Virus record (IMG/VR): IMGVR_UViG_3300036987_000548 | Location: 1-40,793 of that record | Direction: 5' to 3' (one strand) | Origin: a virus | Lineage: Duplodnaviria; Caudoviricetes | DNA: 40,793 bases | In this document: piece by piece, positions 1 through 40,793 of the stretch | How the letters are laid out: each line of letters begins with the position of its first letter | Numbering within the stretch: position 1 is the first letter of the stretch | Program-made: the position numbers and the translations under genes | The notes under the pieces: generated by a model | Database searches by the model: none | What the model was told of the DNA's origin: nothing | The model's input: only the letters and a program-made list of their open reading frames with translations

Positions 1-765
1 CTAGTAATTCATGATCAACAGTTCATTTACGCTTTTTTTCTTATTTGCACCTCCTGCAGAATAAGTGGTTGCAACAACTTCAAACCTGAATCCTTTATAT
101 AATTTTCTGATCGCATCATTATCGTTAATCGACATGATGAATTTACCTTTTATATTACTTAAAACATCGCGCAGCGTCTGGAAGTCATCCCGGCTGAATA
201 TCCCCTTGCCATAATAATCCTCACAACCATAATATGGAGGATCACAATAAAAGAAGGTATCGGGCTTATCAAATCTATTAATAATAGCCTCGAATGGCCT
301 GTTTTCCACATAAACCCTGGAAAGCCGTAGGTGCACCGCCGACAACTCCTCTTCGATGCGCAGAAGATTCAGTCTTGGCCGTGACGTCGTCGCTATACTG
401 AAGGAAGGGTTCTCGATCCGCGCAGCGTAACCCAATTTTAAGAGAAAATAGAAACGGACAGCCTTTTGGATATCCGTCAGCGTTTCCGGATTTTCCAGTT
501 TGAACCGCTCGAATTCATCCCTAGCCACAAGGATCCATTTCAGATAGCGGATAAACTCTTCCAGATGCAACTTGACCACTCTGTATAAGGTGACCAGGTC
601 TGTATTGATATCGTTGATAATTTCCACTTCTGATTCTTCCTTTTTAAACAACAGCCAGGCTGCGCCAGCAAAAACTTCACAATAACAATTATGATCGGGT
701 ATCCTGGTGATAATCTTCTTTGCCAGCAACGATTTGCCGCCCATGTACGCTAAAAAACTGTTCAT
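1..765 (-). CDS. DNA adenine methyltransferase, D12 class (Dam-like)
   Basis: N-terminal YMGGKS, SAM-binding EVFAGAAW, INDIN, catalytic DPPY, C-terminal ELLIMNY; GGAGG RBS at 771-775; occupies the Mu mom position. Confidence 0.93.
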   Translation of the reverse strand: MNSFLAYMGGKSLLAKKIITRIPDHNCYCEVFAGAAWLLFKKEESEVEIINDINTDLVTLYRVVKLHLEEFIRYLKWILVARDEFERFKLENPETLTDIQKAVRFYFLLKLGYAARIENPSFSIATTSRPRLNLLRIEEELSAVHLRLSRVYVENRPFEAIINRFDKPDTFFYCDPPYYGCEDYYGKGIFSRDDFQTLRDVLSNIKGKFIMSINDNDAIRKLYKGFRFEVVATTYSAGGANKKKSVNELLIMNY

Positions 766-776
766 GCGATCCTCCG

Positions 777-805
777 TTGATTTTTGGGGATAGCCCTGCT
801 ATAAA
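777..805 (+). promoter_or_regulatory. Sigma70-type promoter, antisense to the late operon, driving the cloverleaf RNA
   Basis: TTGATT (777-782), 17-bp spacer, TATAAA (800-805), with an extended -10 TG at 797-798. Confidence 0.65.
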
Positions 806-818
806 AACACCGTTCTTC

Positions 819-911
819 GGGTGGATGGTAGCGGGTTATCCCGTCTTGCGCTGTAATCGCATGGTTTGGGGAGCGTCAACTCCCTGAAATACTGTCCGCC
901 TTTCCTTTTTT
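819..911 (+). ncRNA. tRNA-like cloverleaf small RNA with a CU-GUA-AU anticodon-like loop
   Basis: Closing stem 819-830/890-901; arms 831-835/840-844, 847-850/858-861 (7-nt loop CTGTAAT) and 865-873/880-888; several G-U pairs work only on the + strand; followed by a T-rich run. Confidence 0.6.
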
Positions 912-947
912 GTCTCTCTTTATATTAAGCTCCAAGCACGCCATCGA

Positions 948-2282
948 TCAAATTTTTAACGGAATTAGTTTTTTACAGAGAATGTAATCCGGTTTCGGTA
1001 TTGTTGATTTAATTGGTGCCAGATCGTCTCCATTCTTTGCCATTTTCCAATCATAACCTTCGGGTAAACCGGTTGTGATTTCTTTTGTTGGCCATTGCTC
1101 TGTAATACTGTCATCTATTTTATAATCCTCGTTGATCACCTGCAGTATGGACTTACCTTTCGGTATATTTGACTTAATATCAGCCAGTTCTTTATCTGTG
1201 GGATTAATGCAAACAATTTCTTCTGTAACCGATGAAAAATCGATAAATGGATGCTGTATTGACTCAGGATCGCCGCCATTGCCGAAGCAGGGATGGTCAG
1301 AGCATATCCATGACGCTTTTATTTTCTTTGTTGTTTTATCACGCAGAAAAAACAGCCAATTAACTTCCCCAGACGACGTCACGTATCTTTGTTGTGCATA
1401 CCCCGTGCATGCGCTGGCCATTATAATATGAATATTTGTAGTGTAGGAAGTTCCAACAAACAATCCAGCAACGTAAGCAGTCAATCCAACGCCGTTGGGC
1501 GACTTGATTTGCGGGTAAAAACCATACTCACCGCCGGGAAGGGTTAAATTTGCGCCCGATGTGGAATCTGTGGACACCTCACCAGTGCTTGTTTTCAGCT
1601 TGGCCTGTGAGATTGCCGCCGCCGCCATTTTAACTTCGGTAATAACTGCATTCACAATATCGGCAGTCTGAATAGCACTGGCCACTCTAATGTTATCAAA
1701 ATAGGCGGATCCTGCCACATTCGTGTCTGTAAATCCGCCGATAACCCTGATTTTAATATACCGGGTCGTGGCAGGTGGAGTAAACTGATAAGTATATGCC
1801 GTCGGGCTTGTCGGGTTTGCTGTGGAATCATAAAGGCTTACCGGCGATCCGGCACCTAACTCCACTTTGGCTTTAGTATAATAGGATAATTGGACTTTAT
1901 TTTTCATCCCAGCGGCAGAAGCCCAATGAATGAAATTGAGAGTATAGGTCAGTAATTCCGACACCTCGATATAATCACTGAGCGCATTCCCTCCGCCGTT
2001 TAACACCCCACCTGGATGAACAAATTTCAAGCTTTTAGCTCCGTGATCCGGGGAGGTTGTCTCCAGCGCAATCGTCCCGCCGGTATAGGGTGTGCAAGCC
2101 CAGCTATCAGGCAAACCGTCACTGTCGCTGTCAATGTCAAATGAACCGTTGATAACTTGCGGCCCTTGTCCGCCGGAAGCCATTCCGTAAAGATAGTCAA
2201 GATTATCTTTAATTTTTGACATTAGATCTGCATGGATAAACTTACCCTGGGCAATCTCAGCCACCGTTAATGCTGTAAACAT
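948..2282 (-). CDS. Tail fibre / receptor-binding protein with a carbohydrate-binding-module-like domain
   Basis: Last tail gene; VINGSFDIDSDSDGLPDSW...AYFDNIRV resembles a CBM4/9 galactose-binding jelly roll. Confidence 0.7.
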   Translation of the reverse strand: MFTALTVAEIAQGKFIHADLMSKIKDNLDYLYGMASGGQGPQVINGSFDIDSDSDGLPDSWACTPYTGGTIALETTSPDHGAKSLKFVHPGGVLNGGGNALSDYIEVSELLTYTLNFIHWASAAGMKNKVQLSYYTKAKVELGAGSPVSLYDSTANPTSPTAYTYQFTPPATTRYIKIRVIGGFTDTNVAGSAYFDNIRVASAIQTADIVNAVITEVKMAAAAISQAKLKTSTGEVSTDSTSGANLTLPGGEYGFYPQIKSPNGVGLTAYVAGLFVGTSYTTNIHIIMASACTGYAQQRYVTSSGEVNWLFFLRDKTTKKIKASWICSDHPCFGNGGDPESIQHPFIDFSSVTEEIVCINPTDKELADIKSNIPKGKSILQVINEDYKIDDSITEQWPTKEITTGLPEGYDWKMAKNGDDLAPIKSTIPKPDYILCKKLIPLKI

Positions 2283-2292
2283 AAATCACACC

Positions 2293-4029
2293 TCACCAAA
2301 TTCTATAACCGTCATCCCCGCCGGCCATTAAGCCGTGGATATCCGATATGGCCCCGTATTCTCTTTCCGCCTCAGTTGCCGTTTCGAAGTCTTTTGCGGC
2401 ATAACTTGCCGGGGCAATAATCATATATTTTTTCGGATTGAGTCGAAGGCACTGCAGATTGATCAGATTACCGACCACTTCCCGTTTAACCACCTGAAAC
2501 GGCGCATTAGCCAGATTGTCTCCGTTTCTATCCTGAATCTCATCCGTTGACAGCTTTACATACGCCCCTGTTTTTACGCCGTCCCCGTCCTTTCGTTCAA
2601 CTCTGATAGAAACGATCGGCATGGGATCACGCGACTGGCTGACCAGGCGGGAAGCCGCATTCTTAACGAAAGCGGCCATAATTTCCTCGGTGTCGTAGCC
2701 GGATCGGAGCCAGCGGCAAAAAATTGCCTTTTCGACACTTGACCCGAATTCATTGATACTTTCCGCAGCGGTGTCTATTACAGTAGTTAACCGCTTGTAG
2801 CTGTTCGGCAGATCAACTTGTCCCACCGTATAGCGGTCCCAATAGATTGAACATTTTGATATCCGGGAATCCTGATTAAGATCCACCGACCCGGATTTAT
2901 CTACAATATTTTCTGCATCAGTCAGGGTTGCGTATGAGCGGCCCGGCATGTTGGGAAGGTTCCGTTTGATTGTAATTTTAAGATCTTCACCGACCCATGA
3001 CTTGCAGCCTAAGAGTTCTATAATCTCAAAATAAAGCGTGGCTGCGTTTACCGGTGCGCTAATAATCGCTGAAAAATCAACATCAACGGCCCCCGCGTCA
3101 TCGTCGCGTTCGCTGTCAAAGGTAGCGTCGTCAACATATCCGGCGGGAATGGCGCAGTCCGTCAGCAGTATTGTTTTGGCGTGGTCAAATCCGGAAGCCG
3201 GAGCAAAATACCGCACCTTTTGCACAGCATCATTTTCGGCGTGCGTAGCGGCTATGGTGTCAAAATATCCACGAGTCAAAGAGGAAATAATCTTGGTCGT
3301 GGTGTTAATCGCACCGTAATAAATAATTTCATCGCCTATCCGGACATACCCCGGAGCTGCGTCGAGACTGTCCACTCCGTCGCCGGAAAGGGTCAGTTGC
3401 ACTGCATCTATCGTCACGCCGGCGGCGCATTTGATATCAAGAATCGGCGGGATGGAAATATCATTTAGAGATTTCAGGATATCCGAAACCTCGACCGTGA
3501 CAACACCGCCGTTCACGCTCACATTTGATATTTTTCCAACAAACTTTTGTTCGTAATCTCCAACGGCCACACCGAGAAAACCTTCATAAACTTTAACAAT
3601 TCTACCCAGATAATTGGAATTTCTGGCCAGTAATTTTTTCCAAAACGACCCTTGAACAGAAGAGCGGTCTGAAAGGTAGGGATCAATGCCGACATCAGTG
3701 TCCGGTTCGTCATAAAATTCTATTTTAACAACAGCATTGACCGTGAGACTATCCTTAATCTCTGTAGGGTAATAGGTAATTGATTTAATATATGGCCTTT
3801 CGCCTGCTCCAAAAGGCAAGGGAGTATTAACGCTCGAAAAGGCATAATCTTTTGTTGATTTATTAAAATTAAAACGATCCCTGCATGTTGGAAATGTATT
3901 GTAACATTTGACTGCCGCCGTTGCCGTACAGGGGGCCGCACCAAAAACCTCCGCGCAATAATCCAGGCTCATAACCACGTAAATTATCGGAGTCCTGGCA
4001 ATCTTGGCTAGCTCGGCAGCGTAAGTCAT
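2293..4029 (-). CDS. Tail tip / hub protein
   Basis: Two genes downstream of the tape measure; GYVRIGDEII...TRGYFDTIAATH motif seen in siphovirus tail-tip proteins. Confidence 0.7.
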   Translation of the reverse strand: MTYAAELAKIARTPIIYVVMSLDYCAEVFGAAPCTATAAVKCYNTFPTCRDRFNFNKSTKDYAFSSVNTPLPFGAGERPYIKSITYYPTEIKDSLTVNAVVKIEFYDEPDTDVGIDPYLSDRSSVQGSFWKKLLARNSNYLGRIVKVYEGFLGVAVGDYEQKFVGKISNVSVNGGVVTVEVSDILKSLNDISIPPILDIKCAAGVTIDAVQLTLSGDGVDSLDAAPGYVRIGDEIIYYGAINTTTKIISSLTRGYFDTIAATHAENDAVQKVRYFAPASGFDHAKTILLTDCAIPAGYVDDATFDSERDDDAGAVDVDFSAIISAPVNAATLYFEIIELLGCKSWVGEDLKITIKRNLPNMPGRSYATLTDAENIVDKSGSVDLNQDSRISKCSIYWDRYTVGQVDLPNSYKRLTTVIDTAAESINEFGSSVEKAIFCRWLRSGYDTEEIMAAFVKNAASRLVSQSRDPMPIVSIRVERKDGDGVKTGAYVKLSTDEIQDRNGDNLANAPFQVVKREVVGNLINLQCLRLNPKKYMIIAPASYAAKDFETATEAEREYGAISDIHGLMAGGDDGYRIW

Positions 4030-4808
4030 TCCTTCACCCCCTCGAACTGCAGCGTGATTGACCGGTAATTGCTGCTCGTATAGGGCATAGACAAATTAAA
4101 ATTGTCCGGGATTTTGACAAAATAAACCTCGGTAGGATGGTTTGTAATTTCCCATGCCCAGAACACCGGGTATAACTGAGACAAATACGTATCCCACAAA
4201 GGCCGGAAAGTGTTCGTGATCCAAGCCGGTGTTATGACATCGAACGTCACTGTAATAATCCGCGACACATACGCCAACGCGCTGCCGATCAGGTTGCCCG
4301 TTTTGCTCCGGGTGCTTTCCGCAATGATTTTTTCAGGACCGGGATCGGAATTTTTGTCCACCGATAAGGTGCGGGGGAAGCTAACGCCTGGACCCAGAAA
4401 CGCCACGGCAATTTTTGCGGCAATCGCAGCAGTAACGATTTTTATCCGCCAGTATCTTTTTGTTTGAGTCGTGAAAATCTTTAAAAACGCCAGATTTGTC
4501 AATACGGTGAACCCGGCCAGGGCTACAATCGTTTCAGCGGCAAAATTATCAGCCGAACACTCCACCGACACCGTAGCCCCGCAGGTATAAAAGTTATGCC
4601 CCACGACCCCGAGGCAGTCACAGGCCGTGGGCGTGCCGCAATCAATCGTAATATACTTGGTGCCGTGGGCATTTGCCTGCCACCAGGTATAGGGACGCCT
4701 ATCCAGGATGTTCAAAACATCATAACCAGTTGCCGTATCCGTCGCGCTCGGCGTCCCCAGTTCAAACACATTCTGCGCTAAAACAAGCGGCTTCGCATTT
4801 TCAGCCAT
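4026..4808 (-). CDS. Distal-tail (Dit)-like protein with a discoidin/F5-8-like domain
   Basis: Directly follows the tape measure (TAATG overlap); YITIDCG...KRYWRIKI pattern. Confidence 0.6.
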   Translation of the reverse strand: MAENAKPLVLAQNVFELGTPSATDTATGYDVLNILDRRPYTWWQANAHGTKYITIDCGTPTACDCLGVVGHNFYTCGATVSVECSADNFAAETIVALAGFTVLTNLAFLKIFTTQTKRYWRIKIVTAAIAAKIAVAFLGPGVSFPRTLSVDKNSDPGPEKIIAESTRSKTGNLIGSALAYVSRIITVTFDVITPAWITNTFRPLWDTYLSQLYPVFWAWEITNHPTEVYFVKIPDNFNLSMPYTSSNYRSITLQFEGVKE

Positions 4809-7800
4809 TAATGCACCCGTGCCTTTAAAGCCTTATTGATTGCCGGGACGATCTTCCGGGCGAATCCGTCCGCATCGAGGAGATCACCGGTGACGTTGAA
4901 ATGAAAATGATTCTCGACAATGCCCGCTGCGTTCTTTCCACTTCGCCACTCATCGGCCTCTTGCTTATTCAGCATTGCTTCGCCTTCATGCCCTCTGATG
5001 TAGAAATTATCATACGGCACATAATCCAGGCCGTTTTTCGCCGGAAACGCATATTTTCGGCCCGACAAATCGTCCATAGATTGCTGTAAAAACGACAGCA
5101 GACCATTATCTTGAGCCCCGGCGAAAGATACCGCCAACTGGCCGGCAGCAACCTTATCCGAAACCAGCACAGAGCCCAAAGCTTCATTAATAATATACTT
5201 TGCGGCATAAGCCGTGGCCATCGTCGCCGCCTTGCCCGCAATCTTGCTGCCCGTTTCAGCGGCTGCGTATTGTCCGGCGTATTGCGACACATATGTAACC
5301 GCCGCAACGATTGCTGCTTTTTCCAGAGCTTCCTTATTTGTCTCCTGATTCCACTTACTGGCGAATCCGGATCCGGCTGCAGCGCCGCCCGCAGCCCCAG
5401 CCGGATTGCCGTAACTGACGACACCGCCGACAATAGCGCCGACAGTGGGTGCAATTGCCGCAATCAGCTCTCCAACCCACGGAAGGACTTTGTTAACCGC
5501 GCCGCCGGACGCATTTAAAAGGTGAGTTATGCCAGGACCTGTAATGGGATCAAAAACGGCGTCAATCAGGTCCCACACATCATGAGAGTAATAAGCCTTA
5601 TATGCCGACACTGCGCCGGGATTGAGATAATTCCATATATCCTTTGTGCCGCCCCAATCTCCGGATATCGCGCCATAAATGCCACCCGTACCAATATTCA
5701 AAATAGAACCGAAATCAAAAAACTGCGGCAAACCGGTTCTTTCGTTAATTGTTCCCGCGCCACCCAGTGCTTTCAGCAGGGCCGCCTCCGCAGGATTGAT
5801 ATGCGCCAGCATGGTATCGCCGTGCTTCCCCTGAGATGCAATAGCTGCCGTTGTCTCGCGATCCACAACATATTCGTCCGGAGACAATTTTGCGCGAACG
5901 GTGTCGTTGGCATACGAATTTCCCCCGGAAGCGAAGCCGGGCACCCAACCGCCATAGGCAAGACTGATTGTTCCTCCTTCACCATAGAAAGGCGTATTTC
6001 CGCCGCTATTTCCGCTGCCGCCGGACCCGGACAAAAAATTGGAGGCAATGCCCAGGACGCTGCTGACAATATTCAAGACACTCCCGCCGTTCTCCGTCCA
6101 GGAAGACTTAAAAAACAATACTATTTCTTTGATTGTCGCCTCTGTAATCATTTTAGATAGAGTATCGAAGAACTGCTGGGCCATGTTGTCTGTAAATGCA
6201 GTAAAATAATCACCGGTTGATTTTAACTGACTTTTGTAGGCATCAAAAAATATGGTTGACATGATATTTTTGGAATTTGCGGCAAAGGATTTGACGGTAT
6301 CCTGCCCGGCCTTGCCCCAGGAAGTCATTTCCGCCTTCATCTTTTGGAGCTCGGATCTGACGCCTTCAAAAAAATCATTGGAATATTCCGCTTTTTTATA
6401 TTCGGCTTTTCGCGTTTCCTCGGCGACCCATAAAGCAATGGCTACTTCGTTAACTCCCTTTTTTCTGTATGCCGCGGCCTGTTCATTAATAAGCGCCAGC
6501 TCGCTTGCATAAAACTCACCGGCATACTGCCTCATGTCCTTATATATCTGACGCTCGGCATCTGACTTTTCCTTGTTAAACTTTAATACTTCTTCCGCTG
6601 TTTTTTTTGCACCATTTTGGATGGATTTCTCTCTTTCATCCATCTGTTTCTGATATTCCTTGGATGCCTTGACTTGATCCTCTAATGATTTTTGTTCGGC
6701 TTTTTGCAGCTCTAAGCCTTTCCATTGGGCAATTTTCACTTCCGAAACTTTGGCCGCCCGCCACTTCTCTTCCTCTGAATCTATTCGGATTAAATCCTTT
6801 TCGTGCTGGCTCTGGCCGTAGGCATCAATTTCTATCTGTGCTTTGCGGATGGCCTCGACAATTGATTTTTCCGCCGCTGTCTGTTCTTCCACCGCCTCTT
6901 TCTTTGCTGCCGATGCCAAAGCCCCGGCCATGCGCTTTTTCTCTGCCGCCTCTTCCGCGGCTTTAGCTGCGGCCTTTCCTTCGGCGGTAAGGGAGCGCTC
7001 CAGTGCGATTTGTTTTAAGGCAAGGGCTTCGAGGGTTTTATCTGTTTCCATGTATCTTTTCTCATAGTCGAGATACATTTGAGCGGCAGCTTCAAAACGC
7101 TTTTTGCTGCTTTCTATGCCGAGGGCTGATCCAACACCAGTAAGCCCCATGCCGATCATAGACAAGCCCTGTCCGGCTCTGTCAATGAGCATGGCCATGC
7201 GCATAAATTCGGCTTCAACGCTGATAATGTTGATCCTAAAATTTGTACCCCAATCTTGTATTGCCTGTTTTCCCTCTTCTCCACTTAGATTTTTATTTAA
7301 ACCAACTATGCTCGCGGTTATTACCTGCACTATCTCTGCCAGAGCCGGAGTGAATGCCGCTCCGGCCAATACTTTCAGGTTATCAAAATGCCGTTCTAAA
7401 GAGAGAAGCTGCTTCCCTGCTGAATCCATTGCCGATTCATAAGCGCCGGCAATGGCTTTACCTGCCGTCAGCACCGCATTCATGCGAATGGCTGATTTTT
7501 CCGCTTCCGAAAATGATGCAGTGTTTCTGCCTGTTTGCTCAGCTACTTTTTTATAGCTGTTTTCAAAATTAACATTGATGCCGATAGTTCGCAGCACCTC
7601 TGTTTGCGCTGACTGGATCCCATATACCAGTCGCTGGAACGCTTCGGAGGAATTAACGCTGCCGATGACTGCCGCGTCCTGGGCGACGCGGGCCAGAGCA
7701 GAGGCTTTATTTAAATCCAGTTGAGCCTGCGCCATTCGTGTTAACGACTCTCTGGCTCCGGACATAGATATACCGGTTTTTTCCAGCCCTTTGGCAAAAC

Positions 7801-8113
7801 CCTCCATTTGGTCGCCGGTATACCCGGCATTATTGCCGACGACCCGCATGACGACGCCGAGGGTTTCATATCTGGCCGCAGCCATCGTCACGTCGCTGAC
7901 GCTGCCGACAATCTTATTAACAGCCATCCAGGCAGCAACAATTGCGGCAGACGCGGCAACCCAGTTCCCTTTGAGCTGATCAACAATCCCGCTTTGTTTT
8001 TTCGCCGCATCTTCGGTTTGCTTCAGCGCGTCTGAACTGTTTTGGCCGAACTGCTTCATAACAGCAGTGCCTTTATCGTCCACCGAGATCTCAATTGTGA
8101 TTTTGTTGGCCAT
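4808..8113 (-). CDS. Tape measure protein
   Basis: 1101 aa, Ala-rich and helical, follows the frameshifted chaperone; C-terminal GLDYVPYDNF...HEGEAMLN motif. Confidence 0.92.
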   Translation of the reverse strand: MANKITIEISVDDKGTAVMKQFGQNSSDALKQTEDAAKKQSGIVDQLKGNWVAASAAIVAAWMAVNKIVGSVSDVTMAAARYETLGVVMRVVGNNAGYTGDQMEGFAKGLEKTGISMSGARESLTRMAQAQLDLNKASALARVAQDAAVIGSVNSSEAFQRLVYGIQSAQTEVLRTIGINVNFENSYKKVAEQTGRNTASFSEAEKSAIRMNAVLTAGKAIAGAYESAMDSAGKQLLSLERHFDNLKVLAGAAFTPALAEIVQVITASIVGLNKNLSGEEGKQAIQDWGTNFRINIISVEAEFMRMAMLIDRAGQGLSMIGMGLTGVGSALGIESSKKRFEAAAQMYLDYEKRYMETDKTLEALALKQIALERSLTAEGKAAAKAAEEAAEKKRMAGALASAAKKEAVEEQTAAEKSIVEAIRKAQIEIDAYGQSQHEKDLIRIDSEEEKWRAAKVSEVKIAQWKGLELQKAEQKSLEDQVKASKEYQKQMDEREKSIQNGAKKTAEEVLKFNKEKSDAERQIYKDMRQYAGEFYASELALINEQAAAYRKKGVNEVAIALWVAEETRKAEYKKAEYSNDFFEGVRSELQKMKAEMTSWGKAGQDTVKSFAANSKNIMSTIFFDAYKSQLKSTGDYFTAFTDNMAQQFFDTLSKMITEATIKEIVLFFKSSWTENGGSVLNIVSSVLGIASNFLSGSGGSGNSGGNTPFYGEGGTISLAYGGWVPGFASGGNSYANDTVRAKLSPDEYVVDRETTAAIASQGKHGDTMLAHINPAEAALLKALGGAGTINERTGLPQFFDFGSILNIGTGGIYGAISGDWGGTKDIWNYLNPGAVSAYKAYYSHDVWDLIDAVFDPITGPGITHLLNASGGAVNKVLPWVGELIAAIAPTVGAIVGGVVSYGNPAGAAGGAAAGSGFASKWNQETNKEALEKAAIVAAVTYVSQYAGQYAAAETGSKIAGKAATMATAYAAKYIINEALGSVLVSDKVAAGQLAVSFAGAQDNGLLSFLQQSMDDLSGRKYAFPAKNGLDYVPYDNFYIRGHEGEAMLNKQEADEWRSGKNAAGIVENHFHFNVTGDLLDADGFARKIVPAINKALKARVH

Positions 8114-8114
8114 A

Positions 8115-8875
8115 TCAACTCTTCATTTTAACAAGATATACCGGTCGGGGTTGCATCTTGGTTATGTCTTTCATTGCCTCTTCCAACGTTCCTAAGTCCT
8201 GCCAATCTTCCAAAAGCAAATCGTTGGCCCGGAAAGGATATCCCGCATTTTTTAAATGCCGGATCTCCATTATTTTCCGGGTATAAATCTGGAGATGATC
8301 AAATTTCTTAAATTCGCATTGAGAGCAGGCCCATTCCAGATTTTCTCCCTCTCCCATTTCTGCTATGCATTTGGCTTCATCCCGGCAAATCAGCCCCTGG
8401 CGAATGGCAGCCAGGTCATCTAAAAACCCTTTGCAGTTTTCTCCTCACCCGAAGAATTAGCTGACAGTGCATCAGTTTCTTTATCTTCTAACTCTTCCTT
8501 AATGATAGGACTGCTGAGCGATCCCTCAAACGCATGAATTGCGAGCATTTCGACAACATCCGAGGCATATGCCGAAACAATATTTTTCCAGGCCGGATCA
8601 TAATGCGGCGATTGGGAATCAGACGATAGCGGGCCTTGTTCCGTCTCGAACGACCCATCACTTACGCCCAGTAAGATTCTCAGGCCGTATTTCAACCTGG
8701 TTTCCCCGGCTTTGTTTTCAATTTTATTCCCCACGCGGCGGATCAGTTCATTGTTATACTTAACGCGCTCTTCCGTCGTCGGCAGCCGATAAAATAACGT
8801 AAGATTAGTATTGGATATCCGATCTAAAAAAGTCACCTCACAGGGCTTGTCGCTTAACATTCTTGCCATGATCAT
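8115..8875 (-). CDS. Tail assembly chaperone, long (GT-like) form made by -1 frameshift
   Basis: A -1 shift at G GGT TTT (8423-8429) reads GFLDDLAAIRQGLICRDEAKCIAE without a stop into the 8115..8357 ORF. Confidence 0.8.
8420..8875 (-). CDS. Tail assembly chaperone (G-like)
   Basis: Between the major tail and tape measure genes; ends AAG GGT TTT TAG; GGAGG RBS. Confidence 0.8.
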   Translation of the reverse strand: MIMARMLSDKPCEVTFLDRISNTNLTLFYRLPTTEERVKYNNELIRRVGNKIENKAGETRLKYGLRILLGVSDGSFETEQGPLSSDSQSPHYDPAWKNIVSAYASDVVEMLAIHAFEGSLSSPIIKEELEDKETDALSANSSGEEKTAKGF

Positions 8876-8881
8876 TTCCTC

Positions 8882-8984
8882 CTGGATTCCGGCTCGTTGG
8901 CCGGAATGACATCTTAGGTAGGGGCGGAACGCGTTCCGCCCCTATGGGTTATTTATACTGGATTCGGATCAAGTCCGGAATGAC
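8882..8984. repeat. Cluster of three REP-like palindromes
   Basis: CTGGATTCCGGCTCGTTGGCCGGAATGAC (8882-8910), GTAGGGGCGGAACGCGTTCCGCCCCTAT (8918-8945), CTGGATTCGGATCAAGTCCGGAATGAC (8958-8984). Confidence 0.8.
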
Positions 8985-8997
8985 AACCGTTTTTTTA

Positions 8998-9029
8998 CCT
9001 TGATCCTTGAACCTTGCGCCTTGATCCTT
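8998..9029 (-). repeat. Heptamer array (CCTTNNN)n, copy 1 of 9
   Basis: CCTT gat CCTT gaa CCTT gcg CCTT gat CCTT, just after the major tail gene stop. Confidence 0.85.
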
Positions 9030-9032
9030 CTT

Positions 9033-10559
9033 TTATCCTGCGTATGCCGTTTGCAGATTCTTTATTTTGACAATTACACTGCCGTAAGTGTCATCCTCCA
9101 GCACCTGGAGATCTCCGGCTTCGGCCAGCCGCTTGCCGTCCAGGGAGATCGGGGCGGAAAGCACCGCGACCTTCGGGAAAATGATCTCTACCTGGTACTT
9201 ATGCGGTGAGTCATAAATCGCGCCCTCGGCCAGGATGTAGATCCCGAGGTAATCATTATCGAGCATGTGCTGCTGCATAATGAATTCCCGGAACTCCCGG
9301 TTCAGCGTGATTTTCTGCGTCCTGCCGCCCCGGATCGCCCGCGAGGCATAGGATCCGCCCGCACCCGGAACATACTCTACCGCCAGATTATTATTAAACG
9401 ACCAGTCGATGGATTTCATCTCCGATTGCAGCTCCCTGCCGCCCAGGAAAGATGACCCGTCCCATTTGCCGCCTACCTTCAACGTCATTTCGGACACGCG
9501 CAGCGGAGTCTCCGCTACTCTTGCGGGAAAGGTCATCCAGCCGGATTCCGTAGCAATAAAGAGAACTTCATAAGTAGCGTCGGTGGATTCGATGACAGTG
9601 CCCGGATCGGTCACCGGATCATAGACAGCGGCAAAGGCGGACGTGTCCACAGGAATTGAGAAAGAATCGTCGCCGATGCGGGTAATGACATGTTCAGCGT
9701 TCAGCCCAGACCAGTCCGCCTGAGTAATCCCGGCGATCGTGACTTTATTGCCATTAACCAGGCCGTGGTCTACCCAGGTCACAACGCAGGCCGCCGCTTT
9801 GGAAAGCCCCGCTACGGCCACTGCAGTTGCAGGCGGAGTGATGGTAATGACGGCGGGCGTTGCATCGGATACTGCGGAAAAAACAACATTTTGATATTCC
9901 CCGCTGTTAGGCATCAGGACGCGTATCTGCTGAACGTTGCCCAATCTGGTCGCGGGATTAGCCGGGGTATCGTCCATGACGCCAAGGGCGGCCAGCGTCA
10001 ACGACGTTGCATTCATTGCCTCCGTGACGTTTTCCTTGGTAATATTGTCGGTGCGTTTCCCCGTGCCCTTGATTGCGCCGGTGATTTTACACCAGGAATC
10101 CTTGGCAAACGATGCCTGGATTGAATCCACAAACATCGAGGCAAACCTGCGCCGCAGAACCGTTTTCCCATAGCGCTGCGCCGCTGTAAATGACGGCAGC
10201 GAGCGGTCGTCATCCAATTCGCCTTCAATCGGCGTTATGGTGTGTTGATAGCCGGAACCCGCCGCCACAGCAGCCGATACGCCCAGGGCATAGGCCAGCA
10301 AGAAAGCAAAGTGCTGAGGCTGGGCCTTCTCGAAATTAAACGACCCGTTGGCCAGGGATCCCAGGTCATAAATAGTATCGGGCTCTTCTTTTCCTGTGGC
10401 CTCGTTTTCGTTGGATTCCCTCCGGTTTTCCAGGTTAATCATGTCGCCGAGTGCGCAGAGCATAGTTGTATCCAGCGTCTGCTCTGTATTGATCGCCGTT
10501 TCCTTGGCATTTGCCGAGACGGCAATCAGATCGTGTGTCGCCATATAGCTTCTAGGCAT
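9033..10559 (-). CDS. Major tail (tube) protein with inserted accessory beta-domain(s)
   Basis: Position before the chaperone; tube-like N- and C-terminal halves interrupted by an E1-FCCH-like segment (VVTWVDHGLVNGNKVTIAGI...DDSFSIPVDTS). Confidence 0.78.
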   Translation of the reverse strand: MPRSYMATHDLIAVSANAKETAINTEQTLDTTMLCALGDMINLENRRESNENEATGKEEPDTIYDLGSLANGSFNFEKAQPQHFAFLLAYALGVSAAVAAGSGYQHTITPIEGELDDDRSLPSFTAAQRYGKTVLRRRFASMFVDSIQASFAKDSWCKITGAIKGTGKRTDNITKENVTEAMNATSLTLAALGVMDDTPANPATRLGNVQQIRVLMPNSGEYQNVVFSAVSDATPAVITITPPATAVAVAGLSKAAACVVTWVDHGLVNGNKVTIAGITQADWSGLNAEHVITRIGDDSFSIPVDTSAFAAVYDPVTDPGTVIESTDATYEVLFIATESGWMTFPARVAETPLRVSEMTLKVGGKWDGSSFLGGRELQSEMKSIDWSFNNNLAVEYVPGAGGSYASRAIRGGRTQKITLNREFREFIMQQHMLDNDYLGIYILAEGAIYDSPHKYQVEIIFPKVAVLSAPISLDGKRLAEAGDLQVLEDDTYGSVIVKIKNLQTAYAG

Positions 10560-10592
10560 TGTCTATTCCTCCTTTTCTTGCCGATAACGGCT

Positions 10593-10817
10593 TTAATATT
10601 TGCCGAATTTCCTGGTTATTTTGGTTGATTCTTTTTCCGCGGCGGCGTTGGCGACAGCCGCCGTATTCCCTTTCGCCGGCGATCGATTAACCTCTTCAAA
10701 TCTGCGCATTTCCTGAGGAGGGACTTCCGCATAACTTTCTCCGCGCCGAAATGTTTTACCGGCAAACGGCCCCTCCACAATACTGAATTCCTCGTACCCT
10801 TTTTTCAATTTATACAT
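10593..10817 (-). CDS. Small hypothetical virion morphogenesis protein
   Basis: 74 aa ORF with GGAGG RBS, between the tail terminator and the major tail gene. Confidence 0.65.
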   Translation of the reverse strand: MYKLKKGYEEFSIVEGPFAGKTFRRGESYAEVPPQEMRRFEEVNRSPAKGNTAAVANAAAEKESTKITRKFGKY

Positions 10818-10828
10818 GACTTACCTCC

Positions 10829-11305
10829 CTATATTTCAATAGTTTCAATAGCGCACAATCTGCCTTCTTGATAATGACAGAGCACCCCGCCGAACATTCG
10901 CGGCTCGATCAGATCGATCTGGTAGCCCAGGGATTCCGACAATTCCCCCCAATCCGGGTTGATGGTCAAGCAGGTCTGATTCAATGTTTCAAAACCATCA
11001 AATTTCTGCTGCACCCGATCCACCAGATCCTCGAAAATGAGCCCGGTCGCCTCGGCATCCTTCAGTCCCATGATGCCGCGAAATTTGAAGATGCGGGCCT
11101 TTTCCTGCTCGCCGTGGCTTACCTGCCGTTTTTGCGAGCGCTCTAGGAAGAACATCCAGGCATTGATTCGGCCATTGGAATCTTTCAATAAGTCGAGAAC
11201 CTTATTCCAATCCACGGCCAGGCGCTCATAATCGTGGACTACGCCGATGCCTTCGACACCGGAGAGGATGACCTTGATCTGCTCTCTGATTGCTGCAATG
11301 CTCAT
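10829..11305 (-). CDS. Tail terminator / completion protein
   Basis: Size and position; MSIAAIREQIKVIL start typical of the class; overlaps the upstream stop. Confidence 0.6.
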   Translation of the reverse strand: MSIAAIREQIKVILSGVEGIGVVHDYERLAVDWNKVLDLLKDSNGRINAWMFFLERSQKRQVSHGEQEKARIFKFRGIMGLKDAEATGLIFEDLVDRVQQKFDGFETLNQTCLTINPDWGELSESLGYQIDLIEPRMFGGVLCHYQEGRLCAIETIEI

Positions 11306-11793
11306 TTATTAACCGCCCTTACGATATCCGCCGGGATCATTTCCAATATCCGAATAATCGCCGTTTCTTTCTCTGTAAGTCCCTTTTCAAACATATGTGC
11401 ACCTTTGGTGCCGCGCCGAGAGATCGCCCTGGCAATAAGAAATGCGATCGACTTGGCATCTTTTCCGCTATAGCCCAGCTTTTTCTCCACCCAGTGCTGA
11501 ATAGGTGCGACCGGTGGAAAATGCGGATTTGTGCCGTATTCCAGAGGTTCTCCGTATTTCGAGGGAGACCCAAGAATACCCGTAACCGGCTCGCCCATGT
11601 TGATCCTGTGAAATATCGTGTCCCGAAAATGAATCGGCCCGGCTCCAACCGGGACGCCTTTTTTAACCTCGCTCAACAATACAAGCAGCGCTTCGGTTAT
11701 CCGGCCTTTCCTTGCCGCGCGCGATTCCTCCGGATATGCCTTTGACAATTTAGGCAATGCTCTCAGATCAACTTTTAGGTTCGTATTAAGCAT
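11302..11793 (-). CDS. Neck protein, HK97 gp10-like
   Basis: YGEPLEYGTNPHFPP...IARAISRRGTKG motif; start moved to the ATG at 11793 (TAATG overlap with the upstream stop). Confidence 0.8.
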   Translation of the reverse strand: MLNTNLKVDLRALPKLSKAYPEESRAARKGRITEALLVLLSEVKKGVPVGAGPIHFRDTIFHRINMGEPVTGILGSPSKYGEPLEYGTNPHFPPVAPIQHWVEKKLGYSGKDAKSIAFLIARAISRRGTKGAHMFEKGLTEKETAIIRILEMIPADIVRAVNK

Positions 11794-12485
11794 TATCTGA
11801 ATTTCCTCGGGTGCGTTAAATGATCCTGCCTCCAACTCGGGAAAGAATCCTGATCCCTGGTTACGCTGGCCGGAGCGACTTTCCCCTCTTCAATGCCCAG
11901 GTGATCAAAATATTCTTTCCGGTATGTCCGCGCCCTGGCCGCATATTCGGCGGCCTTGCTCTTGTGATCGACGGAATCGGCCTGAATCGTGCTATCCTGC
12001 GTCTGGGCATAATATGTTGCCAGCATATTGCAAAAGCCTGCCGCCGCCAGCATTTGCACCGCTTCCTCGTCGGCTGTGGGGATAGTGCAGGCCGCGTCCG
12101 TGCAGGTGTGCAGCGTGGTATAGGTAATGCGCAGGGATTCCGTTGCCGCGGGCGTGTCTTCCAGGAAGCGGATCACTTTCCCTGCCGGTTTCTTGTAGAT
12201 TTGCCAGGCGTCGTCATCGAGGATCTCGGCGTCCGCATCGGTATCACCCACCGGGTACTCGATTTGCTTGATTGTCGAAAAGCCTTCCGACCAGGACGCC
12301 AGCAGCGTCAGGAGATAATCAAACCCGCCATTGCCGACCTCATCCTCGGTGATTTCCAGGGGACGATCCTGCGAGTACCGTTTAACCGCCTTGCTGATCG
12401 CCATGATCTTTTCCGCCTCGCCCAGCGGGAGATCTCCGCCGACCAGGTTCCCGATTGCCGTTATATAATCCTGCCTCGTGCCCAT
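11793..12485 (-). CDS. Head-tail adaptor / connector protein
   Basis: First gene of the neck block; helical N and C termini around a beta insert; GAGGA RBS. Confidence 0.6.
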   Translation of the reverse strand: MGTRQDYITAIGNLVGGDLPLGEAEKIMAISKAVKRYSQDRPLEITEDEVGNGGFDYLLTLLASWSEGFSTIKQIEYPVGDTDADAEILDDDAWQIYKKPAGKVIRFLEDTPAATESLRITYTTLHTCTDAACTIPTADEEAVQMLAAAGFCNMLATYYAQTQDSTIQADSVDHKSKAAEYAARARTYRKEYFDHLGIEEGKVAPASVTRDQDSFPSWRQDHLTHPRKFR

Positions 12486-12500
12486 ATGATCCTCACGTCT

Positions 12501-12581
12501 CTATTTTCGGCGCTTTCTTCGCCGCCGCTCTGCAGAAGCTCCAGATGTAAAAAAAATTATAATTAAAAGTAGCCAGATCAT
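12501..12581 (-). CDS. Micro-ORF MIWLLLIIIFFTSGASAERRRRKRRK (not in the ORF track)
   Basis: 26 codons filling the gap; hydrophobic core, A-S-A site, polybasic tail; weak RBS. Confidence 0.35.
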   Translation of the reverse strand: MIWLLLIIIFFTSGASAERRRRKRRK

Positions 12582-12594
12582 ACGCGCCTGCCCA

Positions 12595-15500
12595 TTACTG
12601 TGTTAATATCAATTTTATTGTTTCAAATTCAGGCTCAACCGAACAAGGCGCGTTTATCGCGCTGGTCGTAAATGTATAAATCGGGCGGCCATTGACTATT
12701 TGAGTGTCAGTTATTGATCCGCCGCAAGTACCCGCTTCCGTCTTGTATTTCCAGCCATCGTTTGGCGCGATAAGGAAAGTGGTCGGTGATCCGAAAGTAG
12801 CAAGCTGTGCCGGGCTTATCGTTCCGCCTAGTCCGCCGACAACGGAAGGGGTGACGAGGAGAGGATCGCAGGCTACAGATACCTCTTTATCTGCTGACAT
12901 ATCCAGAGGGCCGCAAGATGCACCGGAGCAATCTCCTGAATAAGTGGCGTTGTAATACCCTGCCGCGCAGAGCGTGGAAAGCGTGGGCGTTTCAGTGGAG
13001 TAATAGTCATATTCACAGTCAAACTCGTCCCCGCCGCACCTGATTCCTTGTATATCTGACGCAACAACCGAACCATCTGTAGGATAAGTCACGGTAAGTT
13101 TATATTTTGTATTCTCTGTCCACGTTGCCGTGACGGTTTCGGAACTTGCCGCTTTATTAAACGAGCAAGCACCTGTTCCAGAGCAAACCCCTCCTGACCA
13201 TCCGGCAAAGGTATGGTTATCGCCCGGTGTTTGTGTAACCGTGACCGCCGTGCCTGATGTGCGACCATAAGTACCGGCAACAGGGTCAGTCACACCTAAG
13301 CCAACATTAGTAATGATTAGCGGGTATTCCGTAGGAGTAACAATAAATTCTTTATCTACCGTTCTTGCCTCAGACATTGATACCGTGCAAGGGTCAGCGT
13401 CTGCCGTACCAGCGCAAGCCCCTGTCCATGCGCCATGACTGTTTCCGCTTGCAGGAGTAGCGGTTAGAGTGGTTGATGCACCAGACAGAAAGTTAAATCC
13501 ACAAGTGGCCCCGCAGTTAATCTCTGACAACGTACTCGTGACCGTTCCTGTTCCTGTCCCTGATTTGGTGACTTGTAGTAAATAATAAACTGGCGGGTCT
13601 GAGCCACCAGTAATATATCCCGTAACGCCTTCCTGCCCTGCCGTGTAAACACAACCGGCGGAATATCCAGTTAAGGGATGAGGACATGCTTCCGGTTCAT
13701 AGTATTCTGTCCATTTATCCGAAACACAGCGGTAAAGTTTATTTGAAGTCGTACTCCACCAAGCGGTGTTGGCAGTAGTACAGGCCGTCACTCCGCTGGT
13801 GGGGGTTGCTGTGCCATAACCAACGCCAGAAGTGCAGGTATCCAACGCTGTGCAGCTTGCTCCCTCCTGCGTGTAATAATCACGGTTTGGCAGAATAGTC
13901 CTTATGCCCGCATCCCCGAATATCTTAATTCTGTTGCCGCTTGCTCCCCCTAACGTATTCCCCCACATATACATAGGCACGCGAGTTTGTGCAGCGTTAG
14001 GAGTAAGGACATGTGCAACACTAACAGGGCCTAAAATACAAGCAACATTTTCTGCATCTGAACCAGTCGGAGTAAAGACCAATCCTGCTGTGCTTACTGC
14101 TTTAAACTCACAATGAATTAAAGAATGAGTTAAAGAGTTATCGTCAGTAGCTATGCACCAAGAAGGAGCTGTTGCGCCACCAAGACTAGGAGTTAAAGAC
14201 CTATTGGCTCCTGCCGACCACGAGGATACTTTATATCTTACTGCATAAGTTTTACCCACTTCGGGAGCAAGTAGGTCGTATGATACCGTCCCCGTTGCAC
14301 CGGCACTTTTGACGAGAGTGAAATCTGTTTTAGCCCAACCAACTCCCAGAGTCCAATTTGCCACCTTTTGGTAAAAACCCCCCTCGCCTCCAAGAAGATC
14401 AAAATTAACCGAAAATAAATCAGTGTCATACCCTCTGCCAATCTGGTCTCGGCAAGGATAACCATCTGAAATTCTATATTCATCTCCGGTGTCCCAATCG
14501 TTCTCTGTACCACCAAAAAGAGTGCAGGTAATTGTATTTGCGGTATTGGAAGCAATCAAGCACATACTCCCGTCAGTGATATTATAAACAGTAGTGCCGG
14601 GGCTTGTATCTGCCAATGAGTAGGCAAGTTTATTTGTGTTCCATGCCTTATTATCCCTTACACCAACTTCTCCTTCATCGGTAAGGACAGAGGCGTTATT
14701 GGCCCCAGTGTGTTTTCCGGTGAAGGTCGTGTTGCCGAAAAAACTTGTTATTTCTGGTCTGGTATGGTCAATGGTTTCGTTACCGTCATAGTCGGAACTG
14801 CCGTCACAAGGCCCAAATAAATGATCTGTTGTTGCTTCGGTTTTTGCCGCACTACCTCGTTCACTATCGACAGACATAATATATGACGTATAGGTAGACC
14901 CCAAACTATTATGATGAATGACCCCCGTTCCTGCTCTTGCCCGCAACATGAAACTTGCTGCGCTCGTAGTGGTAGCATTAGTCATTTTATTGTTATAGAA
15001 CTCAGACATTTGTGCGCCACGATGGAATACTGGAGTGTTCTGAGTGGCGTGAGTCGCAAAATATTTTAGATTGCTACTGCCAGTAGTATCTAGTGTAACA
15101 TCATTAAACCTGACGACAGTCCTTGCACCCTGCCCCCCGTCTGTAATGTAGGCATATACTGTTTCTGTAAAAGTACATCCCTCGATATAGACAACATTTT
15201 CATTAGCTGTTTTTCCAAGGGGTGGTAGTTGGGAAAATAGAGCATTAACATTGGTTGCTGATCCAGAAGTATAACCAGTATTGTTTATGCCTGATTGCAA
15301 GTTGCTTTTAGAAATAACCCCGTAAGCAGAAGTTAATCCCTCGGTTGCTACTGTAGGCTTGAAATAAATTTTCTTCACATGATCAGTGTCATGGATATAA
15401 AAGCGGAAAGGTGCGCCCCAAAAGCTAAGATCGCCATTAAATTTAATACCATATATTTCAAAAGGGATGCTCTTTTTTGCTGTGATTATAGGTGCCGTGC

Positions 15501-15756
15501 TGGTGCAGGTTGTATAGCTTCTGCTTACCCCTTTAATAATAAGTTCGGTTGGGGCAGTCCAAGTAACCATGCTGAAATTAGTAATAGCAAAAGTAGCAGT
15601 GGTTATATCTATCATAACCTCGCCTGCTTGTGTGGCCACCTCCGCCCGGCAAGTGTCAAAGGACTTCTCTGCCGTTACGGTGCAGGTATAGTCGGGGGCC
15701 GCCCACGCAAAACTCGTAAAGCAAAGCAGAAATATAATCGAAAGTAGTTTTTTCAT
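12595..15756 (-). CDS. Large exported Thr/Gly/Cys-rich multidomain protein (beta-helix-like N-terminal part, C-terminal InlB B-repeat-like units)
   Basis: Signal peptide MKKLLSIIFLLCFTSFAWA; repeated LxVTKSGTGTGTVTS...INCG..C...TLTATP.SG....WTGAC units; start at 15756 (ATGA overlap). Confidence 0.75.
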   Translation of the reverse strand: MKKLLSIIFLLCFTSFAWAAPDYTCTVTAEKSFDTCRAEVATQAGEVMIDITTATFAITNFSMVTWTAPTELIIKGVSRSYTTCTSTAPIITAKKSIPFEIYGIKFNGDLSFWGAPFRFYIHDTDHVKKIYFKPTVATEGLTSAYGVISKSNLQSGINNTGYTSGSATNVNALFSQLPPLGKTANENVVYIEGCTFTETVYAYITDGGQGARTVVRFNDVTLDTTGSSNLKYFATHATQNTPVFHRGAQMSEFYNNKMTNATTTSAASFMLRARAGTGVIHHNSLGSTYTSYIMSVDSERGSAAKTEATTDHLFGPCDGSSDYDGNETIDHTRPEITSFFGNTTFTGKHTGANNASVLTDEGEVGVRDNKAWNTNKLAYSLADTSPGTTVYNITDGSMCLIASNTANTITCTLFGGTENDWDTGDEYRISDGYPCRDQIGRGYDTDLFSVNFDLLGGEGGFYQKVANWTLGVGWAKTDFTLVKSAGATGTVSYDLLAPEVGKTYAVRYKVSSWSAGANRSLTPSLGGATAPSWCIATDDNSLTHSLIHCEFKAVSTAGLVFTPTGSDAENVACILGPVSVAHVLTPNAAQTRVPMYMWGNTLGGASGNRIKIFGDAGIRTILPNRDYYTQEGASCTALDTCTSGVGYGTATPTSGVTACTTANTAWWSTTSNKLYRCVSDKWTEYYEPEACPHPLTGYSAGCVYTAGQEGVTGYITGGSDPPVYYLLQVTKSGTGTGTVTSTLSEINCGATCGFNFLSGASTTLTATPASGNSHGAWTGACAGTADADPCTVSMSEARTVDKEFIVTPTEYPLIITNVGLGVTDPVAGTYGRTSGTAVTVTQTPGDNHTFAGWSGGVCSGTGACSFNKAASSETVTATWTENTKYKLTVTYPTDGSVVASDIQGIRCGGDEFDCEYDYYSTETPTLSTLCAAGYYNATYSGDCSGASCGPLDMSADKEVSVACDPLLVTPSVVGGLGGTISPAQLATFGSPTTFLIAPNDGWKYKTEAGTCGGSITDTQIVNGRPIYTFTTSAINAPCSVEPEFETIKLILTQ

Positions 15757-16562
15757 TGGGTACACCCTGTGGTGATTTCCGTATCATCATCAATCTTAAT
15801 GTTATCAAACTGGACAACGTAGTCGGCGACCGATGCCGTTCCCTGAGTGCCTCCGATTGTAACGTATCGGCCAACAACAGAACCAGACACAGTTGAAGTA
15901 TTATCGACGACTGTTTCCGAACTAGACCCATCGGACAAAGCTAAAGATATTCGGAATGTAGATTCATCAATGAAGTAAAACCTCACCCGATACCAAGTAT
16001 CAAGAGAAATTGTGGTTGTACTGTTCCCAACCAAGTCACTCGTTTGATTCAAAGCGTAGCTAAGTTTTAATGCTGTTCCGCTTACGTTTTGAACACTTAT
16101 TATTATGCTAGTTACGCTACCATCCAGCGTTGACCTAAACAGTCGTACAGATTCGTTATTGCCAAGACTATGCGAATGTAACAGAAAATAGAATTGTCCG
16201 GATAGGGTCGCCCTAGTGCCTCCCAAATCCTTATACAAATGAGTAGTTTCCGTGTCTTTGTTATCAATTACAATAGAGTAACTTCCCTTGTCGGCGCAAC
16301 TTAATGTGCCATAGGTGTTGGGAGCGACGTTATAAGCGATAGTGCTGTTCTCGCCCTTTACGGCATCGCCTAGACACGATGAGGCTGTCCCTTCTTCCGA
16401 ATCAACGCAAAATTGATCAGCGTCATCGGTAGTGCAACTACCAGCACAATGAACGGCAACCGCAGCACTTCCCCCCGGACACGGCCTCCCACTAACCACC
16501 GAGGCGGCATGAACCTGTACCGCAAAAATCAGTATTAAAAATAAACTAAGGTATTTTCTCAT
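15753..16562 (-). CDS. Exported protein with a LamG/ConA-like beta-sandwich
   Basis: Signal peptide MRKYLSLFLILIFAVQVHA; ISLDTWYRV...VQFDNIKI pattern; Cys-rich N-terminal linker. Confidence 0.7.
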   Translation of the reverse strand: MRKYLSLFLILIFAVQVHAASVVSGRPCPGGSAAVAVHCAGSCTTDDADQFCVDSEEGTASSCLGDAVKGENSTIAYNVAPNTYGTLSCADKGSYSIVIDNKDTETTHLYKDLGGTRATLSGQFYFLLHSHSLGNNESVRLFRSTLDGSVTSIIISVQNVSGTALKLSYALNQTSDLVGNSTTTISLDTWYRVRFYFIDESTFRISLALSDGSSSETVVDNTSTVSGSVVGRYVTIGGTQGTASVADYVVQFDNIKIDDDTEITTGCTQ

Positions 16563-16569
16563 AAATCAC

Positions 16570-17406
16570 CTATTGAGTAATCTTGTATTTAATGACCAGT
16601 GGGCCGGAATAGCTGGCCACTGTGGAGGCGTCATCTGTTTCATCATCGCCATCACGTGTAATTCTAATCACAAATAGTTGCCCTGCGGTCATAGCAGAAC
16701 GCCATCCTGTCAGCGTTGTCGGCCCCGCAGTTTCAACATCATCCTTAGCCCCGCTCCCGTCTGCCGTGTAAGCTAGATTAATTGGGTCGCCTAACGAGCC
16801 TGCATAAGCCGCGCTATCAGCGACAGAATCGAAACTAATTACATAATCATGGTCAGCAGTATCAGTATTATCCAACTTGATTTTAAACGTAGCAACGAGG
16901 TCAACAGAAGTATCTATGTCAGACGGGACAACAAGATAATACTCCGCAAAATTATTGTCTTCTACAGTACCGGAAAACTTACACTGCCCAAAGGTATTCG
17001 TTGTTGAAGTGGTCTGCATAGGCGCAGCAGAGCCACACACATGAGGATGGGTAAGGATAAGATAGCCCCAGCTCTTCAGTACGTTTCCTGTCCCGTCAAC
17101 ATCAAGGGTTTTGTTGGTTAGCGTTTCAGAAGTTGCCGGACCGGAAAAGTCTGAATTACAATCAACAACCGGCCCGGTGGAATTATAGGTGCAAGCTTTT
17201 CCATTGGTTAAAGTTCCGGCGGGTAAAGGCGTTCCTGCGGCCTTTAACTTTTTGCCGGTTGGGCCGTCATAAACAGCGGATTGACCGTCTGTGGCTGAAG
17301 CCGGGCCGGTAACATCGCCGCCGCCGAGAGTGGAACCGCTGGGCCCGCCGAATGCGGACGATACCAGGCAGAGTAATATAATTAGAATCAAATATATTTT
17401 TTTCAT
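16570..17406 (-). CDS. Exported phage-fibre-like protein
   Basis: Signal peptide MKKIYLILIILLCLVSSAFG; fibre-shaft-like motifs GDVTGPASATDGQSAVYDGPTGKKLK and SETLTNKTLD; C-terminal beta-rich domain. Confidence 0.65.
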   Translation of the reverse strand: MKKIYLILIILLCLVSSAFGGPSGSTLGGGDVTGPASATDGQSAVYDGPTGKKLKAAGTPLPAGTLTNGKACTYNSTGPVVDCNSDFSGPATSETLTNKTLDVDGTGNVLKSWGYLILTHPHVCGSAAPMQTTSTTNTFGQCKFSGTVEDNNFAEYYLVVPSDIDTSVDLVATFKIKLDNTDTADHDYVISFDSVADSAAYAGSLGDPINLAYTADGSGAKDDVETAGPTTLTGWRSAMTAGQLFVIRITRDGDDETDDASTVASYSGPLVIKYKITQ

Positions 17407-17415
17407 AATGATCTC

Positions 17416-17832
17416 CTATTGGTCGTATTGTACCTGCCAGGCATAAGATCCGCCGCCGGCAACGCTGCTCGAGACATAGACGCCGGTAATCGCCGTACCC
17501 GCGACATTATTCACCGCCGGAGAATAGCCATAAGTAAAGACGCGCTGACTGCCTGCAATGACCAGCGTCTCCACAAGCACCGGACCGGAAGCTGCCGTAT
17601 TGCCGTAGATCTTTATAGTCACGGCATTTGTGCCGTCGGTAAGCACCGTTACTCCATAATAGGCACAGGCACCCGTCACGGCCACACCGCTGGCTGTGCC
17701 CCAGGCGCTTGTCTTTGCTACCTGCACCTGCCCCACGCCGGATGTCAGGGACATCCAGTCCGCCCTGGCAGGAAATACCAGGGCAAATACCATCAGTAGC
17801 CCGCAGATGATTTTCAGAAAATGATTTTTCAT
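17416..17832 (-). CDS. Exported small beta-rich (jelly-roll-like) protein
   Basis: Signal peptide ending VFPARA; all-beta mature part; GGAGG RBS. Confidence 0.7.
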   Translation of the reverse strand: MKNHFLKIICGLLMVFALVFPARADWMSLTSGVGQVQVAKTSAWGTASGVAVTGACAYYGVTVLTDGTNAVTIKIYGNTAASGPVLVETLVIAGSQRVFTYGYSPAVNNVAGTAITGVYVSSSVAGGGSYAWQVQYDQ

Positions 17833-17876
17833 TTTAAACCTCCATTTTTCCCGGATCCGGATTCCGGATCCTAATT

Positions 17877-17937
17877 CTGGATCCCGATTTTCATCGGGAT
17901 GACGACTTTCATCCTTGAACCTTTGTCCTTGAGCCTT
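17877..17937. repeat. REP-like palindrome plus heptamer array copy 2
   Basis: CTGGATCCCGATTTTCATCGGGATGAC (17877-17903); CCTT x4 at 7-bp period (17913-17937). Confidence 0.8.
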
Positions 17938-18433
17938 AATTCTTAAATACTCCCGCTATGCTGAACGTGAAACTCGTCCCGCCAACGGTGTAATAAATCC
18001 GCAGATAATTGCCGAAGTTGGTGATCGCCTGCCGGTATTGTCCCGTTGCCGTGATCTGGCTTATGGTCGTGTGCGTGTACCAGGTCACATTATCCGGGGA
18101 AGTCTGGATGATAATATCCAGCGTTGATGTTGCTGCCTCGGCGGTCACATCGACGAAGATCTGCCCTTCGGTATAGGCAGAGACATCAAAGCCGGTTGAT
18201 TGCGCCGTCGCGGCAGTTTTTACTCCCGAGGAGAGGTAAGTTATTACCCTGGTTTTCCGATCTTCGGCCTGGGCGGAGGTGATAAATGCCAAAATCAGGG
18301 TCACAGCCAGGGCAAAAACCAATCCAGAAATTAAAATTTGCCGCCCAGGAGCGTTTTTTACCCCTCCGGACGCCTCAACATAGCCATTTTTTCTTTTTAG
18401 GGCCTTAAAAACGATTTTAACGCGATCCATCAT
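17936..18433 (-). CDS. Exported small jelly-roll protein resembling capsid cement proteins
   Basis: Hydrophobic segment ending ITSAQA; mature LDIIIQTSPDNVTW...NYLRIYYTVGG recalls Bbp16-type cement proteins; start moved to 18433 (GGAGG at 18441-18445). Confidence 0.62.
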   Translation of the reverse strand: MMDRVKIVFKALKRKNGYVEASGGVKNAPGRQILISGLVFALAVTLILAFITSAQAEDRKTRVITYLSSGVKTAATAQSTGFDVSAYTEGQIFVDVTAEAATSTLDIIIQTSPDNVTWYTHTTISQITATGQYRQAITNFGNYLRIYYTVGGTSFTFSIAGVFKN

Positions 18434-18478
18434 CTTGAAACCTCCTGTGTCAGCGTAACGCAATCGGCGACAACTTTT

Positions 18479-19627
18479 CTAAATAAGGGGTTTAGGCCTT
18501 AACCTTGCTCCTTCAACCTTGGTCCTTGATCCTTCTTTTTCCCAAATCCCCAGCCAGACAACTCCCAGCAGCGCCGTCGGCGCAATGTGAAAAAGATGCC
18601 AGCCGAAACAGGCCACGGCCACCGCCGTTATTCCAGCCGCCGCCTGCGGTGAAACCGGTTTGCTTAAAATCGTCCACCCGATAACGAGCAGAAAACCGGC
18701 AATCAGCAATAATGTCTGCACGCCCAGCTCAAAAGCAGCCTGCACGTATTCGTTGTGGGCCTGCGCGAAAACATTGCTCATTACCAGTTTATTTCCTTCG
18801 TTCGCCACTTCGCCGATCCGTTTATCTCCGGACGCCAAAAGCGGGAAAACCATCTCCCAGCTGCCGAGGCCTCGCCCCAGATATTCCGCCTGCATGGACA
18901 TTGCCGCATGTTTCCAGGCGATCCAGCGCGGGCATTGGACAATGCTGTCGATGGAGTCCACTTTCCAAAACCAGACGGACATACCCAGGCAAAGCAAGAC
19001 AGAGGCAAAGACGACCGCTTTTTTGCCCCAGTCCTGGCGAATGATAAAAATAATCCCGGCACCGGCGGCGGCAATCATTGCGGTGCTGGCTTGGGCTACG
19101 ACGATCCCGGCAAGAACAAAGGGGATAAACAGCCACCAGCCCCGGCGCAGAAATGCCGGCAGGCATAGGGCTAAAAAGACGCCTGCGGAGTCAGGATTAA
19201 ACGGGCCGGAGTATTGCGTGCCGAACCAGACGCGCAGCCAGCCGAAATACTGTGCCAGCATCCACAGAAGAAGCAGGCTGGCAGCGAGACACAGCGCATC
19301 CATCGCTCTGTCTTTGTCGATCCGGCTGATCCCTTCTGCCGCCGCGAGAAATATGGCGATCATCAGGAGTCCGATGTAGGCGTCATAGGATGGCGGCATA
19401 ATTGTTGCCGTCCTGCCCATCGCCAGCAAAAAGAAGCCGCGCCACCACCAGCTGGAGAGAAGGGCGGCAAAGGCCACCCCTCCCAGCCAGATAGATGCCA
19501 ACTGCCAGGACAATCGAAGCTCCATGCCCATTATCGGGATGATGCAAAACATCAGTCCCGGTATTGCCGCCAGCAATGTTATTTGAACAAGGGGTTGCAA
19601 CCCCTTGTTCTCTCGCCTCTCGTTCAT
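18479..19627 (-). CDS. O-antigen ligase / O-oligosaccharyltransferase family polytopic membrane protein (Wzy_C)
   Basis: About 10-12 hydrophobic segments; GPFNPD, RWIAWK, LGRGLGSW and AHNEYVQAAFELG match the WaaL/PglL periplasmic-loop signature. Confidence 0.85.
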   Translation of the reverse strand: MNERRENKGLQPLVQITLLAAIPGLMFCIIPIMGMELRLSWQLASIWLGGVAFAALLSSWWWRGFFLLAMGRTATIMPPSYDAYIGLLMIAIFLAAAEGISRIDKDRAMDALCLAASLLLLWMLAQYFGWLRVWFGTQYSGPFNPDSAGVFLALCLPAFLRRGWWLFIPFVLAGIVVAQASTAMIAAAGAGIIFIIRQDWGKKAVVFASVLLCLGMSVWFWKVDSIDSIVQCPRWIAWKHAAMSMQAEYLGRGLGSWEMVFPLLASGDKRIGEVANEGNKLVMSNVFAQAHNEYVQAAFELGVQTLLLIAGFLLVIGWTILSKPVSPQAAAGITAVAVACFGWHLFHIAPTALLGVVWLGIWEKEGSRTKVEGARLRPKPLI

Positions 19628-20107
19628 TTAGTAGGCAGCCCCCGCAGAATTCGGTATTGTCAGGTGAATATAATATTTGGTCGACGTCGCGGCGGCGGCA
19701 GATCCCGGCAATACCCACCCCAATGCCTGGGCGTTGGTCGGTGCCGTAGTTGTGATGGCTCCGGCAGTTGCCGCATCAAGGAAAAGTCTTGCGCCCGGAC
19801 TGGCTGCCGTCATGCCGGTAATAACTCCGGAAACGACAACTTCTACATAGGCGCCTGCTGCTCCTCCCTTGCCAATGACTCCTACTGCCGGTCGTAAAGT
19901 CGAAACGTCGGCGTCGGCTTTCCAGATTGCGCCGGTACTGGGTAAAATCGCGACAACATCGCCGGCGACTAAAGTTTCACCGGCCAGCCCGGTGAACCGG
20001 CTGTTTTTTTGCTGCCAGCTTATCGCCGCCCATGACGGCACGGTAAATGCCAGCAGCATTACAAACATCAGGACAAGCCCGATTATTTTGGTGTGAATTC
20101 TGTTCAT
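19628..20107 (-). CDS. Capsid decoration-like protein (DUF2190 / beta-tulip type) with an N-terminal signal peptide
   Basis: Directly after the capsid gene; AGETLVAGDVV...KADA...AVGV...VEVVVSGVI...GARLFL...GAITTTAP pattern; leader MNRIHTKIIGLVLMFVMLLAFTVPSWA. Confidence 0.72.
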   Translation of the reverse strand: MNRIHTKIIGLVLMFVMLLAFTVPSWAAISWQQKNSRFTGLAGETLVAGDVVAILPSTGAIWKADADVSTLRPAVGVIGKGGAAGAYVEVVVSGVITGMTAASPGARLFLDAATAGAITTTAPTNAQALGWVLPGSAAAATSTKYYIHLTIPNSAGAAY

Positions 20108-20133
20108 TTTGTACCTCCCTCTTTTTTTGGTTG

Positions 20134-20172
20134 AGGCGGAGAGCCGGGGTTTTTACACCAACTCTCCAGCCT
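20134..20172 (-). other. Stem-loop downstream of the capsid gene (mRNA stabiliser or partial terminator)
   Basis: AGGCTGGAGAGTTGG...CCGGCTCTCCGCCT with G-U pairs on the - strand; no U-tract in that direction. Confidence 0.5.
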
Positions 20173-20217
20173 GTAGTTTTTCCTTGAACCTTGCGCCTCG
20201 AACCTCGAACCTATTTC

Positions 20218-22653
20218 CTAAGCCACAACCGCTTTATAACCGCTGCGGAAGTCGATGACCGCGCCCGCATATTCGTGGCGGATCTTGTGGCGGATCTTGT
20301 CGGCCACGAAGACCTGCTCGGATTGCGGCATGTCGGCGACAAACAGCTCCGGTTCCTCGCGCCCGTTGAGATACCCCATTTCCACCATGTCGATCAGCTG
20401 CGGCGGCAGCAGGAGACCCCAGTCATTGGCGTCCGTAAAGAGAGGTACGACGACCGGGTTGACCTTGCCTTTGAGCGAATTAGGAACTTTGGTGGTCAGA
20501 TCGTTGGCGGTATAATAGAAATCTTCCGACGCGATTTTCTCAATCGTTTCCATGATATCTATCGGGCCAACCAGGTTGGGCTTCACGCTGGGATCCGAGA
20601 GGAGGCCGATCCTTTCGCCGGAATCCTTTTCCGTCATTGAGCCGAGCGCTTTATAGGCGATCAGCGCGGTGGCATGAGTCAGCGCCGCCGCTCCCAGGTT
20701 GACGTGCAAACCAGCCCCGGTGAACCAGGCGGTTCCGTCGGAGCAGTTCGCGTTGTTGATAAAGAAATTCCAGACGTACTTCGCATGCGTGCGCCTTGCC
20801 GCCCGGCTCAGACCGTCAATCAGGCGCTGAATGATGCTGATATCGTCGTTGATGATGGTCTTGCGGGTGATGGTCAGGAGGTTGCCCTTCTGCCCGATCT
20901 GGTAAGTGGACTCTTCATCCGTCACGCCGGCGATCTCCACATAATCAGCCGCTTCCGGATCAACGGTGGCAAGATCAGGGAATCCGCCGACCAGGACTGC
21001 TTCCTGAGTGCGAAAATCCTTGACCGGCTTTTTCACGCTGATCAGCAGCTCTTCCAGATAAGAAAGCGCCTTATAAATCCCGACCAGCCTGCGGCCCAGG
21101 GTATTGCCCAGGACAAAGGTGAACGTCGCGCTGTTGATGTCCATGCTGCTGCGCAATTCCGCTGGCAGAGCTTTGCGATTGAAGCGTCCGTTTACTTCCG
21201 GATCCCCGGTGAAGTAAGCGTACATTTCCCGGAGGCCGGAAAAAGCGGGGACGCTGTCGAAATCGTTATAATCCTGGACATTGCGGACGTCGGAGAAAAA
21301 CGGCTTGTTGTCCAGCCGGGTCAATTTGGCCAGGTTGACCATGTCGTCTTTCTTGAGCCCGAACATTCGATCCGCCGCCATGCAGGCGCGCTCAAATGAG
21401 CCTAATCCGCCGGTGATGGTGCCGCTAGGAATACCGTCATTGCCGGGTGCGGCGGTGCTAATTTTGGCCAGATAGTCCTTTTCGTCGGCGATGGTCTTAT
21501 CGAGATCCGCCGCTGCAAAAGCCCGGCCCTCAAACGTCTTTTTGATTCGGTCGATGGCCACCTGCGGCAGCCCCAGCGTGGTATCGGCCAGTTTTGCTGT
21601 GAGCGCCATCCCGCAGCGGAAAATTTCCAGGTCGCCTTTTGTTGCGACATTGGAAAGGTCTATTTTATCTTTTTCCTGCGGCTCCATCGCCATGCGGGCC
21701 AGCCCTTCGATTTCCTGATCGGAAATGGTCGTGACGTCTTTCCCTTTCAGGAGGTCCGGCCTTTTCTCGCCAATCAACTTCAATAAAGCTTCTCTCATTT
21801 TATCCTCCTTGTTATGGGCCGGCACGCTGGCCACTGCCCGGTTAAATTTCCCGCCTGCGGCGGGCCTTGTGACGATATCCACCGAATCGGCGGATAAAAA
21901 TTTATTAATTTTGAATACTTCTTTGCCGTCCACCACGGCCTTCGCCGCCCGCACCGGGCAATCATAGGAAAGCCCGTAAATTGCCGCGCCTTTTTCTTTT
22001 GCCGTCAGGATATTTTTCCCCAGCCATTTAGCGGAATCCAGAAAATGTAAAACGCCTTGCAAACCGACACCGGCAGCATGTTTCACGCCATCGATCCAGC
22101 CTACTTTGTTTTTCACGAGCAGGGATTTCAGATCAAATAACGGATCGGGCAGGTGAGTCGCCCCCTGGGGAAGCTCAAAAAGATTGACATCGACATTTTC
22201 AAAAAGACCGGCGGCAACGCGGATAGCCTCATCCGGAATATACCAGCCGTTTTTTGTGAAGCCAGGCTCGCAGATGGTGACGTCCCAGGCAGTGCCCTCG
22301 GTATTTTTCGCCGCATCCAGGCGCATGAGCATTTCCATGCCTTCATCGGATTCCGCCTGCGCGGATCGCGCTTCCACCCAGGTCTGCTCGACTTCCGTCG
22401 GCGTTTCGCCCAAAGTGACTTTTCCGTCCAGAATCGACCAGGCAATTTTGAAGCAGTGCTCTTCCTGCTCATAGATGAGATATGACGGATAAACCTCGCG
22501 CAGCCAGGTGTCGATTTCCACCGGGGCATTATCCGATCCGGTACGGGTTAGTTTAAAACGATCCCGAATCGCCTGGCGCAGCAAATCGCGGATATCGTCC
22601 AGGCTGAGCTCCGCCCCTTTCGCCCGCTGATTTTGTTTGTCTTTTTTGTTCAT
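20218..22653 (-). CDS. Prohead protease - scaffold - major capsid protein fusion
   Basis: N-terminal TKNGWY...GLSYD...SVDIVTRPAAGG protease motifs; C-terminal VKDFR...TITRKTIINDD HK97-fold capsid pattern; internal RBS and ATG at 21798. Confidence 0.85.
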   Translation of the reverse strand: MNKKDKQNQRAKGAELSLDDIRDLLRQAIRDRFKLTRTGSDNAPVEIDTWLREVYPSYLIYEQEEHCFKIAWSILDGKVTLGETPTEVEQTWVEARSAQAESDEGMEMLMRLDAAKNTEGTAWDVTICEPGFTKNGWYIPDEAIRVAAGLFENVDVNLFELPQGATHLPDPLFDLKSLLVKNKVGWIDGVKHAAGVGLQGVLHFLDSAKWLGKNILTAKEKGAAIYGLSYDCPVRAAKAVVDGKEVFKINKFLSADSVDIVTRPAAGGKFNRAVASVPAHNKEDKMREALLKLIGEKRPDLLKGKDVTTISDQEIEGLARMAMEPQEKDKIDLSNVATKGDLEIFRCGMALTAKLADTTLGLPQVAIDRIKKTFEGRAFAAADLDKTIADEKDYLAKISTAAPGNDGIPSGTITGGLGSFERACMAADRMFGLKKDDMVNLAKLTRLDNKPFFSDVRNVQDYNDFDSVPAFSGLREMYAYFTGDPEVNGRFNRKALPAELRSSMDINSATFTFVLGNTLGRRLVGIYKALSYLEELLISVKKPVKDFRTQEAVLVGGFPDLATVDPEAADYVEIAGVTDEESTYQIGQKGNLLTITRKTIINDDISIIQRLIDGLSRAARRTHAKYVWNFFINNANCSDGTAWFTGAGLHVNLGAAALTHATALIAYKALGSMTEKDSGERIGLLSDPSVKPNLVGPIDIMETIEKIASEDFYYTANDLTTKVPNSLKGKVNPVVVPLFTDANDWGLLLPPQLIDMVEMGYLNGREEPELFVADMPQSEQVFVADKIRHKIRHEYAGAVIDFRSGYKAVVA

Positions 22654-22697
22654 ATTAGCCTCGCTTCGCTTTTAACCTTTAACCTTGTACCTTGATC

Positions 22698-22955
22698 CTA
22701 TTTCCCCGCGATCACTTTGCGCTTTACCGGGTTGACGCCGGTAATAGCAATCTGCCCGAGCTTTTCCGGTTTATCGCCTTCTTTGAAGCGCACTTTGGAC
22801 CCGCCGATTGTGACAATAACGGCTTCCTGGGTTTGCTGATCGTAACGGCTGCCCAGGACGTATTTCTTGTCAATCCCGTAAGCCGCCAGTGCCATCGCTA
22901 TTAATTTGTCGCCGATTGTGTTTTTGTCTTTTCCCTGATTTTCTTTTTCTTCCAT
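22698..22955 (-). CDS. Hypothetical protein in the head module
   Basis: 85 aa ORF with purine-rich RBS, bounded by heptamer arrays. Confidence 0.7.
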   Translation of the reverse strand: MEEKENQGKDKNTIGDKLIAMALAAYGIDKKYVLGSRYDQQTQEAVIVTIGGSKVRFKEGDKPEKLGQIAITGVNPVKRKVIAGK

Positions 22956-23028
22956 TTCCCGTTCCCCCTTAAAATGATTTTAAATTCCTTTACCTTGAAC
23001 CTTTGACCTTTTGCCTTGTTCCTGTTTT

Positions 23029-23844
23029 TTATGCTGCTTGCTGTTTTTGCTCCGTCCATTCGGCCATGTAGGGCACCGTGTAACAACTGCAATTGATCGT
23101 GTTGCCGGGCGATCCCGCGAGATCTCGCGGATACATCAGCGCTTCACCGCCGACCATGAATGGTTCATTTACGTCCCGGATTTGCCCCTCTGCCGCCAGA
23201 TGCGATAATCGCGGCACCCGAGATGTGCCGTGTTGCCATTGCTTTTTTAATCCGGGGACAACTTCCGCCGCTTTTTCCATCCGCGCCTGGCTCGCCTCCT
23301 CGAGGATCCGGCCACATTCCTGCCGGGTAATGGTCTCTGCCCGTGATGCGATGGAAGTAAATACCGACTTGTCTTTGAGGTTCGTGCCTACGGCCTGCAT
23401 GACCTCATACGGCGTTTTCTGCCCCATCAGGCCTGTCGCCATCTCGTTATAAATTTTAGCCGCCGCGTCCGCGCCCAACGATTCCACCAGGTGGGCAGAA
23501 TAATTTTGCATCGCGATCAGCATTCCCGTATCAATTGCCGGGAGAGCAATTGTGATGCCGACCGAATTGAGCGGCTTATCCACCATTGTCTGCCCGAATT
23601 CCCAGAAGTCTTTTTGATCCTGGGTTAATTCTTTGCTGTAACGCGCGGCAAACTCCTGCATGGCCTTATCGACGGCAGACTTCAACCGGGGCAGGTAATG
23701 GAGCTGCCAGTCCGTTTCAGCCACGGCAGCGGCAACCTGCTTGCGGGCGACATTGAGCTGGCGGATGGCTTTGGCCACCTGCGTGTCGGTCATGCTCTCC
23801 GCCTTAGCAATCAGTGCCTGCACCTGTTTGTCGTATTTAGTCAT
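23029..23844 (-). CDS. Minor head protein (Mu gpF / SPP1 gp7 family)
   Basis: RAETITRQE, KKQWQH, RLSHLAAEGQ, LMYPRD, NTINCSC motifs. Confidence 0.88.
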   Translation of the reverse strand: MTKYDKQVQALIAKAESMTDTQVAKAIRQLNVARKQVAAAVAETDWQLHYLPRLKSAVDKAMQEFAARYSKELTQDQKDFWEFGQTMVDKPLNSVGITIALPAIDTGMLIAMQNYSAHLVESLGADAAAKIYNEMATGLMGQKTPYEVMQAVGTNLKDKSVFTSIASRAETITRQECGRILEEASQARMEKAAEVVPGLKKQWQHGTSRVPRLSHLAAEGQIRDVNEPFMVGGEALMYPRDLAGSPGNTINCSCYTVPYMAEWTEQKQQAA

Positions 23845-25297
23845 TTCCTTGTTCCTTGAACCTTGATCCTTGATCCTTCTTCAACAACGCCTCATAATCG
23901 GTCTCGTTGTCCGGGAGCGCTTTCATTGCCGCGTCTATTTCCGCCTGTGCGTCCACTTCATAGCCGAGATAACCGGCAACGAAAGCAAACATCTTGGTGG
24001 CTGTATCTCTTGTGATGAATTTATTGGTGACTGCGACAGCCAGTGCGGTAGTTAACTGCGGCATGGTATTGGCAACCTTGGCCAGATCCTTTTTGGAAAT
24101 TTCCGGCATGGTAATGCTGAATCCTTTTGCCGCTTCCGTCTCGGAAAGCGCTTTATGGATAACCGCCTGGTCGATGACGAACTGCAGGATCTGCGTGAGT
24201 TGATATTTATGCAATTCCTGGCGCTGTTCCAGATCAACCACCGGGGCTTTATCTGCTGAATCCGCCTCAGTCTGGTATTGCTTCCCGCCGCTGCCAAACC
24301 AGCTTTCCGGCCTGCCCGCCGCGCCCATGATGAAGGCCTTGCCCATGTCGAAGCCGCTTTTAAAATCCGTGGCTTTCAGATCCGGCGACACGGCATTCCA
24401 TTCGACCTGCTCGTTATGCGCCCGCTGGGAGCCCGGTTCCGGCGGCGGGTTATCACGCAGCCATTCCCGGATTTGATCCGCGTTCATGCCTTTCAGTGTG
24501 ATATCCCACACAAAATTGAGCATAAATTCAGCTCGCTCCAGGTAGTTGTAGCCATAGCGCTCCAGGGAATCGATCCAGTCCACCAGAGTCATAAAATCAC
24601 TGCGTCCCCGTGCCGCATTGGGCGGTTTATTGACGGACAGGAAGAAACAATCGCCGACCAGCCGGTCATAGGTGCGGGACTGGATGTTATAGTCCTTGCG
24701 GATGATTGCGTATTTCTTGCCGGGGCGGCCATTGATGCCCATCATCTCCACCTGCATGAGCTGCTTGATTTTGAGCGGATTGACCCAGATGTCCTTGATC
24801 AGGGCGGGGTCTTCATAGCCCAGATGCACAAAGCCGTTGATCGGATTGACTTCCACCGGCCAGCACTGCTCGCCCAGGATTGACAGCCACATGGCATATT
24901 CGGGATAATTGAGCGCCATGTTGTTTTCCGGATCCGTCCAGAACTTGTCGATCTTTTCCTTGACGTCGGCGCTTTCCGAATTGATTACGATCGGACCGGA
25001 GAAAAGGAAACCACGATCCATTGTCGCCAGGCGCTTGAACATCGCGGACGCGTCGAACATATAATAGCAAATCTCGAACATCCGGGCCTGCTGCACCGGC
25101 ATTAGATTGCGGGTATAAATACTGTCGGAAACACGGCGATAGCCTTCATTTTTCGGGTCATAGTTGACGGATATCGGCATATCCATCCGGGCTTTATTGA
25201 TAGCCTGCTTGATTTCCTCGGCCATGACCGCCCGCATATCCGCCTCGCTTTTCAATCCCGGCGCGATTATCTTTGCTATGTTTTCCCTGATTCCCAT
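23837..25297 (-). CDS. Portal protein
   Basis: 486 aa between TerL and gpF; RGRSDF motif. Confidence 0.85.
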   Translation of the reverse strand: MGIRENIAKIIAPGLKSEADMRAVMAEEIKQAINKARMDMPISVNYDPKNEGYRRVSDSIYTRNLMPVQQARMFEICYYMFDASAMFKRLATMDRGFLFSGPIVINSESADVKEKIDKFWTDPENNMALNYPEYAMWLSILGEQCWPVEVNPINGFVHLGYEDPALIKDIWVNPLKIKQLMQVEMMGINGRPGKKYAIIRKDYNIQSRTYDRLVGDCFFLSVNKPPNAARGRSDFMTLVDWIDSLERYGYNYLERAEFMLNFVWDITLKGMNADQIREWLRDNPPPEPGSQRAHNEQVEWNAVSPDLKATDFKSGFDMGKAFIMGAAGRPESWFGSGGKQYQTEADSADKAPVVDLEQRQELHKYQLTQILQFVIDQAVIHKALSETEAAKGFSITMPEISKKDLAKVANTMPQLTTALAVAVTNKFITRDTATKMFAFVAGYLGYEVDAQAEIDAAMKALPDNETDYEALLKKDQGSRFKEQGND

Positions 25298-25344
25298 TAC
25301 TTCCTCTTTCCTTGCACCTTGAGCCTTGAACCTTGTTCCTTCTC

Positions 25345-26883
25345 TTACGCTGCTATTTTTATCTTCTGCCCGAATCTGCCGAAAAACCCGCCCTTGTGCT
25401 GCGGCATTCCGGTCCGGCCCAGCGGAGCTTCACGTTTATCCGGATTCTGGCCGATGCAAACCGCAGCAACGTTGCTGGAAGCCGCCTGTACCGACAAAGC
25501 CTTCGCCCAGAAGTGATCGGCGTGCCCGGTTGTTTCCGTCCGCTCCGCATCAAAGCGGAAATGCTTGGTTGTCGTCGCGTATTTTTTCACGCTGTGCAGG
25601 GAGTTGCGGATCGTATGACTTGCCGGGATAACGCTTCCTTTGTCGTCGAAGTTGCGCTTCAGTCCGACGGCCAGCGTCTCTTTGCTCTCTGCGGTAAATG
25701 CAATGCCTTCCACCCGGCCCGTCCCGTAAAGATTCTGCGCCTTTTCGGTTAATTGCGCGCCGATGCCGGTTTCATCGATGCAAACCCGGCGAAGTTCTTT
25801 CCGGGACAGGAGCGTGTGCAGCACCTGCTCCTGGATAAAAAACGGTTGCCGCCGCAGTTCGATGATTGCTGCGGGCCGCAGCACGTTGTCTATTTTCTGG
25901 TCGAGCCAGAACACGGAAAGATCGTGTTTTCGCCCGATATCCATCCCGCCATACAGATCGCCCAGGAAGACGACATTGGCCAGCACGTGCGTCGGGAGCG
26001 GGGGAGCAATCTTTGTCCGCATGAATTCGCGGAAGTTTTCTTCGGCGGCCTTGATCAGCATCGTTACCCAGGTCGGATCTCCGTTGGCTGTCACGTCCTC
26101 CACGGAAGAAATCAACTCATGCGTCAGGAAAGCGGAGACTTCATCCGACGGGATGCATTCGTATTCTTCGCCCCAGGCGTCGTCGTCGTTGAGCGCCAGG
26201 CGTAAGTCTTCCGGCTCGCAGGGTTTGCCCTGGTCGTCTCTTAGTTCCAGCCCCATCTCCACGGCCTGGCTAATGCTGACGAAATGTTTTGACCAGCCGC
26301 CCTTTTCGCCTTTGAATTCATAATCTTTGCCATTATAGCTTTGCAGCGTCGGCGCACCGAAAAACAGTTCATAGAATTTGTTGGTTTTGCCCTTAAACGT
26401 GGAAATGACGCGTATTTTGAAGCCGCGCGTAACGGTCGGGAAAAGCGCTTTCCATATCTCCCGGCTGTCGCGATGCAGCGCAAATTCATCGAGGAGGATG
26501 TTGGCCGACCAGCCGCGCGCCGTGTCCGGATTAGCCGGCAGGCCGACGATCCGGGAACCGTTGGGATAAACGATCTCCAGCATCTTGTATTTTGTGTCTT
26601 TATCCGTCCAATAATCGGTTTCCATTTCCTGTACCGCATGGCCGATCGCCCGCGAATGCAGCGCCGCTTTACCCATCAGCTCTTTGGATTGCCGTTCACC
26701 GGCAGAAAGAAAAACCCACATGGTCTTGTGTTCTACGCAATCCAGGACGGACTCCAGCGCCGTGCCGAACGATTTACCGCCCTGGCGCGTAACGACGCCG
26801 ATCTTGAACCGGGATTTATCCTGCACCCAGTTGCGCTGATATTCAGTTAAGGGAATCGCCGCTTTAGCGTTAGACGATGCCAT
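25345..26883 (-). CDS. Terminase large subunit (Mu gp28-like)
   Basis: TRQGGKS Walker A, ILLDEFA Walker B, GMDIGRKHD, IDETGIG and GHADHFWA nuclease motifs. Confidence 0.95.
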   Translation of the reverse strand: MASSNAKAAIPLTEYQRNWVQDKSRFKIGVVTRQGGKSFGTALESVLDCVEHKTMWVFLSAGERQSKELMGKAALHSRAIGHAVQEMETDYWTDKDTKYKMLEIVYPNGSRIVGLPANPDTARGWSANILLDEFALHRDSREIWKALFPTVTRGFKIRVISTFKGKTNKFYELFFGAPTLQSYNGKDYEFKGEKGGWSKHFVSISQAVEMGLELRDDQGKPCEPEDLRLALNDDDAWGEEYECIPSDEVSAFLTHELISSVEDVTANGDPTWVTMLIKAAEENFREFMRTKIAPPLPTHVLANVVFLGDLYGGMDIGRKHDLSVFWLDQKIDNVLRPAAIIELRRQPFFIQEQVLHTLLSRKELRRVCIDETGIGAQLTEKAQNLYGTGRVEGIAFTAESKETLAVGLKRNFDDKGSVIPASHTIRNSLHSVKKYATTTKHFRFDAERTETTGHADHFWAKALSVQAASSNVAAVCIGQNPDKREAPLGRTGMPQHKGGFFGRFGQKIKIAA

Positions 26884-27385
26884 ATATCTCCTCTTTGATG
26901 ATTTTCATCGTTTCGGGATCGAGGGACTTTTTGCCTGTAGTAGCTTTGCTTTCAATATTCTTTACGGCCTGAACCGCTTTTTCTTTTATATCGCGCTGCC
27001 ACTTCTTCTGATCGACGGAGGCTTTGCTTAATTTTGCGATCATCACGCCCATCTTGGAGAGGCTCTCGGAGCTGTCCGCATCGATCAGGGCGTCAAAGGC
27101 TTTTGTTTGCACCAGGCGAATGAGCGCCTCGTTCATGTTGCCCTCGTCGTCTTTAGCGGCTTCGGCAACGGCTTTCGCCTGTTCGGTGGCCATCGTAATC
27201 GCGGCCAGTCTCTCTTCAAATCCCTGGCCATACCTGTGCAGGGCCGACCGCGATATGGCATATCCCTTTTCCTGGAGCCATTCGGCCATTGCGCTGTAAT
27301 CGCAGAATTTGCCCGCCAGAAGTTTCTGATTTAACTCGCCCAGGACTTCATCCGGGAGAGTTATTATTTTTGAGCGTTGCGGCAT
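26870..27385 (-). CDS. Mu gp27-like protein (DUF3486; putative small terminase)
   Basis: MPQRSKIITLP...ISRSALHRYG signature; directly upstream of TerL. Confidence 0.85.
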   Translation of the reverse strand: MPQRSKIITLPDEVLGELNQKLLAGKFCDYSAMAEWLQEKGYAISRSALHRYGQGFEERLAAITMATEQAKAVAEAAKDDEGNMNEALIRLVQTKAFDALIDADSSESLSKMGVMIAKLSKASVDQKKWQRDIKEKAVQAVKNIESKATTGKKSLDPETMKIIKEEIYGIV

Positions 27386-27392
27386 AATTAAT

Positions 27393-27698
27393 TTACCATT
27401 TCTCCGGTCTGGCTATCCCTGGACGGCAGTCCACGGTATATTCCACGAAATCAATGCCGTGATAATTGATCTTGGCAAACCACACTGGTCTGTTTTTCTC
27501 TATTTCGATCAGCTGGCGCTCCGCTAAATAATCCATTTCCCGGCGGATATCTAAAATCGTGACATCCGGCACTATCTCGATCAGTGCTGTCTTAATGATA
27601 GCCTCTGATGTTCCTATCGGTTGAGCGGCGTACAGCGCCCGCAGTATGTTCCAGCGCATTTCCTCCCGCCTGGCTTTTTGCATATCCATATTCATCAT
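27393..27698 (-). CDS. Mu gp26-like winged-helix protein
   Basis: RWNILRAL...RREMDYLAER...GIDFVE...PGIARP signature. Confidence 0.82.
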   Translation of the reverse strand: MMNMDMQKARREEMRWNILRALYAAQPIGTSEAIIKTALIEIVPDVTILDIRREMDYLAERQLIEIEKNRPVWFAKINYHGIDFVEYTVDCRPGIARPEKW

Positions 27699-28003
27699 TG
27701 TTTATCTCCCCGCAGCGCTTCCACGACTAGGTCGCGGAGTTTGTCCAGTTTTGAGTTAATAACCACATCGAATCGTATAAAATCTTCGCGACGCACATAA
27801 AATAAGGGCAAATCTGCTTTTAATTCTAAAAATTCTCTTTCCAGGTCGGTGCAGGCCTGGGCTGTTTTATTAAAGGCCGATATCTTTTCTTCCAGCGCGG
27901 ATAGAGCACGGGTAAACATGACTCGCAGGGCCGCTATAATAATGCCGCTCCAGGCGGCAACAACGCCGATTACTGCAAGAAACAACTCTAATCGTTCATC
28001 CAT
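27695..28003 (-). CDS. Mu gp25-like single-TM coiled-coil protein
   Basis: TM segment then LKADLPLFYVRREDF; start moved to the ATG at 28003 behind a GGGGGA RBS. Confidence 0.7.
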   Translation of the reverse strand: MDERLELFLAVIGVVAAWSGIIIAALRVMFTRALSALEEKISAFNKTAQACTDLEREFLELKADLPLFYVRREDFIRFDVVINSKLDKLRDLVVEALRGDKQ

Positions 28004-28235
28004 CCAGTCCCCCCTGCTCATATTTGGTCTGACACGGCACACAGCGGATTGCCGCTGGATTTGCTTTCAGGCGCTTCGCCGGTATCGGTTTGCCGCAATC
28101 CAGGCATGACCGCCCGGCATGCACCAGTTTTCGCTTCACAATCGACGCTGCCCGCTTCACTTCCGCCAAATGTTCTTTCAGCGCCGCATCCCGAAACAAT
28201 TCATCATTTGCCTGCGCCTGGTCAAAAACATCCAT
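27996..28235 (-). CDS. TraR/DksA-family C4 zinc-finger protein
   Basis: MDVFDQAQ (DxxDxA) and CLDC...IPAKRL...CVPCQ. Confidence 0.92.
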   Translation of the reverse strand: MDVFDQAQANDELFRDAALKEHLAEVKRAASIVKRKLVHAGRSCLDCGKPIPAKRLKANPAAIRCVPCQTKYEQGGLDG

Positions 28236-28670
28236 TTACTTCCCTTCGTTTTTGCTTGCCCCGCTCATTTCTTCAAACGTCGCCATGACCTTATGTTTAT
28301 GAAAGTATTTCCAGGCGACGAGAACTACAGAATATTTAATCCACCGGCGAACCCACAAGCTAAATGCCCCCAGCAATGTTTCCCTATCCGGCATTCCGTC
28401 CCGGCACTTCATAACCTCTAAATAAACGTCCGCCGCCTGCTTTTTGGTGACTACCGGCACACTGTCCATCCGGCAGAGATAATCATGAATTACGCCGCCT
28501 CGTTTTGAGGTGCCCTGGACGACCGGCACACTCTCGTAGTCATGCACAAACCCGACAGGGCAGGTAATAACGCAACCCAGGACATCTGATTCAACGGCAA
28601 ACGGCGCATGAATCCGCGAATATTTGTATGTGATATCCTCATTGATTAAAGGCGTCAGAATTTTGGCCAT
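28236..28670 (-). CDS. DUF1353 family protein
   Basis: PVGFVHDYESVP...VIHDYLC...AADVYLEVM. Confidence 0.85.
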   Translation of the reverse strand: MAKILTPLINEDITYKYSRIHAPFAVESDVLGCVITCPVGFVHDYESVPVVQGTSKRGGVIHDYLCRMDSVPVVTKKQAADVYLEVMKCRDGMPDRETLLGAFSLWVRRWIKYSVVLVAWKYFHKHKVMATFEEMSGASKNEGK

Positions 28671-28747
28671 CTACTTTCTCCTGCCTCTCGTTTATCGCGG
28701 ACCCGGGCGCGTTCTCCGTGGTACACCCGGGCCCAAGCTAAAGGAGT

Positions 28748-29227
28748 TTATGAAATATCCTCAAAGTGAGACATGTCCGGAGTTTTAAAACGTCCACCCC
28801 AGCGCAGGCCCACCGACTCTCCTATTTTCCCGGCCTCGATATAATCGGGCTCGTTGTCCTTGTTAACGTCCACTTTCAGGTCCCAAACCGGCTTGCCGCC
28901 CGGCGCGATCGCAAAATCAAAAGCCCGCGATTTGTCGTTGTCCGGATTGCCGTCATCAAGGTCGATCAGGTGTTTTGATTGCAGTGTCCAGGTCACTTTG
29001 TATTTGTTTTGCTCTGAGGTGATCGGCGGAAGACCGGCCATATGGCGCAGTTCGTTTGTATCGAAAAGCAATTCGCGGCCCTGGGCATAAAGGGCAACAT
29101 GCTCTTTAACCGTGCGGGCCGTGCAGGTAATCATAGCGGGAATACCCCTGCTGAGAGCGATAATCATGAAAGCTTTGATCTTGGCCTGTAATGATGGTGT
29201 GCAATCTTTGATGTCGCGTGATGCCAT
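28748..29227 (-). CDS. Endolysin, peptidase M15 family
   Basis: LYAQGR, VTWT, SKH, AFD, LRWGGRF, DMSHFE zinc-peptidase motifs. Confidence 0.9.
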   Translation of the reverse strand: MASRDIKDCTPSLQAKIKAFMIIALSRGIPAMITCTARTVKEHVALYAQGRELLFDTNELRHMAGLPPITSEQNKYKVTWTLQSKHLIDLDDGNPDNDKSRAFDFAIAPGGKPVWDLKVDVNKDNEPDYIEAGKIGESVGLRWGGRFKTPDMSHFEDIS

Positions 29228-29254
29228 AATTTCTCTCCGCTGCCGCCGCGAAAT

Positions 29255-29313
29255 AAAAAAGCCCGGCTATCCGGGGACACGTAACAAGTACATGTCCCCA
29301 AACAACCGGGCTT
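29255..29313 (-). terminator. Long intrinsic terminator / attenuator in the late-operon leader
   Basis: 24-bp stem (29259-29282/29290-29313) that pairs fully with G-U only on the - strand, 7-nt loop, then UUUUUUAUUU; about 30 nt before the endolysin ATG. Confidence 0.75.
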
Positions 29314-29382
29314 CAGGAGCCTACTTTGCAAAATGGGCGGTCAGGCCGCCTCAAAAATTGTAAAGATCAACTATTTGAGTCT

Positions 29383-29411
29383 TTTATAAACCAACAAAAT
29401 TGAAAAATCAA
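29383..29411 (-). promoter_or_regulatory. Putative late/lysis promoter
   Basis: TTGATT-N17-TATAAA on the - strand. Confidence 0.6.
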
Positions 29412-29497
29412 GCTATTTTTACAAAAATTTGCAATTTATTTTAATTTGTTCTATATTAAAAAATTTTGCTATGCATTATACGGGAAAAGGACAAAAT

Positions 29498-29522
29498 AAT
29501 AGGGCTGAGTTACAGCCCTATT
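29498..29522 (-). terminator. Intrinsic terminator closing the moron
   Basis: AATAGGGCTG-agtta-CAGCCCTATT palindrome, followed on the - strand by ATTTTG. Confidence 0.65.
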
Positions 29523-29530
29523 GTGAATCT

Positions 29531-30427
29531 CTATTCCAGTGTCAACTTGAGTTGCCGTGCGGCGCTTTTGTGATCTAACACCTTTAACGCTTCATATTCC
29601 GTTTTGATTCCGTCTTTTGTTTCCCATGTTATAATTTTAAGGGCCAATTCCAAAATATCTCCTTTAGAAAAGGCTATCAGATTATCATTTACCTTGCGTA
29701 AAAATTCTTCATCTTTGATCGTAACAAAAAAGGTATTTGATCCATCAGACAAACGCCACTTATTGTCTTCCTTGAAACTCAATGAATGTATGGAATACAA
29801 TGCCGTGGTATCCTTTTCCTGGATAATCTCTTCGGCGATATCGGGTGTGCGAAAATATTTATATTCACTTTTTTCGATCACTTCTATGACTTGCTGGTTA
29901 TCCTTGACGATAAACTTATCAATGCCTTCAACAGATAAAGGTTTAACAACGTTTTCCGCCTGCTGCCTGACCTTCAGGTCGCGGTAAAGGTCAAATACTT
30001 CCTTCGTGACAATTTCAATTTCATCTGTAAAATCTATTTCGATGTTACCATCTTGTAAGATTTTCGCCTTCCTGGGTTGTCGTCCTTTTGCCTTTTTAAT
30101 TAGATAAAACAATCCCTTAAAACCTAATACGGAAAAGCCTAAGAATTGAACAAGATTAGCAGCGGCAGTAGCTTGCTTGCCGGAAAGCATCTCAATTAAC
30201 TGTGTAGCGAAGCCCTGGATAACTTCAAAGGAAATACCGAAAGAGCCATCTTCGAATTTCTTTACTTTAACGGACACTTCGGTCTTGCCATCGTTTAGTA
30301 CGCGATTGCTTTCTTCCAGAAGAGATCCCATCGCTAAAAGAGCTGGGGCAAGCTCCCTGACATCCATCTGTCCGCTTTCAAGGATATCACCGCTGTAAAA
30401 TACTTTAAATGAAGTCTTACTATTCAT
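29531..30427 (-). CDS. Uncharacterised AT-rich moron protein (possible C-terminal OB-like domain)
   Basis: 298 aa; MDVRELAPALLA...GSFGI and FKEDNKWRLSDG...FSKGDIL; no Shine-Dalgarno sequence, possible leaderless promoter. Confidence 0.75.
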   Translation of the reverse strand: MNSKTSFKVFYSGDILESGQMDVRELAPALLAMGSLLEESNRVLNDGKTEVSVKVKKFEDGSFGISFEVIQGFATQLIEMLSGKQATAAANLVQFLGFSVLGFKGLFYLIKKAKGRQPRKAKILQDGNIEIDFTDEIEIVTKEVFDLYRDLKVRQQAENVVKPLSVEGIDKFIVKDNQQVIEVIEKSEYKYFRTPDIAEEIIQEKDTTALYSIHSLSFKEDNKWRLSDGSNTFFVTIKDEEFLRKVNDNLIAFSKGDILELALKIITWETKDGIKTEYEALKVLDHKSAARQLKLTLE

Positions 30428-30478
30428 GGCATGAAAGATAACATATTTAGAATTTGCTGCATATAAAAAAGAGTATAA

Positions 30479-31150
30479 TTATTTTATGGCGATAAGAGCT
30501 GCGAGGATAGCCAAGCCAATGGTCAATACAATTGGCACCACCCATTTCATATTTTTAACTTCTTGGGATAGCTGCCCCACGTTGGAACTAAGAGATCGCA
30601 ATGTCGTTATCACTTCTGACAAGGCCATTCCTTCGGTTTCTGTAATAGCCTCGATCTCTTCAGGCCCTAGTTCCATCTTGCCCTGATAAGCTCCGTCATA
30701 AGGCTTTGTGGACGGCTCTTCGAGTCGATGAAACTCCACCGAAACAAGATCATCTTTGTATGGTACAGAAATAGGCCGCGGGGTTAGATTGGTAATACCA
30801 AGGATTAATTTCCCATGATACCCTGGATCTATTTGCGGCCCTGTTGTGGCGATAAGACCCTTACGAGCATATTTGGAGCGTAAGCCAAAGCGACCAGCGT
30901 ACTGAGGCCCCAGCCTTAATTCTTCCAGAACGGTAACCACTGCAAAATCTCCCGGTTGCAGGAGTATAAATCCGTTGCTTTTGATATCCACGAGTTTTTT
31001 TGAGCTTGTTGTTGCTCCTTGAGCTCCAACTCGAAAATCATACGTTGCGGCTTGCACTTGGCCCGGCTCAAAAGGGTTAATCAAAATATCCCCTTTGCGA
31101 TATGCCTCTTCAATCTGCCTGTTTGTGAGTATCATGATAGAATCCTCCAT
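30479..31150 (-). CDS. dCTP deaminase / dUTPase-fold protein with a C-terminal coiled coil and TM helix
   Basis: ATYDFRVG, RSKYARKGL, IDPGYHG, PYDGAYQG; ends WVVPIVLTIGLAILAALIAIK; true start may be the MILTN ATG behind GGAGG. Confidence 0.85.
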   Translation of the reverse strand: MEDSIMILTNRQIEEAYRKGDILINPFEPGQVQAATYDFRVGAQGATTSSKKLVDIKSNGFILLQPGDFAVVTVLEELRLGPQYAGRFGLRSKYARKGLIATTGPQIDPGYHGKLILGITNLTPRPISVPYKDDLVSVEFHRLEEPSTKPYDGAYQGKMELGPEEIEAITETEGMALSEVITTLRSLSSNVGQLSQEVKNMKWVVPIVLTIGLAILAALIAIK

Positions 31151-31194
31151 TTTGGTTGAGAAGCTAAAAGGGTTGATTCTTTTAACGCGTTTTT

Positions 31195-31224
31195 AATCTA
31201 GAACGTCCGTTCTGTTTTTGTCAA
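31195..31224 (-). promoter_or_regulatory. Moron promoter with a palindromic operator in the spacer
   Basis: TTGACA-N18-TAGATT; AGAAC-GTCC-GTTCT at 31200-31213. Confidence 0.6.
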
Positions 31225-31309
31225 GTGAATTCTAAGTGCGTCTATGTTTCTTAACTATATGGCTTATATAAAAATAATCAAGAAAATATTTTTGATTTAA
31301 AATGAATCA

Positions 31310-31492
31310 CTACCCTTTTTCCCCGTCTTTTTCTGCATATACCCAGTGGCCGCAGTGCTTGCATTTAACGCGGAATCGCTCTGCATCTGCTTCCAGAATA
31401 ATGTGGCGACAGATCGGGCAAACAAACACAGTACCTGGATTGCATTCCATTTTTTGTTTTTTAGCAATAACCTTATAGCCGGGATTCATCAT
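31310..31492 (-). CDS. Com-like zinc-ribbon protein
   Basis: CPICRHIILEADAERFRVKCKHCG has the CxxC-x15-CxxC layout of Mu Com-type proteins. Confidence 0.6.
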   Translation of the reverse strand: MMNPGYKVIAKKQKMECNPGTVFVCPICRHIILEADAERFRVKCKHCGHWVYAEKDGEKG

Positions 31493-32052
31493 TTGCCACC
31501 CGCAATGCTTTTGATTATATGACCGACGCGGGTTAAGTTTGATTCGATCTGCTCGGGTGAGAGCGTTTTTTCATCAACTTCCGGGGACTCAATGCGCTCC
31601 CTGCCGCATCCCGCCGCCTGCCGCTGCTCGCGCCCGCGCAGATCCTTCTCCACTGCCCGCGATTGATCCTTCCCCTCTCGCTCGGAGATGGTGATCATGA
31701 TTTTCTTTAAATAGTTGTGGTTCTCGAGATGATCGGTAAAGTTCTTTTTAATACAGATATCCAGGGCCTCGGCTATCCCGGCATGGCTGATCTTATATTG
31801 CTGGTTTTTACCGTAAGAAAAAGCCTGAGCATCAAAGAGGCGCTTCATTTCTTCAATCAGAAGGCGCAGTTTTTTTGCCTTTAGCTTGAATGGTGTCACC
31901 CCGAATAATTGGCAATAACCCATGACCAGGTGAGAGTATTTAGTGCCGAATGACGGCAAAGCCTGAAAGACGAATTGCAAATCCTTATCCATTTGTATTT
32001 CCATAAGATCGAGTTCCTTTCTACAGTAGGGGCAGTTAAAATTTAAGCCCAT
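31489..32052 (-). CDS. Hypothetical early/middle protein with N-terminal CPxC
   Basis: 187 aa, overlaps both neighbours; LENHNYLKKI. Confidence 0.75.
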   Translation of the reverse strand: MGLNFNCPYCRKELDLMEIQMDKDLQFVFQALPSFGTKYSHLVMGYCQLFGVTPFKLKAKKLRLLIEEMKRLFDAQAFSYGKNQQYKISHAGIAEALDICIKKNFTDHLENHNYLKKIMITISEREGKDQSRAVEKDLRGREQRQAAGCGRERIESPEVDEKTLSPEQIESNLTRVGHIIKSIAGGK

Positions 32053-32219
32053 TCTTCACATCCCTTTCGTTCTCCGGGTTGATCCTCGCCGTCCGGGAAC
32101 CAGAATCGTTTTTTCAGGCAACAGACCCAGCGCCAGCCGCTGGGGTTGCCCTGTTTCCATCCGTAGTGGCTGCAAGTTGCGCAGATCCGCTCGCGCGGTG
32201 CGGTCAACTCTGGGCTCAT
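32043..32219 (-). CDS. Small Cys-rich protein (58 aa, not in the ORF track)
   Basis: MSPELTAPRERICATCSHY...VCCLKK...GCEEWA; ATGA overlap with the upstream stop. Confidence 0.65.
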   Translation of the reverse strand: MSPELTAPRERICATCSHYGWKQGNPSGWRWVCCLKKRFWFPDGEDQPGERKGCEEWA

Positions 32220-32389
32220 TTCTTATCCTTCTTTACTTTTGCCCATCCACCGCGATCTGTTTTTACGGTGATATCGCAGTTACTGGCTTCCTCTCCATAT
32301 ATAGCGATGGCATGGTCTTTTCCCCATGCGCGTATCTCTCTCCACTCTTCAGTTTTGCGATTAAAGAATCTGTATAAAAATCCGGCCAT
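32216..32389 (-). CDS. Small hypothetical protein (57 aa, not in the ORF track)
   Basis: MAGFLYRFFNRKTEEWREIRAWGKDHAIAIYG...KKDKK; GAGGAG RBS; tiles the gap. Confidence 0.65.
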   Translation of the reverse strand: MAGFLYRFFNRKTEEWREIRAWGKDHAIAIYGEEASNCDITVKTDRGGWAKVKKDKK

Positions 32390-32392
32390 AAT

Positions 32393-32794
32393 CTACTCCT
32401 CGATCAACTCGATGTTTTCATTGTGTGCGATAAAGTGCCGTTTCAGAGCGGGAAATGACGTCCAGTGCAGGCCATAATGCCTAATTGTCGCATCTGTATT
32501 GAATCTAAATTCTTTTGATAATTTTTTGTTGAGCTTTGCCCACTTCTTTTTTTGTGCAGCAGAATAAACGTTTACTCGATGAACAGGAAAAAAGCGGAGT
32601 ACCTCTTCGGCGGGATGATCATTATTGAACCATTCCCCTTTCAACCATCCATTGACAAACACCCGAATAGCCAAGCTAAATTGGCTGATTTGAGAGAGTG
32701 AAAGTATAACATCAAAACCATCACACTTAAGATTGACGGGATTGAATTGTGACTTTAGGGCTGTCTCGACTTTTGCCCATTGCTCTTTTGTCAT
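32393..32794 (-). CDS. Hypothetical early protein
   Basis: 133 aa, overlaps the upstream stop. Confidence 0.75.
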   Translation of the reverse strand: MTKEQWAKVETALKSQFNPVNLKCDGFDVILSLSQISQFSLAIRVFVNGWLKGEWFNNDHPAEEVLRFFPVHRVNVYSAAQKKKWAKLNKKLSKEFRFNTDATIRHYGLHWTSFPALKRHFIAHNENIELIEE

Positions 32795-32985
32795 AAAATC
32801 GCCTTATCCGAAATCTCGGTGATGATTTCCCATTCTTTGGGGCTGATCTTGGTTTTAATTCCCCATCTGCGGAAGCGCTCCAGCAAACTTTCGACAAATT
32901 GTTGCTCCCATTTCGTTAGCTCATCCCAATGCTTATCCACTTCCTTTTCCAGCTTGGTGAGCCAGTCGAATTCCTTTGAAGTCAT
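32791..32985 (-). CDS. Hypothetical early protein
   Basis: Start moved to MTSKEF behind an AGGAG RBS; LTKWEQQFVESL...ISPKEWEII. Confidence 0.72.
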   Translation of the reverse strand: MTSKEFDWLTKLEKEVDKHWDELTKWEQQFVESLLERFRRWGIKTKISPKEWEIITEISDKAIL

Positions 32986-32993
32986 AATATCTC

Positions 32994-33338
32994 CTAAATA
33001 AACGCGCATTTCTGCCCGTCTTTTCCGGTATAATACGGAGTTTTACCCGGCTCATAGATTACCGCGCCGGGCTGGCCATGTTTCCGATAAAGACGATTCC
33101 AGGCGCGTTTGGCCGCCGGCGTGTCTTGCTCTTGCTGAATCTGCTGCAAATATCTTTGCTGCTCTGACTGCAATGCGGCGGTGGCCGGTGATTGCATATA
33201 AATCCAGGTCAATCCACCGAGCATGGCGAAGAGCGCCAGCAATATAATGACCATTGCGATTTCCAACGCATAGCTGCGCACCCACAATTCAATATTCAGT
33301 AAATTACCTCTCGTGGCCTTCAGGTTATTTAAGATCAT
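32994..33338 (-). CDS. Single-TM hypothetical protein
   Basis: IAMVIILLALFAMLGGLTWIYM segment; in the early operon. Confidence 0.7.
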   Translation of the reverse strand: MILNNLKATRGNLLNIELWVRSYALEIAMVIILLALFAMLGGLTWIYMQSPATAALQSEQQRYLQQIQQEQDTPAAKRAWNRLYRKHGQPGAVIYEPGKTPYYTGKDGQKCAFI

Positions 33339-33801
33339 AACTGAACTCCTCTTTGGGTTTGCGCTCCGCGCCGATCAGTACAAGTTGAGCATCCGGCCAT
33401 TGCTCGATCGCGTCGCGATCCAGGCTTTCCACGACCTTGATAACTTCCTGGAAGCCCTGGGATTTGCAGGCGGCCAACGCAGTTTTGGGGATACTGACCT
33501 TGTCAACTTTATTGCGGATCAGGCTGCCGGGTGGCAAGTTGACAACATCGGTACCGTCGAAAAGGATGGACTTGTTTTTTTTCATGAGAGACATCAGCGC
33601 TTTTTCGGCAACATTTAGAGCCTCGAATAAATCGCGGCAACACTCCTCATGGTCGCGTGCGATCTGTTCCAGCTTCTCATTATGCATTGCCGTAAGAAAG
33701 TCTATCTGGAACTTATGCGACTTAATGATTTTCAGGAGCTCAATTGCTTGTTCCTGGATTCCGGCTTTCGCCGGAATGACAGCGGTCTTAAGCTGCTTCA
33801 T
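33325..33801 (-). CDS. gam: Gam-like host-nuclease inhibitor
   Basis: Helical N terminus, then IKVVESLDRDAI...LIGAERKPKEEFSY; Mu early-region position. Confidence 0.7.
   Translation of the reverse strand: MKQLKTAVIPAKAGIQEQAIELLKIIKSHKFQIDFLTAMHNEKLEQIARDHEECCRDLFEALNVAEKALMSLMKKNKSILFDGTDVVNLPPGSLIRNKVDKVSIPKTALAACKSQGFQEVIKVVESLDRDAIEQWPDAQLVLIGAERKPKEEFSYDLK
33754..33780 (-). repeat. REP-like palindrome in frame within gam
   Basis: GTCATTCCGGCGAAAGCCGGAATCCAG, translated as VIPAKAGIQ. Confidence 0.85.
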
Positions 33802-34192
33802 CGGGCTTGCCCTCCGATTCCAGTTTGAGCTGGCCCAAATAATTGGGCAGGGTTGTTTTCAGTATCTTCGCATCGCGGCTGAGGATGCGCAGGGCACGGT
33901 ATTTATCGCGGCGGATGAAATCGGCAAGCTCACTGCCGGCTGCCGCCAGATAATAACCGCCGCCGCTGGAAGTTGCCGTGGAGCAGATTGGAATGCCCTC
34001 CTCGCGCATGATGGTGATGAGATGCCGCAGCGCCCTGGTATCGTTGATGCGATGCGACCAGGGACGATCAAAGACGGCCTCATAAAGCGCCGCCATGCCG
34101 ATGGCGTTGCCGGCACTGATATGGCTGGTCAGCTCTGCTAATAAACGGTGTCGATGTTCGGGGCTATCGAGTTCTTCTTTCTTATCTTTCAT
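33788..34192 (-). CDS. Winged-helix DNA-binding protein
   Basis: RALRHLITIMREEGIPICS...GGYYLA. Confidence 0.7.
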   Translation of the reverse strand: MKDKKEELDSPEHRHRLLAELTSHISAGNAIGMAALYEAVFDRPWSHRINDTRALRHLITIMREEGIPICSTATSSGGGYYLAAAGSELADFIRRDKYRALRILSRDAKILKTTLPNYLGQLKLESEGKPDEAA

Positions 34193-34688
34193 TGTTTTCT
34201 CCCTCCTTTATTTTTCCCAGGGCGGCCAGCAGTCGCTCCAGTTTCGCCGCATCCCGGCACCAGGCCAGTTGCGATGTCCCGCATATTTTCAGGGCCAGAC
34301 CGGCCAGGCGTTTTTCGCCATTTTCCAATCCCGCTGCGACCTCCATACAGCGTTTCCGCAGGGCCACAGCCTGTTCAGCTTTTTCCCTTGATCCTTGCGC
34401 CTTGAACCTTACGCCTTCCTTCCAGCCATAGTGTTTGAGCAACTTGACCATATTCTCCAGTTGGATAATTGTCAGATCGGCGGCGGTACTTACTTTAAAC
34501 GCGCGGAGAATCATTTCATATTCGCCGTCATTCAAGCCCATCTGCTTTTTGGCAACGTGGATCTTCGCCAAGAGCCCTTTGCGCTGTCTGGCCTCCGCAT
34601 CGTTTCTCAATGGCGGCGGGCCTTTGCGCTCGTAAACCTGAAAAGGGAAGTCGGTGCCGGGAATAGTTTGTGGGTTCATTTCATGCAC
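34182..34688 (-). CDS. gemA: GemA-like regulatory protein (DUF1018)
   Basis: LAKIHVAKKQMGLNDGEY...STAADLT...LERLLAALGK. Confidence 0.85.
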   Translation of the reverse strand: MHEMNPQTIPGTDFPFQVYERKGPPPLRNDAEARQRKGLLAKIHVAKKQMGLNDGEYEMILRAFKVSTAADLTIIQLENMVKLLKHYGWKEGVRFKAQGSREKAEQAVALRKRCMEVAAGLENGEKRLAGLALKICGTSQLAWCRDAAKLERLLAALGKIKEGENNER

Positions 34689-35194
34689 TCCAGTTTAAAT
34701 TTATCCCTGTTTACGATGTTATAGACCGCCTCGGCCCCGGCCCCATGAGCGCAAAGCCTGCGGCTGATCTGCTGAATATGCCCGTCTTTTTTAAGTCGCC
34801 GGGTGAGTTTGTCCAGCCAGGCACGATCCTGTAATCCGGTAAGGCGCTGCAGATCCGTAATGGCGAAGTTTTGAGACACATACATGGCCTTGAAGATTTT
34901 GCGGTTCAGCTTGCCCTTTAATTCCTTGCGCCAGTCCTGTGTATATAAATATTTCCTTGAAACCCTGCCGGATTGTCGCCGATTACGTTTATCTAAGTAG
35001 GACGCCACCTCACCGCGTTTCACAAAATCTCCCAGGGCCTGGGCCACCTGTTGATGCTGCTCTCCGGTCTGTACGCACAGTGCCTCGCAGATCTGCGGGA
35101 CGGTAAAACGCCGCTGGGCCTTCGTTCCTGTGCGGGATTTCATCCAGTCGCGCAATATTGCCGCCATGCCGGTTTTCGGAATTTTTTCGCTCAT
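34676..35194 (-). CDS. Putative tandem winged-helix protein
   Basis: Start moved to MSEKIP behind a GGAG RBS; FTVPQICEAL and FAITDLQRLTG helix-turn-helix-like segments. Confidence 0.7.
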   Translation of the reverse strand: MSEKIPKTGMAAILRDWMKSRTGTKAQRRFTVPQICEALCVQTGEQHQQVAQALGDFVKRGEVASYLDKRNRRQSGRVSRKYLYTQDWRKELKGKLNRKIFKAMYVSQNFAITDLQRLTGLQDRAWLDKLTRRLKKDGHIQQISRRLCAHGAGAEAVYNIVNRDKFKLECMK

Positions 35195-35196
35195 GC

Positions 35197-35334
35197 TTAT
35201 AATCTCCAGGCGTTCATCAGCGCATTGATCCAATCGGGCAGATACACGATCATTTCCGCGCTCATAAGGCCAAAATAGGCGCTCAATCCGATGAGCGCCA
35301 ACCATCGCTTCAGGTTATCCGTTTTTGAGGACAT
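35197..35334 (-). CDS. Small hydrophobic protein (45 aa, not in the ORF track)
   Basis: MSSKTDNLKRWLALIGLSAYFGLMSAEMIVYLPDWINALMNAWRL; overlaps the end of B and stops 2 nt before the next ATG. Confidence 0.5.
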   Translation of the reverse strand: MSSKTDNLKRWLALIGLSAYFGLMSAEMIVYLPDWINALMNAWRL

Positions 35335-36004
35335 CTTGCACCATCTCCATGCTGATATCGTTGACGCTGCTGGCTGTCATAGCCCGCTCAATGCCGATGG
35401 CCGTTGTTAAAACCGGTCTCCAATCGCCTTTGGCGTGCTTATGGATTTCGGATGTCACGTCCGGACCGACTTTCGCGCCCAGGGCAGTTTTGAAAAAGTG
35501 CGCAATATCAAACTGGTTGATCGGGCCAAATTCCAGGCGGCGGCGAATCCGGCTGGCCAGTCTCCGGCGTGATCCGACGCGGCCCTTCAGTTCTTCTTCA
35601 CCGATCAGCATCACCGGGCAGGCGAAACGCTCGTTGACGTTGCGCAGCATCTCCAGGACTTTCATTTCCAGCAAATCCGCTTCGTCAATCATGATTAAGC
35701 GCCGGTTTTTGCTCATTTCCTCGCCGATGATATTCAGGCAGGCATCGGTGCGGGCGGGTCTCATCCCGGCCAGTTCAAAACTGATTTCCCGTAAGACCAT
35801 CGCCGGGGTGCGGACGTTCATCGGCGGGATATAAATGGCGTCGGAGTGCACTGCGTAATGCCGCGCCGCTTCCGATTTGCCGCGCCCTGCCGGGCCGGTG
35901 ACCATCGCCAGTGAAGGGCCGATTAACGACACGGAAGATGTCAATTCCGCACATATTTCCTCAAATTTCTTAGTATTGCCGGTTTCAATAAAGCCTTGTT
36001 TCAT
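35315..36004 (-). CDS. MuB-like AAA+ transposition ATPase
   Basis: GPAGRGKS Walker A, IMIDEAD Walker B, follows the transposase. Confidence 0.92.
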   Translation of the reverse strand: MKQGFIETGNTKKFEEICAELTSSVSLIGPSLAMVTGPAGRGKSEAARHYAVHSDAIYIPPMNVRTPAMVLREISFELAGMRPARTDACLNIIGEEMSKNRRLIMIDEADLLEMKVLEMLRNVNERFACPVMLIGEEELKGRVGSRRRLASRIRRRLEFGPINQFDIAHFFKTALGAKVGPDVTSEIHKHAKGDWRPVLTTAIGIERAMTASSVNDISMEMVQDVLKNG

Positions 36005-36019
36005 TAGATAGCCTCCTAT

Positions 36020-38329
36020 TTATTGCGCCTGTGCTTCCGCGCGGTATTCTCTCTCAAACTCCCACCGCTCGCGGGCTTCCGGTGTCATTGCGGCTTCGTA
36101 ATTCTTCATCCAGGCGAGATCTTCCTCTGATATGCTGCCGTCCACTGCAGCCAGGATACAGTAATCATGGCGGGCGGCATCAGATGTCCAGTAGGCGGGA
36201 CGCGGCGGAGCAAGCGGCTTATTTGTTTTCGCCGGGACGCGGTTTAAAACTTCGAGTGCCTGGACTCCGCGATCGAGTTCTTCCTGGGTGATCTGTTTCG
36301 TCATTTCCTTGTTCTCAATTGCCCGCTGCTTTTTCTCGGCTCCGATCAGGGCGGCGACCCGCTCTCCTTCCGGGACGGTGGAATACTGACGGAAATCCGG
36401 GGCAATGGATGATATTTTCTTGAATTCTTCGGCGAATTTGCGGCGGCGTTCGCGTTTCTCGGCTATCTTTTGCGAGGCCAGATCATCGTCGATCATGGAG
36501 GATCGTTCGACGGGATAAGCGGTGCAAATGTATTTGCCGCCCTGATAAATATGGACTTTTTCATAGGTCATGGGGTTAAAGCGGATATCCACGCGCTGTT
36601 TATGCAGTTCAATGAGGGCGTCGTGGACATAAAACTCGTTGGCCAGGCTGATCTGGCCTTTATTGATGATGCGTGTGTCGCGGGCCAGGAAGAGAAGATC
36701 GGCGGCATCGTTGGACAGCATCTTGGGCCGCCAGCCGTCCTTATAGCAGGCATGCAGGCAATCCAACGGAGTTACCGCTTTGGGCTTCGGCAGCCATGAC
36801 CATTCGGCGAGCACGCCGCGATGGACTTTTTTATTGTTGTAGTAGTCGCAGGCGCGATACATGGCGAGCGCAAACTCCCGGCTCGTCAGCAGTTTGCCTT
36901 GCGCGGCGAGTTTCTGCGCCTCCTGGTGATCGATGTCCTGCCAGTGGATGTCGTCGGACATCTTCTTGGTGTGGCCGGGCAGCATCATGACGGAGGCCAT
37001 GATCTCTTCGAGGCGGTCAAAGGTGCCCTCGATCATTTTGGCTTTGGCGTTCTTGACGATGGCTTTGCGGTGCGATCCGGGCATCAGGCAGCAGGGTGAG
37101 ATGTCTTCGGCGTCCACGTCCAGCAGGTCAGTGACGAGTTCGTCGGTCTTTTCCCATTTGATTCCATGAGAATTAAGATTGGCCAGGATGGAGGTGAGAA
37201 ACCTGGATAATTCCGGCTTGCCGTTATCGGTGTAAATGCTGTGGAAAGCGCCATAGCAGGAGACGCCGATCCGCAGAGCGAGGCCGATGAGCCAGGCATC
37301 ATATTTTTTATCGACTGCGGCGCCGTAAATGGTGCGCGAGCGCAGATCCTGCCAAAGATAACCTTCCGGGCGGAAGATCTCGCCAGTCTCTTCATCCATT
37401 ACCCATCTGTCAAAGCGATGCTGGTCGCCGACGATGATCTGGAAGGGCGCGAGGTCGGAGTAGTCGCGCAGGATGGGTGGCAAAATATTGTCCAGGGCTC
37501 GCATGCCGCCGCGCTGGAGGGCATCGAGAGCGGGATTCCACTTCTTGTCGAACCACCAGTTGGCCGATTCGTAGCCGCCGATATGCCAGCCGCGCCGGTG
37601 AGCTTCGATAATCAGGCAATTTTCATATAAATCCTTGCGGTTTGCGGCCCGATGTTCACGTTTCCCGCATAAACTGACCCAAAAATCAATGGCGTCGGGC
37701 GACCATTTACGGGGCGCATCGGCGTATGATTTGGTGTGCCTAAGCCCCGGAATACCCTTTTCCTCGTACTTTTTGAGCCATTTATAGACTGTTTGCCAGC
37801 CGATTTCGTGCCGCATGGCGACTGATTCAATCCATTTGCGCTTGCCGCCGGTCCAGCTGCGCGGCATGTCGTCTACTTCGCGCAGTATTGCCAGTATTTT
37901 GGCGATGCGCGGATCCGTCATGTCCTGCTCGCGGATCGCGGTCTCGGGCGTGCGCTCGGTATTGAGCAGATCCAACCCTCCCTGGCTAACCGGGGTCAGG
38001 GCCAGGGTCATCGATGTGTTGATGACGTCGGTAACATCATTATATTTGTTGATAATAAGGGCGGCGGCGGATGGTTTTAGGGCGGGCAGCATGTTCATAA
38101 TCTCTAAACTTGCTCCCGGATTTGTATCCTTATTATTATGTGCGGTAATTATAGCTTCCTGGATGTCGGCGGGAAGGGCAGAAAGAGGGTATTTTCTGGT
38201 TTTGCCGCCGTTGCCGTTTTCAACAATACATACCCAGTTTTCTTTTTTGGCTCGTGCTATGATTGCTTGCTTTGTGAGTCCTAAAATTTCCGCTATTTCC
38301 TTTGCCGTAAACGTCGTTTCGTTACCCAT
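36020..38329 (-). CDS. MuA-like DDE transposase
   Basis: N-terminal Mu DNA-binding domain (ARAKKENW...YPLSALP); DDE triad VGDQH / YTDNGK / IEGTF; C-terminal Mu_transpos_C-like region. Confidence 0.95.
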   Translation of the reverse strand: MGNETTFTAKEIAEILGLTKQAIIARAKKENWVCIVENGNGGKTRKYPLSALPADIQEAIITAHNNKDTNPGASLEIMNMLPALKPSAAALIINKYNDVTDVINTSMTLALTPVSQGGLDLLNTERTPETAIREQDMTDPRIAKILAILREVDDMPRSWTGGKRKWIESVAMRHEIGWQTVYKWLKKYEEKGIPGLRHTKSYADAPRKWSPDAIDFWVSLCGKREHRAANRKDLYENCLIIEAHRRGWHIGGYESANWWFDKKWNPALDALQRGGMRALDNILPPILRDYSDLAPFQIIVGDQHRFDRWVMDEETGEIFRPEGYLWQDLRSRTIYGAAVDKKYDAWLIGLALRIGVSCYGAFHSIYTDNGKPELSRFLTSILANLNSHGIKWEKTDELVTDLLDVDAEDISPCCLMPGSHRKAIVKNAKAKMIEGTFDRLEEIMASVMMLPGHTKKMSDDIHWQDIDHQEAQKLAAQGKLLTSREFALAMYRACDYYNNKKVHRGVLAEWSWLPKPKAVTPLDCLHACYKDGWRPKMLSNDAADLLFLARDTRIINKGQISLANEFYVHDALIELHKQRVDIRFNPMTYEKVHIYQGGKYICTAYPVERSSMIDDDLASQKIAEKRERRRKFAEEFKKISSIAPDFRQYSTVPEGERVAALIGAEKKQRAIENKEMTKQITQEELDRGVQALEVLNRVPAKTNKPLAPPRPAYWTSDAARHDYCILAAVDGSISEEDLAWMKNYEAAMTPEARERWEFEREYRAEAQAQ

Positions 38330-38482
38330 TGCCGCTCCTCTATTTGTTAATAATGATAAAAATTACCGGGCTAAAATAAATTATTGAAAGAATAAGCACC
38401 GCCCAGATGGCCCGTTTGAGCCCGCGACTGTCAAAAAAACGTTCCAGGGTATCTACTGTTCGATTCGTAATTTTATTCATCA

Positions 38483-38884
38483 TTACCCCTCTTTATTTTG
38501 GTCTAGGTTTGTATTAATGCCGTATTCGCGCAGACGTCCCTTGCGGGCGCTTTCACAAAACCTTTGAATACTCGACCTCGAAACGTGCTTTTCAGGATTA
38601 TTGGGATGTTTTGCTCTAATACATTCTGCAATATCTGTGAATTGTTCCCCTTGCTTCCGCATCAAAATAATCAAATTACGGATTTCAGGATCGCGAAATC
38701 CACCGATGAGTTTATGACTACGACATCTTTTATGCCCAAGTGGATTAGGTGCGTCTGCTTTTTCAGGTAATATAGGTGATTGCTTTTGTTGTAAGGTGAT
38801 TAATATCTTTTCTAAAGTTTTGTTTACATTGGAAAATTGTTCTTCTATTTTCCCCATAAAAATACTGACTTGCTGTTTACTCAT
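38483..38884 (-). CDS. AT-rich hypothetical protein with an HTH-like C terminus
   Basis: QFTDIAECIR...VSRSSIQRF; GGAGG RBS. Confidence 0.65.
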   Translation of the reverse strand: MSKQQVSIFMGKIEEQFSNVNKTLEKILITLQQKQSPILPEKADAPNPLGHKRCRSHKLIGGFRDPEIRNLIILMRKQGEQFTDIAECIRAKHPNNPEKHVSRSSIQRFCESARKGRLREYGINTNLDQNKEG

Positions 38885-38887
38885 CGG

Positions 38888-39364
38888 TTACCCCTCCATT
38901 TCTTTCAAAAACATCATGCGCTTGCGTTTGTCGGCCTGTTTTTTGTTAATCTCTTCCTCAATGCGCTGAATCTCGGCCCTCAGTGCTTCCGGCCCCGGTA
39001 AAACAAACACGCCCACCCGGCGGCCCATCATTTTCAAGGGTTCGCTGCATCCAACGGCCTCGCAGAAAGCAGGCAAAAAAATAGCCGGAAAGCGATGAGC
39101 CTCTTTAGACTCTGCCGTCCAGCTATCCAACATGGTCTTTGTAATTTCCGTGCCAGTCAACTCCGACATTCGGGCGGATACCTGCCAGCGCGATAGCGGG
39201 CAATGCTTTAATGATTCACTGATGGCCGCGCGAAATTGCCGGTCGATATCGAAGCTGCCAGCCGGTTGATGATTATTTTTTGTGGTGTTCTCGGTATGAA
39301 GTTCCTTTAAAATATCGAAAAGGGATGCCTGTCTGGTGTCTAATCTTTGTTTGAATTTAGCCAT
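38888..39364 (-). CDS. Phage regulatory protein (CII-like HTH), between ner and A
   Basis: SRWQVSARMSELTG.EITKTMLDSWTAESK...FPAIFLPAFC. Confidence 0.7.
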   Translation of the reverse strand: MAKFKQRLDTRQASLFDILKELHTENTTKNNHQPAGSFDIDRQFRAAISESLKHCPLSRWQVSARMSELTGTEITKTMLDSWTAESKEAHRFPAIFLPAFCEAVGCSEPLKMMGRRVGVFVLPGPEALRAEIQRIEEEINKKQADKRKRMMFLKEMEG

Positions 39365-39427
39365 TGAAAAGCCTTTTTATTGTGTTATTATAAAATCATG
39401 AAAAAACGGCTTCTAAATATTTCCGAT

Positions 39428-39715
39428 TTACGCCGCTTGCCGGTCCCATATAACCATTCGACGGCCACGCTTTGGGATTCTATTAAGGAAGTGCTGAGGC
39501 CAGATCTGCGCAATGTCCTTGCCGATTGCCTCTGCAATGGCTTCCATTACCCTGGTCTGGACATTATTATAATGTATAGCGCGGGAAACAGCGCTTGGCG
39601 TAACATTAATGGCCCGTGCGACCGCAGCCTGGTTAAGACCCTTGGAAGCCAGGGCATCAATAATTTCTTTAGGTGTCATGCCGGTTGGTTTCAATGTGGA
39701 GTGAGTTCTGTTCAT
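39428..39715 (-). CDS. ner: Ner/Cro-like HTH regulator
   Basis: MTPKEIIDALASKGLNQAAVAR...IAEAIGKDIAQIWP; divergent from the repressor. Confidence 0.85.
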   Translation of the reverse strand: MNRTHSTLKPTGMTPKEIIDALASKGLNQAAVARAINVTPSAVSRAIHYNNVQTRVMEAIAEAIGKDIAQIWPQHFLNRIPKRGRRMVIWDRQAA

Positions 39716-39763
39716 TTTTTTTATTCTCCATGTTGACTATTTGTTATTTATATTTTTAATGAC

Positions 39764-39792
39764 TCTATAAACCCAAATAAATAGGTTGTCAA
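39764..39792 (-). promoter_or_regulatory. Early lytic promoter (Pe-like)
   Basis: TTGACA-N17-TATAGA upstream of ner. Confidence 0.65.
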
Positions 39793-39886
39793 GTAAATTA
39801 TTAAGTTGTCACCATGATTTGTTAATATTTAAAAATATAATAGGTTAAATGGTTATAATTATTTAATATTATACAGGGGGCAATCA

Positions 39887-39928
39887 AGTTTACACCTTGG
39901 TTGTCACCTTTAATAAAAGGTGTAAACT
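39887..39928 (+). promoter_or_regulatory. Repressor promoter / operator
   Basis: Perfect 12-bp inverted repeat AGTTTACACCTT...AAGGTGTAAACT overlapping TTGTCA-N16-TAAACT, 7 nt before the ATG at 39936. Confidence 0.6.
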
Positions 39929-39935
39929 GAATATT

Positions 39936-40793
39936 ATGGGAATATCATTTAAAAAAGTAGATAAAAAAAGAAAAGAGTTGGGTATTTCAATCACTGATTT
40001 TACTAAAAAAATCGGAGTATCCAGGAAAACTTATTATGATTGGGAAAATGATGTGGTTCCTATTCTGGTTAAATATTTAAAACCGATTGAGGGTATATTA
40101 GGTGTTGATTATCAAGATATTACAGAAGAAGATAAAGGTAAGTTACCTGATGTTGTTCTTCAGGGATTGAGTGTTGAAAGCCTGGATAGAATACAAAAGC
40201 GGGTGAGGTGGATTTTTGATCATATAATAAAGGGAAATCAATTATCTAATGTAAGATTGGCTAAAATATTAGATATTTCAATTTCTTCAATTGATAATTA
40301 CAGGGGAGGAAAATCTGTACCAAAATCAGAAACACTTGCGCTTCTCCAAAATATTTTTAAGGTTAATGTTAATTGGATATTAGATGGCGGCGGGAGTGCT
40401 TTTTTAAATACAAATGATGCTATAAAAGAAGTAATTAAAAAAGATAAATACACTGGAGAGCCTGAATTCGTTGGTGTTTTAGAAGATTTATTTAAATATT
40501 CAACCTCCACTGATACACTATTTTCTTCCGATCAAAAAATAAACGTTGAAGAGGCAATGGGAAAAGCTTATAAAGTTCTAACCGCCGGTACTGCTCTGTC
40601 AGTCGCCCTCTATATGAATATTCAACAATTTGCCGCAGCGTTGGACACCGGCCAGGCATTACAATTATGTCACGAACAAATGAAGACTATGCAGGAGCAA
40701 ATTAATGCGTTGAACGCCAGGATTGATGGCTTAACAGCTCCTTCTACAGCCGAGCGGCAGGCGGGCGCTGGCTCGGAAAAAGAGGTAATGTGA
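39936..40793 (+). CDS. Phage repressor with two XRE-type HTH domains
   Basis: HTH1 RKELGISITDFTKKIGVSRKTYYDWEN; HTH2 SNVRLAKILDISISSIDNYRGG...VNVNWILDG; C-terminal coiled coil; likely start is the ATG at 39936. Confidence 0.85.
   Translation: MGISFKKVDKKRKELGISITDFTKKIGVSRKTYYDWENDVVPILVKYLKPIEGILGVDYQDITEEDKGKLPDVVLQGLSVESLDRIQKRVRWIFDHIIKGNQLSNVRLAKILDISISSIDNYRGGKSVPKSETLALLQNIFKVNVNWILDGGGSAFLNTNDAIKEVIKKDKYTGEPEFVGVLEDLFKYSTSTDTLFSSDQKINVEEAMGKAYKVLTAGTALSVALYMNIQQFAAALDTGQALQLCHEQMKTMQEQINALNARIDGLTAPSTAERQAGAGSEKEVM

Follow-up and report, generated by a model that had tools for sequence, protein, structure and literature searches.

A conserved four-way-junction RNA opposite the leader of a phage DNA adenine methylase gene: a candidate cis-antisense repressor

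In many temperate phages the place of mom in phage Mu is taken by a gene for a DNA adenine methylase, and the way this gene is kept silent until late growth has been a matter of assumption. In Mu, mom is silent in the lysogen and is expressed in a late lytic burst through the Com protein, according to passages of PMC3299994, PMC3378877 and PMC6483171. Some Mu-like phages are known to have an adenine methylase instead of mom, and in the relevant passage of PMC3299994 a Com-like control was supposed after no methylase activity was found in lysogens. How, then, would such a gene be kept silent in a phage that has no Com?

This question is raised by a viral sequence of 40,793 nucleotides (IMG/VR record IMGVR_UViG_3300036987_000548), the whole of which is called the window below. 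The window is a Mu-like provirus with Mu-type transposase, Gam, GemA, gp27 and F genes, and its last gene, a predicted methylase, sits where Mu has com-mom. A search of the window in six frames detected no com-like cysteine pattern. The gap of 182 bases between the methylase gene and the upstream 444-aa gene is occupied by the element described here (Table 1). The 444-aa gene has no family match in Pfam or PHROGs. It stops 46 bases short of the junction, and a simple terminator scan listed no terminator-like site between its end and the junction; the methylase leader is therefore likely supplied by read-through from the 444-aa gene. Two short ORFs (799-879 and 876-944) overlap the element. Elsewhere in the prophage there are an O-antigen-ligase-like gene after the capsid genes (18479-19627, weak Wzy_C match) and a dCTP deaminase-like gene (30479-31150). 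The GATC count of the whole window is 247, against about 157 expected from base composition.

Table 1. Features of the methylase gene, its leader and the opposite-strand RNA, in window positions
Feature	Positions	Strand	Details and basis
D12-class, Dam-family DNA adenine methyltransferase, predicted	1..765	-	254 aa; Pfam PF02086, E 6e-32; TIGR00571 above its cut-off
Methylase RBS and start codon	763..775	-	GGAGGA (775-770) and ATG (765-763); sequence
Predicted sigma-70 promoter of the small RNA	777..805	+	-35 TTGATT 777-782; 17-base spacer; extended -10 (TG, one base 5' of TATAAA 800-805)
A', opposite-strand reading of the promoter spacer	786..803	-	predicted to pair with B', or with the RBS when freed
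Predicted small RNA, about 95-100 nt	812..911	+	5' end inferred from the promoter, 3' end from the U-rich run (901-911); fold
Four-way junction	819..901	+	P1 819-830/890-901; P2 831-844; P3 845-863; P4 865-888
B', predicted pre-emptor pairing with A'	825..842	-	window duplex -19.2 kcal/mol
P3 loop CUGUAAU, earlier read as an anticodon loop	851..857	+	hypervariable
Anti-start segment	855..863	-	complement of the message's own start region
444-aa gene, last of the virion gene block	948..2282	-	no Pfam or PHROGs family

A reading made from the sequence alone (the sequence-only reading) had claimed a near-consensus promoter, a junction and a U-rich run on the strand opposite the methylase leader. 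The promoter elements are present in the sequence, although the -10 lacks its final T. The same pattern was parsed in 101 of 105 non-redundant leaders, which were grouped into 61 clusters, or 62 with the window. The -35 is TTGATT in 29/62 clusters and the spacer measures 17 bases in 48/62. Of the 62 clusters, 24 have the last T of the -10 and 38, the window included, lack it. A simple consensus scan for promoters and terminators listed neither at the element, and the promoter was missed because the scan requires that final T. The U-rich run is also where it was claimed, directly after the junction, and at least five T are found within 10 bases 3' of the closing stem in 51/62 clusters. The distance between the -35 and the methylase RBS had been given as 2 bp; the two are indeed close, but the actual gap is a single base (RBS 770-775, -35 from 777). 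Autoregulation through a Dam site was considered and rejected: GATC occurs between the -10 and the start in just 15/62 clusters.

The claimed four-way junction with a 12-bp closing stem and three arms was found as well. In the window the closing stem P1 has 12 pairs, four of which are G-U, and 10 pairs are conserved in the family. Folding of the + strand gives the junction from the likely start at about 812 (z -4.3, 0/200 shuffles), whereas in the fold of the whole stretch 777-911 the promoter spacer is paired to the 5' arm. Covariation in homologous upstream regions was examined in 91 distinct copies (91/94 non-redundant). In these copies 95.9% of pair cells are kept, compared with 42-55% in slid controls, and two-sided changes are seen at 17/30 pairs; none of 500 shuffles scored as high. 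RNAalifold predicted the same four helices with 26 pairs, and with P1 enforced all clusters (62/62) fold with three arms. Sequence conservation in P1 and P2 is 0.95-0.97, values which are inflated in that the sequence was partly fixed by the search patterns; related copies of the element are also not independent of each other. G-U cells far outnumber A-C cells (531 vs 30 in the 91 copies), and the fold therefore belongs to the + strand, as the G-U pairs of the single copy had suggested. In four DNA sequencing runs, one of which is possibly the window's own source, relatives share a core at 820-903. The conserved + strand RNA structure is real.

The middle arm of the junction does carry the loop CUGUAAU. 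This loop had been interpreted as a Tyr (GUA) anticodon loop, making the RNA a tRNA mimic or a decoy for anticodon nucleases. Across the family it is the most variable part of the element, with the lowest mean majority fraction (0.43). The exact loop is found in 2/91 copies and the triplet GUA in 4/42 seven-base loops, which contain 26 different triplets. When the 62 clusters are folded individually, the loop length ranges from 3 to 8 bases. A Tyr anticodon is thus not a feature of the element. Neither ARAGORN nor Rfam reported a tRNA in the window, CCA follows the closing stem in 0/91 copies and the word TTCRA is found in the last arm of 2/91. In the window itself, the 3' side of the P3 loop is where the copy of the methylase start region begins. 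What would speak for mimicry is the cloverleaf shape together with a U at loop position 2 and a purine at position 6, which are present in 28/42 seven-base loops by alignment columns (in individual folds of seven-base loops, U at 2 in 10/12 and A at 6 in 9/12). However, U-turn loops are also a mark of antisense recognition loops (in a passage of PMC4485353), and the pattern is equally expected from an anticodon loop and from an antisense U-turn loop. The tRNA-Tyr mimic or anticodon-nuclease decoy is already largely refuted and hardly credible. A chance anticodon-like loop in a single copy does not amount to tRNA mimicry.

The distribution of the U-turn motif YUNR points to another role for the loop. 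YUNR was detected in the P3 loop of the RNA in 18/62 clusters against 8.5 expected (the window's own loop is not YUNR), and in the P4' loop of the message in 22/62 against 9.9 expected. The P3' loop of the message shows no enrichment (6 vs 6.6 expected). The P3 loop is likely a recognition (kissing) loop, as far as the predicted folds can indicate.

On the methylase strand of the leader, the anti-start segment comes first and the start region last, with B' and then A' between them. Window positions 856-863 have the same letters as message positions 770-763. In most relatives the anti-start segment is located in P4 and covers the RBS. The RNA therefore contains a direct copy of the RBS or start region of the gene it faces, and it could be a decoy which shows this copy and titrates a translation-controlling protein; the conservation of P1 and P2, partly set by the search patterns, would also suit such a protein. 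Most of these bases are paired, in P3 or in P4, and are not displayed, the fold-back of the message explains the copy equally well, and no candidate protein was identified. A decoy of this kind is considered very unlikely.

Predicted pairing energies of the leader segments were compared between cognate and permuted combinations in the 62 clusters. All three proposed helices pair better in their own combination, with 0/20000 permutations as good in each case: anti-start:start (-20.3 vs -16.0 kcal/mol), B':A' (-18.0 vs -16.7 kcal/mol) and A':start (-12.4 vs -11.1 kcal/mol). The control B':start showed no difference between cognate and permuted. Because relatives share segments, a test on disjoint nearest pairs was added. 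It supported anti-start:start (27 vs 10) and B':A' (25 vs 6); A':start was not significant (24 vs 18, p 0.44), and the control was again balanced (16 vs 15). A held-out set was prepared from 97 metagenome leaders, of which 35 were new, being less than 90% alike to the earlier ones (one was dropped as cut). In this set anti-start:start and A':start were again at 0/20000, B':A' was weakly cognate (717/20000) and the control was null.

The strand on which these helices form was compared too. A':start pairs better on the message strand (47 vs 10 clusters). For the other two, the raw energy is lower on the G-rich + strand (anti-start:start 45 vs 13, B':A' 35 vs 23 clusters), and after shuffling for composition they favour the message strand just slightly. 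By these sequence comparisons, the leader holds three putative competing helices, two of which change in step between nearest relatives. Attenuation at a U run past the start codon was also considered and rejected; the run lies five bases beyond the long-range helix and encodes conserved residues.

The fold-back of the anti-start segment onto the start needs no RNA in trans, and the promoter lies next to the RBS. Control might consequently come from collision or occlusion between convergent promoters, or from leader self-masking alone, with the RNA as a stable by-product or a protein-binding molecule whose pairing is not needed. The -35 one base from the RBS would fit this, and Mu has a competing promoter, momP2 (passage of PMC3378877). 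Such a reading is improbable: collision leaves unexplained the conserved + strand junction with its G-U pairs, the U-turn enrichment in the facing loops and the B':A' helix.

The accessibility of the ribosome site was predicted for three states of the leader: nascent, covered by the RNA, and relaxed to equilibrium. These states are folding predictions, and the nascent state was imposed on the fold and not simulated. Opening the ribosome footprint is predicted to cost 4.8 kcal/mol for the nascent leader, rising to 8.4 under cover of the RNA and to 10.1 at equilibrium (62 clusters). The covered state is more closed than the nascent one in 53/62 clusters, and the reverse holds in 3. If A' is shuffled the switch is lost (16 vs 19) and the covered state drops from 8.4 to 6.2. 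For the window the three values are 1.5, 4.9 and 7.6, and for the held-out set 4.9, 7.7 and 9.4, with 27 vs 1 of 35 leaders more closed when covered. A modest barrier separates the open state from the fold-back, with a median of 8.3 kcal/mol (range 1.9-22.3; window 8.0).

A comparison of the covered with the relaxed message gives the opposite sign. In the equilibrium model the opening energy of the SD falls from 7.1 to 5.5 when the RNA covers its stretch, and the SD becomes looser in 62/101 leaders and tighter in 24/101. The footprint is likewise looser in 37 and tighter in 20 of 62 clusters, and in the held-out set looser in 20 and tighter in 13 of 35. The covered message is looser than the relaxed one because of the anti-start fold-back. 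As the equilibrium test favours loosening, the sign of the control rests on the assumed nascent state.

These numbers allow the RNA to be read as an activator that works by antisense and takes the role of Com: the leader would mask itself, like the translation-inhibition structure of mom, and the RNA, by covering the anti-start segment, would free the start. The anti-start segment does lie inside the RNA-covered stretch and forms the helix with the clearest matching changes, occlusion relative to the relaxed message is reduced in most leaders (and in the window from 7.6 to 4.9 for the footprint), and the window has no com gene. On the other hand, A' would behave as a second lock which acts only when the RNA is bound, as the effect of shuffling it suggests, and the covered state is far more closed than the nascent one. 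A second sequence form of the element, described below, is found in 10 loci ahead of com itself and so is not simply an alternative to Com. Finally, a promoter of the sigma-70 type would probably be active in the lysogen, which is the wrong time for an activator. An activating role is unlikely, with perhaps one chance in several.

The explanation given slightly better than an even chance, based on the modelled folds, is a cis-antisense repressor of the pT181/pSK41 type which keeps the methylase untranslated in a phage with no Com gene. Antisense control of the methylase had been proposed by the sequence-only reading as well, and the proposal gains support from the leader segments that change in step and from the predicted open-to-closed switch of the RBS. 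A transcript of about 95 nt, started at a promoter of its own on the strand facing the methylase leader, would hold the Dam-type methylase untranslated. Transcription of the message would pass through P4' first, then P3', B' and A', and reach the start last. Its P4' and P3' hairpins, mirror images of those in the RNA, would hide the anti-start segment, and B' would capture A', so that the RBS stays open for a while. Binding of the small RNA would probably begin at the variable loops. Once bound, the RNA would cover B', and the freed A' would fold onto the RBS and close it. A leader that stays unbound would later relax into the long fold-back, in which the start is buried too.

The probable purpose of this repressor would be to mop up leaky methylase message in the lysogen. 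Strong late transcription would outrun the RNA, and methylation would happen only late in lytic growth. The resulting timing would be that which Mu gives to mom through the Com protein, absent here. Several results stand against the repressor: the loosening relative to the relaxed message, the modest barrier, the lack of significant matching changes in A':start among nearest relatives, the weak B':A' signal in the held-out leaders, the lower raw energy of two helices on the + strand, and a -10 without its last T in most clusters. If the repressor reading is right, the element offers a concrete mechanism, down to individual bases, for phages without Com, and plasmid-style antisense switching, as predicted here, is applied to a phage anti-restriction gene.

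The element is common at related loci. Among 53 loci with a full-length methylase relative, the element lies upstream in 46 (one weakly), a different form in 3 and neither in 4. Searches with its own sequence showed it facing a D12 methylase head-on in 99/108 viral and genome loci, and in 97 of the 114 metagenome loci with enough flank (of 120); both sets are redundant. Close copies at 33 loci come from genomes that carry the labels Syntrophales, other Deltaproteobacteria or Nitrospirae, and all five host genomes searched have one or two element matches each. Among distant methylase loci, the best 80 of 531 gave 15 strong model matches and 1 weak one.

Some copies face other genes. In L126 (1276-2424) the cassette faces a DAM-like-phage1 + GNAT gene; by eye, L417 begins like L126 and L099 looks like a remnant. 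The cassette of L121 is opposite a small cysteine-rich gene, after which comes an N6/N4 methylase. The late-gene regions of these four loci do not look Mu-like. In L378 the methylase is replaced: the complete cassette, promoter and RBS included, is followed there by an ORF of six codons and a small gene of membrane type.

A second sequence form occupies the same place in 44/69 loci (L286-L354, by eye), including the 10 ahead of a com-like gene. Its upstream stretch pairs better with its own start than with permuted ones (-17.1 vs -15.4, 0/20000; 37 clusters, 47 loci), and nearest pairs point the same way (14 vs 5, p 0.06). The same upstream-stretch:start test was null in 15 clusters without a visible element. 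The second form is also present in named cultured phages, such as phiE125 and KS9, where no RNA is annotated. The two forms are alike in their place and in the match to the start region. L322 and L326 have a third sequence variant ahead of D12 methylases, the former with a weak model score (E 0.017).

This spread bears on a wider proposal, in which an RNA-only Com substitute unlocks a self-masked message and belongs to a portable cassette across temperate phages of many bacterial groups. Its truth is doubtful. If it were true, the cassette would precede Dam-like, Dam-GNAT and N6/N4 modification genes, and the drifting loops would work as a phage-specific key and lock.

A few copies are unusual in structure. 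The contig of L013 contains a second, partial copy (L222, 1071-1153) with the 3' half of the RNA, 115 bases downstream of the first. Foreign sequence interrupts the middle arm of L086, whose contig also has an intact copy, L087; the middle arm of L422 is cut in the same way. L418 is a rearranged copy, and L148 is a copy without a methylase, near a tRNA-like gene. The hairpin right after the -10 is often tipped by a palindrome of 4-8 bases whose sequence is phage-specific (L039, L044, L045 and L286-L353; also L048, L051, L052, L134, L140 and L347); the window has no clear one. Such a tip might allow two RNAs to pair with each other. CRISPR arrays were found in eight metagenome loci (L360 and L414; L381, L389, L403, L419, L472 and L476) in two array contexts, and all eight contain a spacer from the conserved 5' arm of the RNA gene. 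A spacer against this arm could match many related phages.

Database searches did not assign the element to a described family. Rfam gave nothing at gathering score in the window, nor in the leaders of 20 related loci, where two tRNA genes were found elsewhere. At E values up to 10 the only match around the element is a chance frameshift-site match. None of the models suggested earlier (C4, D12-methyl, tRNA) matched: at E up to 10 the C4 covariance model (RF01695) has no hit, and neither does D12-methyl (RF02950) in the window's own record and 5 related records. The latter motif was of interest in that its name points to the same class of methylase. BLAST of positions 600-960 against named phages gave no match, and no description of this RNA was found in the literature searched, a partial sample with few subscription journals.

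SymR is encoded antisense to the 5' end of a gene under tight control and covers the RBS directly. The predicted RNA described here has a similar cis-antisense location, but does not cover the RBS directly. The SymR model (RF01809) has no match at E up to 10 in the window's genome. Sub-threshold scores were obtained in 2/20 loci scanned, where the last hairpin of the second form reaches 31 and 25 bits (cut-off 61). With the ctRNA_pGA1 model, one locus of the second form reaches 34 bits, below the cut-off of 45.

The targets of C4 are short repeats within the transcript of its own strand. The likeness to the phage RNAs C4 and CI that had been claimed earlier is true of the overall shape, a small multi-arm phage RNA behind a sigma-70-type promoter. 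It does not extend to the C4 model or to the target, which for the RNA here lies on the opposite strand and is fully complementary.

One published motif may be this element or a part of it. DNAVirus_549, as listed in table rows of PMC10690425, has 85 nt and 9 sequences, 8 of which are from groundwater, with a deltaproteobacterial host. It is listed there as palindromic and lies at most 25 bases from a Dam gene in 4 cases; those rows give no mechanism. The comparison is by description, and length, habitat, host group and neighbouring gene all fit.

The element resembles Mu com-mom in its place at the genome end, in the kind of gene it faces (DNA modification) and in a leader whose predicted fold conceals the start. 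Mu, however, has the com zinc-finger gene upstream, where the window has no com-like pattern, and the control element here is an RNA of the opposite strand. The com-mom passages retrieved from PMC3299994 and PMC3378877 name no antisense RNA.

The closest likeness is to counter-transcribed plasmid RNAs (ctRNAs), a term also applied to the repABC ctRNA (passage of PMC3155836). In pT181 a pre-emptor keeps the RBS-containing stem from forming until the RNA binds, and in pSK41 a stem induced by RNAI hides the RBS (passages of PMC5703833). These ctRNAs, as described there, and the RNA of the window are both opposite-strand RNAs, of 80-90 nt in the plasmids, that pair, or here are predicted to pair, with a leader upstream of the RBS and not with the RBS itself. 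Sequence and conservation give the RNA here the predicted promoter of its own, the U-rich end and the place opposite the leader that characterize the type. Competing pre-emptor and anti-RBS segments, with the pre-emptor covered by the RNA, are reproduced in silico, with anti-RBS:RBS not significant between nearest relatives. The differences are also clear. The plasmid RNAs consist of two hairpins and a tail, against a closed four-way junction here; the leader contains a further and longer helix for self-masking, unlike those of pT181 and pSK41; and the window's form has no Rfam ctRNA match. While ctRNAs target a plasmid replication initiator, this element faces a D12/Dam methylase and is regarded as ctRNA-like but not filed as a ctRNA. 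What the folding models describe is counter-transcribed antisense control, in a new form, applied to phage DNA-modification genes.

Follow-up and report, generated by a model that had tools for sequence, protein, structure and literature searches.

A leader-bearing cassette behind the capsid gene

The window that we analysed (the whole stretch of 40,793 nucleotides) comes from an uncultured Mu-like prophage. Directly after its capsid gene lies a cassette of six leader-bearing genes plus the gene of a Wzy_C membrane enzyme; the seven genes span 12595–20107 and, as the initial annotation stated, are co-oriented and lie between the protease-capsid gene and a putative adaptor gene; all are on the minus strand. 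In the order of transcription, the region reads:

20218–22653 (−): protease-capsid fusion, without a leader (context; Pfam Phage_capsid_4, E 1e-30; PHROG head families)
20108–20217 (−): spacer; its hairpin has no U-tract in the sense direction and is followed by a strong ribosome site, GGAGG
19628–20107 (−): leader-bearing, predicted beta-tulip capsid decoration ('cement') protein, 159 aa, with a flexible tail and predicted acceptor Ser154
18479–19627 (−): 382-aa polytopic membrane enzyme of the Wzy_C family, predicted to be an O-oligosaccharyltransferase
17936–18433 (−): leader-bearing DUF6385-like protein, 165 aa counted from the ATG
17416–17832 (−): leader-bearing 138-aa protein, likely a fibre linker
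16570–17406 (−): leader-bearing fibre segment, 278 aa
15753–16562 (−): leader-bearing 269-aa protein with 7 Cys; possible lectin-like payload
12595–15756 (−): leader-bearing 1053-aa adhesin-like protein with InlB-type B-repeats
11793–12485 (−): putative head-tail adaptor (context; labelled by position, with no family match)

This stretch is intact in contigs from the probable source run. The adaptor gene is conserved in relatives, and a neck1 homologue comes next. Tight coupling of the genes, as originally described, is seen in the TAAATG that leads from the first gene into the enzyme gene and in the ATGA at 15756–15753, but it holds at four junctions only; spacers of 110 nt follow the capsid gene, 45 nt the enzyme gene, 103 nt precede position 17832 and 109 nt the adaptor gene. 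The proposed lack of an internal promoter agrees with the counts: promoter-like sites in 11500–23500 are not in excess (14, versus 12.4 ± 2.8 in shuffles), and a sense terminator-like pattern occurs in the spacer between capsid gene and first gene in only 2 of 52 relatives. The view that these are late genes rather than a moron is supported, by composition, promoters and spacer, for the front four genes, which do not show the marks of a lysogenic-conversion moron (own promoter or terminator, foreign composition, sporadic position); it fits less well the last three, in which GC3 is 0.39–0.43, against 0.56–0.69 in the front genes, capsid and adaptor.

Predicted export leaders on virion-type folds

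All six leader ends that had been read from the sequence (PSWA, SAQA, PARA, SAFG, QVHA and FAWA) are present in the translations. Our leader calls combine an in-house heuristic with conservation among homologues. In related loci the heuristic calls a leader in 0/51 capsid, 0/25 portal and 0/12 terminase proteins and in 88/527 unlabelled ones, and it finds none in the window's own capsid, portal and tail proteins; the leaders of the cassette are more than chance. The first protein keeps its leader in 58/58 relatives, and its leaderless homologues place their Met where the mature form starts. Of the best 150 matches, 115 were to the N-terminal domain, and a leader was called in 85 of these. Two context scans for leaderless close homologues gave, respectively, nothing, and leader-bearing Mu-like forms plus one fibre-end match. 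The SAQA leader, on the second exported protein, is unusually long (56 residues when counted from the ATG at 18433, with an n-region of about 35) and is missed by the heuristic in the window; in all of the distinct homologues with a locatable mature start (49/49), the −1 residue is Ala or Gly and the −3 residue is small, a count that leaves out five further homologues that could not be placed, and this pattern stands directly before the conserved mature start. Cleavage by signal peptidase I would be expected. Two other routes were considered and rejected: we found no Tat motif, and a lipobox-like pattern appears in two homologues of the second protein only, with none in those of the first.

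Two reasons had been offered for export. Disulfide folding in the periplasm fits the last three genes only, and cannot explain export of the conserved core because cysteines are missing there (0, 0 and 1 in the mature parts of the first three exported proteins). Glycosylation is not the only reason, because 22 of the 49 relatives that could be resolved lack the enzyme and yet keep the leader (19 with a long form of the first protein, 3 with a short one).

The predicted model of the 159-aa protein (pLDDT 95, with the tail as coil) gives its mature part the beta-tulip fold of capsid decoration proteins. Foldseek aligns it with chains from the capsid structures of Adjutor, HFTV1, TW1, Pam3 and YSD1, as well as with the phi29 head-fibre base and lambda gpD (best E 7e-5), and a profile search matches neck fibre gp82 (E 1.4e-9). 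Known beta-tulip decoration proteins are made in the cytoplasm and are not known to carry a leader. Our protein shares with lambda gpD, TW1, Pam3, HFTV1, phi29 gp8.5, Phage_cement_2 and A-1(L) gp82 both the fold and a gene that adjoins the capsid gene, and its long forms are likewise extended by a fibre; the leader is what differs, in all 58 relatives. In the part of its report available to us, the structure of A-1(L) gp82 is modelled from Met1 (PMC10966104). We also asked whether HFTV1 could serve as a precedent for head parts that are exported and glycosylated, and set it aside: signal peptides and secretion go unmentioned in the accessible part of its paper. A tblastn search of 50,697 cultured-phage records returned no match for the first protein, the enzyme or two distant enzymes.

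Among the downstream genes, the DUF6385-like protein and the fibre segment add to the support for mature domains of virion type. The DUF6385-like protein has a mature part 70–85% conserved; ESM Atlas shows its predicted fold alongside Mu gp36 and gp6-type connector domains in other proteins, and also in a cluster where 10% of members have Bbp16. It is likely a second decoration or neck piece. The 138-aa protein has five relatives, all leader-bearing, two of them upstream of a leaderless Mtd-domain protein, and leaderless Mtd and LamG proteins occupy the cassette's slot in relatives. The fibre segment shares, over residues 85–277, 44% identity with the C-terminal part of P0190, a fibre protein that has a cement domain, and there is a weak PHROG tail-fibre match. 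The sole Pfam match of the 269-aa protein is weak (SO2946-like_C, E 0.002), and no relative was found among the fetched loci. The 1053-aa protein matches Pfam Flg_new_2, contains 31 Cys in its mature part and no C-terminal anchor, and has 12 homologues, one of which is named as a Smithellaceae CFI-box-CTERM protein. PDB sequence searches with the DUF6385-like profile and the last three genes were blank or irrelevant. The last three genes are a variable payload, one of them resembling a host surface protein.

The enzyme and its coupling to the decoration protein

Assignment of the membrane enzyme to the Wzy_C type holds up: the window's own match (E 1.3e-5, 25.4 bits) lies below the Pfam cut-off of 31.7, yet 13/13 aligned relatives match, relative L236 passes the cut-off, and 76/80 homologues carry PF04932. 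It has nine or more hydrophobic segments with basic residues on alternate loops, from which its topology is predicted. Within the large loop (221–300), R234, W238, G251, G253, H291, N292 and E293 are kept in 97–100% of 80 aligned rows, R234 and H291 in 99%; these two, of catalytic type, may be equivalent to WaaL residues. The enzyme profile matches no PDB chain, and an NCBIfam search gave nothing useful. On the question of a single origin of the phage enzymes, a quick tree puts five cellular-context rows and two metagenome rows together on long branches, while one cellular-context row nests among phage rows. We predict from sequence that the protein is an O-oligosaccharyltransferase (OTase); the Wzy_C domain alone cannot separate WaaL from OTases.

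In Mu-like relatives, the enzyme is never found together with a decoration protein that carries a protein fibre: 27 loci have a short form with the enzyme, 3 a short form alone, none a long form with the enzyme, and 19 a long form alone (p 8e-11, uncorrected for kinship). On the capsid tree this state has changed at least 12 times, four of them forced by well-supported branches. Eight enzyme-less loci held no enzyme remnants, and prophages fetched later comprise one short form with enzyme, which has the Ser, and four long forms without. The residue in question is sixth from the C-terminus (−6), a position chosen after viewing 12 tail columns. It is Ser or Thr in 30/32 enzyme-bearing short forms (the exceptions have Asn and Pro), and Asn in 5/6 short forms without enzyme, which derive from perhaps two or three lineages (one keeps Thr); P-8, G-4 and A-3 likewise differ in enzyme-less forms. 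The last residue is Tyr in 28/32. Overlap with the enzyme's ribosome site was rejected as the cause of the conserved tail, because the distance from the tail to the enzyme's start codon is anything between an overlap and more than 70 nt, and Ser at −6 is drawn from both codon families (19 TCN, 9 AGY).

The pairing is not confined to Mu-like phages. A search for Wzy_C genes beside capsid genes, with leaders alongside, had been suggested, and its outcome is affirmative: with enzymes clustered at 60% identity, a leader-bearing gene lies directly upstream in 56/65 clusters and a capsid gene within 6.5 kb in 44/65. Non-Mu viral loci have a capsid match in 20/26, spanning nine PHROG families, and overall the pairing adjoins ten different capsid families. 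By sequence, the partners encoded upstream form several groups with no link between them; in non-Mu phages they share no tail like that of the Mu-like group, and outside that group we found no universal acceptor motif. A literature search found no description of exported decoration proteins paired with a Wzy_C enzyme.

A proposed assembly in two compartments

We lean towards an explanation in which the first protein is exported, O-glycosylated with host glycan and bound to heads at lysis, the glycan replacing the fibre. The cassette, probably part of a late operon, combines decoration and fibre genes that carry predicted export signals with the membrane enzyme. Decoration proteins are likely sent to the periplasm, where the enzyme would attach a host lipid-carried glycan (from an Und-PP-glycan donor) to Ser154 in the first protein's tail; when the inner membrane breaks at lysis, the exported parts would bind finished heads. 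Both lambda gpD and T4 Soc can add to completed heads in vitro. The glycan may then stand in for a head fibre made of protein, serving as a shield or as a coat that mimics the host, and the downstream exported genes would be interchangeable fibre and adhesin payload.

The alternative that fares best, though we think it unlikely, has the decoration proteins join the virion at lysis while the enzyme acts elsewhere, ligating O-antigen to host LPS, glycosylating host pili at a late stage of infection, or modifying another acceptor. It would suit the export kept in relatives without the enzyme, the missing universal motif outside the Mu-like group, and the fact that Wzy_C covers both WaaL and OTases (as far as the accessible part of PMC12800693 goes); it leaves unexplained that a leader-bearing gene so often immediately precedes the enzyme gene, that no long fibre form has the enzyme, and the tail Ser. 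Slightly less likely again is a reading in which the cassette reuses virion folds to make a structure in the periplasm or on the surface of the host cell (a decoy, an adhesin or a block to superinfection), and its proteins never enter the virion. The leaders on all six proteins, the CTERM likeness of the largest and the low GC3 of the last three genes are in keeping with this, but the fixed place next after the capsid gene, whichever of ten capsid families that gene belongs to, is not, nor are the strong ribosome site with no sense terminator ahead in 50/52 relatives, the absent promoter excess, the window proteins' lack of C-terminal anchors and the first-protein homologues' lack of a lipobox, or a slot shared with leaderless Mtd and lectin proteins. 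That the leaders are uncleaved anchors, so that heads leave tethered to or wrapped in glycan-carrying membrane fragments, we consider very improbable: the leaders are long and very hydrophobic, the second with its extended n-region, but the −3/−1 pattern abuts the conserved mature start throughout and leaderless homologues begin at the same point.

Export followed by glycosylation of the first protein, the explanation we favour, has a close parallel in dedicated O-OTases (TfpM-pilin, TfpO-PilA, PglS-ComP), whose gene lies directly behind that of the acceptor and which need a conserved His (PMC9829042, in the part accessible). As far as that source describes them, our system resembles these in having a Wzy_C enzyme with a conserved His, encoded directly behind a candidate acceptor that has a leader and, close to its C-terminal end, a hydroxyl residue; it differs in being phage-encoded, in an enzyme of 382 aa rather than the 420–470 of TfpM and TfpO, in a partner with a capsid-decoration (beta-tulip) rather than type IV pilin fold, and in a Ser sixth from the end instead of Ser/Thr as the last residue. 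The role of the upstream exported protein as acceptor is here a prediction. With the O-antigen ligase WaaL (PF04932; C. metallidurans structures 7TPG/7TPJ; PMC12800693, in part), the enzyme shares a polytopic architecture and an Arg and a His within a large loop whose predicted location is the periplasm; its gene belongs to the head operon of a phage instead of an LPS locus, and its acceptor is likely a protein.

The usual view of tailed phages is that the whole particle is put together in the cytoplasm. In mycobacteriophages, as Freeman et al. reportedly described in 2023, soluble glycosyltransferases act on capsid or tail proteins in that compartment. A phage enzyme is thought to glycosylate mycobacteriophage virion proteins (PMC12582341, citing Freeman et al. 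2023), and PMC11256854 agrees on soluble glycosyltransferases and capsid or tail proteins, both in the portions available. Here, by contrast, the enzyme sits in the membrane and is of a type that draws on lipid-linked donors, and the putative acceptors carry export leaders; a Pfam scan of 49 window proteins found no soluble, nucleotide-sugar-type glycosyltransferase. Filamentous phage coat proteins carry Sec leaders, stay in the membrane and assemble during extrusion. The likeness to our phage would be that virion proteins pass through host export machinery; the difference is that ours is a tailed HK97-type phage with leaderless capsid, portal and tail proteins.

Since the pairing recurs in many different phages, outer parts are likely finished and sugar-coated outside the host cytoplasm. 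More tentatively, and without calling it probable, we propose as a joint reading that tailed phages of a widespread group make their heads and tails in the cytoplasm but their decorations and fibres in the periplasm, that a phage O-oligosaccharyltransferase hangs a host O-antigen or capsule chain on the decoration protein, that lysis mixes both sets, that the glycan is interchangeable with a head fibre, and that the virion wears its last host's sugar coat. With candidate enzyme, acceptor and residues named (His291, Ser154), the proposal is testable in a glycoengineering strain of laboratory E. coli without phage culture, and the diverse family of small enzymes (350–420 aa) is a pool of candidate O-OTases with short tail tags for bioconjugation. 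If true, the periplasmic route would give tailed phages disulfide-rich adhesins and host-derived glycan coats, and the resulting host-dependent epigenetic surface could alter adsorption, persistence, grazing and immune recognition.

Cassette architecture

The window holds the gene set of a Mu-like transposable phage (transposase, AAA protein, Gam, GemA, Mu gp27 small terminase and Mu F), which, together with its protease-capsid fusion, lies on the minus strand throughout; it is likely a prophage, since its enzyme is on record within a 195,938-base contig. Reading the window sequence and its translations, we recovered the seven genes, six leader ends (predicted Sec-type export signals) and two overlaps described in the initial annotation:

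19628..20107, minus strand: first exported protein, 159 aa
18479..19627, minus strand: Wzy_C-family enzyme, 382 aa
17936..18433, minus strand: second exported protein, 165 aa
17416..17832, minus strand: third exported protein, 138 aa
16570..17406, minus strand: exported protein, 278 aa
15753..16562, minus strand: exported protein, 269 aa
12595..15756, minus strand: exported protein, 1053 aa

The tight coupling attributed to these genes holds for the two overlaps but not for several junctions, which have spacers of 45-110 nt. The reported absence of an internal promoter is in line with our count: promoter-like sites around the cassette (11500-23500) are at chance level. In relatives, the spacer between the capsid gene and the first-protein gene has a median length of 94 nt and usually contains a hairpin together with a strong ribosome site, and 2 of 52 show a terminator-like pattern in the sense direction; as far as sequence can tell, these features would fit read-through from the capsid gene. 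The GC3 of the front four genes (0.56-0.66) is close to that of the capsid (0.67) and adaptor (0.69) genes, and that of the last three is 0.39-0.43: the cassette is a conserved core of four genes plus a recently acquired payload of three.

Palindromes and CCTTGAACCTTG-like repeats are present in spacers 17833-17935 and 20108-20217, and also in 18490-18535; they have matches in many further contigs from the probable source run and are likely host-type repeats. The last four exported proteins (gene ends 12595, 15753, 16570 and 17416) terminate in TQ, TQ, TQ and DQ. Overlap of these gene ends with ribosome sites and ATGA is the probable cause, though one that does not account for the last gene. 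Between the early and late regions (29531-31150) are two moron-like genes, one (GC 0.39) encoding a 298-aa protein assigned to no family, the other a dCTP deaminase-like protein.

The enzyme and its upstream partner

In the mechanism that we somewhat favour, the first protein would be exported, would then be O-glycosylated with host lipid-carried glycan, and would bind heads at lysis. The enzyme is polytopic with a large loop (221-300), and R234, W238, G251, G253, H291, N292 and E293 are 97-100% conserved over 80 aligned rows. Published work describes a conserved His as necessary to Wzy_C enzymes (PMC9829042, PMC12800693) and dedicated OTases as encoded directly behind the acceptor gene (PMC9829042). 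The window enzyme's own Pfam score is below the cut-off, and a sequence comparison with the PDB gave no match.

We scanned viral, genome and metagenome contigs (the final scan kept the best 80 of 157) and obtained at least 175 loci with an enzyme match, in at least 85 clusters at 60% identity; 20 clusters whose upstream gene was truncated, absent or more than 400 nt distant were dropped. The expected co-occurrence of Wzy_C genes, capsid genes and leaders was borne out: among the matches listed, a leader-bearing gene lies directly upstream of the enzyme in 56 of the 65 clusters kept, and a capsid gene within 6.5 kb in 44. Five of the 65 are cellular-context rows, and four of these lack an upstream leader-bearing gene; three dropped clusters that we checked all had a leader-type gene upstream. 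Capsid matches, from nine PHROG families, were found at 20 of 26 non-Mu viral loci with neighbours scanned, several of these with T7-like or P22-like portals; the window capsid is a tenth family. The 49 distinct non-Mu upstream partners form five groups and eight singletons, and only five match the beta-tulip profile; therefore, different folds bear a leader when they precede the enzyme.

One enzyme of the phage-type group (L097:7509-8798) has a cellular, polysaccharide-like gene context and nests among phage rows in a quick tree, a possible case of host-phage gene exchange. Some phages (loci L080-L082, L215 and L228) have two enzyme-like genes, one of 611 aa, near the terminase and portal genes.

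A further observation concerns the two forms of the first protein: a short form, and a long form in which the same domain is extended by a fibre. Resolved Mu-like relatives comprise 27 with short form plus enzyme, 3 with short form alone, 19 with long form alone and none with long form plus enzyme (p 8e-11, kinship not removed). These states are scattered on the capsid tree (FastTree), with at least 12 changes, 4 of them forced by well-supported branches. Because export survives loss of the enzyme, it presumably brings an independent advantage, such as keeping sticky fibres and disulfide-rich adhesins apart from heads under assembly.

The short form ends in P-x-S-x-G-A-G/A-Y at the point where the long form runs on into fibre. 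Of 32 enzyme-bearing short forms, 28 have Ser at position -6 (from both codon families), 2 have Thr, 1 has Asn and 1 has Pro; of 6 enzyme-less ones, 5 have Asn there and 1 has Thr (p 2e-4, for a column chosen after viewing twelve; neighbouring columns shift too, and the enzyme-less forms represent few lineages). Later-fetched prophages agree with this pattern: they added one short form with enzyme and Ser at -6, four long forms that lead directly into the second gene, and a genome with a long-plus-short arrangement and no enzyme. Such tandem genes, without enzyme, occur at L116:~3100-4640, L239 and L247, with Thr at -6 of the short one. The tail is absent from non-Mu partners, which speaks for export combined with an enzyme that acts on something other than the exported proteins; given the serine pattern in Mu-like forms, we consider this unlikely.

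Folds and leaders of the exported proteins

The initial annotation linked the mature domains to virion proteins, and Foldseek agrees for the first protein: its confident model (pLDDT 95; the tail is coil) matches capsid-structure chains of Adjutor (E 7e-5), HFTV1, phiCD508, TW1 and Sf11, and further Pam3, the phi29 head-fibre base, YSD1 and lambda gpD. Its profile also matches residues 132-235 of the A-1(L) neck fibre gp82 (E 1.4e-9), a region described as the fibre's bead domain; this fibre self-assembles first and then hooks onto the virion (PMC10966104). The second protein has a DUF6385-like fold, which predicted models show elsewhere in proteins that also have connector domains of the Mu gp36 and gp6 types. 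Over 202 residues, the 278-aa protein shares 44% identity with the distal portion of a fibre that is fused to the first protein's decoration domain; for the 269-aa protein, no relative could be placed. Relatives carry leaderless Mtd-domain proteins in the same slot, as well as proteins of the LamG or CBM type. Part of the 1053-aa protein resembles a Smithellaceae CTERM surface protein, as a cell-surface role of the cassette might suggest, and it has no anchor; such a role seems distinctly unlikely to us.

Leader-bearing genes followed by a leaderless Mtd-domain protein occupy the head-neck slot at L029:906-5013 and L150:1904-4415; a reverse transcriptase behind that protein in L029 suggests that a diversity-generating retroelement targets an appendage of the head or neck.

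Our leader heuristic (basic start, nine hydrophobic residues, small-x-Ala/Gly) called none of 51 capsid, 25 portal and 12 terminase proteins, 2 of 25 adaptor proteins and 88 of 527 unlabelled proteins; it called no leader on the window's capsid, portal, terminase, neck and tail proteins. It called all 58 distinct first-protein homologues of the fetched loci. The second protein's leader is 56 residues long; among its homologues the mature part is 70-85% identical and the leaders vary freely; in all 49 that could be placed (five others could not), residue -1 is Ala/Gly and residue -3 is small. That the leaders are uncleaved anchors is thus very improbable. Among the best 150 of 9,792 hits to the first-protein profile, 115 carry the domain N-terminally and 85 of these have a called leader; several of the 30 leaderless ones, some of which are cut or mis-started, have Met precisely at the mature start, so the decoration domain has both cytoplasmic and exported forms. 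The proposed folding with disulfides suits the last three exported proteins (4, 7 and 31 mature Cys) but not the first three (0, 0 and 1).

At L091:4208-4627 and in L050, an extra leader-bearing gene (about 140-150 aa) stands ahead of the capsid gene, flanked by the Mu F gene and a small pre-capsid gene. Fibre-like genes with leaders are found elsewhere too: at the tail-fibre end of one Mu-like prophage (L243:807-2475) and, in another prophage, behind the lysis genes (L250:11264-15134), with no enzyme in either stretch.

Hosts and wider significance

The closest named locus (48% identity) is in a Syntrophobacterales genome bin. Strong first-protein matches (E below 1e-45) occur in 6 of 339 genomes of its class and, in a phylum-wide draw, in 1 of 401, the bin itself. 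Phage-context enzymes occur in three further named bins (Verrucomicrobiales, Bacteroidales and Desulfobacterales), bearing in mind that phage contigs can be misplaced in bins. All four orders are diderm.

The tail module of L249 (8980-13048; also L242) encodes a leaderless protein with the same decoration domain and a C-terminal Thr run, then a GT4 glycosyltransferase whose Pfam score exceeds the cut-off, and additional genes resembling glycosyltransferases and methyltransferases (labelled by eye); a Ser/Thr run also ends the gene after the tape-measure-like gene. This is possibly a cytoplasmic counterpart of the exported system.

Comparison with cultured phage records gave no match, and the openly accessible papers searched gave no description of the combination of exported decoration proteins and enzyme; the nearest phage precedent is mycobacteriophage virion glycosylation. 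This is a real, widespread and undescribed head-module system, with well-supported anatomy, whose chemistry and virion location we infer. If it works as we read it, it would be new in kind for tailed phages.

Follow-up and report, generated by a model that had tools for sequence, protein, structure and literature searches.

A predicted exported capsid cement encoded next to a candidate oligosaccharyltransferase in a Mu-like prophage

We propose, with moderate confidence in the reading as a whole, that the predicted capsid cement of a Mu-like prophage is exported, may be modified with a host glycan by the enzyme encoded directly behind it, and would join the phage heads at lysis. To our knowledge, tailed-phage particles are assembled wholly in the cytoplasm, and a conserved export signal on a capsid cement would break this rule whether or not the protein is glycosylated. 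With the ligase, virions could become glycosylated in a second way, by en bloc transfer from the lipid carriers of the host. The parts are known, and their combination lies outside any described system that we found in the literature; in openly available papers, supplements aside, we found no report of exported capsid decorations or of a ligase in a head operon.

Cement gene and predicted fold

The window (the whole stretch of DNA analysed here, 40,793 nucleotides) is a provirus record of 40.8 kb with matches to Mu transposase, an AAA transposition protein, Gam, GemA and Mu gp27, and also to terminase, Mu F and a protease-capsid fusion, and from this gene content we regard it as a Mu-like transposable prophage. 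Genomes with related loci belong to Syntrophobacterales, Smithellaceae, Syntrophorhabdaceae, Desulfobacterales and other groups, which points to a two-membrane anaerobe as the likely host. Table 1 lists the features discussed.

Table 1. Features of the head-gene region of the window
Feature	Position	Strand	Basis
Prohead protease-major capsid protein fusion, 811 aa, without leader	20218..22653	-	Phage_capsid_4 E 1e-30; phrog_4523
Spacer between capsid and cement genes, with modest hairpin and ribosome-binding site	20108..20217	-	z -2.05
Beta-tulip capsid cement/decoration protein, short form, 159 aa	19628..20107	-	predicted fold; PF09956 weak
Predicted Sec/signal-peptidase-I leader of the cement, residues 1-27, cut after A27	20027..20107	-	leader rule, AxA-like site
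C-terminal tail of the cement, residues 152-159, candidate acceptor Ser154	19631..19654	-	tail pattern; acceptor role inferred
Wzy_C / WaaL-fold membrane enzyme, 382 aa, candidate oligosaccharyltransferase	18479..19627	-	Wzy_C family and predicted fold
DUF6385-like protein, leader with long n-region	17936..18433	-	PF19912 weak
Four more leader-bearing genes (138, 278, 269 and 1054 aa) in the cassette's variable accessory portion	12595..17832	-	all pass the leader rule

The gene order given by an earlier sequence-only reading is correct: the cement gene is the first gene after the protease-capsid fusion (its presumed binding partner), and its TAA is directly followed by the ATG of the ligase gene, with 0 bases between. 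In the spacer upstream of the cement gene, 7 of 200 shuffles fold as well as the hairpin, which perhaps tunes expression or message stability, and no promoter-like site was found on the minus strand of this spacer. Promoter and terminator scans stayed at chance level (13 promoter-like sites vs 11.8).

The AlphaFold2 model of the cement (pLDDT 93) finds its best matches, by Foldseek and VIA-align, in the phage capsid chains 8saj_3 (Z 12.7, rmsd 3.3, 116 aligned), 8qsy_JI and 8giu_1 (both Z 12.6). Going partly by entry titles, we take 8saj to be a chain of Adjutor, 8giu of Patience and 8qsy of HFTV1. Twelve chains reach a Z of at least 8, all those listed being phage capsid entries, and the next-ranked matches are to Pam3, XM1, E217, Sf11, TW1, phi29 gp8.5 and lambda. 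Thus, of the DUF2190/beta-tulip pattern noted earlier, the beta-tulip fold is matched by the model, but the score for PF09956 (DUF2190, Phage_cement_2) is 17.5 bits against a cut-off of 24; a precomputed match to this family exists in 10 of 100 cement homologues. We class the cement as DUF2190-like, its Pfam score being below the cut-off. Neither cement nor ligase had a match in NCBIfam, or by tblastn against 50,697 phage records.

The known beta-tulip cements (lambda gpD, TW1 and the base of phi29 gp8.5) share the predicted fold, the mature size and the slot after the capsid gene; the window cement differs from them in its Sec-type leader, the adjacent Wzy_C gene and the sub-cut-off Pfam score. 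Residues 35-150 of the cement model align to residues 2-115 of gp8.5, which continues as a fibre after residue 116 (available text of PMC6542822), like the long relatives of the cement described below. In the accessible part of the review PMC7602432, the terms 'signal' and 'glycosyl' do not occur.

Predicted export leader of the cement

The basic n-region, hydrophobic core and S-W-A site seen in the earlier reading are all present, as basic residues 3 and 7, a core at about 8-23 (about 16 residues, best hydrophobic 12-mer mean 3.2) and S25-W26-A27. All 100 proteins of the homologue search, the window's included, have a hydrophobic N-terminal core, and across these 100 homologues the mature part is conserved but the letters of the leader change freely. 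At the DNA level, 178 cement ORFs came from three collection scans (two of the scans being the best 80 of 133 and the best 80 of 106 matches), with the seven distant genome matches L097-L103 left out; 30 of the 178 are truncated or have too little downstream DNA and were unscored for the ligase. At 90% identity, 100 representatives have enough downstream DNA, and 97 of these have a complete start. According to a simple home-made rule, 96 of these 97 relatives carry a leader, 88 have an AxA-like site, and none has a lipobox or a twin-arginine motif, in keeping with the pattern of a Sec/signal peptidase I substrate (a basic n-region, a hydrophobic core, and small residues at -3 and -1). In the window, 6 of 30 genes pass the same rule, all of them between the capsid gene and the head-tail connector gene (one is the ligase, which passes through its first helix), and 0 of 23 genes outside this interval do; the protease-capsid fusion has no leader by this rule.

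In 54 of the 97 relatives, a start codon in frame with the cement is present close to the cut, and from it an ordinary cytoplasmic cement could be made with the leader unused. This we consider highly improbable, since a ribosome-binding motif of at least 4 bases accompanies none of these downstream starts (0/97), the upstream ATG of the window's ORF (20107-19628, minus strand) is preceded by a strong GGAGG, and the three-part make-up of the leader is retained in all relatives except one. We note that starts were chosen partly by their ribosome-binding motif, so how often the chosen starts have one is not independent evidence.

Leaderless relatives also exist, and 24 of the best 150 distant cement representatives have a short N-terminus. 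In two loci with checked DNA (L229 and L231), the same protease-capsid fusion is followed by a cement that corresponds to the window's from the predicted cut on, with a strong ribosome-binding site 23 and 43 bases past the capsid stop, and then by a connector-like gene, with no ligase. Residue 1 of the solved chain 8saj_3 aligns to residue 29 of the cement model. Since these proteins begin at the cut, the leader is an add-on to an ordinary cement. The same starting points, together with the frequency of the AxA-like site, speak against an uncleaved leader that would hold the cement at the inner membrane and, through it, tether capsids or membrane fragments there. Such an anchor is very unlikely in our view, although the core is long, the model has a helix at 2-20 and cleavage is judged from a pattern; even with an uncleaved leader, the basic n-region would place the domain in the periplasm. 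On its sequence, the cement is very probably exported via Sec and clipped after residue 27.

The adjacent Wzy_C enzyme

The class proposed earlier for the ligase, that of PglL, does not hold: each of the 26 members scanned matches Wzy_C (E at most 0.01, with 7.5e-16 the best) and no other domain, PglL_A and Wzy_C_2 included, and the window enzyme's own Wzy_C score is below the cut-off (25.4 vs 31.7). Its model (pLDDT 93) has WaaL 7tpj as best fold (Z 20.1, rmsd 3.8, 288 aligned), also matches WaaL 7tpg (E 1e-4), and matches FtsW/RodA at lower scores (Z 12-14); no solved relatives were found by sequence. Because Wzy_C is common to WaaL, Wzy polymerases and transferases, the fold cannot separate ligase, polymerase and transferase. 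N144, R234, H291 and H347 are at least 90% conserved in 81 sequences; R234 and H291 correspond to the conserved periplasmic Arg and His expected of Wzy_C / WaaL-fold enzymes, and H291 may be the counterpart of the conserved His needed in TfpM (available text of PMC9829042 and PMC12645811). Among 37 window proteins scanned against Pfam, none matched a glycosyltransferase or flippase, so any glycan donor would be the host's.

An acceptor gene directly before its transferase gene is the layout of TfpO, TfpM and PglS (available text of PMC12645811 and PMC9829042). As far as these sources go, the window pair resembles TfpO-PilA, TfpM-pilin and PglS-ComP in having a Wzy_C enzyme directly behind an exported protein and a conserved His in the Wzy_C region, and its enzyme shares with TfpO and TfpM the lack of PglL_A and Wzy_C_2 domains. 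Unlike in these pairs, a phage cement takes the place of the pilin as candidate acceptor, and the candidate site is internal; window-type enzymes are also shorter (about 350-420 aa vs 420-470). The earlier comparison with the pilin-TfpO pair fails at the last residue, which is Tyr in 40 of 47 ligase-linked short forms and not the Ser/Thr used by TfpO/TfpM. PglL and PglS have PglL_A and Wzy_C_2 domains and exceed 500 aa (same sources, available text), in contrast to the 382 aa of the window enzyme. The O-antigen ligase WaaL (7TPG/7TPJ), the best structural match, is of similar size; the window enzyme is only 14-15% identical to it and is encoded by a phage late-operon gene outside any LPS cluster.

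We also considered a serotype-conversion moron, i.e. a unit of its own that lies opposite to or apart from the late genes, and rejected it, as the ligase gene is on the cement's strand, abuts the cement gene, has no promoter-like site in front and has a GC content like that of the capsid gene. D3 Wzy-beta and VarioGold VG_p25 are likewise phage-borne Wzy_C proteins, and the VG_p25 gene also lies behind a signal-peptide gene; unlike the window ligase, both are morons opposite to the late genes (available text of PMC9658991).

Short and long cements and their pairing with the ligase

The 100 representatives comprise 47 short forms with an adjacent ligase, 4 short forms without, 49 long forms without and 0 long forms with one. 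The same three classes are seen at other identity levels (48/4/50 at 95%, 42/4/41 at 80% and 35/4/22 at 70%). Long forms have about 270-600 aa, and their extensions are fibre-like (phrog_38058) in 5 of 12 scanned. The dedicated acceptor-plus-transferase layout suggested earlier is borne out in that 47 of the 51 non-redundant short cements are encoded directly in front of a ligase, with -26 to 105 bases from cement stop to ligase start (47 loci), and the pair is kept although the ligases diverge to about 30% identity. The idea that the leader is tied to the ligase is not, since the leader is present without a ligase in all 48 long forms scored for it and in all 4 ligase-free short forms; being independent of the ligase, export alone does not imply glycosylation. 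Within one phage group, the same slot can thus hold a leaderless cement without ligase (L229, L231), a leadered long form without ligase, or a leadered short form, mostly with ligase.

On a quick capsid tree (in which row L027 is a frameshifted capsid), long modules and short-plus-ligase modules alternate, with 19 changes of which at least 6 are forced. On the cement tree, the long forms make one clade (99) with the short forms on the other side, and ligase-free short forms arose twice. As the long forms are one clade, we assign the short-plus-ligase arrangement one origin, and the six independent pairs on the capsid tree are not counted as separate origins because the block moves whole; linkage alone explains both the block transfer of the pair and the absence of a long-plus-ligase form. 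The tie of the short form and its tail to the ligase, read from one origin and two losses in these sequences, is thus weak. Searches of the whole ligase-free records (16 with long forms, 2 leaderless and 5 with short forms) found no ligase elsewhere in any of them, while the two positive controls were recovered; all 23 records are incomplete, the virus records being 21-84% complete.

Some loci depart from these classes. L034:8914-10477 and L086 have a long and a short cement in tandem and no ligase, and the short one has no Pro-x-Ser tail pattern. At L073:3908-4986, the C-terminus of the cement is aberrant and the ligase shortened, likely a decaying or frameshifted pair.

Distant phage ligases

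Scanning viral contigs with the ligase motif alone gave 53 loci, of which 27 are distant, or 19 after near-duplicate removal (2 of the 19 lack a Wzy_C match and are perhaps not ligases). In 15 of the 19 loci, the gene immediately upstream of the ligase bears a leader, compared with 4 of 88 genes further upstream; at a 16th locus the upstream gene is cut by the contig end. Among the 17 loci tested for a capsid gene, 14 have a confirmed major capsid protein one to four genes upstream (five families), two have portal or adaptor genes and one has nothing. Eight of the 19 have upstream proteins of a single family and are therefore not independent; the Atlas model of this family is similar to a cement-domain cluster (TM 0.66). 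Profile comparison of three other upstream proteins with the cement gave weak or no alignment (E 0.04, 0.7 and 0.079). Because the layout recurs with different capsids and different exported partners, it is the best evidence we have from sequences, and it suggests a functional tie between the exported protein and the ligase.

This recurrence behind five capsid families also bears on whether the enzyme has another substrate, such as lipid A-core, O-antigen in polymerisation, or another exported phage protein, and only travels in the same block as the exported cement, which would still decorate capsids at lysis. We consider this unlikely, though among solved folds the closest belongs to a true O-antigen ligase, short form and ligase were paired in one origin, and long forms are exported without any ligase. 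Phage Wzy_C genes do act in serotype conversion in D3, but conversion genes run opposite to the late genes (available text of PMC9658991), whereas this ligase abuts the cement stop without a promoter-like site. Moreover, a change of LPS late in lysis would be of little use, and the ligase is retained in cassettes that hold the cement alone.

We note that at L131:4631-7277 a 459-aa membrane protein is encoded directly after the capsid gene, with no leader gene between and no Wzy_C match.

Candidate acceptor site

The three motifs of the Ala/Ser/Pro-rich tail described earlier do exist (at 118, 134 and 152), but the one at 118 is structural, not low-complexity. As sites of modification they also fare differently: a Pro-x-Ser near the C-terminus tracks the ligase, while 118-124 and 134-141 do not. 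The 118-124 motif was rejected as a ligase-specific site because long forms also have Ser/Thr at the Thr119 column (98% of them) and at the Thr121 column (92%). The 134-141 loop was set aside because it is confined to short forms, whether or not they have a ligase, and is missing in the ligase-bearing L010.

A Pro followed by Ser/Thr within the last 11 residues is found in 45 of 47 ligase-linked short forms vs 0 of 4 ligase-free ones, a post hoc contrast whose ligase-free side is 4 sequences from 2 losses. In the ligase-linked forms, Pro is at -8 in 34 of 47 and Ser at -6 in 39 of 47. Both independent losses of the ligase coincide with loss of the Pro-x-Ser; still, 1 of the 4 ligase-free forms keeps a Thr at the Ser154 position, and 3 of 4 have some Ser/Thr in the last 9 residues. 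The Ser154 column in 100 homologues is Ser in 87, Thr in 9 and Asn in 4. From this pattern, Ser154, six residues from the end, is the best candidate acceptor.

The tail is the lowest-confidence part of the cement model, and it begins where phi29 gp8.5 (as far as the available text describes it) and the long relatives turn from base to fibre. By analogy with gp8.5, the tail would point away from the capsid, and at this position a sugar chain would replace a protein fibre. The last codon (19631-19633) encodes an aromatic residue in 100 of 100 homologues (Tyr 89, Phe 7, Trp 4); being aromatic with or without a ligase, this residue is more likely a docking residue than an acceptor.

Proposed assembly route

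In the route we propose, cement and ligase would be co-transcribed late with the capsid gene. The cement would pass through Sec, be cleaved after Ala27 and fold in the periplasm, where the WaaL-fold enzyme would move a host undecaprenyl-pyrophosphate-linked glycan onto the tail, with Ser154 as the best candidate; we hold this transfer to be probable. When the inner membrane fails at lysis, the mature cement would meet DNA-filled heads, and binding of its trimers at the three-fold positions of the finished heads at that stage is highly likely in our judgement. Decoration proteins can bind mature heads after assembly, e.g. Dec of phage L, and some beta-tulip cements, lambda gpD among them, are required to act while the DNA is being packaged (available text of PMC7602432). 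An exported protein cannot act during packaging, so a role like that of lambda gpD counts against the proposed route.

Sugar on capsid proteins is described as a shield in mycobacteriophages (Che8 and kin; available text of PMC11256854 and PMC12691614). There, as far as these texts go, phage glycosyltransferases modify the major capsid protein, unlike in the window, with its lipid-carrier-type enzyme, an exported accessory protein as target and no glycosyltransferase found. If the proposed route is true, the virion surface would depend on the previous host, each virion wearing the sugar of its last host, and a compact transferase family with a short C-terminal tag could be of use in glycoengineering. 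Tentatively, and with somewhat less confidence than we place in the route itself, we suggest that many unrelated tailed phages build virions in two compartments, in which cytoplasmic heads and periplasmic glycan-bearing coat or fibre proteins would meet at lysis, the glycan being host O-antigen or another lipid-linked glycan added by a phage transferase; in the group studied here, sugar chain and protein fibre would be interchangeable on the cement base.

Head-gene cassette and accessory genes

Position and strand of the cement within the head operon are fixed in all loci mapped. Thirty ligase loci have the connector in view: 6 hold cement and ligase only (one of them looks frameshifted), 14 also hold a DUF6385-like gene, and 10 hold more genes. 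In the window (12595-18433, minus strand), five further leader-bearing genes lie downstream of the ligase. The first encodes a DUF6385-like protein, likely a second exported capsid decoration, of the jelly-roll type; its structural neighbours include DUF6385 clusters and one cluster with 27% Bbp16, those of 108-114 aa look leaderless, and a hydrophobic leader is visible in its relatives. A leader-bearing DUF6385-like gene accompanies both short and long cements, including 18 of 42 long loci. The products of the other four genes have 21-26% Ser/Thr, and the three largest of these genes were not seen in the other loci shown. The largest product contains 30 Cys, as might be expected if head fibres fold in the periplasm with disulfide bonds; this 1054-aa protein also has InlB-B-like repeats (Flg_new_2). 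GC drops to 43-45% at 14-17 kb of the window, and that of the cement-ligase pair matches the capsid gene.

The variable, lower-GC accessory genes would also suit proteins that act in the envelope of the lysogen or infected cell as a cloak, a decoy or a superinfection block, glycosylated or not, with no binding to the capsid, and export does remove the cement from the cytoplasm, where heads form; the hairpin before the cement gene points the same way. We regard an envelope role as quite unlikely, because the place of the cement in the head operon is fixed, leadered cements replace leaderless ones one for one (L229, L231), long forms have the fibre-like extensions mentioned above, and promoter-like sites are at chance.

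Long runs of leader-bearing genes lie downstream of the ligase in other phages (L040:11600-18808, L125, L142 and L146), with small predicted lipoproteins among the leader-bearing genes in L142 and L143. In the window itself, a LAPAL-family gene (NF053583) and a dCTP-deaminase gene (TIGR02274) lie between early and lysis genes (29531-31150, minus strand), and a Dam-family methylase gene lies at 1-765. Inside the head cassette at L087:14559-16231, two genes appear to encode the reverse transcriptase of a diversity-generating retroelement and its accessory protein.
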